From Escherichia coli (lineage in GTDB: Bacteria > Pseudomonadota > Gammaproteobacteria > Enterobacterales > Enterobacteriaceae): a stretch of DNA of 64,000 nucleotides. Where the stretch lies: the NCBI GenBank assembly GCA_025336725.1, contig GCA_025336725.1_3647.1. One strand, 5' to 3'. The notes under the pieces were generated by a model. That model worked only from the letters and a program-made list of their open reading frames with translations, ran no database searches and was not told where the DNA came from. How positions within the stretch are numbered: position 1 is the first letter of the stretch; the number at the start of each line of letters is the position of its first letter. Positions 1-64,000 of this stretch are shown in pieces. Both the position numbers and the translations under genes were made by a program.

Positions 1-1770
1 TTTTAGCAGGAAGCTTATGGTCAATCTTCAAACGTGGATGATTAAGAAGACCAGTATCAACCTTATCCTCCTTGATTGGATCAAGGACCGATCTGCGGTT
101 TCGCAAGGATAACCACAAGACGATGTCCTTAGCCATTTCTCCGTTCAATTTTTCAAGATTCGGGCACAGGTGCCCAAACGTATCTTTCAGTTGTGGAGAA
201 GTGATAAGTGCCCTGGCTTTTCTACGTATTTTCCCGAATACTTCTTTTTTAATCCTTTCGGAGTTAGGGAAGCTTCGGAACTTGTGCACAGTTGTCTGGA
301 ATTTAGCATCAGTTTTGTTCCAGAAGTTGATAATCAGGTCACAATACTCTGACTCTAAAAGCTCGTCCATATATGCATATACTCGTGCATCAACATCTGC
401 ATCAGGTAAAGCTTTCTTCTTGCTGTCTTTAGTTACATCTTTAGTTCTCCACATTGTTGGAAGCCAACCAGCACTGATCAGGTATCGCTTAATATCGTCC
501 TGATTGCTGATTTTCATGGGTATCTTGCATTCCGGCATTCGCTTCTGCTGCAGATCGCTTATTGCCTGATCCATCAGCTCTTTAGGTAAAGGGTGCGGTG
601 TAGAGGTGCCTTTAATATACCCCCTCAAGAAATCAGCCATCTTGTCTGGGTCTTTGCAGCCCATCTCTTCACACCATTTTATCCCCATTTTACTGACATC
701 CCCTGTGGAGGTAAATGCTCGTTTAGGCGGAGCTTTGAACTCTAAAGCGCTCATGTCCACAGGATAGCCAAGTTTATCTTTTAACCATTTCCAGCCATTA
801 TTAGAAATTGTCCCATCTTGGTTAAACGGCTTTTCAGGGAATTTAGGCCGCTGAGATATTGATAATTCTTTTAAAGGAAGTTGAGGTTCAACACGATCAG
901 CGATCTCTTTCATCCACGCATCACAGCGGTCACGTAAAGCAATAGCCCCGTCTATGTCAAAATACACACCTTGACGGGCCTGCAGCTCCATCAGGAAGTG
1001 CTGCAGCATGCCTCGACGCAATGCATTCTTCCAGGCGATCTTTTTGAACCCTTTCGGCTTCTCTTTGGCAGGATCGTACATAAAGTTCTGCATGTCAGAT
1101 TTGCCGTAGAATACACCTTTCGATTCCGCTACCAATTCTTTCCAGAGCAACTCCTGGATGATAACGTCCTCGAACACACGATCCACATACTTCCACAACG
1201 GAAGCTCGCGCCAGTCATCAATTTGAACTTTTTGGTTACCAAGGGCATAGCCCCATGCCATAAGACCGTGAGGTCCAACAGGCTGCATTTTCTTAGTAAC
1301 TGGGTTAAATACTGAGTCTGGACAACCTTTTGGCAAAGGTCGGTCAGGCCACAAGATTCGGCTCATAGCCAATGTATCAAACAGATTAACCTGGTGGTCG
1401 TTGATAGTTCCCATACACTTAGGATCACGGAACATATCAAAATGAATACCAGATAATCTCTCCATCAGCATAAAGTCGTAGCTGTAGCAGTTGTGGCAGT
1501 TCAAAGCCGTGGGTGACCAGTCAGAATTGCCTGTGAGCCAACCTTCCAACTCTGAAAAATCTGCTATGCGAACTTCAAAATCTTTATAAAGAGTTTTCTT
1601 TGCCAGAATAAAGTTCTTAGCCTTCTCTATATCCTCTTCAGAGTAGTGTGTGCGGTCATTTAGAGGAAGGAACAGCATAAAACGGTTCTTATTCAGCTCT
1701 TTAAACAAGCCGCAGTGATAATAAAGATCTAGGTCTTCTAGTAAACCAGAGGCCTCCAGGTCGAAAGACC
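1..1770 (-). CDS. DNA polymerase, family A (T7 gp5-like), N-terminal 3'-5' exonuclease part; partial, continues past window start
   Basis: Open minus-strand frame from ATG at 1768-1770 (AAGGAG RBS upstream) to the window edge; N-terminus MSMWSFDLEASGL.., ..HNCYSYDF.., ..LMAWGYALGN.. resemble T7 DNAP exo motifs. Confidence 0.8.
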
Positions 1771-1838
1771 ACATACTCATATACAGTTCTCCTTAAAGGG
1801 GAGGCGGTTGTACTACCCCTCCCACTCTTGGTTAAACA

Positions 1839-3920
1839 TTAAAAAGGTGTCTCATCGTCTTCAAAACCGGGAACAGGGTCAGAGGACGGATCATCATACG
1901 GAAGGTTTTCTTGTGTGTCAACAGGGTTAACAGCAGGGGTTATAACCTTATCAGCCACAACCTTGCCCACAGGTGTTTCTACAACTGCATGCTCCTGATC
2001 CTCAAACATAGCCTGAGGTCTCCAAACAACCTCCCCACCTTCCCCATCTGTAAACATCTGCATTTCTTTGTCCCAGTACCAGTTGCTGGCATCATGGAAC
2101 TTGCCTGTGTGGGGATCCATAACTAGAGTGTCTGCAATACCTAAGGTTTTTGCTGGGCGGTTTTTAAGACCTACCAGTCGGACACGTCCACGGGAACGAT
2201 CCACCATCTCCTCTGCCTCTACCCCGACAACCACCCAGCTAAGTTGCTCCAATCCGGCACTACCGCGAAGGTTCTCTTTTCGTACAGGGTACCAGAAAGG
2301 TAACGGATTTCCATCCTTATCCTTCGGAGGTACAATCTCTGTGCGCTTCAGGTGAGCAATCACCAAGATAAACACATTAAACTGCTTACAGAACGCGGCT
2401 AGTTGAGTCATAGCCATGTCAAGTTCTTTGCGCTCATCCTTAACATTAAGCCCTGAAATCACCATAGACAAGTGATCCAGCACAATGTAACGGCAGTGAT
2501 ACAGGCACACCATTTGTTTAAGCTTAGTGATCAGCTCATCTACAGGGATGGAGCCGAAATGCTTGAACACTTTGATTTTTCCGGCCTTGGCCCAAGATTG
2601 ATGAATCTCAGCGTGCTCCTGATCGGTCAGGAACTGACTGGGGTCTTCAACAAACTCTTTAACATCAAACCCCAGCTGGTTAGCGTACAGAGAGTTGATT
2701 GCTTCCTCAGGATCCTCTTCAAGGTGAATCAGGCACAGGCGATCATCCTCTTCATAATCATCAGCTTTAGGGCATGTTGGATCCATCAAGTATCTTGCAA
2801 TGCAATGTTCCAGCTTCTTGGCTACAGTTGTTTTACCACCGCCAGACGGGCCTGTCAGCATCATCAAGGTGCCTTTGTGGAGTCCTTTCAGCATCTTCTG
2901 CAGTTTAGGGAACTCTGCACTAATATCCACGCCATTGGAAGTCTTCTTACGAAGAGATTCAATGGAGAAGTCTTCTAAATCAGATACAGCATCAGGCACA
3001 TATTTGACTGGGTGACGGAACATGTTGACAATATCTTCCAGCTTTTTAGCCTTCAGCATGTCACGAATATCTTTTACACCATCAGGGTCGTTTACCTCAC
3101 CTGGGTATTCCACGTGGTAAACGTTGTCAGCCATCAAAAATGCTGCGATATTATGCGTAGCTTCAACACCTTTGATAACGTGTTTTTGCTTCTCTACCTC
3201 GTTAGCTGCATCGTTGTCCATTGCAAGGACTACTGTTCCGTAGCTACGGATAAATTTCTCATTGTTCGCAAAAGTGTCTACGGCGTTTGCACACCCGCAG
3301 TTAATTCCGACAAAAGGCAGGCATGGTTTTCCTGCCAGATCACCGCCGTTAATAACTGCATCAATCCCATCCTGGACTTCTTTAGCCCACTGCTTCACCT
3401 TCGCCGGGGCTTTAGCATTGGTGAGAATTCCTTTTACTTGTACCTGATATGCAGCCTGCCACGCTGCAATAACATCTCCTTCCCCCTCACAAACGTTAAT
3501 CTGCTTGCGGTTGTTGGAGGATGCACACAGCTTTTGACCAAACATCTGGGAGTTGGCCTTTACTATGCCGACAACCGAGAAATGGCCCCTTTGCTCTTTA
3601 GGGATTGTCCAGTCACGCTTTTTAAAGCCAGATAGATTACCGTAGCGGTCATAATACGGAAAGTAGGTGGCAGTAACAGTTACGCCATCCTCTTGGGATA
3701 GCGATGATCGTACACCAAAATATTGTGCAGCCATCAGTCCAATATTTTGTTGTGGAACAGGGACAATTTTAGTATTTTCTAAAACAGTCTCTACAGTTTC
3801 AACTTCTTTTTCATCACGATAGTCTCGTTTCACACTTCCCCCACTTTTATACTTAGTTGCTTTCGGGTTTGGCTCACCGAAACGGTTGTATGCAGATGCC
3901 ATGAATTTACTGCCCATCAA
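1839..3920 (-). CDS. bifunctional DNA primase/helicase (T7 gp4-like)
   Basis: 693 aa; TOPRIM-like segment (..VVLAMDNDAANE..) followed by RecA-type helicase core with Walker A LTGPSGGGKTT. Confidence 0.8.
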   Translation of the reverse strand: MMGSKFMASAYNRFGEPNPKATKYKSGGSVKRDYRDEKEVETVETVLENTKIVPVPQQNIGLMAAQYFGVRSSLSQEDGVTVTATYFPYYDRYGNLSGFKKRDWTIPKEQRGHFSVVGIVKANSQMFGQKLCASSNNRKQINVCEGEGDVIAAWQAAYQVQVKGILTNAKAPAKVKQWAKEVQDGIDAVINGGDLAGKPCLPFVGINCGCANAVDTFANNEKFIRSYGTVVLAMDNDAANEVEKQKHVIKGVEATHNIAAFLMADNVYHVEYPGEVNDPDGVKDIRDMLKAKKLEDIVNMFRHPVKYVPDAVSDLEDFSIESLRKKTSNGVDISAEFPKLQKMLKGLHKGTLMMLTGPSGGGKTTVAKKLEHCIARYLMDPTCPKADDYEEDDRLCLIHLEEDPEEAINSLYANQLGFDVKEFVEDPSQFLTDQEHAEIHQSWAKAGKIKVFKHFGSIPVDELITKLKQMVCLYHCRYIVLDHLSMVISGLNVKDERKELDMAMTQLAAFCKQFNVFILVIAHLKRTEIVPPKDKDGNPLPFWYPVRKENLRGSAGLEQLSWVVVGVEAEEMVDRSRGRVRLVGLKNRPAKTLGIADTLVMDPHTGKFHDASNWYWDKEMQMFTDGEGGEVVWRPQAMFEDQEHAVVETPVGKVVADKVITPAVNPVDTQENLPYDDPSSDPVPGFEDDETPF

Positions 3921-4671
3921 TTCTTCTCCTTACTGCAGGCTCGTTTGCTAAGAATACAGCTCTTGCCCAGCCACGTGGTGTAAGGCTTCGAATCATCTTC
4001 GTCCTTGCACTCTTTCCACCTAGCTTAGCGTGTTGCATGGAATACCCGCTAACCGCGTCAACTATTTGCGGGACAGGTTTTGTGACCAGGATTATAAATC
4101 CATTACCTATCCAGCCGCAAGTTATTTTTGGATAGGCATCACGTGGAGCTATAAATTCAGGAAACCAAGGGTTTACATCATCCTCCGGTAAATACCCGCC
4201 ATAGTCAGAAGGATGAAAACGGTAATCAGGTTTGCGCCACAGTGTGGACATAACACCAACAGGATTCTCTACATGCCACGGGCAATCGTAAATCTCTCCC
4301 AGCTCTTCCGCAACCCGAGCATCCTTTACAGCATTAATTTGGATCATGGGGTCCTTAGCCAGCTTTTTCTTAAAATGTGCAGCACCTGATACCGCTAAAT
4401 GCGTGCACGGAGGAAATGCAAGAATAAAGTCTGGAGCTGGGTACATGCAAAAAGTTTCCTGAGGGAACCATGGGTCAATCCAATAATCCACATAGTGAAT
4501 GTTGGGATGATCAGTTATCACCTCTGCATAACTGCCGTGATCAGCACCTTCTGCATTAAAGCACAGGCACAGGTACCCAGCTTTTGCCCAGTCAATGACT
4601 GCACCACCAGACCCGTCAAATAGACTCCACACAACACCTTTGTGGTAGTGTTCTTTGTAGATAAATTTCAA
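3907..4671 (-). CDS. SAM-dependent methyltransferase-like protein with DNA cytosine-5 MTase-like motifs
   Basis: FDGSGG (motif I-like), FPPCTHLAVSG (PC motif IV-like), HVENPVG (ENV motif VI-like); start moved to TTG at 4671 (AGGAGA RBS 7 nt upstream) because ORF-track GTG start 4701 lies inside a hairpin. Confidence 0.35.
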   Translation of the reverse strand: MKFIYKEHYHKGVVWSLFDGSGGAVIDWAKAGYLCLCFNAEGADHGSYAEVITDHPNIHYVDYWIDPWFPQETFCMYPAPDFILAFPPCTHLAVSGAAHFKKKLAKDPMIQINAVKDARVAEELGEIYDCPWHVENPVGVMSTLWRKPDYRFHPSDYGGYLPEDDVNPWFPEFIAPRDAYPKITCGWIGNGFIILVTKPVPQIVDAVSGYSMQHAKLGGKSARTKMIRSLTPRGWARAVFLANEPAVRRRIDGQ

Positions 4672-4682
4672 TTTGCTGTCTC

Positions 4683-5204
4683 CTAATGCAAAAAGCCCCA
4701 CCCTTTCGGGCAGGGCCTAGTGTTAAACCCGATACCTATTGTATACTCGGTGGATACCAATGTCAAATCTAAATTTAAAATTTCTTGCATCTCATAGTAT
4801 GCGTCCAGGGTGAGATACATTTCTCCATCCTTTTCTACATACTTGTCCAAGTGCTTGAGGCATTTCGGATAACTATCGAGTGCAGCTTTCAGACACTCAA
4901 ATTCTGTGCTGTTGATGAATCCTTCCATCTTAGCTACCCGTTCTGGAGTAACGATAGCGCTGTAGTGAGATTTAGCTTCCTGAATGCAATGGGTCCAAGC
5001 ATCAACTTTCTCTTCGAAAAGTCCGAAGAACTTCTTTTTAGTGAGCTTCAGATTCTTTAAGTGCTTAAGCACTCGGTTGCCGATCACAGACACATCACGA
5101 AACTTAAGGATCACTTTGTCGATATCCTCGCGACCTATTTTCACAAAGCAAGCCTCACACATTTCAGGAGCTGCGTAACCTACTTTCCACATAAAATCTG
5201 ACAT
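4683..5204 (-). CDS. hypothetical protein with N-terminal Cys-rich motif
   Basis: 173 aa ORF; N-terminus WKVGYAAPEMCEAC resembles motif in plus-strand ORF 22155..22355. Confidence 0.5.
   Translation of the reverse strand: MSDFMWKVGYAAPEMCEACFVKIGREDIDKVILKFRDVSVIGNRVLKHLKNLKLTKKKFFGLFEEKVDAWTHCIQEAKSHYSAIVTPERVAKMEGFINSTEFECLKAALDSYPKCLKHLDKYVEKDGEMYLTLDAYYEMQEILNLDLTLVSTEYTIGIGFNTRPCPKGWGFLH
4690..4716 (-). terminator. terminator-like GC hairpin plus T-run overlapping 3' end of upstream ORF
   Basis: Minus strand GCCCTGCCC-GAAA-GGGTGGGGC followed by TTTTT; overlaps last codons of ORF 4683..5204, so function uncertain. Confidence 0.3.
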
Positions 5205-5215
5205 ACTCCTTCTCC

Positions 5216-5611
5216 TTATTCCTGAAAAGCTATGATATCATATGAACTTGCAGATGATCCTGGTGAAGAATGACTCCAGTCTAGGTCATCAGAGTAGTCA
5301 GCGTACTGTGCACCACTACGTAGTTTGTATTTTACCCACTTACCTGGTGCAGGGTTTTCACCACCTTCCCACACTTCCCAGCCTTCTGGCAGGCCGCCCT
5401 GAGCGTAGTCATCCACCTCACTAATAATCTTAGGGTTTGGCACCAATATTCCTGCTGGTTCTTCCTTCTTAGCAAGTGTCCATACAGCGTAGGTGTCTGA
5501 GCAGGCGCATGATAGCAAAGTATATCCACTATTCAGAACTTCTGCAAGCTCTTTTTCAGCATCTTCCAATTTGGTTAAGTGGTATTGGATAATCTTTACA
5601 CCTGTAATCAT
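5216..5611 (-). CDS. hypothetical protein
   Basis: 131 aa ORF packed in same-strand operon. Confidence 0.5.
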   Translation of the reverse strand: MITGVKIIQYHLTKLEDAEKELAEVLNSGYTLLSCACSDTYAVWTLAKKEEPAGILVPNPKIISEVDDYAQGGLPEGWEVWEGGENPAPGKWVKYKLRSGAQYADYSDDLDWSHSSPGSSASSYDIIAFQE

Positions 5612-5913
5612 CAGAAACCTCCTGTCTCTTCAGCAAATGCAGCCGCTGTTGTTGCTGCATCCAGATAAGACTCTAGTTCACGTGCTGCCCGTTTGTAAAT
5701 CGAGTGGCGAATATCGTTCGGCAGTTGGTAAAAATCCACCTCTTCTCCGTTGTGGTAAACATGCACATCAGTAATCTGTCTAAATCCATAATAATCAACA
5801 TCAGAATCACGGCACTCTGGATCTGGCAACTGGACAACTGCCTGAGCCTCTACAGTGAGCATATTGTCAAGTTCGAAATCGATTTCAAAAGTGTATGGTT
5901 TATAACGCTTCAT
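5611..5913 (-). CDS. hypothetical small acidic protein
   Basis: 100 aa ORF, start/stop abutting neighbour. Confidence 0.5.
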   Translation of the reverse strand: MKRYKPYTFEIDFELDNMLTVEAQAVVQLPDPECRDSDVDYYGFRQITDVHVYHNGEEVDFYQLPNDIRHSIYKRAARELESYLDAATTAAAFAEETGGF

Positions 5914-5974
5914 CGTTTGGTGTTCTCCTTAGTTTTTGTGGGGAGGAGTGCCTCCCCTTTATACTCACATTTTA

Positions 5975-6316
5975 CTACTCAAGGTCTTCAGAGTCAAGCT
6001 CAAAAAGAATCAAACTGTGCATGCCTGCAGAGAGATCAACACACCCTGCAACAATAAGGGTTTGATAGTAAGGTTCAGCACCCTCAATATCTTCGTTAAA
6101 ATCCACAACAAGGTAGTCACCTTTGTTAAAGGTGTATTTGTCCGATGTAAACGCAAAACCTGCCCAGTCCCCTACTGCAGGATCTTTATCAGTCACCTTT
6201 GTTAGTAGTAGATCTTTTTCACGAGATCTTTTAGTAAAATCGTGAATCACAACATCCTTCTCTTCAGGAGTCGGATTGCCACACACGTAGTTAACGATAT
6301 TTCTCCACAAACTCAT
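5975..6316 (-). CDS. hypothetical protein
   Basis: 113 aa ORF, 4-nt overlap with downstream helicase gene. Confidence 0.5.
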   Translation of the reverse strand: MSLWRNIVNYVCGNPTPEEKDVVIHDFTKRSREKDLLLTKVTDKDPAVGDWAGFAFTSDKYTFNKGDYLVVDFNEDIEGAEPYYQTLIVAGCVDLSAGMHSLILFELDSEDLE

Positions 6317-7683
6317 ACGTCCCCCTTTTCTGCTCTAGTTTCAAAATCTTTCCTGACTTTCTCGTCTAAGCCAGGGAAAGTTGTATTATAAAACTCTACG
6401 ACTCTCGGGTCAACAATAATATCCACCTCTCTTAATGGACGCAATAAGTTTATTCCTTGTATCGTCTTAACCCGACTCAAGGCAACATACGTCATTCCGG
6501 GAGAGAAAGCTCCGTTCTTTCCGAGGTCTAGGTTGTAACAATCTAACGTAAGTCCTTGACTTTTATGCGATGTTACTGCGTACCCAGATTTCAAAGGAAG
6601 TTGCTCATAAGACCCGATCACAACCCTCTCTATGAACTTCTCCATCTTCCTTTCGGCAATATTGTACCTCTGGGAAGGTTTGTACTCGTTATTCTCCCAC
6701 AATCTCGGCTCAATTTCAACCTGTGTTCCGTCTTCTAGCTCAACTACTACGGATTTGGTCTTGAATTTTACCACTGTGGCACGTGTCCCGTTAACATAAT
6801 ACGGAACTTTGTGAGTAGGGTCAACATCGTTTGAGGTTATCATAACCTTCATCCCTATCTTCAGCCTCATTTCCTGCTCCACAGGTAGTGTGGAAGGGAA
6901 CTTACCTTTCATTTTACCAATGTAGGTCTTCTCTGGGGCCTTGATGGCATCATAGAAACGTCTGTTCACCTCCTCTGCTTGCTTATTGGTGGCACAGATG
7001 GTCAAGGCATCTGTTGGGACACCACCATGATAGCAACGAGTGTTAAGCTCTGCTACAACCTCTTTTATGCGACGACCTTCACGAACACAGTTCAACATTG
7101 TGGCGAAGCGAACAGATTCCTGACGGAACTGGTCTACCAAGGCTATGTTGTGAAGATTAAGATCCTCCCAAGATTCTGTATAGCAACACAGATCTGTGTG
7201 GTAGAAGTTGAAGTAGGCTTCTTTCTCCATAGAAGAGACAACTGGAGGTGCTTGGTAGAAATCTCCAAACAATAACACCTGAATGCCTCCGAAAGGTTTG
7301 TCATTTTTCCGAAGAAAGCGGAGTTTTCTATCCATCTCTATGAACTTGTCAGCACGGATCATAGAGATTTCATCGATAATCAGGATGGTAAATGCCTTGC
7401 TTTTCAGAGGCTTTGCTGTTTTTGCCCTTATTGCTGTCCAGTCTGACTCCATGCTCACACCTGCGGCAAGATCGAAAGTTCGGTGCGCTGTTGCTCCATT
7501 AACGTTTAAAGCGGCTACCCCTGTCGGGGCAACCGTTATGCAAGAGTCTCCATACATGGACTGGATCATGTTGATAAGATATGTCTTCCCGGTTCCACCA
7601 GGTCCACTTACGAAGACATTCTCACCGCTCATGATTGCAACAAGGGCAGCATCTGTGCCTACATCGTACTGCCCTTTTTCCAT
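6313..7683 (-). CDS. SF1B DNA helicase (PIF1/RecD/Dda-like)
   Basis: 456 aa; Walker A VSGPGGTGKTYL, Walker B IIDEISM, motif LLFGDFYQAPPV typical of PIF1/Dda-like helicases. Confidence 0.8.
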   Translation of the reverse strand: MEKGQYDVGTDAALVAIMSGENVFVSGPGGTGKTYLINMIQSMYGDSCITVAPTGVAALNVNGATAHRTFDLAAGVSMESDWTAIRAKTAKPLKSKAFTILIIDEISMIRADKFIEMDRKLRFLRKNDKPFGGIQVLLFGDFYQAPPVVSSMEKEAYFNFYHTDLCCYTESWEDLNLHNIALVDQFRQESVRFATMLNCVREGRRIKEVVAELNTRCYHGGVPTDALTICATNKQAEEVNRRFYDAIKAPEKTYIGKMKGKFPSTLPVEQEMRLKIGMKVMITSNDVDPTHKVPYYVNGTRATVVKFKTKSVVVELEDGTQVEIEPRLWENNEYKPSQRYNIAERKMEKFIERVVIGSYEQLPLKSGYAVTSHKSQGLTLDCYNLDLGKNGAFSPGMTYVALSRVKTIQGINLLRPLREVDIIVDPRVVEFYNTTFPGLDEKVRKDFETRAEKGDV

Positions 7684-8924
7684 TACGCCTCCTCGTAGAT
7701 AATGTCGATAGTATTACCGTCGCGGTCAACCACGTACTCAATTGGGTCGCCATCTTTGCGCGATTCTGGAGCTACTACGATTTCGTAGCGGCATGCACGG
7801 CACTTGGCGCTGTTGTGTTGGTAAGGTACACTAACTACATCGGCAGGGTCAACCATAACCGTCATCACAGTTCCGTAGCTCTTTGCATACTCTTTGCTGG
7901 CACAGTGCAGGCCATAAGAGCATGCAGCTTCCGGATCATCCTCTACAAAGTTACGAGGCATGGATACAAAAGCCCCCTGGTATTGTGGGACTTTACCACT
8001 GTGCCAATCCACCCACTTGTCGCCGTTAAACTGAACCCCTTTGTAGCAAATGATTCGACCATCTTCTGCAATCTGAATGTCGTTTGCCTGCATAAAATCG
8101 TAGAGCATGTTTACAGATTTTGCAGAAGGATTGCGTAGCAGGCGAACGAGGAATTTCACATAGCGGTCATCCAGTGTTCCGTCTGCATAATCTTTCTCAA
8201 TTTTCTTTGCAATGGTGGATCGCATCTCTACACCGTAGTAGTAGAGCTTACCATCTTTCATGATCAGGTTGTCTGCAAGTGTGGTGAACTCATTCTTTCG
8301 TTCCAGCCAGACAAGGATTTCACCAATTGCCTCGTCATATTCCTGAACAGAGATATGGTCGAAGACTTTCTGGTAAACTTCCTCACTTTCACTGCGGCGA
8401 ATTTCAAAAATACCTTCGTTGCAGGTGATCTGGAGGAGTTCCCCGCAAATAACCACCAAAGGCTCGATGCTTCGGGTCTGTTGCTGAGACACACTGCTCA
8501 CCACCTCCAGCACCGGGTCTTTTACTTCTACTAAAGGTTCTTCTGACTTGATTGCTACCCCAGTGAACCCTACACCGTGAACAACACACAGTGGATATAC
8601 CACACCCCAACGTTTAACGGAACCTTCTCCTAAATCTAAGATCATGGCGTACTTACCGTTATCTTCCAGCCCATATCGAAATAAACGGGCCTCTTCACGG
8701 GTTTCAAAATACTCACGGGTGTAGCAGACGCTGTCACGGTCAGGATCGAACAACTCTGGGGCACCTACTGCCAGTGTCCAGGTTGTGTTACCTTTCTCAA
8801 TAGCGCATGTGAAACCCTTCTTCTCAAGCTCTGCACGGCGGTCACGTGCTTCTTTACGAGTTTTGAAATGTTCGTAGATGAAAATCATCTTGGTCTCCTT
8901 ATTTGATGTTATTCTTTGTATCAA
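7683..8924 (-). CDS. rIIB: rIIB-like protein
   Basis: 413 aa directly downstream of rIIA-like gene; C-terminal region (..LYDFMQANDIQIAEDG.., ..VDPADVVSVPYQHN..) matches my recollection of T4 rIIB. Confidence 0.75.
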   Translation of the reverse strand: MIQRITSNKETKMIFIYEHFKTRKEARDRRAELEKKGFTCAIEKGNTTWTLAVGAPELFDPDRDSVCYTREYFETREEARLFRYGLEDNGKYAMILDLGEGSVKRWGVVYPLCVVHGVGFTGVAIKSEEPLVEVKDPVLEVVSSVSQQQTRSIEPLVVICGELLQITCNEGIFEIRRSESEEVYQKVFDHISVQEYDEAIGEILVWLERKNEFTTLADNLIMKDGKLYYYGVEMRSTIAKKIEKDYADGTLDDRYVKFLVRLLRNPSAKSVNMLYDFMQANDIQIAEDGRIICYKGVQFNGDKWVDWHSGKVPQYQGAFVSMPRNFVEDDPEAACSYGLHCASKEYAKSYGTVMTVMVDPADVVSVPYQHNSAKCRACRYEIVVAPESRKDGDPIEYVVDRDGNTIDIIYEEA

Positions 8925-10881
8925 TCAGTTCACGGTATTCAATCATAGCAGGAGTGTCCCAATATTTCAAGCCTACATGCTTCAAAAGTGGATATTTCTT
9001 TTCCAATCTTGCAATATAGGCCTTCCCGCACTTAACCCCGTTGGCGATTAAGATTTTGGCACGATGATTTAGCTCACCGTATCTCCACGTGGTGCTACCT
9101 TCCCACTTGTGGAAATGTGGCCGATAACTTCCAAAATCCTGCATGGGGATAATTTTACCTAACTGTCTGTACAGGCTGTCATATGAAGTTTCATTTGCTG
9201 CGCGAGTTAGTAAGAATTTCCAAGCATCCTCTTTCAACAAATGTTCCACATCCTTCTCTGTAACATATTGGCAATCAGGATCAGTCCAAAGCAGACGAGA
9301 TTCCGACACCAGGTACAGATCTTCCCCTTCAGGAATCTGGAGTGCCGCACGCACACGGTCATAATCTTGCTGGTAGATGTTGCTCATCTGCCCTAGCCAA
9401 CAACTTCCGCGTTGGATATCCCCCTCATACGGTATGCAGTGCTTAATCTTCCTGAACTCTGCCTTAGTAATACGCTCACGCCGGAAGTAACCATCCTTCT
9501 CAAGTTTTTTAACCCAATAGCCTGGTTCGTAACGGGTTTTGGTTTCACCTTTCTTCGTAGGTCGGCGTGGAAGCTCCGATAACAATTTGACCGTATCTGC
9601 AAAAAACGGATGGTGTGCCGCCTCTTTAAACTCTTTCACCAGATCCGTGTTACGGCAATAGAAAACGTTGCGTCCGGTAATCTCGCTTAAGTAGTTACAC
9701 TTATTCCGGTTATATTTGCCGTCTCCGTCGTTAAATACTAAATAAACTCCCCGTAAGAATTCTACCTTTCCGTAGCAGGCGTAACCTATGCGGCCTTTAT
9801 TTAAGCCGCCAGCGAAGATCTCGCAGTCCCCCAAATTTCCTAGCCCTGTTTCTTCCCAGCGGTCATACATAAAATTCTTACCGAAGATGTGCCCGAACAC
9901 TCCACTGTTCTTCATCATCTCGCGTGCTTCTGAGGATGTTTTTGCTGTCTCCAGTTCTGCAACAACTTCTGCTCCACGAAGGCGAATGCCTTCTTTGACA
10001 AAAGCTTCCAAACGCTCTTGGAATCCACCATCGTCGTGACCTTCTATGGTCCATTCACGCCCTGGGTTAATATTGCAATCTCCGATAGGGATCTCTACAC
10101 AAATTGCAGGATAATCTATTAGTGTCTCCAGGAACTTAGAACGGTAAGGTTGGTGACCCATTACCACACGACTCTCGTCAGAGCTGGTATAACCCTTCAG
10201 GATGGTCATCTTCCAACCATCTTTTTCATAATAATACTGCGCCTCTACTTTGTCTCCCTCCAGCATCTTGCTCGTCATCGGGTCGGTGACAGTGAACGGA
10301 AATTTTGCATAGCGCAGGCATGATGCAATAGCGGTGCGATATTTCAGAACATGCTCTTTCTTAACATGAAACTGAACTTTTACCCCGTTGTGCTCTTCAG
10401 TCTTCCGCTCACGGATCTTGGTGACATTTGGGATACCCTGGTCCAAGAACAATAGGTATGTGCTTTCCACACCGTTGTGCACACTGATTACATCGAAAGT
10501 GTCCACCATGCTGAACGGGGCCTTTGAACCAACACCCTTATTACCAACCAGAGCGTTGCTATTGCGCTTGGTTGACTCACCGAGGTTCATGAAAGTGTTG
10601 CGGACCATTTCTTCTGACATACCGAGGCCAACGTCCTGCACAAAGAAGTATGGTTCAAGATCTGTAGGAGAGTGAATGATGATCGGCATATCACCTCGTC
10701 CAGACTCAACATGGGAGTCCACAGCGTTGAAGATTGGTTCACGGCAGTTTGCCAGCACCTTATCTTCATAAATCCCTTTAATGATTAACCCAAAAGTCTC
10801 TTTGTTCAGAGAAATTGATCCCCTTGTGACCTCCAAATTCCCAGTTAGCACTGCTTTAGTTTCATTACTGTTTACAATCAT
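8899..10881 (-). CDS. rIIA: rIIA-like protein (GHKL/Bergerat ATPase fold)
   Basis: 660 aa; N-terminal GHKL motifs ..VQDVGLGMSEEM.. and ..GNKGVGSKAPFSMVDTFDVISVHNG.. closely resemble T4 rIIA (..RDFGPGMSDFD.., ..[25 protein letters not shown]..). Confidence 0.8.
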   Translation of the reverse strand: MIVNSNETKAVLTGNLEVTRGSISLNKETFGLIIKGIYEDKVLANCREPIFNAVDSHVESGRGDMPIIIHSPTDLEPYFFVQDVGLGMSEEMVRNTFMNLGESTKRNSNALVGNKGVGSKAPFSMVDTFDVISVHNGVESTYLLFLDQGIPNVTKIRERKTEEHNGVKVQFHVKKEHVLKYRTAIASCLRYAKFPFTVTDPMTSKMLEGDKVEAQYYYEKDGWKMTILKGYTSSDESRVVMGHQPYRSKFLETLIDYPAICVEIPIGDCNINPGREWTIEGHDDGGFQERLEAFVKEGIRLRGAEVVAELETAKTSSEAREMMKNSGVFGHIFGKNFMYDRWEETGLGNLGDCEIFAGGLNKGRIGYACYGKVEFLRGVYLVFNDGDGKYNRNKCNYLSEITGRNVFYCRNTDLVKEFKEAAHHPFFADTVKLLSELPRRPTKKGETKTRYEPGYWVKKLEKDGYFRRERITKAEFRKIKHCIPYEGDIQRGSCWLGQMSNIYQQDYDRVRAALQIPEGEDLYLVSESRLLWTDPDCQYVTEKDVEHLLKEDAWKFLLTRAANETSYDSLYRQLGKIIPMQDFGSYRPHFHKWEGSTTWRYGELNHRAKILIANGVKCGKAYIARLEKKYPLLKHVGLKYWDTPAMIEYRELIDTKNNIK

Positions 10882-11378
10882 TTATTGCGCTCCTTGTAGT
10901 AGATATGGTTCCCGAATTGAGCTGTCCTCTGCATCTTTTTTGCCCATTTCGGTCGTATTTTGGTTGTATGGTAGTGTGTTGCTCCACCTGTTATATCCAT
11001 AGCCATGTATGCAACATGGTTGTTATTATAGACCTTTAGAAGCATCTTTGCAAGACTTTTAGCGTGATCCCATGAATCTTTTTCTGTCACCTTAAAAGTT
11101 TTGCCGTGGTTTGTCCACGAAAACTGGTTAGGTTGGTAGACAATCTTTCTTATCGTGTCTGGGTATTTAGGGTGGGATTTCCTGTTTAGTGTGGCAAACC
11201 CAGATGCCAGCATACCCATCGTGCCATCCCCTCTAGCCTCCCTGTAGATATTGCATGCCAGAATGTTTTCCTTAGTATCCGATGGCTTGCAAGTATGATA
11301 TACTTTTTGTTTTGGTGCTGCAACAACAGGCAGCGATAAAAGTGCGCTCAAAATAATAGCAAAGATCTTAATTTTCAC
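10878..11378 (-). CDS. secreted cell-wall hydrolase, SleB family (endolysin candidate)
   Basis: 166 aa; N-terminal signal peptide MKIKIFAIILSALLSLPVVAAP; SleB-like motif NIYREARGDG...ATLNRK...YQPNQFSW. Confidence 0.6.
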   Translation of the reverse strand: MKIKIFAIILSALLSLPVVAAPKQKVYHTCKPSDTKENILACNIYREARGDGTMGMLASGFATLNRKSHPKYPDTIRKIVYQPNQFSWTNHGKTFKVTEKDSWDHAKSLAKMLLKVYNNNHVAYMAMDITGGATHYHTTKIRPKWAKKMQRTAQFGNHIYYKERNK

Positions 11379-11391
11379 AATAACTCCAAAT

Positions 11392-11417
11392 AGAAAATCC
11401 CCGCCGAAGCGGGGGTG
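11392..11417 (-). terminator. rho-independent terminator
   Basis: Minus strand CCCCCGC-TTCG-GCGGGG hairpin followed by TTTTCTATT, just downstream of stop of ORF 11427..11807. Confidence 0.6.
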
Positions 11418-11426
11418 TCTTAGAAA

Positions 11427-11807
11427 TTAATCGTAGTGTGCCAAAATCTCTCCATCGTTGCAAGTTCCTTCTACAAAGTTATGAAGATTCATGCACTCAT
11501 CTTGATAGAAGAATTTACCGCTTTTCAGCCGTAAGCCAAACAACTCCGCATCTCCACGATGGCAAGCCTCTACAAGTTCATAGATTTCATACGGCAACTC
11601 TCCGTCGTCATGGAAGAACCCAGCTTTATCGTTGACATAGATGAAGAAATAATCACTGCTGTCGCAAGCGTCCAATATTTCAAACCAGATTTCATCTACA
11701 TCTTTTTCTCGGATATCGATCACGCAAGTGGAGCTGCATTCGTACTCCTTCTCCGGCTCCTCGGTCAATACTACCAGGTAGTTTCCCCGCTTACCTACTT
11801 TAGCCAT
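11427..11807 (-). CDS. hypothetical acidic protein
   Basis: 126 aa, strongly D/E-rich. Confidence 0.5.
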   Translation of the reverse strand: MAKVGKRGNYLVVLTEEPEKEYECSSTCVIDIREKDVDEIWFEILDACDSSDYFFIYVNDKAGFFHDDGELPYEIYELVEACHRGDAELFGLRLKSGKFFYQDECMNLHNFVEGTCNDGEILAHYD

Positions 11808-11816
11808 ACAACCTCC

Positions 11817-13001
11817 TCAAGCTTTAGCCAAAATGGCGCTAAACTCTTCACCAAACTCTTTTACAATCTTCATCAGGTTTGGGTACGCTTTGATCAGTTG
11901 AGCAACGATCTTGTCACGACCTTTACCGATAAGCAAGGCATTTCCTAAGGCATTAGGTTTCATCATCGCCATAAAGACTGAGAATACAAAGTCTCGGTTC
12001 TCATCCTTGAAATTTTCCCAAAGGAAATCAAGGAAGTTTGCCACACAGCTGACGAGATCTTCGTCGGAGATACTTGCATTTTCCATCATGTTACGAATAG
12101 CGATACAACCTTCAGACCCCAGAATCCACAAGATGTCTGGCTGCTTAGGGCCTACATATTCTTTGCAGCCTCCTGCCATAATCCGACCGATTTCTGGCAA
12201 GTTTCGTTTCTTGGTGTGGTAGGTCCAAATTTCTACCGCTGCAGTGTGACCAATGGCACCTTGTAGAAGAACACGGGCCATAGCGTCAGAAATAATACCG
12301 CTGTCAAAATCGTGCAGGATGTCAGATGCAGCAACCCAAGAGCGCGGTGTAGCAAAAGATGGACAATTAATCTCAGCCATGGCCTCATAATTATCGATGG
12401 CTGATGGGACTCTTTTCAGATATCCAATTACCGAGGAGTGCACCCCATTAAGGAATGCATAGTCCTCAATAAACACCTCTGCACTGCTTGTAACTTCTAC
12501 AATGATAAAGCGGTTAGCTAGAGGAGCTTCGAGTGCCGAAAGAACAGCACCGTCTGTAGCACGGTTACCTGCAGCTACAAAAACAGAGCCTTTAGGAAAT
12601 GCATAGGTGCCGCACTTGTGGTCGAGCATAATTTGCATTGCAACCTTCTGCAGGTAGTTATCTGCATGAGTAAGCTCGTCTAGAAAGATAATTCCGCTCC
12701 AGTCCGGATCTGCAGGCCAAAATTCTGGAATTGCAAACACTGTACGTGTAGTTCCATCTGCCTCCACAGGGATAGGCAGTCCAGATAAGTCAGCAGGATC
12801 TTTATCTGACAACCGCACGTCAACCAGGTTGTCATCTCGCTCACCGAACATATTATCAGCAATCTGCTTCATCACCTGGCTCTTCCCCACGCCCATCGGT
12901 CCTAAAATCAGGACAGATCGGTTATGACGCTGGGCAAATTGAATAATAGCTGGCAACTCGCGGACAGTGATTTGACCACTTTCGAATACGTTTCTCGACA
13001 T
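11817..13001 (-). CDS. MoxR-like AAA+ ATPase (AAA_5 type)
   Basis: 394 aa; Walker A GPMGVGKS, Walker B IIFLDEL, sensor-like VAAGN. Confidence 0.7.
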   Translation of the reverse strand: MSRNVFESGQITVRELPAIIQFAQRHNRSVLILGPMGVGKSQVMKQIADNMFGERDDNLVDVRLSDKDPADLSGLPIPVEADGTTRTVFAIPEFWPADPDWSGIIFLDELTHADNYLQKVAMQIMLDHKCGTYAFPKGSVFVAAGNRATDGAVLSALEAPLANRFIIVEVTSSAEVFIEDYAFLNGVHSSVIGYLKRVPSAIDNYEAMAEINCPSFATPRSWVAASDILHDFDSGIISDAMARVLLQGAIGHTAAVEIWTYHTKKRNLPEIGRIMAGGCKEYVGPKQPDILWILGSEGCIAIRNMMENASISDEDLVSCVANFLDFLWENFKDENRDFVFSVFMAMMKPNALGNALLIGKGRDKIVAQLIKAYPNLMKIVKEFGEEFSAILAKA

Positions 13002-13270
13002 TAGTAAAAGTCCTCTACTTGTGTGTAAGTGTTTTCAAAGTTTTCCAAAACAGACATCACATCGGATCTGTCAATATCATACGCAACTCTCCAGACATAT
13101 GCAACCCTTTCTGCTGTTGCCTCTTCTGGCGCTAGTCGTCTGCTGGCATAAAAGAGTGTTGGAGTACACTTTCTTGCTTGCCCTCTAACTTTCCCATAAT
13201 AATATCTGTGAATATCTTTGTCAAAATTTAATTCTTTTTCTGCACGAAGTTCGTACTGCTGGTATAACAT
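13001..13270 (-). CDS. hypothetical protein
   Basis: 89 aa ORF abutting ATPase gene. Confidence 0.45.
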   Translation of the reverse strand: MLYQQYELRAEKELNFDKDIHRYYYGKVRGQARKCTPTLFYASRRLAPEEATAERVAYVWRVAYDIDRSDVMSVLENFENTYTQVEDFY

Positions 13271-13314
13271 CTCTACTGCTCCTTAAGCAGCATCCTTGCT
13301 GCCATCCATACCCA

Positions 13315-13695
13315 CTAAAATGCAGTCCGAATCCAGACAAGGTTCTTATCTGCCCAATCATAGAGGCAAGTCATTGCACTATTGAATTGCTCACACGGAG
13401 GATAATCTTCTTCCATCTTGCGCATAGCAGAGCCTTGTGGGTAAAGCTCCCGTGCTGCAAACCACGCGTCGTAGTCATCAACGGTATCGAAGTAGTATAC
13501 AACATCCTCCAACTCAGGATCGAACTTTGAACTATCAGGATCCAGCTGTTCAGGGAACTTGGAGCGTAACTTGCCAGCCACAATACTTGCCAACTCGCTA
13601 ACATGCTTGTTGTCCCACTCTACCAGTTTCCCGTCTTCAGTTATGCGTCCTAACCACTGATCATGAAGGTCAACTGTTGTCTTCCACTGGGCCAT
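13315..13695 (-). CDS. hypothetical acidic protein
   Basis: 126 aa ORF. Confidence 0.5.
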   Translation of the reverse strand: MAQWKTTVDLHDQWLGRITEDGKLVEWDNKHVSELASIVAGKLRSKFPEQLDPDSSKFDPELEDVVYYFDTVDDYDAWFAARELYPQGSAMRKMEEDYPPCEQFNSAMTCLYDWADKNLVWIRTAF

Positions 13696-13697
13696 TA

Positions 13698-13955
13698 TCA
13701 GTCTACCTCTTCTTCTCGTTGCAGTTCAAGATACCCATAGGTCTGGATATCTTCAAGGGTGTGGAACTCTCCATCTGCTGCTAAGGCACGGACAACCTGG
13801 CATAGAGTTTTATAAGGTACTTTCTCCAAACCCAGATTCAGCGCAGGAAAAACCTTATCTAAGTCAACAAAATATACAAACTGTAGCTCACCAGTTTCAA
13901 AAGGCGTATCTTCGATAAACATCTTCTCGGCATTAGTCAAGATCTGCACTTTCAT
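13698..13955 (-). CDS. hypothetical acidic protein
   Basis: 85 aa ORF; start overlaps stop of upstream ORF by 1 nt. Confidence 0.5.
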   Translation of the reverse strand: MKVQILTNAEKMFIEDTPFETGELQFVYFVDLDKVFPALNLGLEKVPYKTLCQVVRALAADGEFHTLEDIQTYGYLELQREEEVD

Positions 13956-14311
13956 TATTCTACCCCCTCTTCTTTTTCTTCAGCATTAGTTTCAGTGCTA
14001 CCCCACTCTGGATTTTCCACCTCGATAGTGAACTCACGCACTACACGGTAATTGCCCATGAAGCGCTCCACTTCTTCAAGGCTTATGGAGAGGCCATTGG
14101 CAACCAAATCTGCAGCACCCTTCTCTACCAGGTAGTCCAGATTGGCTTCCAAGGCTTCAGGCTCAAACCCTGTCAATGCAATCATATAACCTTCCCCTTC
14201 ATCAAGGAGGGCAATACAGCCCAACTGATTTTCTTTTAAAAAGCAGTGACCATCACTATTGATTGGTTGCTCATTGCAGTAAATAGCTGCACGATAAGTA
14301 ACTTTAGACAT
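13955..14311 (-). CDS. hypothetical acidic protein
   Basis: 118 aa ORF, acidic C-terminus. Confidence 0.5.
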   Translation of the reverse strand: MSKVTYRAAIYCNEQPINSDGHCFLKENQLGCIALLDEGEGYMIALTGFEPEALEANLDYLVEKGAADLVANGLSISLEEVERFMGNYRVVREFTIEVENPEWGSTETNAEEKEEGVE

Positions 14312-14323
14312 TGGTAGGCCTCC

Positions 14324-14602
14324 TTAGGCAACTGTCATTTTACATTCTTGAAATTTTAGCACAAGACGGTGATTGTGTCTAGTGTCTAAAAAGATTTTTT
14401 CAACCATCAGGCACACGGTGTAACCGTCCATCTTGTTGACAACAAAATCCCCAGGGTGAGGGAGAATGTCCCCAGGATTGGGGAAACATAACCCGCTCAA
14501 GAAGGCATCATCGGTGGTGGACCTGATGGATTTCCACACACTATCTGCCTGGACACTCTCACCAACATAATATACACTACCACATGCCTTCATCATAGTC
14601 AA
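14324..14602 (-). CDS. hypothetical protein
   Basis: 92 aa ORF; 4-nt overlap with upstream gene. Confidence 0.45.
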   Translation of the reverse strand: MTMMKACGSVYYVGESVQADSVWKSIRSTTDDAFLSGLCFPNPGDILPHPGDFVVNKMDGYTVCLMVEKIFLDTRHNHRLVLKFQECKMTVA

Positions 14603-15498
14603 ATCTCCGCGTAAATTAAACTGGAATCAGTATACTTCTTTAGTGGGTAAATATCCTGTCCATAGATGCCGTCATTAAACACCTCATCTACCCAAAGGCT
14701 ACACTTATATCCCATCATCTCTAAAACACCCATCTCTTCTTCGGTAAACTTATCACCGCTCTTGCAAGATGTCAACACCTCATTCTGTACTCTTGCTACC
14801 TCGAAGCGATTATTGGCAATATCGCTATTAGCGATCAAATACTCACCCAAAGGGTGTGCGGCATTAAAGATGCACAGTGGACGGTTGACGTAATAGTCTC
14901 CAGGTGTATAAAAATTATTGAGGTCTTTCACTAGAACATTCTTATCAGTCACTTCATTTATAACATCATGCATATCGCACATCTTTATATGTTTGAGGAT
15001 TCCATCCCCCATCACAAAATAAAAACTTGCTGAAACACTTTCGGCATAGATCTTACTAGATCCGTTGTAGTTGTATTTTACTCGGATGCTAACGGAGGTT
15101 TTTCCTGTCGCGTTAGCCATCATCCAAAGGAACGGAAGTTCAAACTTCTCCTCTGAGGAAACAAAAGGTGAAGTTGCCAGAGATCGGAAACCACCAGAGA
15201 AGTTGAAAGTTACAGAGCCGCTCCGGCGATATGATACCGCATATTCTACTTTTATATCGACATAGCCGTTGGAGTAAGTGTGGCCTCCATTATCCAGATA
15301 TGTCCACTTATCAGATCCGGATACCAGCCTACGCTCAATAACCTTCATTACTATAGGAATTAGCGGGTTGGTACAAACCGATTTTGAAGTAGCTTTATCA
15401 TCCAAAGCCTCGTAAATTGCAGAAAGGATATCACCTGCTGAGAGATTGGTTGTGATATCTTGTTTCCACCGAGTGCTAAAGCTGTTAAGATTTGCCAT
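14599..15498 (-). CDS. hypothetical protein, first gene of leftward early operon
   Basis: Start set to ATG 15498 (AGGAG RBS; MANLNSF..), because ORF-track GTG at 15540 lies upstream of the predicted -10 element. Confidence 0.5.
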   Translation of the reverse strand: MANLNSFSTRWKQDITTNLSAGDILSAIYEALDDKATSKSVCTNPLIPIVMKVIERRLVSGSDKWTYLDNGGHTYSNGYVDIKVEYAVSYRRSGSVTFNFSGGFRSLATSPFVSSEEKFELPFLWMMANATGKTSVSIRVKYNYNGSSKIYAESVSASFYFVMGDGILKHIKMCDMHDVINEVTDKNVLVKDLNNFYTPGDYYVNRPLCIFNAAHPLGEYLIANSDIANNRFEVARVQNEVLTSCKSGDKFTEEEMGVLEMMGYKCSLWVDEVFNDGIYGQDIYPLKKYTDSSLIYAEI

Positions 15499-15538
15499 GA
15501 TTAAGTGCTCCTGTGTTCGTTTTCTTTCGAATGGGTGC

Positions 15539-15567
15539 ACTATATCGTAGATTTATAGTAAAGTCAA
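15539..15567 (-). promoter_or_regulatory. sigma70-like promoter, leftward
   Basis: Minus strand TTGACT (15567-15562), 17-nt spacer, TATAGT (15544-15539). Confidence 0.55.
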
Positions 15568-15580
15568 TACGTTTTTGAGG

Positions 15581-15609
15581 TTGACATCTGTCGAGGCACT
15601 TGATAAGAT
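15581..15609 (+). promoter_or_regulatory. sigma70-like promoter, rightward
   Basis: TTGACA (15581-15586), 17-nt spacer, TAAGAT (15604-15609); back to back with the leftward promoter. Confidence 0.55.
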
Positions 15610-15640
15610 TTCTTCACCTACAAAGCACAAGAGACAACTC

Positions 15641-16630
15641 ATGAATCTTGAAAAATATTATACACCAGAAGAGTTAGAGCGCCTGCTCAAAAAATATAGA
15701 CGTAAACAGAATAATGCACGGAAACGAGATATAGAGTTCAACCTGTCATGGGAAGAATATCTCCTATTTGGTAAAAAACTTTTAGGAGAGGGAGTATGCG
15801 ACTATACCCTTATACCTTTCGACATGCACACAGATGAAAACGGACTGGGAAATCCTTTCTACCCATCTCTAGAGCGGATAGATGATGAAGGTCCTTATGC
15901 GGTTGATAACTGTTGTGTGGTAGGATTGAGATGCAACTCTCTAAAGGACTGTCTGGTAGATAAAAAGACCGCAGTCTTGATTAAAGACAAAACTGATCGA
16001 AAAATTGTCCAGCAGATGATGCTCCACCTGAGCGAAGAGCGTATGGAGAAATTGAAAGGTGATTACACTTTTGAAGATTTCATCTTGCAATATGGAACGG
16101 AAGAGGATAAACTAGCACTCTTTGACGAAGAATGGGAGGAAGATATGTCACCAATGCAGGATTTTAAAAACTTCATGGCTAATCGTGGAGCCAACAAGCA
16201 CATTTCTGACATTGTAAACGAGCCTGCAGTAGAGGAGATTGAAGAGATGACGCAACAGGCTTACGAAGAGGAAAAAGAGCCTCAAGGGGTCGAAGAAGAG
16301 CTTACAGAAGAGGTTCCTGCACTGCCTGACGATGTTGAGATTGCCAAAGCTTACACTTTCTATTGCCAGACGTTCTACGATGCAGGTATGAAAGTTGATC
16401 TGTCATTCAGCCAGTTTAAGAGCACATACATTCGAAAATGTTGTGCTTTAACTGGTGAACGTCTCGGTGCCGGACTTAAACCCCTATTAGTTACCGACTG
16501 GAACAAAGGTTTCACCAAAGGTAACTTCATGGTAGTATCTCCAATCATGGAGAAGGCTATGACAGACCTTATGAAGACCACTCGCATGACAATGACCGAG
16601 TTGGCTGGTATTTTCAAGCACGTTAAATAA
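15641..16630 (+). CDS. hypothetical acidic protein with two degenerate HNH-like halves
   Basis: Start moved to ATG 15641, downstream of promoter; central E/D-rich linker; ..SLERIDDEGPYAVDNCCVVGLRCNSLKD.. and ..CCALTGERLG..LVTDWNKGFTKGNFMVV.. Confidence 0.45.
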   Translation: MNLEKYYTPEELERLLKKYRRKQNNARKRDIEFNLSWEEYLLFGKKLLGEGVCDYTLIPFDMHTDENGLGNPFYPSLERIDDEGPYAVDNCCVVGLRCNSLKDCLVDKKTAVLIKDKTDRKIVQQMMLHLSEERMEKLKGDYTFEDFILQYGTEEDKLALFDEEWEEDMSPMQDFKNFMANRGANKHISDIVNEPAVEEIEEMTQQAYEEEKEPQGVEEELTEEVPALPDDVEIAKAYTFYCQTFYDAGMKVDLSFSQFKSTYIRKCCALTGERLGAGLKPLLVTDWNKGFTKGNFMVVSPIMEKAMTDLMKTTRMTMTELAGIFKHVK

Positions 16631-16642
16631 TGACAGGGGCCA

Positions 16643-18124
16643 ATGGCCCCTTCTGGAGTTTTAATGGATAGCAGAAGTTCAGAAATCATTACCGCACAAA
16701 AAGATGATGCCTTGCGAATGCTGCAGGCCGCTCGCATGTACCTTCTTGAAAAGCTGCCGTTTTATGGCACACTGTTGTCAGGGTTGCAGTTCGTAGAAAA
16801 CCACACATGGTGCTCCACTATGGCAACAGACCATAAACGCATCTACTACAGCCCTGAGTTCATTATGGGGTTGGCAGATGAGCGTAAAACCATTCTTAAA
16901 GCATCTCTGACTGACAAGCAGTTTGAGATGGCTGAGGTTTTCTATTCCCCAAAATCTGTGAAAGAGGTGGCCTTCCTTCTGTCACATGAGGTGGGGCATA
17001 TTATCTGTGATCATCTGGTCCGTGGTAAAAGCTTTGAGCCGGAACTGTTCAATATTGCTTGTGATCACGTTATCAACACAGGTCTTGTGGTTGACTTTAG
17101 CAAGCCTCCTTGTGTTTTCTTCCCGAAGGGGAAAAGCACTGAGTTCGTAAAAGGTAAGCCTTTTGGCTTCTTAGCTAATTGCTACTGCGACATGAAGTTT
17201 CATGGATGGATTGCTGAGAACGTCTATGCAGTTCTTGATAAACAAAGAGATCAGAATAGCGGTAAAAGTAAGAACGGTAAAGGCGAGAACTTCCAAGGAG
17301 ATAAACGACAAACCGATGATCACATGAGCGGGAACGGTGGCACCAGTGATGATCTTGGAAAGGCTATGGGGTATGATCAGCCGCAACCAGTAATCAGTCA
17401 ATCTGATAAAGATCAGGCCATGCAGGACTCTGGTGACATGTTGGAAGCAGCAATGCAAGCTTCAGGAGGTCGTTGCCCTGAGGCGGTGCGCGAGTTTGTC
17501 AAAAACAGAGGCAAGCCTGTAATCAACTATATAGATATTATTAAGCAACGTATGTTGTCTAAACGAAAGGCCGAGCTAACCTACAGAAAACCTGGTCGCC
17601 GATCTGGGTCTTTGACCACCACAATGCGAAAAGTTGGAGCTATAAACAAGAATCAACACATTATTGTTCCTGGTCGTAATCCGGAAAACACCATAGATAT
17701 TGTAGTGGCTTTGGACGTTTCTGGGTCGATCTCGCAAAGAACTTTAAAGAAAATGTTCAATGAGATCACCGGGTTGTGCAATTTGTATAAAGAGTTTAAG
17801 GTTACGATGTTCTGTTGGTCAACCGAGGTTGGAGAGGTTAAAGTATACACTCGCGGTAACATCGATGAGATGATTAACTATGAGGTCCACTCAACATGGG
17901 GCACAACAGCCGCCTGCGTGTTCGAGTATCTGGATGCTAACATACCGAATGCAAAAGATGTCATCGTCCTTACCGACCTCTACTTTGAGCACAACTTTGA
18001 ACAAAAGGCTGTTGACAACAAGTGGAAAAAGTACGATACTTTATGGGTTCTCACCGAAGGGTATAATAAAAATTATATCCCGAGCTTTGGGAAAACTGTG
18101 GAATTAATCGAGTATGCTAAGTAA
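16643..18124 (+). CDS. putative metallopeptidase / von Willebrand factor A domain protein
   Basis: 493 aa; HExxH motif (LLSHEVGHIICDH) in N-terminal half; VWA MIDAS-like DxSGS (IVVALDVSGSIS) in C-terminal half. Confidence 0.6.
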   Translation: MAPSGVLMDSRSSEIITAQKDDALRMLQAARMYLLEKLPFYGTLLSGLQFVENHTWCSTMATDHKRIYYSPEFIMGLADERKTILKASLTDKQFEMAEVFYSPKSVKEVAFLLSHEVGHIICDHLVRGKSFEPELFNIACDHVINTGLVVDFSKPPCVFFPKGKSTEFVKGKPFGFLANCYCDMKFHGWIAENVYAVLDKQRDQNSGKSKNGKGENFQGDKRQTDDHMSGNGGTSDDLGKAMGYDQPQPVISQSDKDQAMQDSGDMLEAAMQASGGRCPEAVREFVKNRGKPVINYIDIIKQRMLSKRKAELTYRKPGRRSGSLTTTMRKVGAINKNQHIIVPGRNPENTIDIVVALDVSGSISQRTLKKMFNEITGLCNLYKEFKVTMFCWSTEVGEVKVYTRGNIDEMINYEVHSTWGTTAACVFEYLDANIPNAKDVIVLTDLYFEHNFEQKAVDNKWKKYDTLWVLTEGYNKNYIPSFGKTVELIEYAK

Positions 18125-18130
18125 GAGAGG

Positions 18131-18397
18131 ATGGTATTTATGGCAACAGAGGTAGTAATTAAAGCTGAACGCCCAGTTAAAAAAGCTATCAACACGTTCC
18201 CTGTAGGAACCATTGTGAGCATGATTACAGAGTCAGGCCGTGTATCTACACTGCTAATCGTGAAATCTGCATGCTCATCTTGTGTGTGGGCATACGATCT
18301 TGACGAGAAAGAACTGAAAGATTTTGTCGGGGAGCTGAAAGCAACAGAGCTTGACGCTCGTATCGAAGTATTTGGTGAAACTATGGAGGAAGAGTAA
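18131..18397 (+). CDS. small hypothetical protein, paralogue 1 of 3
   Basis: 88 aa; shares F-x-x-G-[ET]-[IV]-[VL] and downstream Cys pattern with the next two ORFs. Confidence 0.45.
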   Translation: MVFMATEVVIKAERPVKKAINTFPVGTIVSMITESGRVSTLLIVKSACSSCVWAYDLDEKELKDFVGELKATELDARIEVFGETMEEE

Positions 18398-18660
18398 TGA
18401 CTACAAAAATCACCATTGCAGAACCAAAAGCTAACACGCAACCTATCGAAAAGTTTAAATGCGGTGAGGTGGTAACATTCACACCAGATAATGAAGATGC
18501 CAAGATTTTTGCCATGGTCACAGCCGAGTGGATGTGTGACAATACCACACAGGTGCTGCGTTTTGACACCTATCTTACAGATGAAATCAGGAACGACAAG
18601 ATCGTGACTGGTGTGGATACTGAGATTATTTTCTACAAGAGCTTTTTAGAGGGTTTCTGA
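18397..18660 (+). CDS. small hypothetical protein, paralogue 2 of 3
   Basis: 87 aa; start overlaps upstream stop. Confidence 0.45.
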   Translation: MTTKITIAEPKANTQPIEKFKCGEVVTFTPDNEDAKIFAMVTAEWMCDNTTQVLRFDTYLTDEIRNDKIVTGVDTEIIFYKSFLEGF

Positions 18661-18661
18661 T

Positions 18662-18895
18662 ATGGCAAAAATTCGTAAATTATCCAGCAATCAGGTTGTG
18701 AAAGACTTTGAATCTGGGGAGATCTTGTATGTCCGTGATGCAGATGATGAATGTGAAGATCTTGTTATGCTGGTAGGGCACGCTGAAGACGGATGCATCC
18801 AGGCTGTTTTTCTTGAAACAGCGATGGTGCACTGGATAGAGCTGGACCTGAAAGCACGAAAACCTAAAGCAGAAATCATTATTTACGAAGATTAA
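18662..18895 (+). CDS. small hypothetical protein, paralogue 3 of 3
   Basis: 77 aa; FESGEILYV... pattern. Confidence 0.45.
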   Translation: MAKIRKLSSNQVVKDFESGEILYVRDADDECEDLVMLVGHAEDGCIQAVFLETAMVHWIELDLKARKPKAEIIIYED

Positions 18896-18911
18896 CAAGA
18901 AGGAGAGAGCC

Positions 18912-19361
18912 GTGTTGAGCAAACGTGAATGCGACAGCATTAGCCTGAATTCTTATAAGAAACAATGGTTTGGTGTAGAAGTTTGCCGACTACGGCTGGG
19001 CTCCTACTTGAACTTCGTCCATTATGAGAGCGACAGTCGTATCGTTTCTTATGAAGTGTTCTACACTAAGAATACATTCGAGCTGAGACGTAAGGTGGAT
19101 GGCGGGAGATCTACCGCCCAGAATAATTGGGAAACTATTCTGCCTCCAGATGTTATAGGAAGTCCCCTGAATGTATCTGAAGATGAAAATCTTATGGTTC
19201 ATGCTATGATGGGACTTGACAGCTTAGAGCTGGCGATCTATGATATGTCCATCGAAGCAGTTAAGTTGGACTACATCGAAAACACTTTAGAGGAAGGTAT
19301 CAAGAAGTTTCTCGGTGAGAAATTGAAAGCCCACTTTCATAAGGAGCTATATCTGTTATGA
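18912..19361 (+). CDS. hypothetical protein
   Basis: 149 aa ORF. Confidence 0.45.
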   Translation: MLSKRECDSISLNSYKKQWFGVEVCRLRLGSYLNFVHYESDSRIVSYEVFYTKNTFELRRKVDGGRSTAQNNWETILPPDVIGSPLNVSEDENLMVHAMMGLDSLELAIYDMSIEAVKLDYIENTLEEGIKKFLGEKLKAHFHKELYLL

Positions 19362-19603
19362 AGACCCGTAAAGAACGTAACAAGATTTTACCTGGCGCTC
19401 TCGAACACATGATGAAGTGCAGATCTATCTGGCACTCTGCCAAGGAGGGCCAGCATGTGGTCGTGGTTAGTGATAATGTCAACCCGTTCGGTGATTATGT
19501 CACCATGATGACTCCATACATCCGCGACGGTGTTGTGGAAGTGGTTCCTTATAACGGTCTGCATGAGAGGCATTTTGAGAGCACTTTGCTAGTGGAGCTA
19601 TAA
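19358..19603 (+). CDS. hypothetical protein
   Basis: 81 aa ORF, 4-nt overlap with upstream ORF. Confidence 0.45.
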   Translation: MKTRKERNKILPGALEHMMKCRSIWHSAKEGQHVVVVSDNVNPFGDYVTMMTPYIRDGVVEVVPYNGLHERHFESTLLVEL

Positions 19604-19605
19604 TT

Positions 19606-20088
19606 ATGGCGGTCAATGTGGCTTACAACACAGGAAAGCTTGACAGAGACATTGGGTGTCTTGTCCTTTCAGATACAGAGGAGTATTGGGGTTATGGGTT
19701 GCTGTCAGACCCACACCCGAGCAACCTTGTATCAACGGTGCTCTATCGCTACGACCCTGTACCAACGGTGCACGACAAAGATATTCACGACCTTCGGATC
19801 AAGTGTCTGGAAGATCTTCTGAACAATGGCTGCAACGATCTGCGGGTAGCCAAGGAGAAGCTTACAAACATTCACAAAGAGGAAGTGATGAGCACCCTCA
19901 GTAAGAGGTCAGTGCACAAAAAGATGATGTTAAACTTTGCGATGGGTATCTACATGGATGGGTATAAGGGAGGGGATCCGATCCTCAAGCTTCGCTGCCC
20001 AACACTGTGGGAAAGAGTGGTTGACAGTAAAGACAGTACTGCCCTGCTAGAGAACTCCACACTGCAGGTTGGATTTGGCGGTATGTAG
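19606..20088 (+). CDS. hypothetical protein
   Basis: 160 aa ORF. Confidence 0.45.
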   Translation: MAVNVAYNTGKLDRDIGCLVLSDTEEYWGYGLLSDPHPSNLVSTVLYRYDPVPTVHDKDIHDLRIKCLEDLLNNGCNDLRVAKEKLTNIHKEEVMSTLSKRSVHKKMMLNFAMGIYMDGYKGGDPILKLRCPTLWERVVDSKDSTALLENSTLQVGFGGM

Positions 20089-20230
20089 ACGGATACCCTC
20101 TGTGGGCATGTGGGCCTGGGGAATTTGTTGACAGACCTAGCGCGGTAGTGGATTTGCTATTGCAGTTTGAATAAAAGGTGAGTTATAAAGCATTCATACA
20201 CCTATCAACAATACAACAAGAGAGACTGAG

Positions 20231-20506
20231 ATGACGAAAGAAGAAGCTGACGTATTAGACTTTGCGCTGGAGGCTACGCAAGAGGCCCTGGTGTTAGCTT
20301 GGAAAATGAATCAGCGTGCTGCAGAATGCAACCGCCGAATCAATGAGATCCTGGGTATGTCTATGTATGATTTCACCATGCATGCCGGAGAGATCCCTGA
20401 ATTAACTGCTGAGATGAATGATCTTGACGATAAAATTAATATCATTCTGAAGACAGCAGAAACAACTCATCAAACCGCCCGTAAATTTATCAACGAGAAG
20501 GTGTGA
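20231..20506 (+). CDS. hypothetical protein
   Basis: 91 aa ORF after 140-nt intergenic region. Confidence 0.45.
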   Translation: MTKEEADVLDFALEATQEALVLAWKMNQRAAECNRRINEILGMSMYDFTMHAGEIPELTAEMNDLDDKINIILKTAETTHQTARKFINEKV

Positions 20507-20982
20507 ATATGGACTACAGCTACTGCGGGGAAGAAGTCCCTTTTAACTACAGCAATCTCACCACGAGCAATCCATATGAGACTCGCCACGGCACACACAT
20601 CATTGCCATTGACTTTGATGGAACATTTAATGCGAGTCCTTTCATCTTCTCCCGCCTGATTAAGGACTTGAAAAAGGAAGGGTGGACAGTATACCTTGTG
20701 ACTTCTCGGTTCATCACTCAAGACAACGTGGACATTGAGTATTGGCGTAAGGAGTTGGATGTAGGTGTGTTCTACACAGGCGGTGTACAAAAGGCAGCCT
20801 ACTTGGCACAGTTCGATATCTACCCTGACATCTGGGTGGATGATTCTCCGGCTTGCATTCCTGCTAAAAATCAGTTAGAGTTCGCAATGAAGGAGATTAA
20901 GTATAAGTCTGACGCAAAGCGTAATGGATGGCCTTTTATTATTGAAGATTACCCAGATCCTGAACCGGAGAAAGAGCCATGA
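20503..20982 (+). CDS. HAD-superfamily phosphatase-like protein (nucleotidase-like)
   Basis: 159 aa; HAD motif I IIAIDFDGT followed by ..VYLVTSR.. (motif II-like). Confidence 0.4.
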   Translation: MNMDYSYCGEEVPFNYSNLTTSNPYETRHGTHIIAIDFDGTFNASPFIFSRLIKDLKKEGWTVYLVTSRFITQDNVDIEYWRKELDVGVFYTGGVQKAAYLAQFDIYPDIWVDDSPACIPAKNQLEFAMKEIKYKSDAKRNGWPFIIEDYPDPEPEKEP

Positions 20983-21148
20983 AACGAAGGTATCATTACT
21001 TAATGTGGAAGTTATATCATGGTGCTGCTAAAGCCTATCTCACCACGCTTGGTAATGACAATCACTACATCATGTTACACCTCGCCGCCATTAAGCATCA
21101 CAACGAGTGGATTCATGCAATCGTGGCAGGTGATAAAGACTTTAAGTA
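20978..21148 (+). CDS. small hypothetical protein (56 aa), translationally coupled
   Basis: ATG overlaps upstream TGA stop (ATGA); below ORF-track size cutoff. Confidence 0.35.
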
Positions 21149-21199
21149 AAATATACCTCAAAAACGTATAGTGCAGCTTTCTAGACGGAGACTGATTAA

Positions 21200-21580
21200 A
21201 TGTGCAAGTGTAAATCCTATAATTGGAAAATTAAAGGTGCCAAGCGCCCAAATGTTATCGTCGATGTGCCTAAAAATCTTCGTGACGGCAAAAAACGTGT
21301 GTGCCTTGATAAGTGTATGGCTAAGCCTATCATGAGCTTGTGGGCAGCAGGTTTGAAAACGCTAAACTGCTGCTGTGGTCATAACAAAGATGTTCCAAGC
21401 ATCATTATCCCAGAAGATGCAGATCCTAAAGCTTATGCCAAAATACTGACCCGCTATCCCAGCACCTTCCTGATCGGAAAATGGTGTCACGATGAACTTC
21501 AATGGTGGATAGCCTATGGTAGTATAGGCACCACTTTTGGCTTCCCAGCTTTGTCAGAGCGGTATGTCAAGGTGTCATAA
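21200..21580 (+). CDS. hypothetical Cys-rich protein
   Basis: 126 aa ORF with GGAG RBS; multiple Cys clusters. Confidence 0.45.
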   Translation: MCKCKSYNWKIKGAKRPNVIVDVPKNLRDGKKRVCLDKCMAKPIMSLWAAGLKTLNCCCGHNKDVPSIIIPEDADPKAYAKILTRYPSTFLIGKWCHDELQWWIAYGSIGTTFGFPALSERYVKVS

Positions 21581-21589
21581 TAGAATTTA

Positions 21590-21607
21590 AGGCCTCAAAC
21601 GAGGCCT
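21590..21607 (+). other. stem-loop immediately after stop codon
   Basis: AGGCCTC-AAAC-GAGGCCT perfect 7-bp stem; no T-run, so terminator function uncertain. Confidence 0.3.
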
Positions 21608-21684
21608 GTGCCTTCATAAATTGCCCCACCCTGTGCGATTGCCTTTCTGAATAAAATACCCTCTCAGATCTCTTAAAATTAAGC

Positions 21685-21713
21685 TTGACACCGACACCTG
21701 ATTTGTATATGAT
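21685..21713 (+). promoter_or_regulatory. sigma70-like promoter
   Basis: TTGACA (21685-21690), 17-nt spacer, TATGAT (21708-21713), about 30 nt upstream of ORF 21744. Confidence 0.55.
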
Positions 21714-21743
21714 TCTCTCACCAACCAAACAGAGGGGACTGTC

Positions 21744-22151
21744 ATGGATAATCTTACAAGTGTGAACGTCGAAATTGTTAAACTAAAATTTTTGGGATTT
21801 CGAGACCCTGATTCTTTAACAGCTATACTAATGGATACCCACTTCACGCCAGGGGAAGAGTACACTGCCTTCCGTTATATTCACGGAGATCACGAATCGG
21901 CCTATAGTGTGAATACAAACCTCGGCGAGGGATATTTCATCAAAGATATCACAGATCACTTGTGGGGTATGTGGGAATTGGTGGAAGAAGAGAATAAATC
22001 CCTTCCCAAAGAGATTTGGGTGCACACCTTCCACACAGGTAAGTTCGGAGGTACGGAACATAAGTCTATCCACTATGAAGAAGAAAGTGCCATCAAACAA
22101 CAAGCTGTGCTTGGTGGATCTGTAGAAAAATTTGTTAAATGCGGGGACTGA
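21744..22151 (+). CDS. hypothetical protein
   Basis: 135 aa ORF downstream of strong promoter-like element. Confidence 0.5.
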   Translation: MDNLTSVNVEIVKLKFLGFRDPDSLTAILMDTHFTPGEEYTAFRYIHGDHESAYSVNTNLGEGYFIKDITDHLWGMWELVEEENKSLPKEIWVHTFHTGKFGGTEHKSIHYEEESAIKQQAVLGGSVEKFVKCGD

Positions 22152-22154
22152 GAA

Positions 22155-22355
22155 ATGGCTGATTTTTGTAAAGATTGCTCTGAAGAGTTGTTTGGCTTTG
22201 ACTGCAAAGATTTGGAAGGTCTGATCACTGAGGATCAGTGGAAGGAAGGCTATGCAGCACCTGTTATTTGTGAAGGTTGTGGCTATACCTATGTTGACCA
22301 TAAAGGTAAGCGCGTCAAGCCGTCTGAAGATGGGGCATGTTGGGAGTATTACTAA
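22155..22355 (+). CDS. small Cys-rich (zinc-ribbon-like) protein
   Basis: 66 aa; CKDC...C..C and EGYAAPVICEGCG motifs. Confidence 0.45.
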   Translation: MADFCKDCSEELFGFDCKDLEGLITEDQWKEGYAAPVICEGCGYTYVDHKGKRVKPSEDGACWEYY

Positions 22356-22363
22356 CTATAAAA

Positions 22364-22390
22364 GAAAGGGGGCATTTCTCCCTTTTTTAT
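22364..22390. terminator. bidirectional terminator at convergence of plus and minus operons
   Basis: GGGGG-CATTT-CTCCC hairpin with T-rich flank on the plus strand (TTTTTTAT) and on the minus strand (TTTCTTTT). Confidence 0.5.
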
Positions 22391-22395
22391 CTTTA

Positions 22396-23043
22396 CTACT
22401 TGTTAAAGAGAGAAAGTCGCGTAGGCTCCAGACGATACTGCTGGTCACCAGGGAACATAACACCTATAGAGGCTGTCCCTAGAATCCTACCTTCCTTTCC
22501 AGACTCCATTCTGAACCCTACCCATCCTGAACTCCTTGCAGCCTCGATGTTGTCGCTATACCCGAAAGTGGCAAGATCGTCAACACCAGCCCCAAACAGC
22601 AACTGAAGCTGACTTCTCGGAAGCCCTATAATTTCAGGAATATATGCACCAAAGTACACCATCTGCCCTACCTTAGGACCACTGCCGTACTCCATCGGCT
22701 TGCTTGTAGGAAAAGTCTTCATACCAGAAGTCCCTGCCGGATTAGGGTATGCCCCGTTTGTTGCTGTGCCTATCCACATTCTCCACTGAGGTGCCATCTG
22801 TCTGACAGTGAAAGATGTTGAAGACGTTTTGCGGCCTGCATCATCCGTAACTACAAACTTTATAGTGACATTACCAGGGGCTTTAAATGTTACCAATCCT
22901 GTGGTAGCATCCACTGTTGCAATGCTAGTATTACTACTTTCCCAAGTCTTTCTAATCCCTGGCACATTGGAAGGGGTAATAGAAGGTTCCTGCATCTGCA
23001 GTTTACCGCCCACAATCCCTATGCCGTTACCTGGATTATACAA
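22396..23043 (-). CDS. Ig-like (Big_2-type) domain protein; possibly C-terminal extension of upstream large protein
   Basis: ..WESSNTSIATVDATTGLVTFKAPGNVTIKFVV.. Big_2-like; ORF-track start is TTG, frame open from 14 nt below the upstream stop. Confidence 0.4.
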   Translation of the reverse strand: MYNPGNGIGIVGGKLQMQEPSITPSNVPGIRKTWESSNTSIATVDATTGLVTFKAPGNVTIKFVVTDDAGRKTSSTSFTVRQMAPQWRMWIGTATNGAYPNPAGTSGMKTFPTSKPMEYGSGPKVGQMVYFGAYIPEIIGLPRSQLQLLFGAGVDDLATFGYSDNIEAARSSGWVGFRMESGKEGRILGTASIGVMFPGDQQYRLEPTRLSLFNK

Positions 23044-23057
23044 CGCACCAACTTCAT

Positions 23058-26000
23058 CTACAATGTTACCTGCCTTGAGGTCAGCTTTAGAGAAGCTGGG
23101 GTGCCGTTATATGTGTGTGTCCCTGAGAAGGTTACATCTGCCTTGCCGTTGGAGATGCAAACCAAAGCATACTTCCTGTCAGGTAACTGTGCCCCAGTTT
23201 CTGGGTGAGTTTTACCCACCTGGAACACGCTCGGGTCAGTAGAGTCGTGGCTATCACTAACAGAGCTTGGACCCCCCATCAACTGTGACAAGCAATTCCT
23301 TACCCATGTCCAGTTATTGTCACTAGAGAAGTCTACAGTCAAATCAAACACAACCCACTCATTTGGCTTCCACACAGGTGTTGTGATCAACTTACCAACA
23401 CCCCCACCCTGAAGGGTAGGAGATTGTTCAGTGATCAAGGCAGAGTATGCCAGAGTTCCCAACTGCATAGTCTGGCTTGCTGTCCTCACTACCTTAGAAT
23501 CAGCATCTGTGAAGTTGTTGATGATCTGGAATGTGCCATAAGTGTTTTTACAGGTAATTCTGGCATTCAGTGTATCAATCTTTCTCACATCTGCCATGGC
23601 AGTGTTAGACACAGAGAAGTCAGAAGCTTTAGCTGAGTTTGCTGCAACAGCCGGATCAACGTTGAGGGTTGCGTTGAACTGGCAGGCAGGAGTAACCAGT
23701 AGCTTGTTATCACCTATTTGCTTCCATGAAACACTTTGAACAGGGAGATTCCATTTAATACCTGAGAAAACTTTAGCAACCCTTGGTCCCAAAGCTCCAG
23801 TTCTATTGTCTTTACAGCACATAGACATAGTGATCGTTGACGGAGTTGCTTGACCAAACAATTGCTGTGCTTTTGCAGAGGACATAGTGTAGAAATTGTC
23901 CTTAACAAACTCATCAGCCGCTAACGATCCGTCAGACCTCCACCATTGTACCTGGTACCCTGTCTTATCCCAGCCACCAACCTGCTTCAAGTCCTCCCAA
24001 GAGATTTCTAGATCCCCAGTGGTAGGATTGATTGCAGCAGTTCCTGGTGTACCGGATGACCACAATGGGATATCGAACCACGCAGGTTTAACAGATTGCA
24101 CTGCGTTAGGACCTATTGCAGCAGCAAGTTGCCGGCCCATCAATACGCGAGCATCTTTCACCAGACCCCACTCGATCATAGATCCAGAGTAACCTTCTTT
24201 CTTGTAGGCTGAGGATCCGTTCAGATGGATGAGTCTGCTGCAGTCGAAGCCATACGCCCCGCCACCGTTAGGGTCTGCAAAGTTAGTTATGATTCTATCC
24301 CTAATATTTTTCCATGCCCTACCTCCAATCTCGTAGCCATGATCATAGCATCTTTGCAACGTTGTCCAGCAAATGATTGCCATTCTTCTGCCGCCCGTGA
24401 ACCCGAAAGCGCCGTCATTCAGCTCTTTCCACAGGTAACAGTTGGTTGTCCACATAGCCCTGTGGATATTGAACCAGTTTATAGATTTAGCGGAGTTGTT
24501 CCACCGAGTTCCGGGTAATTCAGGCCACACTGCATTTACTAGCATGTCCTCTGTACCAGCATCTATCAGGAAGCCTCTTACCTTCTTGCCCATACCTGCC
24601 CTGTCTTTAGCAATCCAATTGCCAAACAGTCTCAGTTTTGGACCGTAGACAACATCTTCTGGATGCTCAAAAGAAACATACTTTAGATATACTGTAGGGT
24701 CACCATAGGTGCCATCACAAACAGCTTTGTGCATGTTCTCGCCAAGATCTAAACGAAGTCCTGTTACAACTTTAGACGTGTCGGTGAATTTGTCTGTTAA
24801 ATCAAATTCATACCACCACCATCCACCGCCAAGCATGAATTTCTTGCATCGCACAGTGTCTGTATCGGATATTCTCTTATCCCCAGCAAAAGGTGAATCA
24901 GCAAACTGATAGTGCAGAGCAGTCTCGAACAGATGTGTTGATGTGCCGTTTTCTGCAAGAACTTGCTTGCCTATTAAGTCACACTTAATGATCATCACAA
25001 CACGCTTGTACCCGTTTGTTACCGGAACTTGCATAGATATAGATGTTCCGTCCATGTTCGATCTTAGTACGGTCATGATGATATAGGGGTCAACAGCGTT
25101 GCCTAAAGTTTCAGGCCCTGGGATTATCTTGTACTTCTTGACCTGCCCCATAAATCTATCACTGGCGTAAGTTGCAGCCTCTAAGCAAGAGCCTCCACCA
25201 GGTAACTCACCAGGTCCCCAGAAAAATGCGCCATAACAGTTATAAAACCACTTGTTAGGGTCGTATTTGTTCTTGAAGGTCTGAACCTCGTTGGCCTGTT
25301 TTGTCAAGAAAACCTGCGTATCTGTGAAGATTGCAGGGTTTACTCTTGACTGTCGATTAGCATACCCGGTTTGGTTAAACCATTGATTGCAAGAGTAGTC
25401 CCTCATATAGTCATAATCAGAGTATTTGTTGTTTGCATCCTCGTTCCAACACATATTGAGGTTGGTGCCGCCCATGCACACAATATATTCTTCAACGTAT
25501 TTATCACTTCTGGTAGGAACACCTATGAACCATCTGTTAACAGGCTCATCCCAAGCGGTGCGCTCATCTTTAACGCAGATCGCAATCCAGTTATGTGTCC
25601 CTGTTTTCTTGCACACATCTCGCTTCATACCGTAGTAGAATTCTTTAGTATTTGGCTCAGGTGCGCTTATTAGGTAGCTCCACGCCTGGTCCGCATAGGT
25701 TCCATTGGTACGAGGGTCATGATCAAAAGCATACATGATGATCCTTTCCCCACCAAGATGTTCGCCAAGAGTAACTTTGATATTCACATCGCCGTAACCG
25801 TTGCGAACAACATCCATATTGTCAATAGAGATGCCTCTAGGGGTGTAGGCAATTTTCAGTGAGTTATCCTCACTAGTGCCACCAAGGGTGATCCCTATGT
25901 TGTTTGTTGTCCCGTCGGCATATCTTACTGTGGCTTCCCAGCGTATTCCGAAATATCCTACATCATGGCTGACAATTTTCAGTGTACGAGCACCAGAGTT

Positions 26001-26369
26001 AGGTTTTCCAGGATCAGGCCAAGGGTTTGGGTGTTCGTGAACAGTTAACGATGTCCCGTTTTGTTCATTGACCTGCAACATTTTACCACCTCTGCCGTTT
26101 GGGTTGAACTCCCATAAGGCCTGTGTCTGCACCAAGTTATCATAGGTATTTCGTCGCTGATTATAAATCTCTTGGGTAACATCATAAGTTACTGATCCAG
26201 CATCCATTCTATGGAGTCTGACCATATACGATGTATCCCCTTCTACTGCAGGCTGAGCCGCATTCAGTCCAAAGTATATAGTATCATTAACATGGAACTG
26301 TTTGTTTCTACCGACAGTATGCCATTTACCATCAGACTGGTAAGCCGGGACAATGGTGTTCCAGTTCAA
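23058..26369 (-). CDS. large tail fiber / tailspike-like protein with putative carbohydrate-active domain
   Basis: 1103 aa; ORF-track start is TTG without good RBS; frame open upstream into 3' end of ORF 26423..28033. Confidence 0.45.
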   Translation of the reverse strand: MNWNTIVPAYQSDGKWHTVGRNKQFHVNDTIYFGLNAAQPAVEGDTSYMVRLHRMDAGSVTYDVTQEIYNQRRNTYDNLVQTQALWEFNPNGRGGKMLQVNEQNGTSLTVHEHPNPWPDPGKPNSGARTLKIVSHDVGYFGIRWEATVRYADGTTNNIGITLGGTSEDNSLKIAYTPRGISIDNMDVVRNGYGDVNIKVTLGEHLGGERIIMYAFDHDPRTNGTYADQAWSYLISAPEPNTKEFYYGMKRDVCKKTGTHNWIAICVKDERTAWDEPVNRWFIGVPTRSDKYVEEYIVCMGGTNLNMCWNEDANNKYSDYDYMRDYSCNQWFNQTGYANRQSRVNPAIFTDTQVFLTKQANEVQTFKNKYDPNKWFYNCYGAFFWGPGELPGGGSCLEAATYASDRFMGQVKKYKIIPGPETLGNAVDPYIIMTVLRSNMDGTSISMQVPVTNGYKRVVMIIKCDLIGKQVLAENGTSTHLFETALHYQFADSPFAGDKRISDTDTVRCKKFMLGGGWWWYEFDLTDKFTDTSKVVTGLRLDLGENMHKAVCDGTYGDPTVYLKYVSFEHPEDVVYGPKLRLFGNWIAKDRAGMGKKVRGFLIDAGTEDMLVNAVWPELPGTRWNNSAKSINWFNIHRAMWTTNCYLWKELNDGAFGFTGGRRMAIICWTTLQRCYDHGYEIGGRAWKNIRDRIITNFADPNGGGAYGFDCSRLIHLNGSSAYKKEGYSGSMIEWGLVKDARVLMGRQLAAAIGPNAVQSVKPAWFDIPLWSSGTPGTAAINPTTGDLEISWEDLKQVGGWDKTGYQVQWWRSDGSLAADEFVKDNFYTMSSAKAQQLFGQATPSTITMSMCCKDNRTGALGPRVAKVFSGIKWNLPVQSVSWKQIGDNKLLVTPACQFNATLNVDPAVAANSAKASDFSVSNTAMADVRKIDTLNARITCKNTYGTFQIINNFTDADSKVVRTASQTMQLGTLAYSALITEQSPTLQGGGVGKLITTPVWKPNEWVVFDLTVDFSSDNNWTWVRNCLSQLMGGPSSVSDSHDSTDPSVFQVGKTHPETGAQLPDRKYALVCISNGKADVTFSGTHTYNGTPASLKLTSRQVTL

Positions 26370-26422
26370 AGTCCTTGTTGTATGAGTCCTGCCTGTGCCA
26401 TGTTTGTCATGATAGGTTATTT

Positions 26423-28033
26423 TTACGGATACAGCCCACGTCTGTTAACATTCCTGTTATACTGGGTGACAATAACTTCGTTGGCCCCTCCGTGGTTCCA
26501 GTTGGTAGAGAATTGGTAATTTGCATCTGTAACAACCGTGCCTGCAGCATTTACCAGTTCAATCTTGTCAATAATGAACGTAGCCCCCTCTGGCTGAGGC
26601 TTCAATTTCATCTTGACTGTGTCGCCAATGTAGATATTGCTAACGCTGCTAACACCGTTAACGTCGAAAATATCATCAACTCCCCAACTGTCTACTGGGA
26701 CATTTTTATACCAATTCTCAGGAACCTCTGTGAACCCTTGACTATTAAGTCTGCCGCCAAACAGGTTATTAGAACCTGCAAAACTTCCCCTTGGAATGCC
26801 TGACCACCAAAGTTTACCATTAACAACAGTAAAAGTCCCTAAGAAACCTTCTCTGTGAATGCCTTGGAAATAAACACTTTCTGTCCAGCTAACTGGGAGG
26901 CGTTGCTCAACGTATTTGGCTGTGGCAAGAGCTTGATAGTGGATAAAATTGGCCCTGGGGCTATTGTTTGCAGACTGTGCACCAATATCATTACATAAGT
27001 TGCGAGAGAATCCGCGATACTGCTTAGTACCATTATTGAAGAAAATGCCACTTGTTCCGTACCCACGAGCCATTATTACTTCATGGGTGTAGGTAATATT
27101 TAAGGAACGCCATGTATCATCTCCCCAGACATCTTGCCCGTAGAATACGTTAACAAGCTGCTGATCATTAGGCTTGTGCATCCTCTGCGTTGCAATTATC
27201 GCCCCGTTAGGACCACACATGAATCCTTTCCACTCCTCATCTGCAGGAATGCCTTTCAAATCGTTGCGAGTAATCTGAGCAGGGGGCCAAACAAGGTCGT
27301 TTCTACTGTTGTTTCTCAGAAAGTCGTATCCAGCAATCCAAAAACCTCTAGGCCCACCGAAAATAACAGAGTTGTCATGCACCTCGCAGTTGATACTTGG
27401 GTTTTTCCAAGGGCCTGTTTCAGGATTTTCTGATGTTTCACCAATCTTTACAGGAGTTGCATGCTGGTTCTTATCTACATGTAAAGATCCGTAGGTGTTG
27501 TTACCAGACCCATACAGGTTCAGTATGCCAGTACCTTCTGCCTCTGCAATAACCCAGACAGTGTTGTTAATACCTCCCATTACCTCAATAAGGCGCTCTG
27601 GGTGGGTGTCAAGGTGCAATCCTTTAACAATCTGTTCCGGAAGAGGTGTCCACTCGTTGACGCAAACATCGTTACCACCTGCCGCAGTGGATCCGATAAG
27701 ACCTGCAGTGCAGCCGATGTAGAAAAACTGGTTATCAAAAGTCCGGATCACAAACGCACGGTCTGCTCTCCACACATGATCAACATTCCAGGCTGTCTCG
27801 CTCGGGTAGTTTATAGGGCTACGATCCCCAGTGCGACACTCCCCGAACTTGTTATAGCCAGTAATATTAAGCTGACCATCGTCAAAAAGTATAGCTAAGC
27901 TATTTACATAAGCTACTGTAGTGCTTGTACCGTCACTGTTGTCTATTGGATATGACAGAACAGCAAGTTCCTTAACTCCACTCCTCTTATCGAGGAAATG
28001 ACGACCAAGTTTTAGCAAAGGGATTGGAAGCAT
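26423..28033 (-). CDS. tail fiber/tailspike-like protein, possibly N-terminal part of the 23058..26369 protein
   Basis: 536 aa; ATG with GGAGA RBS; Gly/Asn-rich beta-rich repeats. Confidence 0.45.
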   Translation of the reverse strand: MLPIPLLKLGRHFLDKRSGVKELAVLSYPIDNSDGTSTTVAYVNSLAILFDDGQLNITGYNKFGECRTGDRSPINYPSETAWNVDHVWRADRAFVIRTFDNQFFYIGCTAGLIGSTAAGGNDVCVNEWTPLPEQIVKGLHLDTHPERLIEVMGGINNTVWVIAEAEGTGILNLYGSGNNTYGSLHVDKNQHATPVKIGETSENPETGPWKNPSINCEVHDNSVIFGGPRGFWIAGYDFLRNNSRNDLVWPPAQITRNDLKGIPADEEWKGFMCGPNGAIIATQRMHKPNDQQLVNVFYGQDVWGDDTWRSLNITYTHEVIMARGYGTSGIFFNNGTKQYRGFSRNLCNDIGAQSANNSPRANFIHYQALATAKYVEQRLPVSWTESVYFQGIHREGFLGTFTVVNGKLWWSGIPRGSFAGSNNLFGGRLNSQGFTEVPENWYKNVPVDSWGVDDIFDVNGVSSVSNIYIGDTVKMKLKPQPEGATFIIDKIELVNAAGTVVTDANYQFSTNWNHGGANEVIVTQYNRNVNRRGLYP

Positions 28034-28047
28034 TGTGTTCTCCAGAT

Positions 28048-28072
28048 AAGAAAACCGCCCCGTCAGGAGCGG
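28048..28072 (-). terminator. rho-independent terminator
   Basis: Minus strand CCGCTCC-TGAC-GGGGCGG followed by TTTTCTT, downstream of ORF 28082..29827. Confidence 0.5.
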
Positions 28073-28081
28073 TCAGATATA

Positions 28082-29827
28082 TTAACGTTGTGCAATAACC
28101 ACATCCACAATATCACCAACACCACAATATGTCAATTGTAGCAAGGTGACACTGTTGGCTTTGTTGTTAATAACAGGAGTAGCCGACAGTATGGCATATT
28201 TATCGTGTAAAGTCACGTTGTGGCCTACAGCATCCTGAATGACATAGATGATTGCAGTGAACGGGTAAGGTTTATCTTCAGCCGATGTTCCAGGCCATTG
28301 CCCTATTGTAAAATCCCCTTTCGCGTGGACAACATACATATTGGCCTGCCCGTTAGGTGTCCATGTCCCACTAGATGCGTCAGCCTCCTCTAAGTCAAAC
28401 TCCACCTTCCCTGCATGGAAAGCAGGGGCAGTAATAGTTTTACCAGCTTCAATTTCTTGAGAGGTGGTTATCTTGCCACTGGAGTTAATGCCATTACAGA
28501 CAAAGTTGACATTAGAGAAGTCTGGCAGCCACCCAGTCACTGTACCTGATATTTCAAGGTTGTGAAGGTAGGTGGTGCCCGTCCCTGCTGCGTTTAAACT
28601 AACATCTCCATTTACCTGCAAGTTTCTGGTAACGTTGCAGTTTTCAGAGTTTGCAGTTGTTGCAGTTAGAGTGGTGGTTGTCAGCTCGGTAATTACACCT
28701 TTGTTGGCTGTAAGCCCCTCTCCTTCAAAAGTGGCACGCTCATTCACCCTCAGAGTATTTAAAGATATGTTCTGGACAGATGCTGTGCCACGAATGACTA
28801 TAGATCCACCAACCTCTAAATCTCCATTGATCAGTGCATCTCCCGTGCTTTCAATATAGCTAGGGTAGATCATGGTGCCATCTACAGAGTAGGTTATCCC
28901 TGTAACGGTGCCTGTCACCTCAAGGTTCTTAACCCTAGTGGTCCCATCAACCTGCAATGTCGGTTCGGTGGCTGCCTTCATGGCATTACCACGAATGTAC
29001 ACGTAGTCAAAAAAGTTATTACCTAGACCATCAAAATGCACATCGTTGTTATTAGCCACTGGTTTCCCAGAAGTTATAGTGTCAGCTATAACTCTGTGAG
29101 TTGATACTTCATGAGGTTGCAGCTCTGTGCTTCTCCAGTCTGCATGCTTAGGATCGCTCCACGCAAAAGTTAGTGTAGAAGTATTTGCCGTAAGGATTAG
29201 GTTCCTGAAGCGTGCAGTAGAATCTGCTCCATTAACAGGCCCGTGTAAGGTAAGGGTGCCCCCAACTATGGTGTTAGCAAGTTCTGTAAGACCTTTTACC
29301 ACCAAAGATCCTACAGTAACTTTCATCCCCTCCATGGCTTTAAATATGCTATCCACATAGTCAACAACAAACTCTGTGTTTGCTATAGACTCTGACTTAT
29401 CATCCATCGGAGGTGTAGGTACTCTCGGGTCACCTTCGAACCTTGGGCTGTTAAGTTTTGCGTAGTATTTTGCCATTACTGCAGAATCGGTGTATAATCT
29501 CCAGTTCGGAGATTGTGAAGGATCTGCTGGCATCCTAACCGGGTTAGATTTTGATGCTGCTGGGGCGTACCACCACTGAGTGCCTGTATCCCCTTTAAAC
29601 TCATACAACTGGTTAAAAACTGTTGTGGATGCACCATACGCCCAAGGGATTGGTGGCGTTTTAAAATAAAGGGTGTCAAGCATGGCTTTTCGTACCGTAG
29701 GGATGGTGGTCCCATCCTCTACGACAACTTCATCCACAGCGTTACCGTTGACAATCAAGTGCAAACGTTCAGAATCAACAATTACTTGATCTACCGCCTG
29801 CTCGAAGCTTGTCATGTCTTGCGCCAT
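28082..29827 (-). CDS. tailspike/tail fiber protein (beta-helix-like repeats)
   Basis: 581 aa; AGGAGA RBS; repetitive ..NLEVTGTVTG.., ..NLEISGTVTG.. segments. Confidence 0.5.
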   Translation of the reverse strand: MAQDMTSFEQAVDQVIVDSERLHLIVNGNAVDEVVVEDGTTIPTVRKAMLDTLYFKTPPIPWAYGASTTVFNQLYEFKGDTGTQWWYAPAASKSNPVRMPADPSQSPNWRLYTDSAVMAKYYAKLNSPRFEGDPRVPTPPMDDKSESIANTEFVVDYVDSIFKAMEGMKVTVGSLVVKGLTELANTIVGGTLTLHGPVNGADSTARFRNLILTANTSTLTFAWSDPKHADWRSTELQPHEVSTHRVIADTITSGKPVANNNDVHFDGLGNNFFDYVYIRGNAMKAATEPTLQVDGTTRVKNLEVTGTVTGITYSVDGTMIYPSYIESTGDALINGDLEVGGSIVIRGTASVQNISLNTLRVNERATFEGEGLTANKGVITELTTTTLTATTANSENCNVTRNLQVNGDVSLNAAGTGTTYLHNLEISGTVTGWLPDFSNVNFVCNGINSSGKITTSQEIEAGKTITAPAFHAGKVEFDLEEADASSGTWTPNGQANMYVVHAKGDFTIGQWPGTSAEDKPYPFTAIIYVIQDAVGHNVTLHDKYAILSATPVINNKANSVTLLQLTYCGVGDIVDVVIAQR

Positions 29828-29836
29828 GATTTCTCC

Positions 29837-30103
29837 TTAAGCTTTTTGCTCTTCGTTTTTAACGTAGTCAGGGTGCTGGCAACCCCACCGGAGCGAGATG
29901 AATTTGCTAATAAGCTGGGGGCAAGCTACCGAAGGTGCGTATATCCACGCATACCATTCAGGAAGCGTATCATTATACCCCATATGAATAAACACCCCAG
30001 TCATCACTGCCATGCCTATGTTTGACCATAGCTTAGATTGGGACACTTTCGTAGGGTCATCAGATGCCGCAACCAACCCCCATAAAAACTGAGTTAATTT
30101 CAT
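29837..30103 (-). CDS. small membrane protein (holin-like topology?)
   Basis: 88 aa; 2-3 hydrophobic segments and charged C-terminus. Confidence 0.3.
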   Translation of the reverse strand: MKLTQFLWGLVAASDDPTKVSQSKLWSNIGMAVMTGVFIHMGYNDTLPEWYAWIYAPSVACPQLISKFISLRWGCQHPDYVKNEEQKA

Positions 30104-30112
30104 TTACCCTCT

Positions 30113-30850
30113 TTAAGCATAAGATATCGTGATCCATTGACCGTTTACAAATTTTTGAATAGCACCAGTCCAATAGTCACCTTGATACGGGTGTTTATAG
30201 GCGTAATTGCCGGAGCACATTACATGCCCAGGGTATACTCTTGATTCTCTGTAGGTGGTTCTGAAACGGTTTGCTATCCTTACATCTTCAACACCCCTAC
30301 TAGGCATAGGGATAGTAAGGTTACCACTGCTATCTGCGCTACTACCATTTACCCTGCGGACCACGTTTCTCCCACCAACTGTTGCATATTGACCTCTGGC
30401 GGTTTTATCGTTACAATCTACTCTTCCCCCTATTTGAGCGCTGCCGCAGGATTGTTGTCCATTAACAGTGGCTCTAGGTATCGTTACCGCATTAGCATTT
30501 GCAGAGGAGCTTTTTGCATCATTGCATTCAAGATTCCCTTGGATAGCCAGTCTTGCACGGTTGGCAGTTATAGCATTGAGCTTCATAGCCGAAAACACAG
30601 GTTGCCCACCAGAAGGTTGAAATCTCCAACGGAAACCGTCTATTTGGTGAGAGGGATCATCAAGGTCTGTGCCGTCAGCACCACCTATGTTGTCCATAAT
30701 CCAGAAATCCATCATCGTCTTGTCTGGAGTTATGGTGGTGTATATCGCCGCATTGTCTGTTGACGCGGATGCGAACTCGATTCTTTGAAGACCTAAAGTT
30801 TGAGTCTGGATCATTGTGTCTCCAGCCTTGTCAACATAAAGGTCATCCAT
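30113..30850 (-). CDS. tail fiber 1, C-terminal part (P2 gpH / Mu S-like); frame-split from N-domain ORF
   Basis: C-terminus ..AIQKFVNGQWITISYA resembles P2 gpH end (..IQKYINGTWYNVAQV); paralogue of 32171..32956. Confidence 0.6.
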   Translation of the reverse strand: MDDLYVDKAGDTMIQTQTLGLQRIEFASASTDNAAIYTTITPDKTMMDFWIMDNIGGADGTDLDDPSHQIDGFRWRFQPSGGQPVFSAMKLNAITANRARLAIQGNLECNDAKSSSANANAVTIPRATVNGQQSCGSAQIGGRVDCNDKTARGQYATVGGRNVVRRVNGSSADSSGNLTIPMPSRGVEDVRIANRFRTTYRESRVYPGHVMCSGNYAYKHPYQGDYWTGAIQKFVNGQWITISYA

Positions 30851-31161
30851 TTCTTCAGGCGAGTATACATTGAGAACTTGACGTGCGGCAGCTTTGTCTG
30901 GAACGTCTGCTGATTATTAGTGACCCTTAAGAATCTATTATCCCATCCTGGGACAACATCTTCTGTTAAATGCTTCAACATTTGGTGAGAGAGCATGTGA
31001 AGTTCAAAGTTATCAACCTCACATGCCACTCTTTGTGTCATATCCCAACCTTTCAATCTCTCTTCTTTTTTTGGCTGAGACTTATTCAACTCTCCCGTAT
31101 TTTCAAGCACAACATCCTGATTGGCCCAAATATCAAGAGGGATAACTGGTTTAGTCATCAC
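30811..31161 (-). CDS. tail fiber 1, N-terminal domain ORF (different frame)
   Basis: AGGAG RBS + ATG; MMTKPVIPLDIWANQDVVL..KGWD.. homologous to N-domain ORF 33019..33213; last ~45 codons look out of frame. Confidence 0.5.
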   Translation of the reverse strand: MMTKPVIPLDIWANQDVVLENTGELNKSQPKKEERLKGWDMTQRVACEVDNFELHMLSHQMLKHLTEDVVPGWDNRFLRVTNNQQTFQTKLPHVKFSMYTRLKKWMTFMLTRLETQ

Positions 31162-31209
31162 GTTCTCCTGAGAAAATTCCTTAGACTATTTTAACACTTT
31201 AGAGAACAA

Positions 31210-31240
31210 ATGCAAGAACGGAGTCCTTTCCGTTCTGACC
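31210..31240 (-). terminator. terminator-like hairpin
   Basis: Minus strand GAACGG-AAAGGACT-CCGTTC followed by T-rich tract, upstream of fiber-1 RBS. Confidence 0.3.
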
Positions 31241-31368
31241 TTTGTTTACCTTTTACTATGCTCTACGAGCATGTGCAAAATCTTTTGTATAGTCGGCTCG
31301 ATGTTTCGAGACATCTGTCCTGACATCCTGCTTAAGGTCGTTAATATCGGCCTCTAGCTTGCTTAACT

Positions 31369-31560
31369 CTAAGTCTCGATAACGGAATCGTTATCTTTTT
31401 GTAACCATGCTATTTTCGACACTAAAATGAGGTCTTTCTCCAGCTCATCTAGCCTCTTGGAAATTCCTTTCATTTGCACACTGGTTGAAAGCCCATACAC
31501 AGATCGGGACAACAGTAGCTTCCATGCAGATACCGTATAAAGCCGCCAAATCCAACCCAC
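31369..31560 (-). CDS. small hypothetical protein; coiled-coil continuation in -1 frame to 31256
   Basis: GTG start 5 nt after strong GAGGAGG RBS; -1 frame continues ..LSKLEADINDLKQDVRTDVSKHRADYTKDF.. with no start codon. Confidence 0.4.
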   Translation of the reverse strand: MGWIWRLYTVSAWKLLLSRSVYGLSTSVQMKGISKRLDELEKDLILVSKIAWLQKDNDSVIET

Positions 31561-31571
31561 AACACCTCCTC

Positions 31572-32156
31572 TTAGAGGGTAGGTCGTCTCCCGAAGAAAA
31601 TGTCAGGGGCTTTAGATGTATCTATTTCAAGCAGTTTTACCCTGTATATTTTCAAATCTCTGATGTTGCGTTTTTGGTCATCAGTAAGATCGTATTCAAG
31701 GTCAATCATGTCTTGATAGGCACCAATTCTAGCAGTAGCCCAAGCAAGTTCTGTCTCTATGACACCCTCTGCCTGTTGAACAAAGAATTCATTGTCTGTG
31801 ACAAATTCATCACCAACTAAACGCAAAGCGTCGTGGTGGAGCATAATGTTTTCTGGTACCTCTTCTTTTTTGGCGATAACCACACGAAGACCTGGAGCAG
31901 GCCACAAGGCATCAGGTTCTTCTGTAGATGTCTTAAGAATACCCTTCTCGTCAACAAGTAGGAAGATACAGCCCGGATTTTCTTGTCGTAGTGTTCGTGA
32001 TTGCACATACCAATCGCCATCATCATTACGTAAAAAATATCCGGTGTATGCCGTGTAATCCTCAACCTCCTGAGGAGTCAGCTCCTTGGTCTCCTTGTTG
32101 GTGTAGTATTCGCCAGATCCCGGTTGGTAAAGTTTAAACTCTTGAAGTATTTTCAT
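31572..32156 (-). CDS. tail fiber assembly protein (Tfa / gpG / Mu U family)
   Basis: 194 aa; C-terminus ..IRDLKIYRVKLLEIDTSKAPDIFF.. resembles lambda Tfa (..[22 protein letters not shown]..). Confidence 0.75.
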   Translation of the reverse strand: MKILQEFKLYQPGSGEYYTNKETKELTPQEVEDYTAYTGYFLRNDDGDWYVQSRTLRQENPGCIFLLVDEKGILKTSTEEPDALWPAPGLRVVIAKKEEVPENIMLHHDALRLVGDEFVTDNEFFVQQAEGVIETELAWATARIGAYQDMIDLEYDLTDDQKRNIRDLKIYRVKLLEIDTSKAPDIFFGRRPTL

Positions 32157-32170
32157 GCTAGTCCTCCGAT

Positions 32171-32956
32171 CTATGCATAATTAACAGTGATCCATTGACC
32201 ATTTACAAGTTTTTGTAAAGGTCCTGCCCAGTAGGTTGAACCACGCATCTCTTTTTTGTCACCGAAATGCCAGCCTGTGACAACGTAGCCGTTGCGGATT
32301 GGAGATTCAGAAACGCCGTCCACAAGTCTTGCACCGATTCTGATGTCTTGCACACCTGTCTGCGGGATAGTGATCGTTACATCACCGTTACCGTTAGCCG
32401 TCACTCCGTTCACAGAGCGAACCACATTTCTGTTACCTACAACACAGTGCTGGCTTCTTACAACCATACTGTCACAACTTGCACCACCATTAACATATAC
32501 TGACCCAGCCGTCAACTGACTGGCAACATTACAGTTGGTGAATGTTGCTGTATTGCTGATAGTAAGGTTATTGCACCTCATGTTATCGACAACTTCAACA
32601 TTGCCTACCACTTTCAACAGCGCACGGTTAGCCGTGATCGCGTTAAGGTACATCAAAGTGAACTCTGGATTAATATCCGGCTGAGTTGGCTGGAATCTCC
32701 AACGAAACGCATCTACTGTAGATGTGCCACCATCATCAAACGCCCCAGTGTTATCACTTAACCCAAAGTCGAGAGTTGTCTTATCTGGACCGATAGTTGT
32801 CTCTATCCAAGCCTTATCTGTCTCGGCAGCTTTAAAGTTGATACGCTGCAAACCTAAGGGGCCTGTCATTGTATCGCCTGTAACTTTTACATACCTGGCG
32901 TCTGCCTCTTCCTTAGTAATAATCCCAAGGTTTCTACGGGCAACAGGAATGTTCAA
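32171..32956 (-). CDS. tail fiber 2, C-terminal part (P2 gpH / Mu S-like); frame-split from N-domain ORF
   Basis: C-terminus ..PLQKLVNGQWITVNYA; ORF-track start is TTG preceded by TGA TAA TAA; followed by Tfa gene. Confidence 0.6.
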   Translation of the reverse strand: MNIPVARRNLGIITKEEADARYVKVTGDTMTGPLGLQRINFKAAETDKAWIETTIGPDKTTLDFGLSDNTGAFDDGGTSTVDAFRWRFQPTQPDINPEFTLMYLNAITANRALLKVVGNVEVVDNMRCNNLTISNTATFTNCNVASQLTAGSVYVNGGASCDSMVVRSQHCVVGNRNVVRSVNGVTANGNGDVTITIPQTGVQDIRIGARLVDGVSESPIRNGYVVTGWHFGDKKEMRGSTYWAGPLQKLVNGQWITVNYA

Positions 32957-33018
32957 AAATCGCTCAGGTTATTATCACGTATTGTGATAACGGCCCTCTG
33001 TAAGGTGGGATCTGCTCG

Positions 33019-33213
33019 TCAGCAATATATTTTGCCCAAGTCCCGGAGCATATTGAAAATATAGTTAAGTTCTTCACATGACGGCTTTTGACCAAGATCC
33101 CAACCTTTTCTCCACAAATCATCAATCGGGCGTAGCCTGTTCTGTCTGTGGGTGTTAGGCAGAACCTGATCCTCCTCTGCCCAAATCTCTAATGGAAAAC
33201 TAGGTTTTGACAT
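33019..33213 (-). CDS. tail fiber 2, N-terminal domain ORF
   Basis: 64 aa; MSKPSFPLEIWAEEDQVL..KGWD.. homologous to 30811..31161. Confidence 0.5.
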   Translation of the reverse strand: MSKPSFPLEIWAEEDQVLPNTHRQNRLRPIDDLWRKGWDLGQKPSCEELNYIFNMLRDLGKIYC

Positions 33214-33225
33214 TTTATCTCCTGA

Positions 33226-35298
33226 TTATGAGAAGTCTGGCGGGACAACATCTTCTACATACCCTTTCAGAGCAACCTGCCCCATATGAAGCACGGTAGA
33301 ATCTCTGGCGGTAACAGTGATGCTGTCAGACATTACTTGCGGGTATGCCCACACATACTGTTTTACCTCAGGGTATCTATACTCTATGGTTGCCATGTTC
33401 CCGCAGATACATCTCCATAAAAATTCTTGGTAATTCCTGGTTGGGTCGTAGCCATATACCGGAGCAAGCTCTTTGCTAGGAACGAACCCTGCAAGGTATT
33501 GTATTTCAGACGGTTGCCAACCTAACTTAACGATAGGTATGTTTACAGACTCTTTTGCCTTTTCAATACCACCCTGCATCACCCAATCGTAGCACTCAGT
33601 GCAGAAGAAATCAAGAGCACCTGCTTCCTTTTTATATTGGTCAGCAAGGTTCAGCTTTTGCGTAAGCTCGGTTTCCATAATGGTCGGAAAAAACAGCAAA
33701 GCTGTCATCTGAGCCGATGCAGCGTGTGCTTTTATTGCCTTTGAAATAGCTGCAATACGAGCGCCAAGCTTACCACGACAAAATGCTACATACTTGTCAT
33801 AAACACCACCAGTTTTAGGATCGTCAATAGTCCCAATATCTAATGCATACTCGCCTGTCTCATCATAAAACGCCTGTTTTGTAGGGTAATCATAAATACA
33901 AGGTCTACGAGTATCGGTATTGTACCACCACCATGGTTCACCAACCTGCATAATCACTGGCAGGTTGTTTCTCATAGCGGCTGATGCAAAATTCTTAAAT
34001 ACTGCAGTAAGGAAATTCATACCCTCTTCAATGGTTGGAGACAGGAGGTAGCTACAAGGTGTATACCCTGTTTTAGCGTAGTTATCGTTCCAGTCTCTTT
34101 GGGTCCATTCCAACGGACAGGCATCGCTGAAAAGCTCAAAACTTACAGATTGCATAACGTCGAAGTTATGTCGTTTGGCATTGTACATAAAATCATCATG
34201 CCATTTATAAGCTGCAGCGTTTAGAGCTCCTGTTTTGTTTATAGACCATTGGGTTCCTGACCATGTGTAGTCATAATAATGGCTCATACCAACATAATGG
34301 TTTATGGTTCCTGTATAGCCCAGACGCTTGATATTGCTCAACACCCTTAAAGGGGATACGTTCCACATATCGTCATATGCGGTGCAGATCCCAACGTCAT
34401 GCTCTTTCACTTGAATATTGTTAAGTTGCATCATTTTCCAACCTGTGTCTGGCTGAAGCAGATCTAGGCGCAACTCACACTCTACATTTTCCGTTCTTGG
34501 GTCTGTGCTATTGCTTACCCAATCTTTAGGCATAAGCGGTATTAAAATCCTTCTCACCTGTCGAGGATCAACACCCATCATGTTGTTGTTCTGGTCCATC
34601 CCGACGCAGTCCTCGAAATCAATATGAATTTCTGCAACATTCTTATCCTCTGAGATGCTGACAGCATATTGAGCTAAAGGAACATAGATGATTGTGCCAT
34701 CAACAAGGTCTACAGTCATAATCATCTTTTCAGGGGTGGAGAAGTTGCTGGCATTAGTTATTGACATTCTGAACCAAAGCTTGGTGTTTCTCATCTCATA
34801 GTGATCATCAAATCCAATGCCGAAATGGTCATACTTGTCAACTGTTTCCCAAATGCACCCAGCCATGCCTCCATATGTTCTTGACACTAAACGGTTAATA
34901 CAGCAGTTATTATCCGCAACAATACAGGTGCTTTCAGTCTGCTGTGTGTTTGTAACCCAATATCTTGGGTGAAACATTCTCTCCTCAACGGTATCCCAAG
35001 ATATTCTGTCAAGATTCTCATCTGAAACTATTGTACATTTTGCTCTTTGTGTTCCAATCATAACCCCTTGGGAGTTTGATGAAAACTCCATAAAGAAGCT
35101 TCTTGGCAACCTGTTTGGCAATTTGTCAACAATTTCTACAGGAATCTCAATACTGGTTGCCCCAACCGGGATAGTTACATCGCCCTCAACATGATCATAA
35201 TCCCTACCTGGAACGGCAGTATCTTGAACTGTGCGATAATGAAACCGTGCAGCCATTGTAGAGTAATCACGGTAAGGTTTAAAAACAGCTATTGCCAT
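33226..35298 (-). CDS. tail protein with Calx-beta-like N-terminal domain (receptor-binding / enzymatic candidate)
   Basis: 690 aa; Calx-beta-like ..QDTAVPGRDYDHVEGDVTIPVGATSIEIPVEIVDKLPN..EF.. Confidence 0.4.
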   Translation of the reverse strand: MAIAVFKPYRDYSTMAARFHYRTVQDTAVPGRDYDHVEGDVTIPVGATSIEIPVEIVDKLPNRLPRSFFMEFSSNSQGVMIGTQRAKCTIVSDENLDRISWDTVEERMFHPRYWVTNTQQTESTCIVADNNCCINRLVSRTYGGMAGCIWETVDKYDHFGIGFDDHYEMRNTKLWFRMSITNASNFSTPEKMIMTVDLVDGTIIYVPLAQYAVSISEDKNVAEIHIDFEDCVGMDQNNNMMGVDPRQVRRILIPLMPKDWVSNSTDPRTENVECELRLDLLQPDTGWKMMQLNNIQVKEHDVGICTAYDDMWNVSPLRVLSNIKRLGYTGTINHYVGMSHYYDYTWSGTQWSINKTGALNAAAYKWHDDFMYNAKRHNFDVMQSVSFELFSDACPLEWTQRDWNDNYAKTGYTPCSYLLSPTIEEGMNFLTAVFKNFASAAMRNNLPVIMQVGEPWWWYNTDTRRPCIYDYPTKQAFYDETGEYALDIGTIDDPKTGGVYDKYVAFCRGKLGARIAAISKAIKAHAASAQMTALLFFPTIMETELTQKLNLADQYKKEAGALDFFCTECYDWVMQGGIEKAKESVNIPIVKLGWQPSEIQYLAGFVPSKELAPVYGYDPTRNYQEFLWRCICGNMATIEYRYPEVKQYVWAYPQVMSDSITVTARDSTVLHMGQVALKGYVEDVVPPDFS

Positions 35299-35984
35299 TA
35301 ACCCTCCTGTCTAGTTGCGTTTACTGTAATACTTTCACAATAAATAGTTGTGGTGTCCCAATCAGGTCTTACGTCAGGAACATACAGCAAAGTAGCCAGC
35401 CCACCAACTCCGAACTGGTTTTCTTCCCATACTGATCCGAAGCCAAGAGCTGTGGAGTCTCCTTCAAAACCAAAAGCTTGCCCTTGCGATTCTGTAAGAC
35501 GCAAATGACAAGGCAATGGCAGCATATCTAAGATCTGATCGATGGACTGCAATATGTCAAAGCAGGTTTTTCTAATGTTTATGTCAAATCTAAAGTTGTC
35601 ACCTTTCCACGTATCGAAATTATCTCTTCCGAACAATTGTCGCAAGGTTGAGATGACATCTTCACGAGTCCCGCCCCTCGATGCTGCTGCCTGCTGAATA
35701 ATTAGGGTAGCACGAAAATCAGCATCTGAAAGCCCATTCCGAAGAATACCGAGTTGATTACCAACTTCGTCAAGGTATCTTCCGCTGGCATTGTTAAGCA
35801 ATCTTCCTTCAGCTAAGCCTACCAGCATCTTATCAACATTCTCCAACCTTTTAAGGTACACGGTTAAGAATGTGACTAAATTAACCTTCTCAGCCAGAAA
35901 ATCTCCAGGTAGGTAGTCAAGACCTCCCTGAACAAAATCTGGCAGAGTGTGGATGTGGTTGACATCCGACTTAATCTCTGCCAT
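35298..35984 (-). CDS. baseplate protein (P2 gpI-like, tentative)
   Basis: 228 aa immediately downstream of baseplate J-like gene; called by position. Confidence 0.4.
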   Translation of the reverse strand: MAEIKSDVNHIHTLPDFVQGGLDYLPGDFLAEKVNLVTFLTVYLKRLENVDKMLVGLAEGRLLNNASGRYLDEVGNQLGILRNGLSDADFRATLIIQQAAASRGGTREDVISTLRQLFGRDNFDTWKGDNFRFDINIRKTCFDILQSIDQILDMLPLPCHLRLTESQGQAFGFEGDSTALGFGSVWEENQFGVGGLATLLYVPDVRPDWDTTTIYCESITVNATRQEG

Positions 35985-35995
35985 ATCTCGCCGCC

Positions 35996-37516
35996 TTAAA
36001 TAGTTTGTTGGAAAGTTATATTACTTTCGTCGAGGTCAAACACTTCGGTCATGTTTGCAACAACATCGTTTGTAGTGTAAGCTTCGTCAGAGGCTCCCAC
36101 AGGTTTAACTTGAATTACAAGTCTGTTAAATCTGCCTATTGACACAGCAGCCGATGCAGCGCCAACTAATTGGATATTATACAACGTGTCTGCAACATCC
36201 AAGCCGTTAACAACCTGCAAAAGAGCCTCTGTAATGGCATCTTTTTCGGTAGTGGAAAGTGCAGCACCCGAGTAAGTAATTCTCATATCCAAGCGGTAAG
36301 TGTTTGCCTTAGAATAATAAATCCTTTCAGTCTGACCGTCTGATGTGGTAATATCGTAGAAGATATTCCCATAAGTTCTGTTTGTGCAAGCTATGGTTTG
36401 ATACAGCGCTTGACAAATATCCTCTGTTGCACCACCAAACACTACCACTTGAAATTTGTAAGGTGGTATACCTTTCGCATCCGTTTTATCGGTGTTGTTA
36501 GAGAACACTCTTACTTTCTCAACACCTTTCACTTCGCTTACAGCGCTAAGGATTGCAGGGCGGGTAGCTTTAGATGTCAACTGTTTAGTGCTGGAGGCTC
36601 TTAGGCGGTACTCTGAGTCTTTCTCAACATCTCTGCCCTCATTGAATCTTTCTCGGTTGGTAAGCTTGATAAATCCGCTGGGGGTAGGTGACATTGTTGT
36701 TACAGTTTCTGCCTCTCTTGACAGCTCGCCTGCCTCATTAGCAATAACATCCAAAGTGATAGTTCTTTCCCCTACAATCGGGGATACTCTGAAATCTACT
36801 CTACTATTAAGTCCAACTTGATCAAGATTTGAATTGTACCCTATCCACAACGTTCCTGTCAACATATCGATCTGAATCAAATCGTCGTTCAACAGGGTTG
36901 TATTATCGACAATGAATTGCTTAATCTCTCCGTAAAAGCTTGGCAAATCAGAAGAGTCCAGAGACTTATCTGTTAAAACCAGACTTTTTGTTTTGATACT
37001 TCCATCTGTCTGGTTGGTAATTTGAAAGTTGTATTTCCCAATTCTTAGATCTGGAGCATTTATTCTGTGAGCAATAAGATTCCCTGCTACTTGCACATCA
37101 TTGCTAAGAACAAAGTTGCCACTATCCAGCGTATAAGTTTTGGAATCGTAAATCATATTGTACGGCACAGTTGTGTTGATCGTCAACTGGCAGGTACCTG
37201 ATGATTTAGAACGGCCTCTTCGGTAAATACCCTGTCTTCCAAGAAGTTCGTCTAGGTAAATACCTTCTGCCCCATACAGCGTCTGTGATGCGTATACAGA
37301 TGCTGCCATAAGAATAAGTTGATACTCTCGCTCGTTGAAGATAGTGGTCAGCTTATCCGCAACGGAGTTACTCTGTACGTTGAAGTTTTCGCCAAAAGCA
37401 CGGATCAGGCTTTGCTTAGTTTCAACGATTAGGTCATTTAGGGTTGGTATAACGAAACCAGCCTCTGTCAATCCATACTTAGCCACGTCACTCCTCCGGT
37501 ATGAAAATCTATACAA
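35996..37516 (-). CDS. baseplate wedge protein (Baseplate_J / P2 gpJ / Mu gp47-like)
   Basis: 506 aa; N-terminal ..LIRAFGENFNVQSNSVADKLTTIFNEREYQL..ASQTLYGAEGIYLDELL.. typical of baseplate J family. Confidence 0.55.
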   Translation of the reverse strand: MYRFSYRRSDVAKYGLTEAGFVIPTLNDLIVETKQSLIRAFGENFNVQSNSVADKLTTIFNEREYQLILMAASVYASQTLYGAEGIYLDELLGRQGIYRRGRSKSSGTCQLTINTTVPYNMIYDSKTYTLDSGNFVLSNDVQVAGNLIAHRINAPDLRIGKYNFQITNQTDGSIKTKSLVLTDKSLDSSDLPSFYGEIKQFIVDNTTLLNDDLIQIDMLTGTLWIGYNSNLDQVGLNSRVDFRVSPIVGERTITLDVIANEAGELSREAETVTTMSPTPSGFIKLTNRERFNEGRDVEKDSEYRLRASSTKQLTSKATRPAILSAVSEVKGVEKVRVFSNNTDKTDAKGIPPYKFQVVVFGGATEDICQALYQTIACTNRTYGNIFYDITTSDGQTERIYYSKANTYRLDMRITYSGAALSTTEKDAITEALLQVVNGLDVADTLYNIQLVGAASAAVSIGRFNRLVIQVKPVGASDEAYTTNDVVANMTEVFDLDESNITFQQTI

Positions 37517-37551
37517 GGTATTTTACCAAATTTTGTAACAATAGTCAATCT

Positions 37552-37584
37552 GAGCATAAAAATAAACCCCGCCGAAGCGGGGCT
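37552..37584 (-). terminator. rho-independent terminator
   Basis: Minus strand GCCCCGC-TTCG-GCGGGG hairpin followed by TTTATTTTTAT. Confidence 0.6.
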
Positions 37585-37591
37585 TTAAAGG

Positions 37592-38144
37592 TTAGTCGTG
37601 AGACTCGTTCCAAGGTCCCTGGAAGCTTGAGTTAGAACGGCTTACCACAACAGTAGGACAGGATATTGCGACCCCTGTTACAGAAGACGTTGACCATGGT
37701 GTGTAGATTTCAACAACAATATCTATGGTTTGTTCACCAAGACCTGTTATCCCTACCGCACACATGCCGTTGTTGTCGTTTCCGTATTTCTTACCTGCAA
37801 GGATTTGATGTCCGGCTATCCAAACGTTGAGCTGGGGTTTCGGCAAGAGTAGCCATTCAGTTTAAAGAAGAATGTTACGTTCTTACCCTGACCTGAAACG
37901 TTATCTACGTATCTCCACCTCCAACGGCAAACCCTTTGCTTGGGAGTTATATACTGGAGCACAATCCCCGTAAGTCCCTGTGTGTGCAACAATTGCACCG
38001 AACTGGTTAGCACGGATAACAGAAGCTTCTACACGACCACGGAAGGTATCTCCGGTTGCATCTATGGTGCCTCTAAAGCTACCATTATTGGCATAAATAT
38101 CCCCACGGAAGGTACCACTAGTGGCGTTAACTGCCCCCGTGAAG
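37592..38144 (-). pseudogene. frameshifted 3' continuation of lambda J-like gene (receptor-binding region in three frames)
   Basis: After stop at 38145 a -1 frame encodes ..GNFTGAVNATSGTFRGDIYANNGSFRGTIDATGDTFRG.. (lambda J C-terminal-like), then two more frame changes (ORFs 37816..38013, 37592..37846). Confidence 0.5.
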
Positions 38145-41100
38145 TTACCAGAACTGGCGTTGAGCGTTGCCTTTCACCCACACATCCATAAATTGGGGCG
38201 TGCCCGTTCTTGTTAATATACCAACCGTATTTATGGTACTTCCGTTGCCATCGTAGTTGTTTGACGAAATCTCCTGTGCAATCTTGGCTGAAGAGATCGT
38301 GCCATTTTCTATGAAGGCATCTTTCAAGAACGCTTGGTTGTTCTTGATTGCGAAAGCAAGGGTTGCTGTTCCGTTTCCAGGGTTATATACCGCAAAATTG
38401 TTTGCACTAACCATAAAGTAGGATTGAACTTGGCCCCCAGACCCTTCCATCCCCAACTGGATACCTGCAACATATTTATTCCCTGCGGAGTCCACCTGTA
38501 TTTTTGTGCCCCACTGAGCGTTTACTTTACCCTCTAAGTCGGTTACAGCCTTAGATGTTGTAGCTACTGCAGCCCTGATCTCGGACACATCTCCAACATC
38601 ATCAATGATCTCCTGCTTAGCAACAGCAAGTTCTTGACGAATAGCTGACGCTGTTCCGTTAATCAGGTCAACAGTGGCCTGATTAGTTTCAGAAATATTT
38701 GCAGACAAATCTTTCTTAGCTTGGGTAAGCTTATTATCCAACCCCGTAATATTGTTGGTGTTGGTTGTAATCTGCCCTTTAGCAGAGGTTAATTGTTCAG
38801 ATAAGGCTGCAGTTTTCTGATTCAGCAGGTCCGTTGTGGCCTTGTTGGTGGTAGAGATCAATGTATTGAGATCAGATTTAGTGGTGTTGATCTTGCCATC
38901 TAGAGTGGTGTAGTTTTTAGATACCGTGGCGTTAGTCTGGCTAATCTTCTGGTCAAGAGTCTGAGAAGTTCTATTCAGCAAATCCACAGTGGCCTGATTG
39001 GTGCTCAGAATGCTTGCATCCAGCTCAGATCTCTGAGTATTCAACTTACCTTCCAGGCTCTTATCTCCAGCCAGATATCCTTTTTCAACATCACCGATCT
39101 GCTCGGTTAGCTCACCTTGTGCAGCAACCAGTTTTTCATCCAACGCATCTGTTTTCTTGTTAAGAAGATCAGTGGTGGATTTGTTGGTTGTCTCAATCAA
39201 CGACGACAGTTTGGCACTCTCATTATTCAAGTTGTTGGTCAACTCACCTTTCGTTGCCGTCAGCTTATTGTCCAGTGCCTCGGTTTTCCGATTAAGGAGA
39301 TCTGTAGTCGTCTTATTGGTTGATACAATCAGAGAGTTCAGCTCAGAGCTTTCCTGTGCTAAAGCATCTTCCAACTCCCCCCTTGTTGAAACAATCTTCT
39401 CGTCCAAAGCTTCAGTTTTCTGATTTAGCAGATCGGTTGTAGCTTTGTTAGTGGTCTGGATTAGAGAAGTCAGCTTGCCACTTTCTTTAGAAAGATCATC
39501 TGCAAACTTGTTCTGAGTGGCTACCAGTTTCTGGTCTAGAGTGGTAAGCGTTCCATTAACGTCCTGGAAGTTGTCGTGGGTTTCTTGGATGAATATTCCA
39601 ACCCTATCCCCCAACTGAGCATACAGCTTGTCTACTCTAGAGAACTCACCTTCCATGTGGTCAAAAGCCTCGTCAACTCTACCATCCATGTACCTGTTAA
39701 GTTCTGTGACACGATTTTCAACCTCTTCAATAGAGGAATCCAAAGTGCTCATCAACTCTTTATAAGTTTCTGTCTTTTTGAATTCAGCATCTATCTGAGG
39801 CATCAAATCCTCGATAGAGGTGTAGCAGCGTGCAGCGCATTCTACAAACTGAGAGCTACCAAAAGCGTTTGTGGTTCGAATATACCAATAATAAACCTTA
39901 TCGTTCTGCAGGCCTTCAGATGTCCAAGTTGAACCAACACCCATACGGGTGGCGTTTGAAGTAACGGTTGCATCGCTGGTGTCGGGCAACCTTGTCATAC
40001 CAGATGTCCAAAAGTCATACTGGGTGCTTACACTTGCTAAATCCCTGCTGTGTGGAATCAAGGTGATAGCAAAGTATCCCTGCTTAACCTCTACAGAAAC
40101 AGGAGCTTCAGGTGCCTGAATGTTAAACTCGCAGTACGCTTCTGGAGATACACCACCTTTATAAGATGTTGCAACCACGGTTGCTGTGTATGATCCTTTG
40201 GTCAAGCCTTCTACTCGGACAAACTGCTCAACTGTCTGTGCTGTCCAAACAATCTCTCCGTTCTTTCTTACCTGCACAATATTTTGAGCGTAAGTTCCAA
40301 CGTTGTCCCAAGCCAAAACACCGTGAGTTACTTCCCCGGCTTGGAGAACGGAATACCTGAAGTTTTGCGGTTGAGCTACACCAGATGGAGATATCGGAAT
40401 ATCTACATTACCAGAGTCCGGAAGTTGTCCTGTGGCATCATTCCACTCTTTAGCATCTTGACGGAGTTTTACCTTGACACCACCCTTTTTAGTAAACTCC
40501 CATTCAAGAACCCTCATTTCTTGGCCCACTATACCAATACTTGGGAGGTTCATTGTAACGTAACGACCAGGTTTAAATTTAAAACCTCGCATATTGCAGG
40601 TGACTTCAATAATCCTGCCAGCTCTAGCGCGTCTTAAGAAGATTGCAGAAACACGCTGGGCTTGATAAGGGCTGGTAACAAAGCGATAGTCTATATCGAT
40701 TATCTTTCTTTCTCCATCCTTCTCTATCCACTCTGGGACAAACACTGATGGAAAATCTGTTTCAGAATATCCTTTGGTCGGGCTAGTGAATCTGCCAGTT
40801 ATTGTGTTGGATCTTTTGTCAAACGAGGCTTCCGGATAGATCTTAACCTCACCACAGACACAGTCCTCACTCAGTGTCATTGTTGCAGGGCCATAGTATG
40901 CACCAACCAGCAAACCATACTTACCAGCAACATAACTAAGATCTGCACCACAGGCTTTCAGCATTTCTGCCATAATACTTGCTGGGGCCTCATCCATGTC
41001 GAACTCACCGTTAATTGTGTAACGTCGCTCACTGGTTCCGTCAGCGTTTTTTACCGCCTCGTCGCATATGTTGGCAGCCTCCTTGAAGGACTCCCAGTTG

Positions 41101-41744
41101 ATGGTCTCGTCAGGACATTTAAGGTACGTTCTTAAATAGTCTAGGATCACCAAGGCAGCGTTATTGGTATACACCTCTTTACTGATACGAGGATCATAGC
41201 ATTTTTTACCAACCTTGACGAGTGTGACGTTTGGCAACCCAAAAGGAAACTTGTTAGGGTCAAACTTGAAGCTGGCACGTAGCCAACTGATCCCTCTACC
41301 TATCATGTCTGGTGACCAAGATGGGCAGTGTGTCCCCATGAAAGGATCAGCTGTTTTTCTGTCGTTATGTAGCTCCCACGATACCAAATCTCCATACGAG
41401 GAAATAGGATTACCATCGATAAGTATATCTTCTATACCTTCCAGAGGGTGATTGGCAAGAACAATAGCACAATGAAGAGTTTTGTCTCTATCCTGCTCCA
41501 AAAACGCAAGCAATCCGGATGTGCGTGTCTTACCATACACTACAGAGCAAGGTGCAGCAGAAGATCTGAGAAGCTTTTGTCTATCTTGCTGACTTCTGTA
41601 AGATTTGTTGCCCTCAAAAATCTTATCCAGAGTTCTGGTGGTAACAGTGTTCAGGCTGTCAGCCAGAGCTGCCTTGGATGCGTTCCAGTCATAACTTGAA
41701 GATCTTGCAGAAGCAACGATGTTATCAATCATTGCAATTGGCAT
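38145..41744 (-). CDS. central tail fiber / host specificity protein, lambda gpJ-like
   Basis: 1199 aa; ..APEAPVSVEVKQGYFAITLIPH.. and ..NKYVAGIQLGMEGSGGQVQSYFMVSANNFAVYNPGNG.. match lambda J; internal coiled-coil repeats. Confidence 0.75.
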   Translation of the reverse strand: MPIAMIDNIVASARSSSYDWNASKAALADSLNTVTTRTLDKIFEGNKSYRSQQDRQKLLRSSAAPCSVVYGKTRTSGLLAFLEQDRDKTLHCAIVLANHPLEGIEDILIDGNPISSYGDLVSWELHNDRKTADPFMGTHCPSWSPDMIGRGISWLRASFKFDPNKFPFGLPNVTLVKVGKKCYDPRISKEVYTNNAALVILDYLRTYLKCPDETINWESFKEAANICDEAVKNADGTSERRYTINGEFDMDEAPASIMAEMLKACGADLSYVAGKYGLLVGAYYGPATMTLSEDCVCGEVKIYPEASFDKRSNTITGRFTSPTKGYSETDFPSVFVPEWIEKDGERKIIDIDYRFVTSPYQAQRVSAIFLRRARAGRIIEVTCNMRGFKFKPGRYVTMNLPSIGIVGQEMRVLEWEFTKKGGVKVKLRQDAKEWNDATGQLPDSGNVDIPISPSGVAQPQNFRYSVLQAGEVTHGVLAWDNVGTYAQNIVQVRKNGEIVWTAQTVEQFVRVEGLTKGSYTATVVATSYKGGVSPEAYCEFNIQAPEAPVSVEVKQGYFAITLIPHSRDLASVSTQYDFWTSGMTRLPDTSDATVTSNATRMGVGSTWTSEGLQNDKVYYWYIRTTNAFGSSQFVECAARCYTSIEDLMPQIDAEFKKTETYKELMSTLDSSIEEVENRVTELNRYMDGRVDEAFDHMEGEFSRVDKLYAQLGDRVGIFIQETHDNFQDVNGTLTTLDQKLVATQNKFADDLSKESGKLTSLIQTTNKATTDLLNQKTEALDEKIVSTRGELEDALAQESSELNSLIVSTNKTTTDLLNRKTEALDNKLTATKGELTNNLNNESAKLSSLIETTNKSTTDLLNKKTDALDEKLVAAQGELTEQIGDVEKGYLAGDKSLEGKLNTQRSELDASILSTNQATVDLLNRTSQTLDQKISQTNATVSKNYTTLDGKINTTKSDLNTLISTTNKATTDLLNQKTAALSEQLTSAKGQITTNTNNITGLDNKLTQAKKDLSANISETNQATVDLINGTASAIRQELAVAKQEIIDDVGDVSEIRAAVATTSKAVTDLEGKVNAQWGTKIQVDSAGNKYVAGIQLGMEGSGGQVQSYFMVSANNFAVYNPGNGTATLAFAIKNNQAFLKDAFIENGTISSAKIAQEISSNNYDGNGSTINTVGILTRTGTPQFMDVWVKGNAQRQFW
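38640..39500 (-). repeat. tandem ~130-nt coding repeats inside J-like gene
   Basis: About 6 repeats of ..SxLxSLIxTTNKxTTDLLNxKTxALDxKLxxxxGELT..; boundaries approximate. Confidence 0.5.
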
Positions 41745-42181
41745 TAATACCTCCAGACATCAACAACGATAGAATCTTTCATGTCGAACATAAAGACCCC
41801 TTTATCACCTTTCGCCCAAATCTGGTTGTTCCAGAACACACCAGCGGTGAGCCCGTTCAGACCTTCGAAAATAACAATATCTCCACGCTGAACCTGCTTA
41901 GGAGTGTCCAGTCGAGTCATAAAGAAATCAAAAATAGTAGGCAGGTGTGTAGTTTTGAAACGAAGCATGCACCATCTTTTGCTTTCCAACTCTGTTTTAT
42001 ACGTCCCTTCGAAGTTAGAAAGAAAATCTGTTCCGTATTGGGCATCAACACACTTAGCTGCAAAGGTGCAACAATCGTGGAATCCCCATTCAAAAGGTAT
42101 GGTGGCCTCCTCGTCAAACACTTTCCACAATCTTTCTTGCCAATCCACTAAACGAGGGTGTGTGCTCATTAAACCTCCCAA
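41744..42181 (-). CDS. tail tip assembly protein, NlpC/P60-like (lambda gpK-like)
   Basis: 145 aa; candidate catalytic Cys in ..HDCCTFAAKC..; immediately upstream of J-like gene. Confidence 0.5.
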   Translation of the reverse strand: MGGLMSTHPRLVDWQERLWKVFDEEATIPFEWGFHDCCTFAAKCVDAQYGTDFLSNFEGTYKTELESKRWCMLRFKTTHLPTIFDFFMTRLDTPKQVQRGDIVIFEGLNGLTAGVFWNNQIWAKGDKGVFMFDMKDSIVVDVWRY

Positions 42182-42735
42182 ATGATCGGGCGGCTCGCCA
42201 CCTGATCCACATATTTAAAAAATCTGTCGTTATCGTTTCTTGAGCTGTGGCTTTCCTCCGTGTACCGATAAGGAAAACCTCTTAACCAGCTGTTGAAGAT
42301 GGAAGAGATGGATATGGACAAAGCGCTATTCTCTCCTGTCTGAATAGCCATATCTGTTATAAGGCCGTCAAACAAGCCATTAGTTGTGACAGGCAGACCA
42401 TTCTCCATAGCGGTAATGTACAACGTGGCACGACAACCAGAATACTCCGTCTTCAGCAGATCACCCACATACTTAGGATCAAACCCGTTTAATGTTGCTA
42501 CCACAGATCCGAAGTTGGTGGCATCTTTCTCAGACACAGCAGTTAATGTTGCTGATCCACCTATCCCTATAAAATGTTGCCCCTCAATTACTACAACACC
42601 AGTGCCTGAGCACACCCTAACAGTTCCTGTCGGTAGCTCCAGCTTTGCAGCAATTAAGATCTCAACACCATCAAGCTCCAGCTTTTCAAGAAATAAATTA
42701 TCTAATGGCGCTCTGATCATCTTAGAAATCCTCAA
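42169..42735 (-). CDS. minor tail protein (lambda gpL-like, tentative)
   Basis: 188 aa; position between M-like and K-like genes. Confidence 0.35.
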   Translation of the reverse strand: MRISKMIRAPLDNLFLEKLELDGVEILIAAKLELPTGTVRVCSGTGVVVIEGQHFIGIGGSATLTAVSEKDATNFGSVVATLNGFDPKYVGDLLKTEYSGCRATLYITAMENGLPVTTNGLFDGLITDMAIQTGENSALSISISSIFNSWLRGFPYRYTEESHSSRNDNDRFFKYVDQVASRPIIWEV

Positions 42736-43312
42736 AGAAGTTGATAACTATATTATCACCTTTTTGCATAGCATCGACTTTTTGCTTAATTTTATAAATA
42801 TCTCTGATATGAAACCTACCCTTCGGGGATTGAGTTATTATCTTCATAGTGTCCCCTGCGGCAATAGGTTTTCTAAGTCTTGGAGATATGCTTATAACAG
42901 CAGACCCAACACCATCGCTACGCACTGGAGCTGTTACCACTTTCAATTCATCATTGACAGATATTTTATCCCCAGCTCTGGCTATGTCTCTGTTTGGCTC
43001 CCACCCAACCGTCCTCAAAAAATCATCGTTACCAGTAGGCCCAAGGGCGATTGGCTCATTAGCTGTTACTGAGTGACCGTAAGTTTTAATAAGAAAGATG
43101 TTTCCATCTTTATACACCTGATCAACAAAGCTCTTAAGCTCTAGCAACTGTGACTCGCTGATATTGGAAACCGTCAAAGTGCCTTTCCAGTTAGGTGTGG
43201 CATAGGTTACTTTTTGCGTTTTACCTGTAAACGGACTTTTAAACGTAACAATATCTGCCAGTAGCTCCAATCTAATATCTGGAAGGTATCTAGGCCTTTC
43301 CCATAAAAACAT
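42722..43312 (-). CDS. minor tail protein (lambda gpM-like N-terminal region, tentative)
   Basis: 196 aa; ..GTLTVSNISESQLLELKSFVDQ.. resembles lambda gpM ..YSVTLSVPREEATVLESFLEEHG.. Confidence 0.35.
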   Translation of the reverse strand: MFLWERPRYLPDIRLELLADIVTFKSPFTGKTQKVTYATPNWKGTLTVSNISESQLLELKSFVDQVYKDGNIFLIKTYGHSVTANEPIALGPTGNDDFLRTVGWEPNRDIARAGDKISVNDELKVVTAPVRSDGVGSAVISISPRLRKPIAAGDTMKIITQSPKGRFHIRDIYKIKQKVDAMQKGDNIVINFFEDF

Positions 43313-43373
43313 TGTGCCTCCAGGTTAAACAATCATGATAGTTATTTTACCAGATTTTGAGTTAATACGCAAT

Positions 43374-43403
43374 ACAAACAAAAAGCCCCCGCCGAAGCGA
43401 GGG
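43374..43403 (-). terminator. rho-independent terminator
   Basis: Minus strand GCCCTCGC-TTCG-GCGGGGGC followed by TTTTTGTTTG, just downstream of fiber gene stop. Confidence 0.6.
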
Positions 43404-43411
43404 CAAAACAG

Positions 43412-46400
43412 TTACTTCAGTTTCTCTTGCAACCCAGTAACAACCTCTGTCAATTTTTTAACCTGCTCCTCAAGGGCGGTTATTTTATCATCCTGTTCCC
43501 TGCAAACCTGGACAAGCAAGCCTGTAACAGCTGCGTAGTCAACGTTATAGAACCTTTCCTCGGTCATCAGAGGAATACCGTCTTGAGTAGGACCTTCTAT
43601 TTCCTTCCTTTTCACGAAAGACCCTACTGCCTCTGGCAATGCTTCCATAACCTCTTGAGCAATCACGCCTGCATAAGGCATACCATTCTCTTTCAAGGTG
43701 TAGGTATAGCCTTTCATCTTTCTAATTGCTTCCAGAGCGTTAGGTATGACCTCTATATTATCCTTCAGGTCACGGTCAGAACTTTGACTAACAGTGGTGC
43801 ACTCTACCGTGCCGTTGACAGCAAAATATCTTGATTTAGCCTCATCTGCCTTAGCTCCACAGTGGAATACCCAGCTGGCGGCTGTTGAGTTATCACTTAT
43901 CTGAAGCTCCAGCACACTCTTCCTATCCGCGCCATTACCCCAATAGAATAATCTAGCATTATCAGCAGGTAGGTTACCGTTGTTGCTGGGATCTTCAGAA
44001 CCACCAACATGAATGCATAGCTCTTTATCTGTTTCATCAACATTTCGATTCGGGCGTAACTGGATAGCTTTACCAGAATCATGCCGCCAAACTTCCCACA
44101 TATAAGTGGAGCCAGTTCTATCCATGTTACCAACACGCGTGTATCTGTCACCAAAACGTGTGATGTACTCCTGTACGCATCCTTTCGGATTGTTTGCATT
44201 GTTCTGGTAAACAATCAGAGTACCAGCGTACGGTGCTGGGTAATGTCTTTCAGATGTCGAGTTGGCATCAAGATGTTGGTGATAGATGCCCTCACAAGTA
44301 CCATCGTAAGTGTTTAGGTCTGTAGATTCAAGACCTGCACCTCTGTGTGAGAAGATCTTGTTCCACGGTCTGTGAGCACCACCCTCAATAGATCTGGTAT
44401 ACAACCTATCAAGGCGACCAGCTATCTGGAAAGCATAATTCCCAGAAAATGCCACAGACAGACCGCCAACAACCATCGAACCTTCCGGCCCGTTGACATT
44501 GCCAGCCATTATCTTGGAGGGGTTTGTATTACCAAACTGATTGTTCCAGTCAGCACCTGTCTGGCAAACATAGCCTCCCGGAGGGAAAAATGTGCCGTCT
44601 TTGTTGAAATTGTAGAACTTATGAGCTGTACCTACAACATCGCGAACGATAACTTGACCAGCTTCCGGAGTAGATCTGAACTCTGCCTGGCCTTGCAGTC
44701 TTGCACCATTACCACATTTAGAGGTAAAGGTGTTGTTGATCAGATCCTCTGTTCCTTCCGATGCAGCCTGGAACCCTGCATTAGAGAACAGTGCTTTTCG
44801 AGTAGTCTGACTACCTGGGCAGATGTAGTTAAGACCGTTGCACCATAACTCTGTCAGGCCAAACTCTGTTTTATTGGACAGGAAATATCTGTCAGAAGAC
44901 CCACGATACATCCACTGATTGGTGTAGAAACCTGTTACACCATTAAATTCAGCCAGAGGTCGAGTGTTTGTTACATTGTCACCTTTGATTGCTAGATTCA
45001 AGTCAGCAGATGCTAGAGGTGCACAGAATTTAACACCGTCTTGGTTGTTTGTTACATTGCCAACCTGCCAGTCTTCCTCTCTTGTTGACACCTCTATTAC
45101 GTCAGCGCTGGCATACACTGTTACAGGGAAGGCACGTGCCTCCACATAGAACGCAACATACTCTTGTTTACCCCTTGTTGGAGCAACGCACCCAAGTATC
45201 GCCTTCTCATTCTGGTAGAAATTTATCGACCCGGTAAAGAAGTCACCACGATCAGTCCAGCCACCAGTTCTGTAGTGGCACTGCAGTGTAGCACAGTTCA
45301 TAGGATCGTTGCCAGAAGAAGATCTGGTAACGATGGTTAAATCTGTCCCGATTGTTGGCGCATGGTTAGGATCGGTTCTGACAATAATCGGATAATACTT
45401 GCCATCCTGCATCGCTGCAGTTCTAGGCAGGTTTATATATGGTCTGACACCTGCTGCAAGAGGGATTCTGAATTGTGCCTGGGCATCTCCCACAGTCCTA
45501 GCACTGGTGCCACCGCAACCTATCGGCAAAGGTTCCCATTTAGCCTTGCGGTTGTTATAAACACCCCATTCCAGAGTACCATTACCGGATTCATCCATCC
45601 CTCCATCCCAGATTACCATTTTTGCGGCTTTCTTGGATCCCCAGAACCCTCTTTCTGCTCCTGAACTACGGATCCATTCTCCAAGACCCCAGTTTGTCAG
45701 CTGACCAGTAAGATCCCCAACCTGCATGTATTTAGGGCAGTCTAACACGCCATCTTCGCGGAAACCTAAATATCTATGAGTTTCAGATCCTTTTGCGCCT
45801 TTGTGCAGGTGGAGTGTCAACCAAGCCTTATTGTCGTTTCTTACCTCAGAGTAGATCCTATACCCATGCTCAAGGACACCGTCAGCGCTGTATTTGTCCC
45901 CGTTAACAATACCTGATGCTGACTTAACATCTCCAGAGTATTGAGCTAAGTAAAGGTGCCCGAAGGCTGGTGAGTTGTTTTTACCAAGGCCGATATGAGA
46001 TCTGAAGGTATCATCGTTACGAGGTCTGACCATCGGCTGCCATGCAGTCCACTGATTTGTGTTGGCCTGATAGGTTCTCAAATACCAAACATCTACGTTA
46101 GAGAATGGATAGTATTCCTGACGACAACCTGTACCGCCGTTAGCGTTGTTCTGCCAAACAATCAAGTGACCAGCACCAGAACCTGCAGGGTAACCATTTG
46201 CCTCAGTTGCATAAGCAGTCATCGGCTGGTAGTATATACCATCCTGATTACCAGTCAAGTTATTGATATTGAAATTTGGCTCAAGGGCTGCACGTTGCTT
46301 ATAGAAAGCACCGATATTGGTACGGATTCCAGCGGCATCTCTAGCCCCTGTGCCGCCCTGCTCTATAGCAAGAGGCTGCCAAGAAGCTGTTTGTTGGTTC

Positions 46401-47221
46401 CACATACCCCAACGGCCTGTTGCATCAAGCTGCAAGTACCCTGCCGTGTTTAAATCATCTCCAGCACGGATAACTGTTCTTGTTGGGTTGTTTGCCTCCA
46501 GGCGTTTAAATTCGTCACGAAGTGCTATTCTTTTTGTTGTTGCTACACCGTTGGTTACTGCAATGGTATACATGGCTCCAGAGGTAGCGCCACGGAAAAT
46601 GCCATCAACAGTTGTAGTATCACGACGAGATACCACACCGTTCAGAAATTTTTCACCAGCCGCTTCAGAAGGGTAATTAGTAGTTCTTCCCTCTTCAATA
46701 ACTGCAGGACCAACAAAGTTGACAAGGTGAATAACATCGCCTACAGTATGCACTGTGCCAAAATCTACCCGCTGTGCAAGTGCTTTAGCATCGTTGGCTG
46801 TCTGAACAGTAACATCCATTACATCCTGGACAGACTGCCCTTCGGCTGTCATGATCATAGATGCGCCAATGGTAGACTCCAGCTCCTCCCTTAAGGACGG
46901 ATCTGTATATACCATCCACGCAGCGTCAGTAATCCCACCGTCAGAATATGGTGAAGACAGTGCAGGGACAGTGTGTGGAAATTCGCCTTTCCAACGCAGG
47001 TATAGATCTTCCTCTTCGAAGTAGGCAAAATCCATTGGGCCGTTTAACTTACCACCTTCCTTAAAGGAGATTACATGAGAAACAGTCCCATCCACATGGA
47101 CAACATCGCCAATTTTTACACGACGGGTCAGGTCTGGTTGTTGAACAACCAGGTAATCATCCTCTGTCACTGCGGTAGTGGCAGGAAGAGATTCAATTCT
47201 GACAACTTTAATATCAGCCAT
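43412..47221 (-). CDS. long tail fiber with C-terminal intramolecular chaperone (peptidase S74-like) domain
   Basis: 1269 aa; C-terminus ..SDRDLKDNIEVIPNALEAIRKMKGYTYTLKENGMPYAGVIAQEV..; N-terminal domain shared with ORF 49856..50524. Confidence 0.7.
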   Translation of the reverse strand: MADIKVVRIESLPATTAVTEDDYLVVQQPDLTRRVKIGDVVHVDGTVSHVISFKEGGKLNGPMDFAYFEEEDLYLRWKGEFPHTVPALSSPYSDGGITDAAWMVYTDPSLREELESTIGASMIMTAEGQSVQDVMDVTVQTANDAKALAQRVDFGTVHTVGDVIHLVNFVGPAVIEEGRTTNYPSEAAGEKFLNGVVSRRDTTTVDGIFRGATSGAMYTIAVTNGVATTKRIALRDEFKRLEANNPTRTVIRAGDDLNTAGYLQLDATGRWGMWNQQTASWQPLAIEQGGTGARDAAGIRTNIGAFYKQRAALEPNFNINNLTGNQDGIYYQPMTAYATEANGYPAGSGAGHLIVWQNNANGGTGCRQEYYPFSNVDVWYLRTYQANTNQWTAWQPMVRPRNDDTFRSHIGLGKNNSPAFGHLYLAQYSGDVKSASGIVNGDKYSADGVLEHGYRIYSEVRNDNKAWLTLHLHKGAKGSETHRYLGFREDGVLDCPKYMQVGDLTGQLTNWGLGEWIRSSGAERGFWGSKKAAKMVIWDGGMDESGNGTLEWGVYNNRKAKWEPLPIGCGGTSARTVGDAQAQFRIPLAAGVRPYINLPRTAAMQDGKYYPIIVRTDPNHAPTIGTDLTIVTRSSSGNDPMNCATLQCHYRTGGWTDRGDFFTGSINFYQNEKAILGCVAPTRGKQEYVAFYVEARAFPVTVYASADVIEVSTREEDWQVGNVTNNQDGVKFCAPLASADLNLAIKGDNVTNTRPLAEFNGVTGFYTNQWMYRGSSDRYFLSNKTEFGLTELWCNGLNYICPGSQTTRKALFSNAGFQAASEGTEDLINNTFTSKCGNGARLQGQAEFRSTPEAGQVIVRDVVGTAHKFYNFNKDGTFFPPGGYVCQTGADWNNQFGNTNPSKIMAGNVNGPEGSMVVGGLSVAFSGNYAFQIAGRLDRLYTRSIEGGAHRPWNKIFSHRGAGLESTDLNTYDGTCEGIYHQHLDANSTSERHYPAPYAGTLIVYQNNANNPKGCVQEYITRFGDRYTRVGNMDRTGSTYMWEVWRHDSGKAIQLRPNRNVDETDKELCIHVGGSEDPSNNGNLPADNARLFYWGNGADRKSVLELQISDNSTAASWVFHCGAKADEAKSRYFAVNGTVECTTVSQSSDRDLKDNIEVIPNALEAIRKMKGYTYTLKENGMPYAGVIAQEVMEALPEAVGSFVKRKEIEGPTQDGIPLMTEERFYNVDYAAVTGLLVQVCREQDDKITALEEQVKKLTEVVTGLQEKLK

Positions 47222-47256
47222 TCTTTCTCCTGAAAGGGGGCAAACAGCCCCCTATG

Positions 47257-49854
47257 TTAAAGGTACAATCCACGGTATTGAGCATAAAGTCCCAGACCGC
47301 GAAGGATTTCGCCAGAGTGATAGCCTACCGGATCAGAAACTGCCCAGCAGCCGTTTAAAACATTATCCCCGTTAATGAAGTGGTGCTTTTGCAGTAACTT
47401 CACACAGGCTTCTACAACAATATCTATTTGGGGTATTGTCTCTGAATACCCGCACAGACCTAGCCAGCAGCAACCTGCAAGCCATTCACCAACCACCCAC
47501 ATCCTGTCTCCTCTGTCTTGATAAGAATATCCCCCAGAGGTGTTAAAGTCTGTAGGCAGATTTCCTGAATGAGATGACTGGAATCTGTTGAGGAACCATG
47601 CCCATTTCTGGCAGAACAGGAATAGTCTTTCATCAACAGGTTCTTTATGTTTCTTGAGCTCATATATTGTTCGGCACGCAGCAACAAAAGATCTTGACTG
47701 GAGTTTAGAGTTATCTACCATCTCCCACCAACCAGTCAATCCTTCATTACCTCTCTGCCATACATAACGTGAGGCAACTGGACCCTCTGTCTTAAATGTA
47801 TTATTATACCAGACTTGAGCGTCATACAGAAAGCCTATTGTATTTGACAATCTATGGCGATCTATGTTTTCTGCACCCATGCAGTAGACTGCTGGGTATT
47901 GCATACCAGGGTATGGCCAATTTGGCTTTTCCTCTAAGAGATAGTTTTCCTTATCTATCACCTTTCCGGCAGGGAACACACCCGGTGTGTGCCTGTATGC
48001 ACCTTGCTTGTAGTTTCTGACATAGCAATCACCAACCTTAGCGGTTGATTCTGTCTTGCTTGCCATCCACACGCTAAACCATATTAGATAAGCATCCCTA
48101 TCTGCAATATAGAACTGCGGCAGCGTGTTTACGCAGTACAGATCAAACAAGCCATTACCTATCTGCCTGTCGCTTAGACTGAAATCTACAGAGGTGAGCC
48201 CTTTAGGATTAGCAAAGAAAGGTTTAATCTCTTCTTCGGTGTGATGAGGTTGTGTCGGATCTAGTTTGAAATCTCCTAGAGTAAGAGTTTCTGTTATCCA
48301 TTGTCCATTAGTGGCATATAGATCAGCATACCATAACCACCTATCTTTGTCAAGAAATTTGACCCTTACCATCTCATCATCTGACCGATAAGTTACTGAA
48401 TTTAAAGAAATCTCTCTCCCAAAATTGAAAGTTACTTTACCTCTTGCTATATTACAACGGGTGAAGTTGTCAGAGTGGTTGTAAATGTCGGTATCATACT
48501 GCATACTAACACTAGCGCCACCGCTTACGACAATGTTTTCCTCTTTAGGTAAGAGATACGGATTACCGTCTTTACCAACTACCTCTACGAAATCAGTGAC
48601 CTTGGCAACTGTCTCTGTTACCTCTGACCCTCCAAAAGGGACCCCTATCCTATACTGTTTTTTGTTATTGTTGCCATCATTAAGGATGAAATGTGGCTGG
48701 AACAGAACTCCTTCTCCTCCGAAATTCATAACAATTTCAGCATCTCTGCCGATCTTGTATGTGGTCCCTTTTTGGATTATTTCACAAGGCTGGCGTGCGT
48801 TCATTCTAAAATTGATATACCCGTCGCTGTCCCTACTCATGACAGGAACTGTTCCTGCAACGAGACAGGCTCCATCTGTGAACGGTGCCTTAATCAACGT
48901 GGTCTTTCTAAACAACTTGTCGTAGGCATTTATATCACTGAAATTAAGCAACTTGTTGTAAGACTGTTTAAACGCGGTGTAATACTTTTCCTCACCTGTC
49001 AAGGTGTAGAGTTGATAACAAGCGTCGCACCACATTTCTTCCCCGTCCAACTCTGGGGCTTGATTATCTGCAACCACATTTATAGGATTTACAATTACAG
49101 GGGATCCAGCAGGTATCACCGATCCACCCTGCTCTTGTGGCAATCTCACACAGTAGGTTACCTTGTGGCTGCCTGTAACACCCTTATCCTGCAGTTGGAT
49201 TGTGCCGAACTCTGCAGACGTATGACCACTATCGGCTATGCTACCGTTGGCCCAATAGCGGTTACCGTCCCATGCTATATACCACTCAACCCACCAACTT
49301 AATCCAGATGTTGTCCAATTTGGGTTAGCATCTGTGCCGCCGTAAACATCAGAGTCTACAGTGTTTCTTCCTAACACACCGTTATACGCTTGGAATGCCT
49401 TGTCCAGGTATTCCCCCCATGTTGGAGATCCAGCTGGGATTTTTCCTCTACCGTTGGTAAAAGACACCACCACATCTTTAAACCCACCGTGTGATGGGAC
49501 CCCATCTGTGGATAGAGGGTAGTGGGACAATCTTTGCATTTTACTTTCTACGGCATATGCACCCAGAAGATGACTATTGTACGCTTCCCAAGCATCTTTT
49601 GCCCTATCCAGATAGAAATAGCTTTTCGATGCCCTGTATGCTTCAATGTATCCCAGAATCAACACAGCTTGGGACTCATGCATTGCCCAATCATTATTTA
49701 TCTTACTCCCTGACCAACCTGACGCTATAAGTCCATCTTGGTTTACCAGCTTGTTCTGCGTAGGAAGATTGGTAATACCTGTGTTGTTATCGAGGCACTT
49801 CCTGTGCCCCTCAATCATCTGGAATACGTTATCAATGTTGTGTTGAATACGCAT
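47257..49854 (-). CDS. tailspike-like protein, possible polysaccharide-degrading domain
   Basis: 865 aa; weak resemblance to (alpha/alpha)6-barrel glycoside hydrolases; call is tentative. Confidence 0.35.
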   Translation of the reverse strand: MRIQHNIDNVFQMIEGHRKCLDNNTGITNLPTQNKLVNQDGLIASGWSGSKINNDWAMHESQAVLILGYIEAYRASKSYFYLDRAKDAWEAYNSHLLGAYAVESKMQRLSHYPLSTDGVPSHGGFKDVVVSFTNGRGKIPAGSPTWGEYLDKAFQAYNGVLGRNTVDSDVYGGTDANPNWTTSGLSWWVEWYIAWDGNRYWANGSIADSGHTSAEFGTIQLQDKGVTGSHKVTYCVRLPQEQGGSVIPAGSPVIVNPINVVADNQAPELDGEEMWCDACYQLYTLTGEEKYYTAFKQSYNKLLNFSDINAYDKLFRKTTLIKAPFTDGACLVAGTVPVMSRDSDGYINFRMNARQPCEIIQKGTTYKIGRDAEIVMNFGGEGVLFQPHFILNDGNNNKKQYRIGVPFGGSEVTETVAKVTDFVEVVGKDGNPYLLPKEENIVVSGGASVSMQYDTDIYNHSDNFTRCNIARGKVTFNFGREISLNSVTYRSDDEMVRVKFLDKDRWLWYADLYATNGQWITETLTLGDFKLDPTQPHHTEEEIKPFFANPKGLTSVDFSLSDRQIGNGLFDLYCVNTLPQFYIADRDAYLIWFSVWMASKTESTAKVGDCYVRNYKQGAYRHTPGVFPAGKVIDKENYLLEEKPNWPYPGMQYPAVYCMGAENIDRHRLSNTIGFLYDAQVWYNNTFKTEGPVASRYVWQRGNEGLTGWWEMVDNSKLQSRSFVAACRTIYELKKHKEPVDERLFLFCQKWAWFLNRFQSSHSGNLPTDFNTSGGYSYQDRGDRMWVVGEWLAGCCWLGLCGYSETIPQIDIVVEACVKLLQKHHFINGDNVLNGCWAVSDPVGYHSGEILRGLGLYAQYRGLYL

Positions 49855-49855
49855 C

Positions 49856-50524
49856 TTAGATAGCTCCTGCGATAATCAGTGCTCCGTACCAAGTTAACCC
49901 GTTGTCGTAGGTTTCCAACTTGAAAATGTCTGTTGCACCAGCTGTAAATGTCAGGATAGGATCTCTTCCGTATGCCCATTTAACATTATCAGGCCAATAG
50001 ACTTTGTTACCGCCAGAGGTCTGAGTAATGCATACGGTTATAGTTCTCGCCACACCTTCAAGACCTTCTGTTTGATTTTCAAAAGAGATTGTGGTGTTTG
50101 AAGTTAGTCGAACTTTAAAAGTGTCAGCAACTTCAAGATCCATATCAAGCTGACCACCAATAGATCCGTAATCAACTATTCTGCCAGAAGAAGTTGCAGC
50201 AAGCTCACCAAAAACAGACCAGGCTTTTGCAGACACACCCCCAGCACCCTCTACAGTGGAGTCTGGGAGGATTATTTTAGGATAATCCCCGTTCCACGTG
50301 TAGTAGCGCTTAGTTTCTGGGTCATAAGCAAAGTCCTTCTTGCTCTTAAGATAACCACCCTCTGTGAAATAGACTATCTTAGTAATGCTAAGATCGTTGA
50401 CAACATCGTCAATCTTAGCCTTTCTTGTCCCATCAGTCTGGTTGACAACCAAGAAGTCATCACTCAGGACTGTTTCTGCATCTTCAAGATCTGGAATTGG
50501 TATTGTAGGATAAGCTACAGCCAT
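49856..50524 (-). CDS. tail fiber anchor-domain protein
   Basis: 222 aa; N-terminus ..DDFLVVNQTDGTRKAKIDDVV..FTEGGYL..DFAY.. homologous to N-terminus of the 1269-aa fiber. Confidence 0.45.
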   Translation of the reverse strand: MAVAYPTIPIPDLEDAETVLSDDFLVVNQTDGTRKAKIDDVVNDLSITKIVYFTEGGYLKSKKDFAYDPETKRYYTWNGDYPKIILPDSTVEGAGGVSAKAWSVFGELAATSSGRIVDYGSIGGQLDMDLEVADTFKVRLTSNTTISFENQTEGLEGVARTITVCITQTSGGNKVYWPDNVKWAYGRDPILTFTAGATDIFKLETYDNGLTWYGALIIAGAI

Positions 50525-50533
50525 GATTTCTCC

Positions 50534-51118
50534 TTAGTTAACATCAATAGCACGACCAGACTGGTTGGCAATAGCCTCATCATTGGAGGTAGCAATAACA
50601 CCAGAGTATTCGCGCTCATCTGGAGCAAGCGTCCAGGTATTGCGGTTAATGGTTTGTTCTGCCTCAGTCATCAGCAGATCTTTATCCTGAGTCAACAGAG
50701 AGCCTACAGGGATCGGGTTTTCCATCTCAGGACCAGCATACTGGTTCCACCATGTGGCATCTCCGGTTCTAGGCAATCTGAAGTTGATCAGGTAGTACAG
50801 TTTATTAGCCCACTTAATCCAACCCTCATCATCACAGAGAGAGGTTGTCCCAGAATCAGGCTGTGGGTAGGTGAACTGATCAAGACCTACGAAAGCCAGC
50901 CTTACAATCTCGTTCTCTTTGGTAACAACCTCAAAGAACGCTTGGTATGTTCTAGATCTTCGATCCATGGTAGACTGGAAGTTTATGATGTTTAGCACAT
51001 CCGGCTCTTGTCTTGCCACTTCCATAATCTTGTTATCAAGAACAGTCTTCATGACCTTCTTGCTGAGAAAGTCCATATAAGGGAGCAAACAGCTCGTCAG
51101 CAGCCAGCTCCCTTCCAC
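50534..51118 (-). CDS. baseplate wedge protein gp25/W-like, C-terminal part (frame-split)
   Basis: ORF-track GTG start without RBS; ..KIMEVARQEPDVLNIINF.. downstream of N-part in another frame. Confidence 0.4.
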   Translation of the reverse strand: MEGSWLLTSCLLPYMDFLSKKVMKTVLDNKIMEVARQEPDVLNIINFQSTMDRRSRTYQAFFEVVTKENEIVRLAFVGLDQFTYPQPDSGTTSLCDDEGWIKWANKLYYLINFRLPRTGDATWWNQYAGPEMENPIPVGSLLTQDKDLLMTEAEQTINRNTWTLAPDEREYSGVIATSNDEAIANQSGRAIDVN

Positions 51119-51246
51119 GTATTAAACCTCATCCACAAGCGCTGGCGCAGACTTACCTGGTTTGAATCTATCAACTCAAGACCTTTGTCTATCGCCAAAT
51201 CGCCTGTCTGCGGGTCCATCAATATGTCACTATAAAGCGTAGCCAT
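51097..51246 (-). CDS. baseplate wedge protein gp25/W-like, N-terminal part (49 aa ORF)
   Basis: ATG at 51246 with AGGG RBS right after gpV-like stop; MATLYSDILMDPQTGDLAIDKGLELIDSNQVSLRQRLWMRFNTWKG matches gp25/W N-terminal pattern. Confidence 0.4.
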   Translation of the reverse strand: MATLYSDILMDPQTGDLAIDKGLELIDSNQVSLRQRLWMRFNTWKGAGC

Positions 51247-51258
51247 GAAAGCCCTCTA

Positions 51259-51936
51259 TTAGTGCGGTCCACTTGTCTCGCCATCAGGGCAAGAGTGGGT
51301 ATGACCTTTATATTCTGCATAGAATGAATCCAAATCCACACCTGCAGCAGTTATAATTCTACCAGACGGGTCTATTGTGGCACCATTCATTCTGATATTT
51401 CCATCCACAGCAGCTCGCAAATTGGCAGCCCCGTTAGTAAAAGAGAACTCCCCGCTGCTGTCGCACCGTAGTGTCCCACCAGGTGTTTGAAGCTCAAAAT
51501 CTCCAGAAGGTGTCAGTTTAAAATAAACCCTATCATTCCATAACTCTACGTTATCAGGATCGATCTGTAAAGCGTTTGAGTCTGAATGAACAGAGGTTAT
51601 TGCCCACCCAGGAAACAGACCGTGAGTTTGTTGATCGTCGTTATTGTTTTCATTTCTCTCTGAAAACTGCAATCCTACAACATCTCCAGCCTTAATAGGG
51701 AGTGTTAACCTTGCCTTTCCGCTGTTTGCAGACATCACCTGAATTGGAACATCATAGATAAGGGGATACCTCTCTACATCCCCGTCATCAAACATGGTTT
51801 CGGCTATTGGTTGCACGGCTGCAGAGGGGATACTATAATCTACACTGACAACTCTGGCCCTAATACTGGTGTGGTAGTCCCTCATTATTTTTTCTATAAA
51901 GGATCTTACAGCAGCATCTTTCCTGTTTATTGCCAT
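51259..51936 (-). CDS. baseplate central spike protein (P2 gpV / Mu gp45-like)
   Basis: 225 aa; C-terminal ..HTHSCPDGETSGPH resembles P2 gpV apex motif. Confidence 0.7.
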   Translation of the reverse strand: MAINRKDAAVRSFIEKIMRDYHTSIRARVVSVDYSIPSAAVQPIAETMFDDGDVERYPLIYDVPIQVMSANSGKARLTLPIKAGDVVGLQFSERNENNNDDQQTHGLFPGWAITSVHSDSNALQIDPDNVELWNDRVYFKLTPSGDFELQTPGGTLRCDSSGEFSFTNGAANLRAAVDGNIRMNGATIDPSGRIITAAGVDLDSFYAEYKGHTHSCPDGETSGPH

Positions 51937-52940
51937 TATACCTCCTCAGTTTTGTCAACAACTCCACCCACTGCTTCTCCAAGTCCAAGCTCTGTAATGT
52001 AATCACCACCTTCGATGGTGCCTTTGTGGTGCACCGTGATCACCTTGTAGAAGCCTGTGTATTGTCTACTCTTAAGATAGATGGTGGACTCTGGAAGGAT
52101 AGCCCCGTTAAGGCATGTGGTCACGGTAAGACCAACGTCCTCTTTCGGGTTTTTCTTTTTCTTTTTAGATGTTGAACCGCCTTTTGCAGCAGCTTTAGCT
52201 TTTCGTTTTCTAGCAGGCTCTGGGTTTTTAGGGGTGGGCGATCCATGCATCCCAGACTCTACACTGATTTCAAATACAGAGTCCTTGAACCTTTTTCCAA
52301 CTTTGGTCCAATACAAAGCCCCGTCCTGAACGCTAAATGTTGAGTTGGTCAGTCTTGCAAACCTGCGGAGGTTCTCTGCAGTGTTTCCAGAGAAAGCCAT
52401 AGAGTATTGCAAAGTCTGGTTTCCAAAACCCACAACCCTACCTTTTGGCAAGTTCATATCCTTCAGTAGGTCATTAAGCACAGAGTTCAGAGGTGTGCCT
52501 TTCTGATAAGATCTTGTGCTTTGGCACTTAATGATGTTCTCAGTACCATCCCCAAAGATGAACTTAGTTTTTCTGGTAGGACCTTCCCATCTGTCTTCAA
52601 CAAACTCCACAGTTCCGGAGAATATCAACTGGTTCTCATTATCATAGCCAGCCTCAAACATCACTGCAAGAGCATCAGCTTGGTGCATGTCCAGATAGTT
52701 AACCGTATCGTCAGACAGGTTGTAAACTATCACATAGCCTTTGTTTGGCTCTTTGGTATTGTCCTTTTGTATGTCAAACTCTATATTGGCAGCACCTGTG
52801 TCTGAGCTAACCTCATAAACGCCAGAATCACTTTCTCCTTTCTTTTCAACAGATTTTGGGATATTGGTTTTTGATTTTCCGCCATGTTCTACAGGGCGAC
52901 CAAACAATAATCGCCATGTTCTACGTCTATACTCTGCCAT
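51936..52940 (-). CDS. tail/baseplate protein (hub-like, tentative)
   Basis: 334 aa; upstream of spike gene; Lys-rich internal linker. Confidence 0.35.
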   Translation of the reverse strand: MAEYRRRTWRLLFGRPVEHGGKSKTNIPKSVEKKGESDSGVYEVSSDTGAANIEFDIQKDNTKEPNKGYVIVYNLSDDTVNYLDMHQADALAVMFEAGYDNENQLIFSGTVEFVEDRWEGPTRKTKFIFGDGTENIIKCQSTRSYQKGTPLNSVLNDLLKDMNLPKGRVVGFGNQTLQYSMAFSGNTAENLRRFARLTNSTFSVQDGALYWTKVGKRFKDSVFEISVESGMHGSPTPKNPEPARKRKAKAAAKGGSTSKKKKKNPKEDVGLTVTTCLNGAILPESTIYLKSRQYTGFYKVITVHHKGTIEGGDYITELGLGEAVGGVVDKTEEV

Positions 52941-53320
52941 TATGCTAACCCTTGCTGTTCCTTGTAAAGATCAACTGGGGTGCCGTATACAAGTTGTAGC
53001 TCAGATCTGGCCCCAAGGTTGTATCTTCCAACCCTGCCCCAATATTGATCGTCTTTAAACGACAGAGCCATCAGCCTACCCTTCGGTAAATCGTCTCTGT
53101 AATGCAGCCCGTCTAAAATGTCTTGACAAGCTGTTACTTTTCTGGTTACTAAAGGACTGTCGCCTACTGGACCAAGGGATAACCACCAGGACTCATCCCT
53201 CTCGTTCCATTGCATACGCATTTCATAGGTTTCATTATCTAAAACCACACGCATGGTCTGATCAGGAAAGCCGTCAATGTCCCACACAAAGGTGATTATG
53301 CACCAATCTTTAAGCTCCAT
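52940..53320 (-). CDS. hypothetical tail protein
   Basis: 126 aa ORF in tail operon. Confidence 0.4.
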   Translation of the reverse strand: MELKDWCIITFVWDIDGFPDQTMRVVLDNETYEMRMQWNERDESWWLSLGPVGDSPLVTRKVTACQDILDGLHYRDDLPKGRLMALSFKDDQYWGRVGRYNLGARSELQLVYGTPVDLYKEQQGLA

Positions 53321-53332
53321 TACACGCTCCCC

Positions 53333-53878
53333 TTATTTTCCGTTAACTTTGTTGTAGTTCCCCTGCTCAGATGGGACTATGGTGGAAGGTCTTCCATATT
53401 CCTGATAATACCAATCTGCAGCCGATTGGGTAACACCGTTTTCATCTGTCCACATCATGGATTTGTATGGCTGCCACTCTTCTGCAGCATTTGTGGACGC
53501 GGTGTCTGCAAATGCCCCTGTGTCTCTCTTGTTACCTACGTTACTACCATTCTTGCAATCGTTGACAGCCCCTTTTTGCTGGGTCTTGCCGACCTTCTTG
53601 GGGTTGCTGTATACAGTTGCATTAACAACCTTGTTCAAGTAGAATGTGCGGAATTCTGTAAGTTCCACATCAAACACCATTGCAGCACCCTCACCAACAG
53701 ACTTGTTGGCAGAAAGACTGGTTATAATGTAGTTTTCAAGGAGTCTCTCTTCAGTAACTAAAGAAACCAACTGCCGCTTATTAATGATCTCGTCAAAGTT
53801 TCCAGTGCAGCGCCGCAAGTCGCATAGACGCTGCAGGGTTTTTAGAGTCAGTATTCCTGTCAATGTAGTTTTGCTCAT
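53333..53878 (-). CDS. hypothetical tail protein
   Basis: 181 aa; ATG at 53878 directly after in-frame TAA; overlaps upstream ORF by 86 nt. Confidence 0.4.
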   Translation of the reverse strand: MSKTTLTGILTLKTLQRLCDLRRCTGNFDEIINKRQLVSLVTEERLLENYIITSLSANKSVGEGAAMVFDVELTEFRTFYLNKVVNATVYSNPKKVGKTQQKGAVNDCKNGSNVGNKRDTGAFADTASTNAAEEWQPYKSMMWTDENGVTQSAADWYYQEYGRPSTIVPSEQGNYNKVNGK

Positions 53879-54218
53879 AGATTATATGTGGTGATGTATT
53901 TACCCTACCAGTAAAAGAAAATACACCATCTTTAATTACAGCGTGGTCTGACAGGGTAGATTTATCTTCCACCGCAAACCCAGTCTTATCAACAGAATGT
54001 TTGAAAGAATAGTTCTCAACCTGGTCGAAGATAATGGCAAGATCGTTAGTAAAGTTTTTACCCTTCATCTCCGTATTGCGACCACCATAGTTAAGACCGC
54101 TGACAAACATAGTATACTTTACATCGCTTTCAGTTTGCTGCTCTGCCTTTTCAGCCTTTGGAGATTTAACCTCTTGAGGCTTGTACAGGTCTTTTTCATC
54201 AACTATATTGCTTGGCAT
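53793..54218 (-). CDS. hypothetical tail protein
   Basis: 141 aa ORF; 3' end overlaps next gene in a different frame. Confidence 0.4.
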   Translation of the reverse strand: MPSNIVDEKDLYKPQEVKSPKAEKAEQQTESDVKYTMFVSGLNYGGRNTEMKGKNFTNDLAIIFDQVENYSFKHSVDKTGFAVEDKSTLSDHAVIKDGVFSFTGRVNTSPHIIYEQNYIDRNTDSKNPAASMRLAALHWKL

Positions 54219-54282
54219 AACCTCTCCAGGACACTCCTATACCATCTAGATATTGTATCATAAACAGCTACGTTTTTACAAC

Positions 54283-54312
54283 ACCGATAAAATAAAGGGG
54301 GCCGGAGCCCCC
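54283..54312 (-). terminator. rho-independent terminator
   Basis: Minus strand GGGGGC-TCCG-GCCCCC followed by TTATTTTAT. Confidence 0.5.
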
Positions 54313-54323
54313 TGCACAGTTTA

Positions 54324-54464
54324 TTACCAAAGGTCGGTAGACATGAAGTTGATATCTTTATTGTTCTCCCACTCAAGTTTTGCATCAAATATTTTGTTAA
54401 ACTCGCCCTCATCTATTGAAATCGTGATTTTCCCATCACTGATCTCTAAAGGTAGCATTTCCAT
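54324..54464 (-). CDS. small hypothetical ORF (46 aa)
   Basis: MEMLPLEISDGKITISIDEGEF.., below ORF-track cutoff; sits just upstream of terminator; weak RBS. Confidence 0.25.
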   Translation of the reverse strand: MEMLPLEISDGKITISIDEGEFNKIFDAKLEWENNKDINFMSTDLW

Positions 54465-54637
54465 AGTTCTTAATTGAGAAGCAAAACCGAGGCCACCCCG
54501 GCAACGGAAAATCCCGCCCCATTAAGGTGTCCAAAGGATTAACAAACCCGTTACCTCAAATGAAAGTATCTTTGCGAATCATATCGCTGATAGCATCCAG
54601 CTGCTGATTTCTTTCACTTAGTGGGTTGTAACGGTCA

Positions 54638-56662
54638 TTAAATAATTCCGGCGCTTAGTATTATACCGATAATGCCCAGCTTACCGAGCAGACCAACTTT
54701 GCCACCAGGTGTCTTGAGGCCACCCCCACCTTTTCCTGCCGGAGCTCCACCACCAGATCCTTCTGTAGTAGCGGCACCAGCTGCTGCTGCTGCTCCAGCT
54801 GCACCCCTTAGAGAGTTAAGGAATTTAAAGGTTTTTACAAGCATGGATGCCATGACAAAACCTTTTGTTAGGGCGTTGACTACCAGCATGATGGCAGCAG
54901 CAAACCCTGCCCATTTAGCATAGCTAAAGGTGTCATGAAGCTCTTCAGAATATTCCTTCGTCTTAGCTGTTATGAATCCCCATTTAATCCCCCATTCAAG
55001 GAAAAACATGCGGATCTTGACTATAGTGTTGTTTAGTTCACCAACTACCCAGTTAAGGCCTCTCACAAACCCGCTAACAAAATCACCAGAGGCATCCACA
55101 CAAATTACGGGGAGTCTCGCCAGTGCGAATCAGTGTATAATGAACTCTGTTAATTCATCGCTTAACGGGTGAACAGCTTCTGACAGGATAATTCGATGAA
55201 GGTTTTCAGTCTGTTTTCTGCCAATGCGTTAGACTTCTGCATTCTTTCATAACCGGCTGCAGATGCCTCGTTCATATACTTAGCCACATACTTCATGATC
55301 TTGGCTGTCTTAACCTCACCTTTCTTCATCATGTCCATGAACTGATCCATGGACAGTTCAGAAAAGACCAAAAGCCTCTTTGGTGGCTTTGATAAAGGTT
55401 ATGCGGGCAATGCTTCAGCAAGTTGTTGCTTCAGTTCTTCGGACATTACCTGTCCTTTCCCGAGCAATTTGCTGGATTGCCATGATACCACGCTGGTATT
55501 TTACCTCATCGGCACCATAAGCAGCAGCATACTGTGAGTATGCAGAAAACAGCTCATGCACTTCCTGATTTGTCATCTGGTTTTTGGCGTTTACCGACAT
55601 CTGGGCGTAACCTTGAAGACCAGATTTGAGATCAAAACCAAGACGCATAGCCTCTTGCTGGACAAACGCAACCTCACTGTTGGCTTTGTTTGGATCTCCA
55701 GTAACAGCAGTAAGAGCAGCACTTGCCCCCTCCATCATGTGACCAGATCTGTTCACAGCAGTAAATCCAGAGAAAGCCGTATACGCAGCTGTTGCATTAA
55801 TAACAGACCTACGTAAGTCTCTCATGGCATCACCAAGTGTAAGCGTTTGGCTGGTGGCGCTTTTAAATCCAGACTGCAGAGCTGACAGGTGGGCGTTAAA
55901 GGTTGACTTTTTCATCTCCCCGCGAGCAAACCTGGACTCTAACTCTGAGTATCCAGGCAAGCTTCCACGGAATCCGGCTCCATACTTGGCAGAAAGTCTT
56001 ATCGCAGAGTTGTAGAGGTGGGTTCTCCTTGCCTCACGATCCGACATAAGCCTATTATCCATGCCAGCTTTACTGTCCCTTCTTAGCTGTCTATGATAAC
56101 GATTCATAGCAGCTGTCTGAGCTTTCACAAGGTTAGGGTCGGAAGCCACACCACCCATATTAGGGTTACCAGGGATATACTTGAAAGATTTGGCATTAGC
56201 CAAAACTCTTGCCTTAGGTGCCTTATAACCGCCGTAAGACACTGGTGTAGATTTGGCAGCCTTTTTGGCCTCTTTAGCTTGCTGCTGGTAGAACTTACGC
56301 ATCCTAGCCATTTCTGGATTTTTAGCGGTAAGATTGCCTACAGCTTGTTTACGTCTCGCGTTCTCCCTACGTTCTATTGCGGCCCTTACTGCAGCCTCTT
56401 TCTTGGCTTGTGCTACGCTCTCCCTGTGCAGTTTAGCATTTGCCTGAGATTGCTGTCTGGCAACCCGCTGCATTGTTTGCTGGGTTTTAACAGCCACTGC
56501 CTGCCATCTACTCATCGGGTTGGCTGAGTTAAAATCCTCGCCAAGTTTCCTGAACTCCCTCCCAATACTGCGAATTTTCTCTACAGCTTTTTTGTAGGAG
56601 GAGTTCTCTATCTCAAAGCCAATCTTGTTGACTGTTGTGGCAACTATTTTGTTTGTAGCCAT
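54638..56662 (-). pseudogene. tail tape measure protein gene, apparently disrupted
   Basis: Three consecutive same-strand ORFs in three frames (55415..56662, 55162..55371, 54638..55099) downstream of G/GT chaperone; the two distal ORFs lack RBS and ATG; additional in-frame TAA. Confidence 0.5.
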
Positions 56663-56674
56663 GCTTTCCTCATA

Positions 56675-56711
56675 ATAAAAAGGGCCAGATCCCAGAAAAG
56701 GAATCCGGCCC
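56675..56711 (-). terminator. hairpin plus T-run between chaperone and tape measure genes (terminator or attenuator)
   Basis: Minus strand GGGCCGGAT-(12-nt loop)-ATCTGGCCC followed by TTTTTAT. Confidence 0.35.
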
Positions 56712-56716
56712 TTAGA

Positions 56717-57450
56717 TTATCCTCTCCTGCGCTTAGCTTTCGCAGCAGCTGCGGCAGCCTTCTGCTCCCGCTCCATTTCCCTGTTTTGGACGGTATCTAG
56801 GAATTCTTCGATATCAAGATACTCACAGAGCTTCAGGAAATACGCCATATCTGCAAGATTTAGCGATTCAAAATTTTCCCCTTTGAAATTCTTGAGCACC
56901 CTGCACCAAAGAAAGTCGAACCAGTTAAGTGAACTGTTCTTGGCTGCCCACTCACTGGCCCTCACAACAACCTTGCTTATTCCTGCTCTTCCGGAGTCTG
57001 ATCCAGATTGTTCACCTGCTGGATCATACCCATCTGCTGTAACATCTCCAGAAGGCTTCCTAAACCGTCTTGTGTGAAAAAACAGCCGTAGTTAACCTCC
57101 AGAACCTTACCTGCCAGCTTAATCATCTCCAGCAGATGCCCTGCAAACACAACATCAGGGTTAAGCTTATCCACACCATCCACGGTAATATCTTCGAACA
57201 AGATTTTAAATAACTCTTCAATAGAGTTATCATCAAGTTCCTGGAACAGGTAAGCTAGGGCTGTAGGAAGGACCTCTGCCATATTCTGACCGCCTGAGAG
57301 AATAGATCCACCGATAGCACCTAGCGGGACAGCCACAATCTTACCGATTTTAGGCATGTTTTTCATTGCTTTCATCGGCCCCCAGTGAGTGATCACAAAG
57401 TTGTGCCCTGCTAAATCAATCTCTGTTGTAGGTCTAAAGTTTATAGCCAT
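56717..57450 (-). CDS. tail assembly chaperone frameshift product (gpGT-like) via -1 ribosomal frameshift
   Basis: -1 frame is open from near the slippery site through ORF 56717..56965 (82 aa, no own RBS). Confidence 0.55.
56977..57450 (-). CDS. tail assembly chaperone (gpG-like)
   Basis: 157 aa upstream of tape measure; slippery heptamer near 3' end. Confidence 0.65.
   Translation of the reverse strand: MAINFRPTTEIDLAGHNFVITHWGPMKAMKNMPKIGKIVAVPLGAIGGSILSGGQNMAEVLPTALAYLFQELDDNSIEELFKILFEDITVDGVDKLNPDVVFAGHLLEMIKLAGKVLEVNYGCFFTQDGLGSLLEMLQQMGMIQQVNNLDQTPEEQE
57076..57082 (-). other. -1 slippery heptamer T TTT TTC
   Basis: Minus strand ..GGC TGT TTT TTC ACA..; forward strand A6 run 57077-57082. 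Confidence 0.55.
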
Positions 57451-57493
57451 TTTATAGCATCCTTATTAGTCATGTTGTGCACCATATTTGTGT

Positions 57494-57522
57494 ATTTTAC
57501 CATGATTATAGCGCATTGTCAA
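57494..57522 (-). promoter_or_regulatory. sigma70-like promoter upstream of chaperone gene
   Basis: Minus strand TTGACA (57522-57517), 17-nt spacer, TAAAAT (57499-57494). Confidence 0.4.
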
Positions 57523-57523
57523 T

Positions 57524-58762
57524 TTAACCTTTCAACCAATCCAAGTATGCAGGATCATTTTTACCTTCATCGCTGTGCCATTCGAAGCGAGAGTTGCCGC
57601 TGTTTTCAAGGATATAGCAGCCTGCATTTTTAGCATTCCACTCTTGTGTTTTCTCAGGATCGTATAAGGACTCGTCCAACCCTAAATGCTTCAGTGTCTC
57701 TTGGATGTTTGACTTCCACCAAGCCTGTCTTGGCATTCTGCCACCACGGTAGCTCCAGAAGCTGGTAGATACCTGATCGTCCTCTGCCAAAATCCAGCCA
57801 TCCTCCTCCTTATAGGACACACCTGTGAAGTAATCCCTGTCAAGGAAGGATTGAACATGATCCATCTTAAACTCTTTTTGGATATGCTTAAACAGCTTAC
57901 TACGCCCACCAGGAACGTTACAGCTTGTTGCATACCTTACCATGTCCCACATAACGAAAGGGGTTACCTTTTGATCTCTGTTTTTCAATACCTTAAAACT
58001 CATACAAGCTACCAGCTCACCGTCAGATGTAAACAGACCCTTCTTCACTTCCTTGGCGGGAGCATACCCTTGAATGTGGTTTTTCTCCATAAAGTCACGG
58101 TAAGTTTTATTGTCCACATCCCTAACTGTGCACTTTCTGGCATAGACGGTCTTCTCGTCTTTGACTCCTAAAGCATTCTTAAGATATCTCTCAATGATAG
58201 GTCTTTTCCGAGCATCCTGCCAATCACAATCCCATATAGACAACATGCGAATACCTTGTTTTTCACAGGCCTTCCTTTTCAGGATGTGGTACCATTTCCC
58301 CTTACTATCCACGGAGTGCCAATAGGCACCATTATATTCCACAGCAAGCTTAAGCTCCGGGATATAAATGTCCAGCTCCATCTTTTTCTTGGAAGGATCT
58401 TTAAAGTTGTCCAGAATCCGCACGTTCTCTTCAATATCTCCGCTATAGACACTTTTAATGAACGTCAGGATCTCTTTTTCACCATTAGACTGATTGCGAC
58501 AGCAACGAGGGCATCCTTGTCCTTTCCCGTAATGGAATTCAGGACGCTGCATGAAGATATTCCCACACTCTTTGTGGCGCATCATCATAGGCGTTGAGGC
58601 GTTCACATAAGAGTCTTCAAAATACTCATAATCCCCACCATGAACTTCTACACATCTCTCAACTATTTCTTGGAAGCTAGGAACTTTTTTCACAGAAACA
58701 GACCTTGCTGCGCAAGTCTTGCACCCTTGCCCAGATAAATGCTTGCTGGGTTTCTGATACAT
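57524..58762 (-). CDS. homing endonuclease-like protein (zinc ribbon plus nuclease-like domain)
   Basis: 412 aa between tube and chaperone genes; N-terminal HGGDYEY..C..CG..F.Q.P..H..G.GCP.C zinc-ribbon; central ..LDIYIPELKLAVEYNGAYWH.. Confidence 0.45.
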   Translation of the reverse strand: MYQKPSKHLSGQGCKTCAARSVSVKKVPSFQEIVERCVEVHGGDYEYFEDSYVNASTPMMMRHKECGNIFMQRPEFHYGKGQGCPRCCRNQSNGEKEILTFIKSVYSGDIEENVRILDNFKDPSKKKMELDIYIPELKLAVEYNGAYWHSVDSKGKWYHILKRKACEKQGIRMLSIWDCDWQDARKRPIIERYLKNALGVKDEKTVYARKCTVRDVDNKTYRDFMEKNHIQGYAPAKEVKKGLFTSDGELVACMSFKVLKNRDQKVTPFVMWDMVRYATSCNVPGGRSKLFKHIQKEFKMDHVQSFLDRDYFTGVSYKEEDGWILAEDDQVSTSFWSYRGGRMPRQAWWKSNIQETLKHLGLDESLYDPEKTQEWNAKNAGCYILENSGNSRFEWHSDEGKNDPAYLDWLKG

Positions 58763-58849
58763 TATTCTTCCGCACGTTTTGCAATGAATCTCAACCTTAT
58801 CCCAGAGGTCTTGCTTACTACATGGCTATGACCATACTTTTCAGCATTT

Positions 58850-59149
58850 TCAAGGATATCTTTTTAATACCTTTTTGATCCACTCCTCGGTAGTGCACCT
58901 GTTACCACGCTCATGTGGGAATTTCTTACCCTTTCTTGATTTTGCAGATCTCTCAGCTCCACAAACAGGGCATCCTCTTTTTAGATTTATATGGTTATCA
59001 GGTGTCTGGTTGAAGTGGTTACCGCAGGTATTGCAGACTATTTCTACCTTATCTTTGCATGTTTTGTATTCTATAAGAGAATAATCGTACTTATCTCCGT
59101 GAACCCTACGAGCTTTTTCGATAAACCTTTCTGCACTCAATTTAGCCAT
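58850..59149 (-). CDS. small zinc-ribbon protein related to N-terminus of adjacent endonuclease-like gene
   Basis: 99 aa; HGDKYDYS..CNTCGNHFNQTPDNHINLKRGCPVCG parallels N-terminus of ORF 57524..58762. Confidence 0.45.
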   Translation of the reverse strand: MAKLSAERFIEKARRVHGDKYDYSLIEYKTCKDKVEIVCNTCGNHFNQTPDNHINLKRGCPVCGAERSAKSRKGKKFPHERGNRCTTEEWIKKVLKRYP

Positions 59150-59209
59150 AACTGTCTCCTCCTTTATTGTAGGATACTAAAAACAAACAAATATGTCAAA
59201 ACCCTAAAA

Positions 59210-59237
59210 GCAAAAAAGCCCCACCCGAAGGTGAGGC
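59210..59237 (-). terminator. rho-independent terminator
   Basis: Minus strand GCCTCACC-TTCG-GGTGGGGC followed by TTTTTTGC, downstream of tube-like gene. Confidence 0.55.
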
Positions 59238-59255
59238 TTATACTAAAGTGTGCCC

Positions 59256-59729
59256 TTAGATAATACCTGCAAGACCTGCGAGGCCAGTGAGAGCACCAGT
59301 GATGTTGTCACGGTTGAGCCATGCATCCAGAATACCGATATCCCAGTCCAGTTGACCTACTTCGGTTCCGTAAGTCAGGTCAGGCTGTTTCTGGATCCAA
59401 CCGATTGTAGAAATACCAGGGCCTTGGCTACCTTCCAGCAGAACCGGGAAGAATACCAGACCAGTAATCGATGCCTGTTTCTGCCAGTCGGAAAGGTAGG
59501 CGTTCCATACAGAAGTGTTCTGCAAAGATACAGTCATAACACCGGATTGGTTACGAGACAGAGCCGCAGACATTTCGCCATCCACACCAACGTGAGGGTA
59601 GATGTTGTCTTCATTTCTTGAAACAACGATCTTGGTGTCAGCAGCGAAGCCAGTGACACGCTGCTGCATCAGATACAGTTTGACCTTTTTAGGGTCATAC
59701 GCATAAGGAGTTAAAATTTGAGTTTCCAT
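59256..59729 (-). CDS. tail tube-like protein (tentative)
   Basis: 157 aa directly after 458-aa gene and before chaperone/TMP genes; called by size and position. Confidence 0.45.
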   Translation of the reverse strand: METQILTPYAYDPKKVKLYLMQQRVTGFAADTKIVVSRNEDNIYPHVGVDGEMSAALSRNQSGVMTVSLQNTSVWNAYLSDWQKQASITGLVFFPVLLEGSQGPGISTIGWIQKQPDLTYGTEVGQLDWDIGILDAWLNRDNITGALTGLAGLAGII

Positions 59730-59739
59730 CTAGTATTCC

Positions 59740-61116
59740 TTATTCAGTCATTGCAACAGCATTGGTGGATTTAGAACCAACTTTGTCCAGAAGAACGTTG
59801 ATCCGGATACGAACGAAGTGCAGAGCGTTGTTATACACCAGTTCTACTTTCACACCTTCCAGAACACGAGCAGCCAACTGGTTGGTCGGGATTTCTGCAC
59901 GTTTTGGAACTGTAATGATCGGGTCGTAGAATACATTGTTGTCTTCGTCAAAACCTGTCAGGATAGCACCGTTCTTAATGCCCGTATTGATCGGGTTGTT
60001 CATCAGAACAGACTTGATAACTGGCAGATCATCATCAGACATCTTCATGCTCAGGCCCATATTAGAGCGGCGGTGCATATATCCGAACATGGACTCTTCA
60101 GATCTAAACTTAATCCAGTGAGCGAAGCGGATAGCATCTGCATACTGACCAGAGGCACATTTACCTTCCCAGAAAGCACCAACACCGTTGATTGTTCTGT
60201 AGAAGTTAATGTTGTTCTCCCAAATCGCCATGCGCTGGGTCAATGTCAGTGATGGTGCAAGCACACCAGGCATCTGTTTTAAGTGTAAGCTGTCTCCGTA
60301 AGATGGATCGTTGGATGCCATAGCACCGATAATACCGCCCTCTGGGAAGTCTTTGTCGGCGCGAGGGTCGTACATACCAACACTGTCATATTTTGCAGCT
60401 TTCAGTTTAGCGGCGATGTTGCTGTCTTTACCAGTTACATCTTCTGAAGTAGAGTAGACATGTAACTTGTAGTTAGCCTGAGCCCACTTAGCACACGCCT
60501 CAATGTCTGTGTGGTCTTCATGACACAGGAAGTACCAATTGTCCCGCTCAGCATTGATCTTGTCAATTACTGTAGAAGGTTTTTCAGCATTGGCGATATT
60601 TTTGATTGTATAGTTACCAGTATGATAACCAACAGTGCAGTCACCAGTGATGGTGAGAACACCTTCAGAAGCCTCTACAGTGATATCGTTCAAGCTATCA
60701 TCTGCTTCAATTTTAGTCTTCATTGACTCTGCAATCTGAGTTGCACCTGTTCCACCAGAAACAGGGACTATCAAGGCAGTATTGTAGTCACCTTTTGCAA
60801 TAGTCATTACGACATCGGTATCAGCTGCAGCAGCAATGCCTTTGAAATCTACAGTGGTTTTTTCTTTGGCTTGTCTGCCGATCATAACATATTGTGGAGG
60901 GAATACACCACCAAAAGCTTTTGCTGCAAACTCATATGCTGCAGAGCCTTGTGCGAAACCATCTTCCACCATCTGGTCCAGCTCAGCATATACGCGAGCT
61001 CGCTCAGTAAAGTTATTGTGGATAGCGATGAACAGGGGAGTTTCGAAACCTACAGTGTCAATAGGCTGGGTTCCGAGGTTAACTGTAACATCTACCACTT
61101 TATCTAAATATGGCAT
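59740..61116 (-). CDS. tail sheath-like protein (tentative)
   Basis: 458 aa; GAGGA RBS; position immediately upstream of tube-like gene. Confidence 0.45.
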   Translation of the reverse strand: MPYLDKVVDVTVNLGTQPIDTVGFETPLFIAIHNNFTERARVYAELDQMVEDGFAQGSAAYEFAAKAFGGVFPPQYVMIGRQAKEKTTVDFKGIAAAADTDVVMTIAKGDYNTALIVPVSGGTGATQIAESMKTKIEADDSLNDITVEASEGVLTITGDCTVGYHTGNYTIKNIANAEKPSTVIDKINAERDNWYFLCHEDHTDIEACAKWAQANYKLHVYSTSEDVTGKDSNIAAKLKAAKYDSVGMYDPRADKDFPEGGIIGAMASNDPSYGDSLHLKQMPGVLAPSLTLTQRMAIWENNINFYRTINGVGAFWEGKCASGQYADAIRFAHWIKFRSEESMFGYMHRRSNMGLSMKMSDDDLPVIKSVLMNNPINTGIKNGAILTGFDEDNNVFYDPIITVPKRAEIPTNQLAARVLEGVKVELVYNNALHFVRIRINVLLDKVGSKSTNAVAMTE

Positions 61117-61188
61117 TTGTTTCCTCTTAATATCTGTGCACGGATATCAAACACGCAGTGTAATCATTACACTACACAATTATAACGA

Positions 61189-61740
61189 TTACTGACCGCT
61201 GTCTGTAACCGCTTGACCAGCATCGGGTGAAGGGAAATGTGTGGTTACTTCAGCCTTTATTCCCTGGAGATCTTCAAAAGCCCCAATGTCTGTCTCAACA
61301 AACCTTACGTTAAATGTCAACATTACAGTGGCTCTATTTTCATACGTCTGCTTATTCAACGGCACCCTTTGAGGTGAGATTGTTGAATTGTTAGAGTAGG
61401 CAAAGCACGATCCCAGAGGGAAATACTTGTCATAAAACATTGGGAGATTTATTGCTTGCAGCACTCTACTCAGTGCAGCATATGCCCTGCCACGATAAGC
61501 TGTTAACAGATAAGTAACAGTGTAACTATGGGTGACGTAAGCATTACCCTCCGCATCTTGAAACTCATTGTCTTCCCAAGTGGTAGGATTGATCGCCAAT
61601 GTTTGTAAAAGTACAAACTCACCTTCCGGCTTCGGTATGGTAGAACTTTCTGCCAGAACCACAGTTCTTCCTGTAGCAACCTTGACGAGTTTAGCAATAG
61701 TGGTTTCAAGATCAGAAAAAACTTTTTCGAAAGCTTCCAT
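61189..61740 (-). CDS. virion neck/tail completion protein (hypothetical)
   Basis: 183 aa, translationally coupled with upstream ORF. Confidence 0.4.
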   Translation of the reverse strand: MEAFEKVFSDLETTIAKLVKVATGRTVVLAESSTIPKPEGEFVLLQTLAINPTTWEDNEFQDAEGNAYVTHSYTVTYLLTAYRGRAYAALSRVLQAINLPMFYDKYFPLGSCFAYSNNSTISPQRVPLNKQTYENRATVMLTFNVRFVETDIGAFEDLQGIKAEVTTHFPSPDAGQAVTDSGQ

Positions 61741-62165
61741 TAGTTTTCTCCTTCAGGCTCTTCTACCACAAAAAATCTATATCTTCCCCCACCAGACGTG
61801 ATATATGCATCACACTTTAAAACGGTAAACCATTTCAAGTCACCGCGGATGTCAGGCAGTTGAATTTGATCAGCCATTGCATACGTTCCTTCATCCGGAC
61901 TATACAACTTGGTTGATGAGTAAACTGTAAAAGCCTCATACTGTCTGTCACCCTCAGGGTTTATTTGAGAGGAGTAATCTTTAGCTGCCCTTCCTGTCAA
62001 CGGCTGCACAACACACTCTAAGACATCAAACTCTTCATATTCAAGTTCTAACCCCTCGTTAGCAAAAGGCCCACCAATTGTTTTGTTATACACTCTGTGG
62101 CGACCTTTGAATGTTTTACGAGGTATTAGCCTGTTCTTTCCTATCAGCCTATAACCTGCTGCCAC
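61740..62165 (-). CDS. virion neck protein (hypothetical)
   Basis: 141 aa ORF. Confidence 0.4.
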   Translation of the reverse strand: MAAGYRLIGKNRLIPRKTFKGRHRVYNKTIGGPFANEGLELEYEEFDVLECVVQPLTGRAAKDYSSQINPEGDRQYEAFTVYSSTKLYSPDEGTYAMADQIQLPDIRGDLKWFTVLKCDAYITSGGGRYRFFVVEEPEGEN

Positions 62166-62174
62166 TCAACCCCC

Positions 62175-62651
62175 TTATTTTTGCTGTCCAATTTTAAAGG
62201 TTGCAGATTCAAGCAGCACATCGTAATGCCGCATAGCTTCGTTGAAGCCCTTCTCTTGTGCCCACTGCTCACTAACCGTAGGATTACTAAACTGCCCCGC
62301 CTCAATAACAAACTGGATAGCTTTAGCCCCTGTATCCCCCATCTGCTTAAGAATAGCCTCTGCACTTGATCCTCTAGCCATAGCTCTCAACAATTTTTCT
62401 GTCAAGGTCTGCAGTTGCGTGCTGTGAAATGCAAAGGCCGTCTCCATGAAATTGCGAACAGGCAGCCCGTTCCAACCGAAGTTGTGAATAGCTGCCAATG
62501 TTGCCATATTTAAGCCTGACGGGTGAGGTTCATCATAAAAGCCGTAGGTTATTGTTTTGCTTTCTAGTTTCACAAGGTCTTTGTAAAAGCGATCTAAACG
62601 CTTTAGGTTGAACCTGGTTTGACATCTAACCTTTAGCATTATATTCCTCAC
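62175..62651 (-). CDS. virion morphogenesis protein (hypothetical)
   Basis: 158 aa ORF. Confidence 0.4.
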   Translation of the reverse strand: MRNIMLKVRCQTRFNLKRLDRFYKDLVKLESKTITYGFYDEPHPSGLNMATLAAIHNFGWNGLPVRNFMETAFAFHSTQLQTLTEKLLRAMARGSSAEAILKQMGDTGAKAIQFVIEAGQFSNPTVSEQWAQEKGFNEAMRHYDVLLESATFKIGQQK

Positions 62652-62692
62652 TAATGTATTTTACCACAAAGATACATCAAAAGCAACAATTT

Positions 62693-63313
62693 TTAAAAAC
62701 TGCGTTTGCGTCTTGGGTGGCGAGGAGGTTGGTTATTTAGACCACTGATAGGTGTAATCCCCTGGACATCGAACGGTCCGTTGCTGTTTTCATTAAATTT
62801 AACCCGAATTCCTTCATCTACACGAACACCCCCAATGATAATCATTCTGCTGTAAGCATCTAGCTCAGAATCTACATAGTCTGGGTTTGCCAGCAACCAA
62901 TCAAGGAAATCTTTCCATTGGGCGTAGGAAGATCCACCACGAATCTCTATGGTCTCATCACCTATTTTTTCCAGACGGGAAGTTATACTTGCATTACCGC
63001 TGGACACTTCCTGCATCATCAGCCACCGCACAAGCTGCACAAGCACATTGTACTTAAGTAGGGGAAGCTTATCAGGGTCTGCCGGATAATTTAATTTCAA
63101 CTTTTCCATGTCAAGGAATGTTTTAATTACCTCATCAGGGAGGGTTTCCTCATCAACATTGCCAAGCAACAACCTCATAATATTAATAAGAGGTTGGTCT
63201 GGATCAGGTTCCGGAGGTACAGGATCTTCTTTTGGTGGTTCTTCTGGGGTATCGACTACACCATCATGGTTAGGCGGGGACGGGATAATCTCTTCATCTT
63301 CATACCATGCCAT
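62693..63313 (-). CDS. hypothetical virion protein with Pro/Glu-rich N-terminus
   Basis: Start set to ATG 63313 (MAWYEDEE.., GAGGT RBS) rather than ORF-track 63370. Confidence 0.4.
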   Translation of the reverse strand: MAWYEDEEIIPSPPNHDGVVDTPEEPPKEDPVPPEPDPDQPLINIMRLLLGNVDEETLPDEVIKTFLDMEKLKLNYPADPDKLPLLKYNVLVQLVRWLMMQEVSSGNASITSRLEKIGDETIEIRGGSSYAQWKDFLDWLLANPDYVDSELDAYSRMIIIGGVRVDEGIRVKFNENSNGPFDVQGITPISGLNNQPPRHPRRKRSF

Positions 63314-63372
63314 TTGAAAATACCTCGTAAAAATAAAGCCCCATTCCTGATTTGGAAGGGGCCTTAACAAAA

Positions 63373-63942
63373 TTATGCCAGTGCAGCCTCAAAATCTTTC
63401 ATCATATTTTGGAAAGTTTTTGCCTTACTTAAGGTAACACCGTGCTCTTTAGCGAAGGTTTGGAGTGCATCTTTTGAACCACTTTTGTCATCTTCGTTGT
63501 TAAGAGCTGCGGCCTGTTTAAGGATTTCATCCTTATTCTCAACAGCTGCAGATGCGAAAGAGGCTACAGTCACATCTTGTGGATCTGCTACAGGACCTTC
63601 ACCGTCACCCTCAAGAGGTGGTTCCGGAACTTCAGGTTCAGGCTCTGGGGCCACTGTAGAGGTCAGCCCAAGATTTACAACCTGAGAGCGTTTCTTAGGC
63701 CATTCGATGGTGAAAGTTTGGGTATCTTCTTCATAAACAATGTTGCATTGCTCATCGTTTATGGTCACTTTCTTAGGCATACCTTCAGGGTCCCACAGAT
63801 GGCCCTCTGCAACGGAAACTTGGAAAGCAGCATCTACTTCTTTAAATACTGACGGGGTGAGTGTGATATTGACATCCCCACTTTGCAGTGTTAAAGTGCT
63901 TTCATCAAGGTTTTCTGTGAAGAACAGAAGAATAACACCCAT
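63373..63942 (-). CDS. hypothetical virion protein with PEPEPE linker; 5' end may lie further upstream
   Basis: 189 aa from ATG 63942; frame may continue toward window end. Confidence 0.4.
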   Translation of the reverse strand: MGVILLFFTENLDESTLTLQSGDVNITLTPSVFKEVDAAFQVSVAEGHLWDPEGMPKKVTINDEQCNIVYEEDTQTFTIEWPKKRSQVVNLGLTSTVAPEPEPEVPEPPLEGDGEGPVADPQDVTVASFASAAVENKDEILKQAAALNNEDDKSGSKDALQTFAKEHGVTLSKAKTFQNMMKDFEAALA

Positions 63943-64000
63943 ACGGATAGTTGAAATACCAGTATCAATTGGCAGGCCTGTGTGTTTTGCAATCTTCTGG

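Follow-up and report, generated by a model that had tools for sequence, protein, structure and literature searches.

The loss of reading frame in the tail tip fibre gene of the window studied here (the whole stretch of DNA analysed, 64,000 nucleotides) is very probably an artefact, introduced by faulty sequencing or assembly of a low-quality draft contig, as comparison with the sequences of related phages suggests. The frame loss was genuine in the sequence as given but was not located at the A-run at which the first-pass annotation had placed it. Compared with the genes of rV5, YN3 and WM, the window copy carried eight private indels, all within 400 bp (38241 to 37841), which split the gene into a 1199-aa ORF and three out-of-frame pieces. 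An artefact is favoured because the same scattered small indels break eight other genes nearby, and none of these breaks was found in related phages.

The window represents an rV5-like (Vequintavirus) E. coli myophage, its DNA being about 93% identical to that of more than 100 GenBank phages. The 1199-aa ORF (41744..38145, minus strand), which ended at 38145 as had been reported, was identified as the homologue of rV5 gp037 (YP_002003539.1, 'central tail fiber J', 1279 aa), orthologous and in the same position. The gene order was of the rV5 type, i.e., the fibre gene followed the gp40 to gp38 homologues and preceded a terminator and the gp36 baseplate gene. The homologues immediately upstream, those of rV5 gp40 (distal tail protein), gp39 and gp38, were 99-100% identical to their YN3 counterparts, and the downstream baseplate gene (rV5 gp036 homologue) was intact, with 99.2% identity. 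Judged by its sequence, the gene product is a lambda-J-like tail tip fibre of Vequintavirus. The J-like identity proposed earlier was upheld by a match to PHROG 31 'central tail fiber J' (E=1.6e-158, residues 143-1175), by PF09327 (Phage_Tail_Tip, formerly DUF1983; residues 1059-1194 and E=8.3e-36 in the ORF as deposited), by PF24489 Ig_J_second (E=1.3e-30, 106 bits against a cut-off of 27; residues 547-652 in the deposited ORF) and by the lambda J structure PDB 8iyk, matched overall at E=2.2e-28 (phmmer). PF24421 Ig_J reached 24.5 bits, under its cut-off of 29. Fibre gene assignments in Vequintavirinae are unsettled according to the BASEL paper (PMC8594841).

As deposited, the 1199-aa ORF covers the N-terminal ~87% of the rV5 gp037 homologue and terminates as ...FMDVWVKGNAQRQFW* at a spurious TAA (38147-38145). 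Its first departure from the ancestral frame lies upstream of that stop, at an AA insertion (38240..38241, minus strand, as are all features of the gene given below), where the window reads AACGGAAGTACC and the relatives AACGG--GTACC. About 14 codons (38199..38239) were thereby left outside the ancestral frame within the PF09327 domain, reading STINTVGILTRTGTP in the window and YHKYGWYINKNGHA in the relatives. In the alignments, the next indel was an additional C at 38198, giving a C-run of four (38195..38198) where the relatives have three, and together with the upstream +2 it returned the reading to the ancestral frame. The first two indels thus sit within the 1199-aa ORF and scramble 14 codons. 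The ORF was ended by a third indel at 38164..38165, consisting of one extra base and one substitution outside any homopolymer (window GGCAACGCTCAACG, relatives GGCAACA-TCAACG).

Downstream of this point the C-terminal ~190 codons of the fibre gene were stranded in other frames. The ancestral-frame continuation NASSGNFTGAVNATSGTFRGD...YNSQ (37942..38163) aligned with lambda J residues ~962-991, and the earlier statement that the adjacent frame encodes ..SSGNFTGAVNATSGTFRGDIYANNGSFRGTIDATGDTFRG.. was confirmed by translation. Two private 3-nt changes fell within this segment, the loss of GAA between 38000 and 37999 and a gain at 37980-37978. It was followed by a private +1, an A at 37941 (37940..37941; window CTCCCAAGC, relatives CTCCC-AGC), after which a third frame segment (QRVCRWRWRYVDNVSGQGKNVTFFFKLNG, 37853..37939) was recognised by translation and alignment. 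Two more private +1 changes followed, a C at 37852 (window AATGGCTAC, relatives AATGG-TAC) and one with three adjacent substitutions at 37841 (37837..37841; window GCCGAAACCCC, relatives GCC-AGCTCCC). The last ~80 ancestral codons (..LNVWIAGHQ...GPWNESHD) and the true stop TAA (37594-37592) occupied 37592..37836. Two further frame changes after the first had been described in the first-pass annotation; further switches do follow, although more lesions are present than were counted there. Overall the fibre gene became longer by 7 nt, so the frame was never restored and the changes do not compensate one another.

All eight indels were absent from each of the five sequences aligned base by base with the window, i.e., rV5, EduardKellenberger, VB-EcoM-WM, YN3 and the independent IMG/VR contig L008. 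The true stop lay at the same position in all five, and the relatives examined continued to it rather than ending where the 1199-aa ORF does. Their gp037-type proteins were either 1279 or 1381 aa long, and 1381 aa was also the length of 13 of the 15 members listed from the 129-member 90% protein cluster. The 461-nt stretch was covered to 80% or more by 116 GenBank phage records; none of them matched it at 99% or more, and the records listed (n=15) all spanned 454 nt, 7 nt shorter than the window. The 24-mer over the frame-breaking indel had no exact match in the viral_contigs, genome_contigs and metagenome_contigs collections. A conserved nearby 36-mer from the window, used as a control, did recover contig L008; the frameshifted sequence likewise had no match in complete E. 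coli genomes. The exact 1199-aa protein (NCBI MCT7477417.1) was seen on one contig only, of 122,420 nt and labelled E. coli. NCBI accepted this ORF as a protein record.

When the eight indels were undone, one ORF of 1381 codons without internal stop was obtained. Counting the stop, 1352 of 1382 positions agreed with the YN3 protein (97.8% aa identity end to end), and its stranded C-terminal part was, indels aside, conserved as well as the rest of the gene. In the repaired protein PF09327 spanned residues 1059-1199 (E=2.9e-39, 134 bits against a cut-off of 22). At the DNA level the window gene was 91-93% identical to those of rV5, YN3 and WM, and its allele was a mosaic, with the stalk length of YN3 (vB_EcoM_YN3, XVB59660.1) and WM (VB-EcoM-WM, XCZ60131.1), both 1381-aa long-stalk alleles, and the last ~250 nt of the rV5/EduardKellenberger type. 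The gene would then be an ordinary Vequintavirus orthologue of rV5 gp037 with a true length of 1381 aa here, and in the real phage it most likely reads without a break up to the TAA ahead of the terminator.

The fibre gene was not alone in being affected. Against three mutually concordant complete genomes, the window held 66 private indels, and nine genes, all intact in YN3, were fragmented: the homologues of rV5 gp19, gp27, gp30, gp31, gp33, gp37, gp44, gp48 and the tape measure gp49. The indels were strongly clustered (index of dispersion 4.8 against ~1.0 expected, a value reached in none of 10,000 simulations), and the chance of finding at least eight within 400 bp was ~2e-4. The tail and tail-fibre module (22.4-55.5 kb) held 60 of the 66, a distribution not obviously expected of a purely random error process. 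Besides the one in the fibre gene, patches lay at 22.36-23.10, 30.9-31.6, 32.96-33.05, 51.08-51.11, 53.79-53.81 and 54.26-55.47 kb. Several private indels had garbled neighbouring bases.

These properties resemble those of frameshift artefacts in draft or low-coverage assemblies, which are private to one record, clustered and often accompanied by garbled neighbouring bases, and which disrupt numerous unrelated genes but leave the codons underneath conserved. On this reading, wrong base calls or consensus errors would have left a patch of eight small indels in 400 bp and broken the frame. The patch would not be the only one, the tail module of this contig containing several. The window differs from such artefacts in that most of its indels are not homopolymer errors. 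Homopolymer slippage as a general cause was rejected, since runs of at least three bases held only 14 of the 66 indels and the A-run noted earlier was unchanged. A garbled consensus from mixed fibre alleles was not supported either, as the indel patches did not coincide with sites variable among the reference genomes (rho 0.01, p=0.92). Generally low base accuracy in the patches was also considered; the private substitutions showed a weak excess only (rho 0.22).

The alternative that the indels are real, this phage genome from an E. coli isolate assembly being a defective or decaying copy or a host-range variant whose J-like fibre is truncated after PF09327 and has lost its distal tip domain, is considered unlikely. 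The sequence was deposited in this form, the indels are concentrated in the tail module, and the 1199-aa ORF keeps all recognisable J-type domains. Moreover, some distant J-like proteins in the PDB end soon past the region matching PF09327; the F2-pyocin fibre of 1204 aa aligns as far as its residue 1184, and the 1172-aa 9l9p_S fibre as far as its residue 1167, and a fibre end near here is therefore not structurally absurd. However, the tape measure gene was equally broken, as were seven more genes that mostly belong to the tail, baseplate and fibres, so that no tails could be formed; nine broken genes including the tape measure are incompatible with a viable lytic phage. The rV5-like phages are virulent and have no prophage state in which to decay. 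The conservation of the stranded C-terminal codons at the level of the whole protein is at odds with relaxed selection over a long period, the conserved PF09327 domain itself contains two of the indels, which garble codons there, and no second sequence sharing any indel was found among the aligned relatives, in the GenBank records or by the exact 24-mer searches.

It is very improbable that the tail and tail-fibre module of a Vequintavirus persisting in an E. coli culture was the target of a localised mutagenic process, by which the fibre would have been truncated before its distal tip. If true, such a truncation would mean a Vequintavirus without the tip domain of its J-like fibre and would bear on which fibre is needed for adsorption. 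The truncated-fibre reading is not supported by the data here, and the biological meaning implied by the first-pass annotation, a fibre truncated before a receptor-binding tip, is not supported in view of the identical-looking lesions in eight other genes, the tape measure among them. It is necessary to point out that neither MCT7477417.1 nor the other fragmented genes of the contig should be taken to document truncated fibres, host-range variants or pseudogenes.

A single genuine slip at the A-run of GTGAAAGGC (38172..38174), either a polymerase slip that became fixed or a homopolymer sequencing error, is scarcely plausible as the cause of the truncation. On direct reading the stop is indeed bypassed if one A is removed, as the first-pass annotation had noticed, but the same three A's were present in all aligned relatives, with GTGAAAGGC identical in rV5, EduardKellenberger, VB-EcoM-WM and L008. 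The alignment placed the extra base 8-10 nt downstream (window AACGCTCAAC, relatives AACATCAAC), i.e., at the 38165/38164 lesion, and a one-base correction would leave seven indels, with the frame breaking again at 37941, 37852 and 37841. Programmed ribosomal frameshifting, or a natural division of the gene into several products in this lineage, has a practically negligible probability; nothing beyond the open stretches in other frames speaks for it, in all relatives examined the ORF runs on without interruption (1279 or 1381 aa), the scheme would call for four +1 shifts in succession and a garbled stretch of 14 codons besides, and no slippery motif was visible on direct reading at 38165, 37941, 37852 or 37841.

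If the frame loss is set aside as an error, the 1381-aa protein would comprise an N-terminal hub-like region, J-type Ig/FN3 domains, a long alpha-helical stalk and the PF09327 tail-tip-fibre domain, followed distally by short SGxFxG-type repeats and a lineage-specific domain of ~130-165 aa. Its likeness to lambda J was partial. The Ig/FN3 domains common to both aligned over query residues 497-681 and J residues 666-847, and the tail-tip-fibre domain with the first repeats beyond it over 1057-1218 and 842-991, whereas no phmmer match to J residues 1-665 was obtained from the N-terminal region of the fibre. The window fibre also differs from J in having a helical stalk of ~400 aa between the Ig domains and PF09327, in which no tandem repeats were detected at the DNA level. 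The parallel with the C-terminal region of lambda J, drawn in the first-pass annotation, held just past the break, where J ~962-991 was aligned (phmmer, PDB 8iyk), but not further: the alignment stopped at J residue ~991 of 1132, and the last ~165 aa of the fibre, lineage-specific, showed no detectable similarity to the LamB-binding receptor-binding domain of J, the last ~130 aa being without a Pfam or PHROG match. In contrast to lambda, the phage that carries this gene is contractile-tailed and has several other fibres (PMC8594841). In the N-terminal region, residues 245-472 gave a weak, partial match to residues 526-752 of the T5 baseplate hub protein pb3 (E=5.7e-5; PDB 8hqz, 7zhj), a similarity that would be consistent with a role as tail-tip hub, although pb3 has no PF09327 fibre part.

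Beyond the true stop, the terminator reported near 37552-37584 was recovered as an intrinsic terminator on the minus strand (37555..37585), with the hairpin AAGCCCCGCTTCGGCGGGGTTT followed by a T-run, identical in the relatives. Ahead of the rV5 gp036 homologue, a sigma-70-like promoter match, by consensus only, was seen at 37520..37548 on the same strand.

The deposited sequence does contain the frame loss in the J-like tail fibre gene, but it is very probably not real in the phage. The region is that of an rV5-like (Vequintavirus) E. coli myophage. By megablast, the 20 kb around the finding matched 127 GenBank phage records (~92-94% identity among the 20 listed), with a single match covering at least 80% of the query in 62 of the 127; the 1.6 kb around it matched 165 records. 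Eighteen GenBank records titled 'Campylobacter phage' (MG0656xx series) are likewise rV5-like coliphage genomes, unannotated and ~92% identical to the window. The J-like gene is the orthologue of rV5 gp037 (gp37), labelled 'central tail fiber J' in RefSeq and tail fibre or host specificity protein J by other submitters. Its product has 1279 aa in rV5, EduardKellenberger and phiWec191, and 1381 aa in VB-EcoM-WM (WM) and vB_EcoM_YN3 (YN3).

In the window, the minus-strand ORF 41744..38145 encodes 1199 aa up to its TAA stop (38147-38145), and the neighbouring frame past this stop encodes ..NASSGNFTGAVNATSGTFRGDIYANNGSFRGTIDATGDTFRG.., both as described in the first-pass annotation. The terminator reported there, at 37585-37555, combines a GC-rich hairpin of nine pairs with a T-run. 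Of the further frame changes it listed, two more visible switches do occur before the final ..GPWNESHD and stop at 37594-37592, but the lesions were undercounted. When the region was aligned with rV5, EduardKellenberger, VB-EcoM-WM, YN3 and an independent IMG/VR metagenomic contig, eight indels absent from all five sequences were found: +AA at 38241-38240; +C within a C-run at 38198; +1 at 38165/38164 (AACGCTCAAC in the window versus AACATCAAC), which ends the ORF; GAA lost between 38000 and 37999; +3 at 37980-37978; +A at 37941; +C at 37852; and +1 at 37841, with three substitutions adjacent. Both of the first two (+2 then +1) fall within the 1199-aa ORF, where they scramble 14 codons (STINTVGILTRTGTP vs YHKYGWYINKNGHA in the relatives). 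The A-run GTGAAAGGC (38174-38172), to which the frame loss had been attributed, is the same in every aligned sequence, and the ORF-ending base lies 8-10 nt downstream of it. As the eight indels sum to +7 nt, they do not compensate one another.

Undoing the eight indels gave a 4146-nt ORF of 1381 codons without internal stops, whose product agrees with that of YN3 at 1352 of the 1382 positions aligned, counting the stop. The C-terminus had indeed been stranded in other frames: the repair rejoins ~190 codons, which are as conserved against YN3 as the rest of the gene. Close relatives all continue past the stop of the 1199-aa ORF, and the window still encodes the missing part, in other frames.

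The assignment as J-like was borne out by PHROG 31 'central tail fiber J' (E=1.6e-158), by the PF09327 tail-tip-fibre domain (residues 1059-1199 of the repaired protein, E=2.9e-39) and by alignment with solved structures of lambda J, in which residues 497-681 align with J 666-847 and 1057-1218 with J 842-991 (E=2.2e-28). The repaired protein also carries PF24489 (J-type Ig domain, E=1.3e-30) and a helical stalk of ~400 aa; PF24421 scored under its cut-off, and T5 pb3 matched the N-terminal region weakly (E=5.7e-5). The proposed likeness of the post-break peptide to the C-terminal region of lambda J holds, but only up to about J residue 991. No similarity to the receptor-binding domain of J was detectable in the last ~165 aa, which also matched no family in Pfam or PHROG. 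Because several distant J-like PDB proteins end soon after the PF09327 region, the truncated 1199-aa ORF still looks plausible as a protein. Vequintavirinae carry several fibre sets, with allelic variation in three large fibre genes and putative gene-to-fibre assignments (BASEL study, PMC8594841). The window allele is itself a mosaic: 38300-41744 matches the long-stalk, 1381-aa form of YN3 and VB-EcoM-WM, and the last ~250 nt (37595-37835) follow the rV5/EduardKellenberger allele, not that of WM and the metagenomic contig, which is consistent with tip-domain exchange among Vequintaviruses.

The indels were not recovered elsewhere. The 461-nt stretch bearing them was covered to at least 80% by 116 phage records, none matching at 99% or more, and its counterpart is 454 nt (7 nt less) in all 15 records listed. 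None of viral_contigs, genome_contigs and metagenome_contigs contained an exact match to a 24-mer over the frame-breaking site. A conserved control 36-mer taken close by in the window did retrieve a relative. No complete E. coli genome searched matched the indel-bearing sequence. The exact 1199-aa protein is NCBI MCT7477417.1 ('DUF1983 domain-containing protein [Escherichia coli]'), seen on a single 122,420-nt contig; its 90% protein cluster has 129 members, of which 13 of the 15 listed have 1381 aa. The cluster also holds a truncated 1139-aa member on 140,869-nt contigs, in which the orthologue appears frame-broken at a different place.

The decisive evidence on the gp37 frame loss is the presence of split genes elsewhere in the window. 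When all YN3 proteins were searched against the window by tblastn and the open frames were checked, nine genes proved to be spread over at least two frames each, although every one of them is a single ORF in YN3. Apart from gp37, the genes affected are homologues of rV5 gp19 (19606-20171, plus strand) and, on the minus strand, gp27 (1878-aa fibre, 22399-28072), gp30 (30116-31185), gp31 (31249-31621), gp33 (32174-33225), gp44 (50537-51255), gp48 (53336-54236) and the tape measure gp49 (54327-56716), all with the same kind of lesion as gp37. Against YN3, rV5 and phiWec191, which agree with one another at the sites concerned, the window has 66 private indels, balanced between insertions (31) and deletions (35). 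Sixty fall within 22363-55466, which is the module for tail and tail fibres, and form patches 0.1-1.2 kb long that resemble the gp37 patch: isolated 1-4-nt indels, often beside a few garbled bases, between near-identical flanks. The indels are markedly clustered: in 500-bp bins the index of dispersion was 4.8 (~1.0 expected), a value reached in none of 10,000 simulations, and the chance of eight indels within 400 bp was ~2e-4. The patches do not track homopolymers (at least 3 bases), which hold only 14 of the 66 indels, and private substitutions are only weakly enriched in them (rho 0.22).

Tail formation would be impossible for a virulent myophage in which the tape measure gene and several genes for baseplate and fibres are disrupted. 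Yet conservation persists in the codons underneath the lesions, and the private indels are most simply read as local errors of base calling or consensus building in a draft contig of low quality. That the patches are real in the phage is very improbable, and would be of moderate interest only. There is no support for a consensus garbled by mixed alleles, because the patches do not coincide with the sites variable among relatives (rho 0.01).

The window also differs in gene content. A 447-aa YN3 gene (locus L004, 5590-6933) is missing at ~5913-5978, the kind of presence/absence variation that mobile genes typically show in rV5-like phages. A 1.65-kb insertion (57545-59194), absent from YN3, rV5 and phiWec191, separates the gp51 homologue (tail assembly chaperone) from that of gp52. 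It encodes two minus-strand ORFs, one of 412 aa (58762..57524) with no Pfam match and one of 99 aa (59149..58850) that weakly matches DUF723 and a treble-clef zinc finger, and is probably a mobile gene of the homing-endonuclease type.

Follow-up and report, generated by a model that had tools for sequence, protein, structure and literature searches.

The G+C-rich hairpins between the leftward genes of this E. coli phage are very probably intrinsic (Rho-independent) terminators of the canonical type, recognized by the RNA polymerase of the E. coli host. We analysed a stretch of 64,000 nucleotides, here called the window, in which a hairpin at 37.5 kb was the focal element. This assignment is carried by the anatomy of the hairpins, by their strand and position bias, by conservation and covariation, and by prior annotation; that polymerase actually terminates at these sites, how efficiently it does so and how this would bear on gene dosage are points that we infer from the sequence. 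The elements are canonical and ordinary: a catalogue of 2013 contains most of them, and a public record already carries the focal one as an annotated feature. The value of the finding hardly goes beyond annotation, and it brings no new kind of element. It bears out that intrinsic terminators of the host type punctuate the late structural region of rV5-like phages, adds two candidates (37564-37585 and 63334-63366) to the published rV5 list, and tells terminators followed by a restart promoter apart from those that are read through, which leads to testable predictions on tail-gene dosage control.

The window derives from an rV5-like E. coli phage of the genus Vequintavirus (rV5-like myoviruses). 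A 3-kb segment around the focal hairpin matched 119 phage records at approximately 92-94% identity, and the window and the rV5 genome (NC_011041) are colinear, at 92-96% identity over nearly the full length of the window, which covers rV5 from approximately 127.7 kb, across the record ends, to approximately 53 kb. Predicted rho-independent terminators of rV5 are listed in Additional file 4, Table S4, of Kropinski et al. (2013, Virol J 10:76). Seven of these, t003, t028, t041, t049, t050, t052 and t232, correspond to the window sites at 11.4, 28.1, 43.4, 54.3, 56.7, 59.2 and 4.7 kb, with identical or near-identical sequence at colinear positions. The same table contains the promoters P036, P040, P048 and P051 (Kropinski et al. 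2013).

Two further features of the window were noted in this alignment. The rV5 methyltransferase gene gp230 (rV5 133640-134958) is missing, with the junction at 5910-5931. For several essential structural genes, a single rV5 protein matched the window only across two to four reading frames. The split genes are tape measure gp049, J-like gp037, gp027, gp048, gp030 and gp044, and the regions are 54327-56662, 37595-41744, 22426-28033, 53336-54218, 30116-31158 and 50537-51246. This implies many indels, either assembly or sequencing errors or pseudogenes; the terminator hairpins are unaffected by them.

Hairpins and promoter-like sites in the window

The terminators and promoter-like sites are listed below, with rV5 names where these exist.

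37564..37585, minus strand: focal terminator; DNA AAGCCCCGC-TTCG-GCGGGGTTT, then ATTTTTAT; RNA AAGCCCCGC-UUCG-GCGGGGUUU, then AUUUUUAU
37520..37548, minus strand: promoter-like P036, just downstream of the focal terminator; TTGACT-17-TAAAAT with an upstream TGG (TGGTAAAATA)
11399..11414, minus strand: terminator t003; DNA CCCCGC-TTCG-GCGGGG, then ATTTTCTATTT; RNA CCCCGC-UUCG-GCGGGG, then AUUUUCUAUUU
43385..43404, minus strand: terminator t041; DNA GCCCTCGC-TTCG-GCGGGGGC, then TTTTTGTTT; RNA GCCCUCGC-UUCG-GCGGGGGC, then UUUUUGUUU; -15.7 kcal/mol
43343..43372, minus strand: promoter-like P040, after t041; TTGCGT-17-TAAAAT with TGG
59216..59239, minus strand: terminator t052, directly after the tail tube gene; DNA AAGCCTCACC-TTCG-GGTGGGGCTT, then TTTTGC; RNA AAGCCUCACC-UUCG-GGUGGGGCUU, then UUUUGC; -16.7 kcal/mol
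57494..57522, minus strand: promoter-like P051; TTGACA-17-TAAAAT with TGG
56680..56713, minus strand: terminator t050, the most stable hairpin; 14-bp stem, -25.6 kcal/mol
54296..54313, minus strand: terminator t049, after the tape-measure gene; AGGGGGC-UCCG-GCCCCCU, then UUAUUUUAU; -15.5 kcal/mol
54252..54281, minus strand: promoter-like site after t049, adjoining the rV5 P048 motif; TTGTAA-18-TACAAT with TG
28053..28074, minus strand: terminator t028; GACCGCUCC-UGAC-GGGGCGGUU, then UUCUUAU; -14.8 kcal/mol
4693..4718, minus strand: terminator t232, in the replication-gene region; GGCCCUGCCC-GAAA-GGGUGGGGCU, then UUUUGC; -19.9 kcal/mol
4766..4738, minus strand: promoter P231, near-consensus sigma70, immediately upstream of t232; TTGACA-17-TACAAT
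63334..63366, minus strand: terminator-like bulged hairpin between the gp058 and gp057 homologs, then UUUUUAC; -18.7 kcal/mol

All seven hairpins pointed out in a preliminary description of this DNA were found where it had placed them, and its reading of them as terminators is well supported by anatomy, strand, position, cross-genus conservation with compensatory changes and prior annotation. Its list, however, omitted the strongest hairpin (56680-56713) and the bulged one at 63334-63366. Four main sites had been called near-identical, which holds for three of them, while 59216-59239 has no more than the loop and the GGGGC end in common with the others. On the minus strand the C-UUCG-G loop occurs at four sites (11399-11414, 37564-37585, 43385-43404 and 59216-59239), and other loops cap the hairpins at 54296-54313 (UCCG), 4693-4718 (GAAA) and 28053-28074 (UGAC).

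A generic terminator scan was dominated by weak hairpins and gave totals barely above those of shuffled sequence, so we used instead a strict scan (stem of at least 6 bp with at least five G-C pairs, loop of 3-8 nt, at least six T in the next 9 nt) with its own shuffles. The strict scan returned nine minus-strand sites and none on the plus strand, compared with means of 0.11 (minus) and 0.16 (plus) in 100 dinucleotide shuffles. This is an excess of approximately 80-fold, with all sites co-oriented with the genes. One of these sites, 54487-54501, is probably a false positive, being a weak hairpin (-7.2 to -9.2 kcal/mol) within the tape-measure gene; another hairpin, at 16635-16651, was set aside for its poor tail. 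A relaxed RNAfold-based scan produced many false positives in coding regions of both strands, and the only new candidate retained from it was 63334-63366, which is absent from rV5 Table S4.

The hairpins have stems of 6-14 bp with 6-8 G-C pairs, loops of 4-6 nt and RNAfold energies of -12.0 to -25.6 kcal/mol. At all eight intergenic sites at least six T follow within 9 nt of the last G-C pair, and the plus strand has no such tracts. Where the upstream stop codon is defined, the hairpin starts 3-16 nt past it on the minus strand. RNAfold gave a stabler fold for the minus strand than for its plus-strand counterpart at every site, partly because G·U pairs turn into A·C mismatches on the other strand. 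Several sites have interrupted U-tracts (AUUUUCUAU, UUCUUAU and UUAUUUUAU), and their efficiencies may therefore be modest.

The focal hairpin starts 6 nt after a stop codon, between a J-like tail fibre gene (homolog of rV5 gp037) and a baseplate wedge gene (gp036 homolog), and folds at -15.5 kcal/mol on the minus strand versus -12.2 kcal/mol on the plus strand. Its sequence is identical in rV5 (28667-28682), and it is not listed in Table S4, which came from a stringent screen by the rV5 authors. In Escherichia phage Murica (KT001917.1, 28932..28947) the same 16-nt hairpin carries a terminator annotation, also between tail fibre and baseplate genes. The two are orthologous, lying at the same junction with 99.2% identity over 121 nt, and both are predictions. 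Across Vequintavirus, the 121-nt focal locus is kept at 95% identity or more in 114 of 116 records. Its companion P036 was entered in Table S4 both as a sigma70-like promoter and as a 'late' MEME motif (PMC3606486), and a late-type motif, TggTAaAAtA, has been reported downstream of several rV5 terminators (PMC3606486). In the window, the motif TGNTAAAATA occurs six times, always on the minus strand, against 0.89 expected.

Two hairpins of other kinds were seen in the window. At 5940-5957, between two minus-strand genes, GGGGAGG-AGTG-CCTCCCC (-13.4 kcal/mol) has its T-run on the plus (non-coding) strand only; it could be either a terminator for antisense transcription or a structure of the mRNA. 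At the convergent junction of the rightward block and the leftward late genes (22362-22388), a plus-strand terminator-like hairpin, AAGAAAGGGGGCATTTCTCCCTTTTTT, differs from the bidirectional t026/t027 of rV5 (GGGGCCAAACGGCCCC).

Conservation of structure across Vequintavirinae

A gp036 protein search of IMG/VR gave only three near-identical loci, after which we chose GenBank phages of six other genera and compared their syntenic intergenic regions: PVP-SE1 (Seunavirus), Seu621 (Mydovirus), Hena1 (Henunavirus), PcCB7V (Certrevirus), A7_1 and TH18. In every genome compared, a G+C-rich hairpin with a T-run stands at three places: upstream of the gp036 homolog, behind the tape-measure gene and behind the chaperone gene. 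The stems themselves vary from genome to genome and include GGGGC-TTCG-GCCCC, ACCCGC-TTCG-GCGGGT, GGGAGCC-TCT-GGCTCCC and ACCACCC-TCCG-GGGTGGT; at the site syntenic with t049, GGGGC-TTCG-GCCCC is followed by TGATAAAAT. C-TTCG-G loops were pervasive among the hairpins detected in these genomes (18 counted). The hairpin is typically followed by the conserved TG(A/G)TAAAATA, which at the P036 position is kept in all six other genera.

RNAalifold was applied to seven sequences from different genera. Five of eight pairs showed compensatory changes at the focal site, as did four of 12 at t050, whose hairpin is conserved in six genera. Differing stems and compensatory changes across genera point to selection on the structure and the U-tract, and not on the CCCCGC core. 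Taken with the window data, the features of intrinsic terminators are found together: a hairpin, a U-tract, a co-oriented excess just past stop codons, and a structure conserved through compensatory changes.

These results also bear on whether the hairpins could be chance G+C palindromes, or elements acting as DNA (protein-binding or recombination sites) with no role in transcription. The intergenic hairpins do coincide with changes in gene content, such as a 1.65-kb endonuclease insertion beside t052. The approximately 80-fold excess over shuffles in the orientation of the genes is nonetheless not what chance would give, and the G·U pairs of the RNA, being A·C mismatches on the other strand, favour a structure formed at the RNA level. 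Covariation moreover preserves pairing while the sequence changes, and Rfam 15 gave no match at the gathering score over the whole window on both strands. Strand bias and covariation effectively refute this reading, to which we give almost no credence.

The position of t052 looked different in the other genera. There, the tail tube-chaperone intergenic region (L005-L010; for example L005 37702-37777) contains another conserved structure, CGTGTGCCACATGGA(C/T)GTGGCCTTT...ACACG, followed by a conserved GACGCAGGAGCGT in which the ribosome-binding site is embedded. Instead of a simple terminator, this structure may be an element for regulation or processing.

Origin of the shared core

The preliminary description had treated CCCCGC-TTCG-GCGGGG as the mark of a distinctive terminator family, a claim that is not supported: orthologous stems differ in six genera, the 16-mer is common in unrelated phages and bacteria, and the flanks are dissimilar save for a borderline similarity between the 37.5- and 43.4-kb cassettes. 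Within the window, the exact 16-mer CCCCGCTTCGGCGGGG is present in two copies, against 0.00 expected from 100 shuffles, and a repeat finder independently clustered 11387-11415, 37555-37583 and 43375-43403 at 79-83% identity over 29 nt. Beyond the window, it occurs in at least 120 IMG/VR contigs, and among the matches listed two show any similarity to the window. A T-run follows the UUCG strand in 96 of the 125 IMG/VR occurrences, versus 11 on the opposite strand, among the matches listed. At least 120 bacterial contigs from many phyla also contain the 16-mer, with a T-run after 81 of 119 occurrences among the matches listed. Searching for the core bore out its recurrence in the window, as two exact copies and a close third, and at the same time showed that it is not specific to this lineage. 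Together, these results indicate that the recurring CCCCGC-UUCG-GCGGGG most likely reflects convergence on a thermodynamically favoured, stable cUUCGg hairpin rather than a phage-specific repeat family.

Alternatively, the core could have come down by common descent, if a terminator or a terminator-promoter cassette had been duplicated or moved within the genome to give a paralogous repeat family. The two exact copies and the close third are compatible with such a history, as is a 45-nt local alignment between the regions downstream of the 37.5- and 43.4-kb terminators, which runs from the -10 element to the ribosome-binding site; the stretch from the P040 -10 element to the ribosome-binding site resembles that of the focal cassette. 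None of 300 mononucleotide shuffles reached this alignment, an empirical p of approximately 0.003 that is uncorrected for the 28 pairs compared and becomes borderline once corrected. The similarity spans a promoter and a ribosome-binding site, and could be due to paralogy or to shared functional constraint. Against descent from one cassette, the 11.4- and 37.5-kb copies have nothing in common beyond the 16-nt hairpin, their flanks being unrelated; orthologous sites in other genera carry different stems, and the 16-mer is widespread in unrelated phages and bacteria. We consider a paralogous origin unlikely. A mobile or REP-like repeat was rejected on the grounds that the flanks are not shared and the core is ubiquitous.

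Duplication of a terminator cassette does happen in the rV5 lineage, which adds some weight to the paralogous reading. We compared rV5 121300-121480 (L134) with window positions 4660-4830, and observed that rV5 t213 and t232 share an identical 22-nt hairpin with two wobble pairs, together with the T-run, ribosome-binding site and start region (approximately 55 nt). This indicates a duplicated terminator-RBS cassette and local duplication in the lineage; such duplication is unnecessary to explain the focal core. Two unrelated IMG/VR contigs were also seen to reuse the 16-mer two or three times within approximately 1 kb (L055 10360-11384 and L076 2125-2526), so rV5-like phages are not alone in using an identical terminator hairpin repeatedly in one genome.

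Termination mechanism and classes of junction

Transcription of rV5 has been attributed to the host enzyme (PMC3606486), and so has that of the related phage CB7, which has no RNA polymerase gene (PMC7344957). In the mechanism that we propose, the nascent RNA would form a G+C-rich hairpin that has an extra-stable tetraloop (cUUCGg, UCCG or GAAA) at its tip and abuts the U-tract, where the weak rU:dA hybrid would let the paused polymerase release. Termination is known to be favoured by compact tetraloops and stable stems (PMC9257418). For Vequintavirinae, our search of the literature found neither mapped RNA 3' ends nor RNA-seq or in vitro termination data.

The hairpins had been said to partition the long leftward operons into modules. 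This suits about half of the sites, at which the terminator is followed by a promoter-like site; the other four instead lie 17-20 nt before the next start codon. To the first class, probable terminators with restart, we assign the sites at 37.5, 43.4 and 54.3 kb, where a promoter-like TGnTAAAAT(A) lies within 15-30 nt and might re-initiate transcription. The 43.4-kb terminator stands downstream of the large tail fibre gene (gp041 homolog). The 59.2-kb site would join this class by way of P051 in rV5, where t052 and P051 are approximately 50 nt apart; in the window a 1.65-kb insertion separates them.

The second class, candidate attenuators, comprises the sites at 4.7, 11.4, 28.1 and 56.7 kb, where the 17-20-nt gap to the next start codon has room only for a ribosome-binding site. 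At 11.4 kb, t003 separates the gp003 homolog from the endolysin/rIIA genes, with the next start 20 nt away and no space for a promoter; t028 separates tail fibre gene gp028 from the giant gp027 homolog, at a distance of 19 nt from the next start codon; and t050 separates chaperone gene gp050 from the tape-measure gene, the start codon of which follows 17 nt after the end of the hairpin. As a promoter does not fit into these gaps, the four terminators must be partly read through and would act as leaky attenuators. This applies to t050 at least, since the essential tape-measure gene lies directly behind it. The terminating ribosome represses terminators that lie only a few bp beyond a stop codon (PMC4824070), which fits leaky attenuation. 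Together with the four promoterless sites, the published findings on loops and ribosomes suggest graded, leaky termination. Leaky attenuators would lower the dose of downstream genes, for example of the low-copy tape measure, whose gene follows those of the abundant tube and chaperone, and more generally graded termination might reduce transcription from abundant genes (sheath, tube) into low-copy ones (tape measure, distal fibres). The site classes could guide the choice of insulated insertion sites in the engineering of these therapeutic phages.

The substantial read-through needed at the four close sites also suits a different role, in which the hairpins would act mainly as 3'-end protective structures or RNA-processing barriers, stabilizing the upstream mRNA after cleavage without being release sites. 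Terminator-type 3' hairpins do shield mRNA and raise expression of the upstream gene (PMC9257418). A pure stability element, however, needs no T-run, whereas one lies right 3' of every stem and on the coding strand only; elsewhere, the 16-mer carries a T-run in 68-77% of its occurrences among the matches listed. Protection and termination are moreover not mutually exclusive. A mainly protective role is thus improbable, and we retain intrinsic termination as the reading of these sites.

Two junctions showed unexpected arrangements. The predicted start site of P231 is only approximately 15 nt before the t232 hairpin, so either this promoter yields an RNA of approximately 45 nt, or the methylase, primase and polymerase genes need read-through to be transcribed. 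The second arrangement is a 1,648-bp insertion relative to rV5, at 57546-59193, exactly between t052 and P051 and with its own promoter-like site at 59199-59171. The two ORFs of the insertion, at 58850-59149 (99 aa) and 57524-58762 (412 aa), correspond to successive parts of PHROG 559, a family of HNH/homing endonucleases, which suggests a split or frameshifted homing endonuclease. Only two other phage records, HMD-6 and JEP1, have this insertion. P231 firing into t232 and an endonuclease lodged exactly between t052 and P051 prompted the idea that Vequintavirinae have conserved the terminator-promoter junction as an architectural device, which would do more for regulation than simply stop transcription, a speculation that we rate as a long shot. 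On that idea, P231-t232 could work like lambda PR'-tR', as a switch that controls the replication genes by antitermination, and the gap between terminator and promoter may be a safe landing site for mobile genes such as the homing endonuclease.

Among known systems, the closest are the intrinsic terminators of E. coli and its phages, of which d'Aubenton Carafa, Brody and Thermes reportedly gave a statistical description in 1990. Canonical examples with cUUCGg or GNRA loops likewise have a G+C-rich stem of 6-14 bp, a stable 4-nt loop and a U-tract, and follow a stop codon. The window hairpins do not differ from them in kind, although several have interrupted U-tracts and half of them lie unusually near (17-20 nt) the next start. 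Compared with rV5, the differences are the focal and 63334-63366 hairpins, which fall outside the rV5 table, and the 1.65-kb insertion between t052 and P051. Partial terminators set gene dosage in phage late operons, as with T7 Tphi and the intercistronic terminators of T4. By analogy with these, the window has terminators placed after abundant structural genes (tail tube, chaperone) and before the low-copy tape measure with no promoter between, and they might play a comparable role in dosage in this phage.

Follow-up and report, generated by a model that had tools for sequence, protein, structure and literature searches.

Six in-frame degenerate repeats lie in a tail fibre gene on the minus strand of the analysed DNA, a 64,000-nucleotide stretch of an Escherichia coli assembly that is referred to below as the window. 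We consider it probable that these repeats make up the modular, length-setting alpha-helical shaft of a lambda-J-like Vequintavirus tail fibre protein, with the shaft most likely folded as a three-stranded coiled coil. Overall, the best-supported reading is that of a static, modular spacer on which the length and reach of the fibre depend. Such a fibre shaft is an ordinary, already documented feature of J-like fibres and not an unstable repeat.

Gene identity and anatomy of the repeat array

The repeats are located inside ORF 38145..41744 (minus strand), which encodes 1199 aa in the window and is truncated relative to intact homologues of 1381 aa. Its product is identical to NCBI entry MCT7477417.1, which is annotated as E. 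coli and encoded on a 122,420-nt contig. The initial annotation had described the gene as J-like, and profile searches confirmed this. Specifically, the protein carries the Pfam domains Ig_J_second (PF24489; aa 547 to 652, 39789..40106, minus strand; 107.7 bits against a cut-off of 27) and Phage_Tail_Tip/DUF1983 (PF09327; aa 1059 to 1194, 38163..38570, minus strand; 123.3 bits against a cut-off of 22), and it was matched in PHROGs to phrog_31, "central tail fiber J" (E 1.6e-158), with the match beginning at profile position 466 of 1565. Weaker matches were obtained to Ig_J, at 24.7 bits and thus under its cut-off of 29, and to the baseplate hub 8hqz (E 2.5e-4). The DNA matched 117 phage records, nearly all of them Vequintavirus (rV5-like myoviruses), the best being BP9 at 95.4% identity. 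By homology, the gene is assigned as encoding a lambda-J-like Vequintavirus tail fibre protein, orthologous to rV5 gp37.

The gp37 protein of rV5 (1279 aa) has been found in virions, and thin 70-nm fibres were observed (PMC3606486). In rV5 and other Vequintavirus phages, the same gene is found at the same genomic position with the same repeat motif as in the window, and these orthologues are about 98 to 100% identical to the window protein across both their first 694 aa and their tip domain. Their annotations include "tip attachment protein J," "central tail fiber J," [quoted passage not shown] and "Omp-alpha." Three companion genes are located upstream on the same strand, encoding a DUF6950 protein (41744..42181, minus strand), a phrog_2048 tail protein (42169..42735, minus strand), and a phrog_1302 distal-tail-protein-like (Dit-like) protein (42722..43312, minus strand). 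The protein would not be the central fibre of a non-contractile tail: the genome is that of a Vequintavirus (myovirus), in which, judging from how relatives are annotated, hub and spike are encoded by genes of their own. Its place in the baseplate was not assigned in cryo-EM studies of relatives (PMC12143355, PMC13450770, PMC11972413), and in the cryo-EM papers on phi92 and phiTE no J-like protein was placed.

The array occupies positions 38523 to 39482. This agrees almost exactly with the interval of 38640 to 39500 first proposed, to which the minus-strand orientation has to be added, and the six copies recovered match the approximate number expected. Each copy is marked by a core motif, [ST]N[KQ]xT[TV]DL[LI]N, found at aa 765, 809, 853, 915, 966, and 1020 of the ORF (window coordinates 39452, 39320, 39188, 39002, 38849, and 38687). 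Successive motifs are separated by 44, 44, 62, 51, and 54 aa, that is, by 132, 132, 186, 153, and 162 nt, all multiples of three; the period of about 130 nt originally described is therefore not uniform across the array.

Within each unit, a conserved 34-aa core (e.g., SGKLTSLIQTTNKATTDLLNQKTEALDEKIVSTR) is followed by a tail of variable length. Unit 1 (aa 755 to 798, 44 aa; 39351..39482) and unit 2 (aa 799 to 842, 44 aa; 39219..39350) are without counterpart in the 4-unit rV5-type allele. Unit 3 (aa 843 to 904, 62 aa; 39033..39218) holds a helix break, GYLAG, at aa 891 to 895 (39060-39074) and is followed by unit 4 (aa 905 to 955, 51 aa; 38880..39032), unit 5 (aa 956 to 1009, 54 aa; 38718..38879), and unit 6 (aa 1010 to 1074, 65 aa; 38523..38717), all on the minus strand. 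Unit 6 closes with an additional, degenerate half-motif, TTSKAVTDLEGK (aa 1054 to 1070), directly before the tip domain.

Pairwise identity among the six cores ranged from 29 to 71% for protein and, over 102 nt, from 43 to 68% for DNA; at the DNA level, random in-frame windows of the same gene gave 26.4 ± 4.5% with a maximum of 40%. The longest exact word common to units within the array was 14 nt. A DNA repeat search returned a five-copy, 50-nt family at 38803-39455, with 60 to 84% identity to the reference copy and start-to-start spacings of 153, 186, 132, and 132 nt. An extra copy, at 38653, came from a related family of 35 nt. Tandem Repeats Finder, run with a minimum score of 30 on positions 36000-42000, did not detect the array; its sole report in that interval was an unrelated 10- to 14-nt repeat near 40710. 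An HMM of the six cores scored 55 to 61 bits on each of them, a circular result given that the same cores were its training set. The core HMM also detected three degenerate half-copies (aa 730 to 744, 1002 to 1010, and 1054 to 1070), and in the rest of the window no other match rose above E = 0.27. A comparison of the repeat HMM with every ORF in the window and with 149 family representatives found the motif only in Vequintavirus-type J proteins, in 6, 4, or 3 copies. Overall, the six-fold repeat is genuine, though old and diverged. Two plus-strand ORFs inside it (39117..39323 and 39157..39423) were dismissed, as they are without support and antisense to a well-supported gene.

Structure of the helical shaft

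Most of the alpha-helical shaft, about 430 aa long (aa ~645 to 1075; 38520..39812, minus strand), consists of the six repeat units. It is positioned between Ig_J_second, the last globular domain ahead of the shaft, and Phage_Tail_Tip. When aa 640 to 1100 were modeled with AlphaFold2 without an alignment, near-continuous helices were predicted at aa 693 to 890 and 896 to 1078, with a single break at GYLAG. With a 38-sequence alignment, aa 895 to 1043 were modeled as one helix (pLDDT of 95 to 98), while aa 1044 to 1065 lost the helix at low confidence and were followed by the beta strands of the tip domain. The hydrophobic periodicity of the shaft was 3.64 to 3.67 residues, which is hendecad-like (11/3) and was matched by none of 500 shuffles; a 44-aa unit equals 4 × 11 residues, or four hendecads. 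The coiled-coil-like shaft that the initial annotation had proposed is thus supported by the predicted helices and their periodicity, and by a homologue from F2 pyocin whose corresponding segment is a solved three-stranded coiled coil (PMC13455828).

Comparison with solved J-like proteins located the shaft relative to known folds. Residues 666 to 846 of lambda J (8iyk) align to aa 497 to 680 and residues 844 to 934 to aa 1059 to 1149, leaving aa 681 to 1058 without a counterpart; since the two aligned lambda segments nearly abut, the shaft occupies the place of a short linker in lambda J. Ig_J_second and Phage_Tail_Tip occur in lambda gpJ (PDB 8iyk, 8xcj) in the same order as in the window protein, but the linker between these domains measures about 48 aa, against about 430 aa of helix here, and lambda is a siphovirus, whereas the window phage is a myovirus. 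The F2-pyocin fibre 25vf aligns to aa 975 to 1171 (E 3e-17), and a second solved J-like protein, 9l9p_S, has helical repeats of its own ahead of the tip domain. F-type pyocin central fibres (PyoF10; PDB 25vf, 25vj, and 26ci; F7 pyocin CFP) are J-like and, as in the window protein, place a long helical shaft between FN3/Ig domains and tip beta domains; this shaft has been solved and is a three-stranded coiled coil, kinked at a Gly (PMC13455828). These pyocins differ in that the fibre is a true central fibre on a non-contractile tail, and in that the repeat sequence and composition are unlike those of the window shaft.

A further likeness is to the RBPseg atlas, which was built with AlphaFold2-multimer. 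Fibres of its J-type "tail needle" classes TC3, TC4, and TC9 and of its class TC5 start with a hub-like N-terminus, continue as a coiled coil whose length varies, and finish in a beta-helical C-terminus; TC5 includes a Vequintavirinae fibre in which the coiled-coil domains are large and the N-terminus is central-fibre-like (PMC12143355). Coiled coils of J-type fibres are noted there to differ in length, and the atlas text consulted contains no mention of a 44-aa unit structure or of alleles with 3, 4, or 6 units (PMC12143355). Among J-like proteins at the level of 50%-identity representatives, we found that between 48 and ~2500 aa separate Ig_J_second from the tip domain, and linkers of about 75 to 800 aa mostly displayed a periodicity of 3.4 to 3.66 residues.

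A PDB sequence search with the shaft alone gave only non-significant matches (P22-type tail needle gp26, E 0.047; RSV F, E 0.046), and a Foldseek search of the helical model against the PDB gave none at E ≤ 0.001. Pfam matches to Apolipoprotein (E 1.3e-7, 32 bits against a cut-off of 90), DUF7217, and Spectrin_7 were all sub-threshold; as identifications of the repeat family they were rejected and read as effects of periodicity and composition.

Together, these features lead us to a model in which each 44-aa unit would supply about four hendecads, or roughly 6.5 nm of helix. Six units plus the flanking helix (roughly 380 to 430 helical residues at 0.15 nm each) would form a rod of roughly 55 to 65 nm, a length that would fit the thin 70-nm fibres of rV5 (PMC3606486). 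The rod would hold the N-terminal hub/Ig-like attachment part apart from the C-terminal tip and receptor-binding part, so that it would act as a spacer determining reach. By analogy with the trimeric structures of lambda J and the pyocins (PMC13455828), the shaft would presumably be a trimer.

Allelic variation and the state of the contig

Three length classes of the protein are found in Vequintavirus phages, with 3 units (1199 aa), 4 units (1279 aa), and 6 units (1381 aa). Alleles of the rV5 type have 4 units, and 110 of the 120 closest homologues listed are 1279-aa, 4-unit proteins. An intact 1199-aa protein with 3 units is encoded by phage DrSchubert. The window has 6 units, as does the 1381-aa cluster representative P0001, the layout of which is identical, and the six-unit allele is present in exact form in phages BP9, VB-EcoM-WM, ECP32, YN3, ECML-10, and NHEP1. 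In an alignment of three shafts, the 6-unit and 4-unit alleles differed by an exact block of 88 aa (2 × 44) in register with the repeat, plus a block of 14 aa. Between alleles, the flanks are about 98 to 100% identical and the DNA of the shaft only ~75%.

The presence of 3, 4, or 6 units in old alleles argues that gain or loss by whole units has occurred over evolutionary time, as judged from these alignments; under our model, units would have been gained and lost in register to yield the three alleles. In addition, mismatch density between the window and BP9 is at its maximum in the shaft, and the opposite pattern is seen between ECP32 and BP9. These contrasting patterns suggest that the shaft may pass from one lineage to another as a cassette. 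The BASEL paper (PMC8594841) reported that the largest lateral tail fibre genes at this locus differ between alleles, and from its estimated position in that alignment, the J-like gene would be one of those variable fibre genes.

Present-day instability, which the initial annotation had anticipated in the form of proneness to expansion or contraction and to assembly collapse, was not borne out. Near-identical head-to-tail copies are lacking, given the unit identities and the 14-nt limit on exact words described above, and copy number does not vary among close relatives: the array shows no indel relative to BP9, and in a 129-member, 90%-identity cluster all 12 of the intact members listed are 1381 aa long. 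As the units have since diverged, the DNA would now be stable.

Whether the contig might carry a wrong number of repeats through collapse or expansion deserved attention, since its quality is otherwise doubtful and seven structural genes are split in comparison with BP9. Such an artefact is, in our judgment, almost inconceivable for the array. Gene positions 1 to 3503 are free of indels relative to BP9, VB-EcoM-WM, and ECP32, 80% or more of the repeat region is covered in 13 phage records, with 92 to 93% identity in the six that were listed in full, and P0001 and the intact cluster members agree with the window in layout and length, respectively. Exact words of at most 14 nt between units are resolvable at any modern k-mer size.

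The 3' end of the gene is in a different state. Comparison with four intact relatives revealed a disrupted region at 37592..38241 (minus strand), with eight uncompensated indel events at 37841-38241; these result in a premature stop at 38145 and throw the final ~210 aa of the protein out of frame. In the window copy the reading frame is lost after aa ~1170, so that the last ~25 residues of its Phage_Tail_Tip domain are already out of frame, and remnant ORFs follow the stop (37816..38013 and 37592..37846). An intact distal C-terminal (receptor-binding) region is consequently missing from the window, whereas relatives are intact at 1381, 1279, or 1199 aa, and the protein as encoded here, with its frameshifted distal C-terminal domain, may be non-functional. 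Relative to BP9, six further structural genes are split (tape measure, tube initiator, baseplate, both short tail fibre genes, and a 1878-aa fibre). These split genes and the clustered frameshifts point to a contig that is either of poor quality, with errors, or derived from a defective phage. Elsewhere in the window, an HNH/homing-endonuclease insertion of 1.65 kb (about 57545-59194) is shared with only a few relatives, and a tRNA scan found none.

Alternative functions and significance of the shaft

Several other roles for the repeats were weighed against that of a static spacer. The units or the Gly kink could act as a docking rail, with attachment sites for other fibre proteins of a branched Vequintavirus fibre network and with copy number setting how many side fibres bind, or which. 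This has a precedent in F2 pyocin, where three trimers of side fibres bind the alpha-helical shaft at a Gly-induced kink (PMC13455828), and both AlphaFold2 models of the window shaft contain one predicted helix break, at GYLAG; in addition, Vequintavirus phages have numerous fibre proteins, the connections among which are unresolved (PMC8594841, PMC12143355). We nevertheless regard it as unlikely, as no direct evidence for it was found, the GYLAG segment is missing from the intact 3-unit allele, and the shaft varies more than any other part of a protein that is otherwise ~98% conserved, an unexpected trait for a conserved docking interface. An arrangement of the repeats as a compact, antiparallel helical domain, in the manner of spectrin- or apolipoprotein-like bundles, would accommodate the sub-threshold Apolipoprotein and Spectrin_7 matches, and several units share a Gly at the same position, which might provide a turn. 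The modeled helices of 149 to 198 residues, however, pass unbroken through the unit glycines, the homologous shaft whose structure has been solved forms an extended three-stranded coil (PMC13455828), and the Apolipoprotein match can be accounted for by the 11-residue amphipathic periodicity common to both proteins; a compact bundle is thus highly improbable.

A metastable shaft of the F7 pyocin type was also considered, in which receptor binding would turn part of the coiled coil into a beta-prism, so that the fibre would shorten and a trigger signal would be relayed. In the J-like central fibre of F7 pyocin, a 163-aa coiled coil directly upstream of the tip beta domain undergoes this change, and similar switches have been predicted for the J-like fibres of many siphophages (PMC12874032). 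The strand motif involved, SxSxxMxxLxS, is 11 residues long, like the hendecad-like period of the window shaft, and four full-pattern matches alternating between reverse and forward orientation occur at aa 1023 to 1072, a weak hint confined to that segment; the loss of helix and confidence at aa 1044 to 1065 in the alignment-based model lies in the same direction. The motif is not enriched, however, either in the shaft as a whole (7 matches, compared to 5.2 ± 2.3 in shuffles) or in its last 163 aa (4, compared to 2.5 ± 1.5). Composition likewise differs, the region being rich in T, L, N, K, and S with 7.6 to 10.4% Ala, where the "small" positions of the F7 motif are 68% Ala, and aa 895 to 1043 remained confidently helical in the monomer model with 38 sequences. 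Furthermore, the tail of the host phage is contractile and equipped with a hub and spike of its own, so no fold switch would be needed as an energy source. We therefore consider this conversion quite unlikely. A more elaborate scheme, in which a myovirus co-opted a siphovirus-type tip module (the Dit-like, tail, and DUF6950 proteins and the J-like fibre) as a peripheral fibre, fibre shortening helps to trigger sheath contraction, and unit number tunes the stroke length, is in our view very unlikely.

For users of the contig, sequence quality is a more practical point than the shaft repeats: the repeat array is sound, but in view of the frameshifted 3' end of the J gene and the six other affected structural genes, the proteins called from it should not be assumed to be functional versions. 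Beyond annotation, the repeat array matters little. Within a Vequintavirus fibre protein that is otherwise highly conserved, the shaft is where length varies and divergence is greatest. The number of units (3, 4, or 6) offers a simple marker of the fibre allele, and presumably of fibre reach as well, and it may serve as a guide for the engineering of fibre length.

Frameshifts in the J-like gene and other structural genes

The lambda-J-like tail fibre gene of this rV5-like phage (the J-like gene; ORF 38145..41744, minus strand) was compared with its counterparts in four related phages, BP9, VB-EcoM-WM, ECP32, and magaca, in all of which it is intact. Eight uncompensated indel events (+2, +1, +1, −3, +3, +1, +1, and +1) were located at its 3′ end (37592-38241, minus strand), while nucleotides 1-3503 of the gene contained none. 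These indels result in the stop at 38145 and leave two remnant ORFs, 37816..38013 and 37592..37846, both on the minus strand.

Comparison to BP9, the best DNA match, revealed six further structural genes in the window that are broken into two to four ORFs each. These encode the tape measure protein (54324-56662), the tube initiator (53333-54218), a baseplate protein (50534-51246), both short tail fibre paralogues (32171-33213 and 30113-31161), and a fibre of 1,878 amino acids (22396-28033). The split genes suggest either a defective phage or consensus errors in the source E. coli assembly, as could arise, for example, where coverage was low or several phages were mixed in one population.

The shaft end and the upstream tail-tip genes

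In the AlphaFold2 model built with an alignment, both helix and confidence are lost at residues 1044-1065 of the J-like protein (38550-38615), directly N-terminal to the tip domain. [quoted passage not shown]

Immediately upstream of the J-like gene (41744-43312, minus strand) lie three small tail-tip genes of siphovirus style, which encode a DUF6950 protein, a tail protein of phrog_2048, and a Dit-like protein of phrog_1302. The set is embedded in the baseplate cluster of a myovirus, a phage with a contractile tail.

Differences from BP9 outside the tail fibre genes

Positions 1-8028 of the window carry helicase genes and did not align to the corresponding part of the BP9 GenBank record (124969-134000), which is annotated with IS2 InsA, an integrase, AlpA, and exodeoxyribonuclease VIII. 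The BP9 record may be rearranged here or may include DNA from the host or a prophage.

A 1.65-kb insertion absent from BP9 was also identified at ~57545-59194, separating the tail tube gene from the chaperone gene, where ORF 57524..58762 (minus strand) encodes an HNH/homing-endonuclease-like protein of 412 amino acids (phrog_559, E = 1.3e-88). As full-length matches to the insertion were present in only ~4-5 of 118 Vequintavirus records, its sequence probably represents a mobile homing endonuclease gene.

Follow-up and report, generated by a model that had tools for sequence, protein, structure and literature searches.

The 64,000-nt stretch of DNA analyzed here (the window) is a contig of a Vequintavirus (rV5-like myophage) lying inside an NCBI draft assembly of E. 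coli, and the baseplate gene that looks split in this contig is, by its homology and position, the ordinary tail sheath-initiator gene found in E. coli phages of the rV5 type, with a role like that of T4 gp25. We consider it most likely that the locus is a normal single-ORF gene and that its split stems from a local error, of consensus or of assembly, in the deposited contig. The features of the locus are as follows:

50534..51246, minus strand: sheath-initiator gene (T4 gp25 role; PF10934 family), frame-broken in the record
51097..51246, minus strand: N-terminal fragment ORF, 49 aa, with an ATG start and the end ..NTWKGAGC*
50534..51118, minus strand: C-terminal fragment ORF, 194 aa, with a fortuitous GTG start and containing ..KIMEVARQEPDVL..
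51084..51110: damaged patch of ~26 nt, 4 nt short on balance and with 2 to 4 substitutions, depending on the alignment
51259..51936, minus strand: upstream neighbor, baseplate central spike, 225 aa, intact
49856..50524, minus strand: downstream neighbor, protein carrying a Tail_spike_N domain, 222 aa, intact

The preliminary description had reported the 49-aa ORF and the longer ORF, with pieces of a gp25/W-like gene spread over three frames, and both ORFs are as it gave them. The 49-aa ORF matched PHROG 4233 at phrog_4233 positions 1–49 (E-value of 3.7e-16) and the 194-aa ORF at phrog_4233 positions 49–204 (E-value of 1.4e-68), with both also matching phrog_120, "baseplate wedge subunit." Since the two ORFs fall on adjoining parts of one PHROG profile, with a similarity far above chance, the observation of a split gene is real: the two minus-strand ORFs represent opposite ends of a single gene, part of whose middle sits in the third frame of the same strand, which reads ..ELAADELFAPLYG.. 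across the junction. The gene spans 713 nt in the window, compared with one 717-nt CDS (238 aa) in every relative. The ATG of the 49-aa ORF is preceded by a GAGGG Shine-Dalgarno-like site, and both of these elements are those of the intact gene in relatives; the TGA stop of this ORF is produced by the frame loss. Its exact product had no match in a collection of 15 billion proteins. The 194-aa product is GenBank MCT7477424.1 (N5V81_21725), labeled as a hypothetical protein [Escherichia coli], and the products neighboring it are tagged N5V81_21715 to 21735. An exact-sequence look-up found this product on record from one contig only (122,420 nt, in an E. coli WGS assembly). A separate search of contigs for the exact 194-aa and 334-aa products gave no match. 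The N5V81 record, together with the 97% identity that the region shares with the genomes of about 119 E. coli myophages of the genus Vequintavirus (rV5-like), identifies the window as a phage contig in a draft E. coli assembly; complete E. coli genomes contained no match to it.

The intact gene is annotated as "baseplate protein" in JeffSchatz (bas55_0023), as "putative tail protein" in A51.2 (A512_212), and as "tail sheath initiator protein" in 241Ecol014PP. We found that the intact protein of the relatives is homologous to sheath initiators shown by cryo-EM, namely, 9mjn_d6 (E-value of 5e-61, profile E-value of 4e-93, with residues 1–171 aligned), 9cuy_n (PDB 9cuy, baseplate of phage PhiTE; E-value of 4e-55), phi92 gp139 (21vq_L; E-value of 6e-23), Bas63 gp022 (E-value of 5e-14), and Pam3 gp21 (E-value of 1e-6). 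The gene order in JeffSchatz and, with Pfam labels, in a Logan contig (L014, from a different strain, which encodes the same spike protein and shows 92.9% identity across 16 kb) runs TMP, tube initiator, plug, hub, spike, and then sheath initiator, and the neighbors in the window fit such a baseplate module (Pam3_gp18 plug and spike). The position after the spike gene is common to the PhiTE-, phi92-, and rV5-like sheath initiators. The vequintavirus protein differs from the PhiTE- and phi92-type initiators in an extra C-terminal extension of ~65 aa (238 aa versus 163 to 211 aa). Sheath initiators of this kind are expected to be present in six copies on the baseplate wedges and to engage the first sheath ring by beta-strand exchange, and the protein would thus both nucleate sheath polymerization and relay the contraction signal. 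The function of phi92 gp139 has been described, and cryo-EM placed it in a six-fold ring atop the wedges (PMC13450770); T4 gp25 has been called the sheath initiator (PMC5813253). The gene itself is well understood as a structurally characterized baseplate component.

Detection of the PF10934 family depends on the profile version used. By precomputed annotation, PF10934.15 (Sheath_initiator) is assigned to the intact gene in L014 (238 aa) and to 70 of 70 homologues, whereas PF10934.14 misses the clade, with 0 matches to the intact protein and a match to 1 of 25 family members (E-value of 0.047). The lack of a Pfam match to the intact protein in our scan is explained by the use of PF10934.14 rather than PF10934.15, and an NCBIfam scan of the same protein gave zero matches. 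The GPW_gp25 profile (PF04965), to which the preliminary description had pointed, matched neither the intact protein nor either fragment at an E-value of ≤10, although T4 gp25, used as a positive control, matched it with an E-value of 1.4e-18. T4 gp25, P2 gpW, and the T6SS protein TssE (PF04965) have the same structural role as the vequintavirus protein, but the latter is almost twice as long. An alignment (hhalign) of the protein-family profile with T4 gp25 covered 21 motif columns only, with a probability of 0.3%, and was not significant; in it, "TRKGSRPFDPEFG" of T4 gp25 corresponds to "TWKGSWYFDELFG" of the vequintavirus protein. Similarity to the T4 gp25 sequence is confined to this "KGS..FD.eFG" motif (not significant), beyond weak fold matches obtained with a low-confidence structure. 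Specifically, the AlphaFold model of the intact protein had a mean pLDDT of 50.6, and a Foldseek search with it returned T4 gp25 chains (5iv5_BD and 5iw9) in the top ten, with E-values of 0.02 to 0.17, and other sheath initiators among the matches; a fold search from a model of such low confidence is suggestive only. Thus, of the gp25/W-like identity proposed earlier, the sheath-initiator function stands, on homology and on the position after the spike gene, and the assignment to Pfam GPW_gp25 does not: the protein acts in the manner of gp25 and belongs to PF10934, with membership in PF04965 not demonstrated.

The break had been placed after the conserved N-terminal motif, but it actually lies inside that motif. 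In gene orientation, the patch turns GGGGAGCTGGTACTTTGACGAGCTGTTTGGCTTCCC into GGGAGCTGGCTGCTGACGAGCTGTTTGCTCCC and destroys WxGxW[YF]FDExxGFPY, the most conserved motif of the family. The damaged stretch encodes W44, G46, W48, F50, D51, E52, G55, F56, P57, and Y58, and all ten residues are invariant or nearly so among 25 family members. The window has the motif scattered across three frames, with Y49, F50, G55, and F56 lost, so that no single frame encodes it; an uninterrupted ORF encoding the motif is absent from the window and present in every relative examined. Compared with L014 over 50964–51858, the sole differences are 8 alignment columns at 51084–51109, and the nucleotide differences found elsewhere in the sheath-initiator gene (5 of 5) are synonymous. 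When the patch was restored from the relatives, a single 238-aa ORF resulted, with a protein identical to those of L014 and the relatives; the claim of a split gene thus did not survive correction. The synonymous nature of all five outside differences and the identity of the repaired protein indicate that purifying selection has acted everywhere except in the dense patch. The patch also leaves a perfect 8-bp inverted repeat at 51079–51086 and 51107–51114 (AAGGGAGC and GCTCCCTT, respectively). The relatives have at this place a 9-bp imperfect inverted repeat with a single G·T mismatch, both partners of which are among the deleted bases.

Next to its own close relatives, the window gene differs solely in its interrupted ORF. 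An intact single 717-nt ORF was present in all 119 GenBank relatives and in 8 further contigs (7 from IMG/VR or metagenomes and 1 from Logan). With a 121-nt query across the junction, all of the matching GenBank phage records (119/119) spanned 125 nt, and none reached 95% identity. A search pattern accepting either version recovered the intact version in 7 of 7 IMG/VR and metagenome contigs, and the exact window version of the junction had no match in IMG/VR. Inside the patch, seven aligned relatives vary at synonymous third positions only. Across these collections, the split is private to the window contig.

Similar damage occurs elsewhere in the window. A tblastn search with JeffSchatz proteins revealed that 9 of the 63 genes matched in the window change frame, i.e., the tape measure, the tube initiator, the sheath initiator, four fiber genes, and two small genes. 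The main sites are as follows:

54327..56662, minus strand: tape-measure gene, 778 aa in relatives, here cut across three frames into open stretches of 433, 78, 163, and 65 aa
53336–54236, minus strand: tube-initiator (Dit_like) gene, split into open stretches of 147 and 182 aa
53791..53818: second patch of the same style, 28 nt, in the tube initiator
30116–33225, minus strand: two short tail-fiber genes and a 104-aa gene, with at least 9 private frameshifting events
22399–28072, minus strand: 1875-aa lateral fiber, in stretches of 549, 1128, and 236 aa, with breaks at 26430 and 23080–23101
37595–41759, minus strand: J-like fiber, with the frame lost over the last ~190 codons (37841–38240)

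In the tape-measure gene alone, private indels of a length other than a multiple of three number about a dozen events (at least 11). The tube-initiator fragments share 98.5% to 100% protein identity with the relatives. In total, ~24 clusters show an identical net indel, not a multiple of three, against three relatives, and the defects of the TMP and tube-initiator region persist against A51.2, the closest GenBank relative. The same indels appear whichever of three to four relatives is used for the comparison, which makes them private to the window. The patches share a form, in which several indels and substitutions fall within 10 to 30 nt, often at short homopolymers, between flanks of exact identity. 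Their distribution is uneven, with dense clusters at 30.9–33.0, 37.8–38.3, and 53.8–55.5 kb and no coding frameshifts in 1–19.5 kb or 57–64 kb, where private indels lie between genes or at gene ends. A uniform per-base error would not predict such clusters and clean stretches, so that an error explanation has to assume uneven coverage or polishing.

We also looked for sequence features that the patches might have in common. Among 28 private patches between 4.7 and 55.5 kb, ACCAG/CTGGT was present in 8 (2.6 expected) and CCCG in 9 (2.7 expected). Base-calling errors linked to methylation motifs were considered and set aside, as this k-mer enrichment is weak and not significant after multiple testing. 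At about 50 other clusters of private differences, we found no inverted repeats beyond chance 7- to 9-mers. Template switching in quasi-palindromes was accordingly rejected as a general cause, the patch at 51084–51110 being the only one with an inverted repeat.

Because the split is private and is accompanied by many similar defects in the window, the split in the sheath-initiator gene is most likely not biological. With the tape measure, tube initiator, sheath initiator, and fibers all broken, a tail cannot be built, and a phage bearing every one of the patches could not be viable. The removal by the patch of family-invariant residues, which are then encoded in no frame, likewise counts in favor of an error. 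In such a scenario, a phage contig co-assembled with an E. coli isolate would carry a local consensus or assembly error, a 26-nt wrong stretch in the deposited contig would make the gene look split, and about 20 other short garbled patches in the window would have the same cause. A plausible source would be a noisy long-read consensus; gap-filling in poorly covered, never polished stretches of a low-abundance phage contig is a plausible alternative source, and either would leave just this picture of short patches separated by clean sequence. The damage resembles the frameshift artefacts of draft and long-read assemblies in its short private indels, often in homopolymers, and its clustered small patches, as well as in the many essential genes hit, the conservation of the remainder, and the restoration of the ORF from relatives. 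Unlike typical assembly frameshift artefacts, it is patchy and non-uniform in distribution.

The main alternative, which we regard as unlikely, is that the contig is right as deposited and represents a truly defective phage, whose sheath initiator was inactivated by a complex mutation. Such a mutation could be, for example, a template switch within the quasi-palindrome AAGGGGAGC...GCTTCCCTT, in a vequintavirus that is non-infective or helper-dependent and is carried with the E. coli isolate. The break is present in the deposited record, from which PGAP annotated the 194-aa fragment, and the repeat at the junction speaks against a simple error: the patch lost one base in each arm of a pre-existing 9-bp imperfect repeat, precisely the two partners of its single mismatch, and arm losses that leave a perfect 8-bp repeat could represent a real template-switch mutation. 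The concentration of defects in tail genes, with replication genes spared, and the patchy distribution are also consistent with a defective genome. However, nine independent gene hits would be needed, with about a dozen in the tape measure, and no other patch has an inverted repeat. Moreover, purifying selection is visible outside the patches, both in the synonymous differences within the sheath-initiator gene and in the conservation of the tube-initiator fragments, and no other public sequence has any of these lesions. Vequintaviruses are lytic, and we know of no route for maintaining a tail-less genome, which further counts against such a defective phage. That the contig is accurate throughout, with some 25 dense, scrambled patches of 10 to 30 nt, mostly in tail genes, acquired by a vequintavirus persisting with the E. 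coli isolate, seems to us very improbable; the patches would in that case be the trace of an undescribed localized mutagenic or repair process, or the contig a helper-maintained, tail-less defective-interfering genome.

We give almost no credence to the idea that the broken gene is still expressed, whether through a programmed ribosomal frameshift or as a sheath initiator that functions in two pieces. The two ORFs do overlap by 22 nt, and a GAGG lies 8 nt upstream of the GTG of the second ORF. Every relative, however, has one ORF, with neither a two-ORF layout nor a frameshift site, and three frame changes within 40 nt would be needed, with Y49, F50, G55, and F56 still lost. The junction contains no X XXY YYZ heptamer, and a single −1 shift would yield ...KGSWLLTSCLLPY..., which is without the invariant F50, D51, G55, and F56. 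As far as sequence comparison goes, the single ORF in relatives and the three shifts required rule out a programmed frameshift or split gene.

The main value of these results is a warning about quality, in that the record (E. coli WGS, N5V81_217xx) contains the genome of a lytic phage in which many frameshifts are most likely artificial, and annotated fragments such as MCT7477424.1 are not to be taken as gene variants. Were the lesions real, the phage genome would be a defective one, mutated in an unusual pattern; we found nothing that favors this over an error.

Two further differences in gene content emerged from the comparison with relatives. JeffSchatz has an N6-adenine methyltransferase gene (bas55_0069, 441 aa) that is without a counterpart in the window, at about 5910–5980; the alignment with MiataMamis is continuous across about the same positions, and the methyltransferase gene is apparently missing there too. 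Between the tail-tube and chaperone genes, the window contains a 412-aa ORF (57524–58762, minus strand) with zero Pfam matches, which has a counterpart in phage JEP1 (JEP1_014, 540 aa) and none in JeffSchatz or MiataMamis; this ORF is possibly a mobile insertion of the endonuclease type.

Follow-up and report, generated by a model that had tools for sequence, protein, structure and literature searches.

A fragmented tape measure gene in a Vequintavirus-like sequence from an Escherichia coli assembly: a probable error of the sequence record

We propose that the tape measure gene of a Vequintavirus-like sequence, which appears as a series of short reading frames in an Escherichia coli assembly, has been fragmented by local sequencing or consensus error, and does not represent new biology. 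We put the odds of this reading at roughly three in four. The window, a stretch of 64,000 nucleotides from GenBank assembly GCA_025336725.1, can be assigned to Vequintavirus, the rV5-like myophages, and shares about 95% identity with rV5. One ordinary tape measure gene would have been corrupted in the deposited record, with small indels and miscalled bases occurring in patches, possibly in low-coverage or unpolished stretches of a phage contig assembled from an E. coli isolate. The real phage would almost certainly make a single protein of ~780 aa that sets a tail length of ~120 nm. No uninterrupted ORF of a length matching the tail is found, the longest having 415 aa, and this lack is most likely to be ascribed to the sequence record and not to the phage.

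Tape measure proteins scale at ~0.15 nm of tail per residue. At this ratio, 778 aa would give a tail of ~117 nm and 415 aa one of ~62 nm. The tail of rV5 measures 121 nm (PMC3606486), which fits a protein of ~778 aa, and not one of 415 aa.

Identity and extent of the tape measure gene

The gene lies on the minus strand, in the late structural module of the window (Table 1). A 2.5-kb query across the tape measure region matched 120 phage records, with coverage of at least 80% of the query in 117, and the top match among phage records reached 95.5% identity. Judged by its sequence, the gene is a known and ordinary one, the ortholog of rV5 gp049. In rV5, gp049 is a single ORF of 2337 nt encoding 778 aa, and the annotated records inspected (rV5, HdK5, FFH2, phage 203, ev147, ECP32 and SophiaRose) each hold one tape measure ORF of 2337-2340 nt. 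No break was seen in the tape measure region of any phage record inspected. When rV5 gp049 is aligned to the window by tblastn, residues 1-435 fall in frame -1, 398-524 in frame -2 and 503-671 again in frame -1, followed in the C-terminal part by 670-732 in frame -2 and 715-778 in frame -3.

The initial annotation had taken three ORFs (ORF1 to ORF3) for one tape measure gene in fragments, and not for three genes. All three are present on the minus strand in the ORF listing, and their reading as one gene is borne out both by the single ORF of gp049 and by a single PHROG profile, which they match in order. Against phrog_5255 (800 positions), ORF1 covers positions 1-416, ORF2 452-520 and ORF3 544-684, a collinear series with E-values of 7e-178, 1e-25 and 7e-38, respectively. 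Further, a frame-repaired translation, in which the frame of rV5 was followed, scores 63.4 bits against Pfam TMP_3 (PF20155; cutoff 41). The domain occupies residues 310-488 of the repaired protein and spans the break between ORF1 and ORF2. ORF1 alone matches only profile positions 10-101, at 28.2 bits, which is under the cutoff.

Several details of that first description need revision. ORF1 and ORF3, said to lie in different frames, share one (their first-base coordinates are both 1 mod 3, and they appear in a single translation), and the three ORFs together use two frames. The third frame is used only by the piece at 54518..54327, which lies outside the three ORFs, matches rV5 gp049 residues 715-778 and includes a 46-aa ORF at 54324..54464. 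Nor does the gene end at 54638: it runs ~310 nt further, to its natural stop codon at 54326..54324. The proposed total of about 640 aa holds as a sum of the three ORFs (637 aa), but falls short of a gene of ~779 codons whose homology reaches 54324. The GTG and TTG starts are as described; they had been said to lack a Shine-Dalgarno sequence, and the TTG of ORF2 does have AGAGG 3 nt upstream, although this falls within conserved coding sequence (KEAFG). An in-frame TAA noticed between EALPA and PLSKPPK was located at 55401..55399. The last ~15 residues of ORF1 (RERTGNVRRTEATTC) are out-of-frame read-through, and ORF2 is limited on one side by the +1 insertion at 55365 and on the other by W502>TAA together with the -1 deletion at 55160-55164.

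ORF3 is an exact protein match to hypothetical protein N5V81_21755 (MCT7477430.1), and a fragment of a nearby homing endonuclease is an exact match to MCT7477435.1 (N5V81_21780). Both proteins are encoded on a single contig of 122,420 bp in an NCBI E. coli draft assembly. A look-up of protein sequences returned no entry in the protein collection for the products of ORF1 and ORF2, and their absence would be consistent with a pseudogene being annotated there in the source record.

The tape measure gene lies directly downstream of a -1-frameshift chaperone pair, as the initial annotation had noted. The pair consists of a tail assembly chaperone at 56977..57450 (Pfam Phage_TAC_15, 84.5 bits) and a -1-frame ORF, the homolog of gp050, which is open from 57085 to 56717 and begins in overlap with the chaperone gene. 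A slippery heptamer, T_TTT_TTC, is found at 57082..57076, exactly where the -1-frame ORF starts to overlap the chaperone, and supports a predicted frameshift product of the G/GT type. rV5 gp050 and gp051 match the window at 98-99%, in one frame each.

Table 1. Features of the tape measure region, with coordinates in the window. Lesion groups extend over 55362..55467 (group 1), 55097..55164 (group 2) and 54489..54650 (group 3), all on the minus strand.
Feature	Position	Strand	Description
Tape measure gene, whole extent	54324..56662	-	Homolog of rV5 gp049 (778 aa); occupies all three minus-strand frames
ORF1	55415..56662	-	415 aa, ATG start; intact N-terminal half and first half of TMP_3
ORF2	55162..55371	-	69 aa, TTG start; middle tape measure fragment, in another frame than ORF1 and ORF3
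ORF3	54638..55099	-	153 aa, GTG start; hydrophobic and Gly/Ala-rich region, in the frame of ORF1
Two C-terminal tape measure fragments	54324..54654	-	54654..54466 (frame -2); 54518..54327 (frame -3)
Group 1: +1 T	55467	-	Private
Group 1: -7 deletion (55404) and scrambled patch	55397-55405	-	Makes TAA 55401..55399
Group 1: +1 T in T-run	55362-55366 (55365)	-	Private
Group 2: W502>TAA	55164..55162	-	Private nonsense codon
Group 2: -1	55160	-	Private
Group 2: -1	55142	-	Private
Group 2: +2 CC	55111-55112	-	Private
Group 2: Q521>TAA	55107..55105	-	Private nonsense codon
Group 2: -1 G	55098	-	Private
Group 3: -2 GG	54649/50	-	Private
Group 3: G702>TGA and scrambled patch	54558..54556; patch 54558-54566	-	Private nonsense codon
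Group 3: scrambled patch	54510-54522	-	
Group 3: +1 G	54499	-	Private
Group 3: CT>TC swap	54489-90	-	
In-frame +9 nt (GCAGCAGCT)	54779..54787	-	Ala-rich tract
Tail assembly chaperone pair	56717..57450	-	Both intact; upstream of the tape measure gene
Dit-like protein	53333..54218	-	Homolog of rV5 gp048 (294 aa); next gene downstream of the tape measure gene
Hef-like homing endonuclease	57524..59149	-	DUF723, phrog_559; between the tail tube gene and the chaperone

Lesions in the tape measure gene

Lesions were called from mafft alignments with rV5 and nine relatives, and then with 11 sequences comprising rV5 and ten further loci, which are independent assemblies encoding an identical chaperone protein. 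In a comparison with 20 relatives, nine frameshifting indels and three nonsense codons are private to the window; all lie in the C-terminal half of the gene, and the N-terminal half is free of them. The fragmentation seen at first stands, but the two junctions between the three ORFs understate these 12 disabling lesions. At the lesion sites, nine relatives agree with one another and the window differs. The alignment to related tape measure proteins that had been suggested shows one ORF of 778-780 aa in 20 of 20 relatives; in the ten further loci the gene has that length, is intact and is free of the window's lesions. An exact scan of viral contigs gave no match to either the -7 patch or the +1 at 55365, and an exact scan of metagenome and genome contigs gave none to the -7 patch. 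The closest relative of the C-terminal half is 93.7% identical.

The in-frame +9 at 54779-54787 is not counted among the lesions, and is ordinary length variation. Some relatives have +6 at this site, in proteins of 779-780 aa, and only three of the nine columns are still private. Among relatives, in-frame length changes in the Ala/Gly-rich tract give tape measure proteins of 778, 779 or 780 aa, and the window's +9 nt makes its tract the longest.

The lesions are unevenly placed, with 12 in the C-terminal 1.17 kb as against none in the N-terminal 1.16 kb (binomial p ~2e-4), whereas private synonymous changes are even between the two halves (13 and 11). Compared with rV5, the N-terminal half differs by 33 synonymous and three non-synonymous changes, and the C-terminal half by 26 and 19. 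All but one of those 19 non-synonymous changes are private, and most sit within the scrambled patches. Outside the patches, substitutions in the gene remain mostly synonymous, and a stretch of ~300 nt between patches (55097-54790) matches rV5 at 100% identity. This is not the pattern of a pseudogene in neutral decay, with random lesions and a dN/dS near 1 throughout.

Could the pieces be functional as written, either as three separate subunits or as one protein produced by programmed recoding? The ORFs are collinear on one strand, programmed -1 frameshifting takes place just upstream in the chaperone pair, and AGAGG precedes the TTG of ORF2 by 3 nt. To yield one protein from the sequence as it stands, however, translation would need at least nine frameshifts (+1, -7, +1, -1, -1, +2, -1, -2, +1) and three read-throughs within 1 kb. 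None of the lesions is conserved in the 20 relatives, each of which has the gene as one plain ORF, and the junctions consist of assorted private indels and nonsense codons, with no conserved slippery site. TMP_3 is cut internally, residues 401-435, 503-523 and 670-778 fall outside the three ORFs, and the nine other broken genes described below would require the same special pleading. We therefore give this reading hardly any credence, and both separately functional proteins and programmed recoding are effectively excluded.

Damage in other genes of the window

The tape measure gene is not alone in being broken. Nine other genes are affected: the Dit-like gene, four tail-fibre or baseplate genes, an Ig-like gene, the homologs of gp019 and gp031, and the homing endonuclease. 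Queries with rV5 gp019, gp027, gp030, gp031, gp033, gp037, gp044, gp048 and gp049 match the window in several frames or with stops, whereas the same queries against FFH2 and ev147 as controls are clean, gp012 excepted. The private breaks lie at 20049, 23083-23098, 26429, 30911, 31183-31556, 32958-33045, 37841-38240, 51085-51110 and 53791-53817, in homologs of gp019, gp027, gp030, gp031, gp033, gp037, gp044 and gp048. The homolog of gp027 (Ig-like) has two breaks, and that of gp037 is broken at its C-terminus. The same damage in nine other genes removes the ground for a cause peculiar to the tape measure gene and speaks for a problem of sequence quality.

As for gp012, it and gp013 look split in the rV5 record alone (L003 7756-9217; window 16664-18121). 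The window, FFH2 and ev147 shift frame at the same point of gp012, and FFH2 and ev147 annotate one longer ORF.

The two neighbours illustrate the kind of damage. In the Dit-like gene, a private +2 at 53816-17 and a -1 at 53791/2 leave two ORFs, of 141 and 181 aa, and cut Pfam Dit_like into profile positions 1-65 and 68-119; in ten of the ten extra loci this gene is intact at 294 aa. The homing endonuclease is carried by a 1.65-kb insertion relative to rV5 (57546-59193), rV5 being without the endonuclease. In the window, a private +1 at 58853 and a -1 at 58802 divide it into pieces of 99 and 412 aa, which match positions 121-200 and 224-603 of phrog_559 (607 positions). The same insertion, with an intact endonuclease of 541 aa, is present in L018, L020 and phage JEP1.

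Over 38.8 kb of well-aligned columns, the window shows 43 private indel events, 35 of them frameshifting, as compared with 1, 2 and 6 in rV5, FFH2 and ev147; counting frameshifting indels alone, the three comparison genomes have 1, 2 and 5. The events gather in hot zones at ~23.1, 25.4, 30.1-33.1, 37.8-38.2, 51.1 and 53.8-55.5 kb, and at 58.8 kb in the homing endonuclease, and there are zero private indels at 8.9-14.3 kb and 38.3-51 kb. Our preference for error in the record rests on this distribution: the lesions are private, patchy and far above the controls, they affect only half of the tape measure gene, although its two halves diverge equally at synonymous sites, and single conserved domains (TMP_3 and Dit_like) are cut mid-domain. 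Further, with its tape measure, Dit, baseplate and fibre genes broken, a lytic myophage could not build tails. Phage DNA abundant enough to be assembled from an E. coli culture suggests that the phage was replicating, and thus that its tail genes work.

Not all observations sit easily with error. The long indel-free stretches do not fit a uniformly error-prone long-read assembly, so that a local cause must be assumed. Substitutions near the indels are transition-biased like those elsewhere (Ts/Tv of 2.7 within 10 nt of private indels vs 3.6 elsewhere, p=0.27), which does not have the look of random noise, though nanopore miscalls are transition-biased too. If the assembly is short-read only, error would be a difficult explanation for the clustering of the indels.

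The main rival to error in the record is that the lesions are real, and that the sequence comes from a defective, non-infectious Vequintavirus genome with decaying late tail genes, for instance one carried along by a helper or wild-type phage in the culture. We consider this unlikely, though several features speak for it. The sequence derives from an E. coli isolate assembly and not from purified phage; apart from the homing endonuclease, only late and tail genes carry lesions, and in 1-20 kb every replication and early gene but gp019 is intact; the substitution spectrum near the lesions looks natural; and about half of the 1-2-nt indels sit in short homopolymers, as polymerase slippage would give. 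However, Vequintaviruses are lytic, a search of 5,426 complete E. coli genomes gave no match, and there is no known upkeep of a dead genome. One plasmid-labelled phage, CP057073.1, matches at 95.5% and is intact. Neutral decay would not give 12 lesions against none at equal synonymous divergence, nor would it spare the sheath, the tube, the baseplate hub and a further 13 kb of tail genes. Within the patches, indels are far more frequent relative to private substitutions than is normal, and no second sequence with any of the lesions was found among the 20 relatives or, for two of the sites, in the contig scans.

It seems quite improbable that the window represents a defective or helper-dependent derivative of a lytic phage which persists in an E. 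coli culture and in which tail-fibre, baseplate, Dit and tape measure genes are being inactivated in localised bursts. Such localised inactivation would stem from some local mutational process. If true, the genome of a lytic phage would have survived here in defective form, which would be unusual.

Two other candidate origins of the patches were considered and rejected. Gene conversion or templated mutagenesis found no donor for the scrambled patches, with only chance-level 10-mers elsewhere in the window, and a collapsed consensus of mixed strains finds no support, most hot zones lying at low to median reference diversity. Motifs at altered sites were also examined as a possible mark of methylation-related miscalls. 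CCWGG was seen by eye at four messy patches, but does not rank with the most enriched k-mers.

GTAC does belong to the most enriched k-mers at altered sites. Between 8899 and 57545, half of the GTAC sites conserved in rV5, FFH2 and ev147 (28 of 56) are altered in the window and 10 have been gained, an excess (p=5e-10) over the baseline 4-mer alteration of 14.7%. Each of the other three genomes has lost 4-6 of 32-34 sites. The changes are nearly all transitions (to GTAT, ATAC or GTGC), with 17 synonymous and nine non-synonymous, and look natural. The loss could reflect restriction-site avoidance or a methylation-linked miscall. The window also has no counterpart of the rV5 gp230 methyltransferase (442 aa), the homologs of gp229 and gp231 lying ~65 nt apart (5913-5978), and a connection between the absence of gp230 and the loss of GTAC is possible.

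Error in the record remains our preferred reading, and the case carries a caution. A fragmented essential gene here mimicked recoding or a split tape measure protein, and the appearance is a trait of one record. The N5V81 contig would best be flagged as unreliable in the hot zones, to keep its pseudo-ORFs from spreading as proteins.

Comparison with known systems

The chaperone pair next to the tape measure gene provides a standard for genuine recoding. The G/GT pair has a defined slippery heptamer, whereas the tape measure breaks have none that is conserved in relatives. A different parallel is found in the frameshifted pseudogenes of draft and long-read assemblies. As in those cases, the window has many small private indels, partly in homopolymers, that affect several genes of one contig. 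It differs in that its errors are clustered and accompanied by scrambled patches, and are not evenly distributed over homopolymers.

Structural work on a related rV5-like myophage, phi92, bears on the damaged half. In the solved virion structure (PMC13450770), the C-terminal region of its tape measure protein, gp134, is ordered within the baseplate and tube-initiator complex, and this order suggests that the C-terminus is needed. It would correspond to the scrambled region of the window.

The closest point of comparison is rV5 gp049 (YP_002003551.1) itself. The two genes share the same position, in the order tube, chaperone pair, tape measure, Dit-like and baseplate hub. They are ~95% identical in nucleotide sequence, and their N-terminal 400 residues reach ~99% protein identity. 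In its C-terminal half, the window's copy departs from rV5 gp049 and the Vequintavirus orthologs compared by nine frameshifting indels and three nonsense codons, none of which any relative shows.
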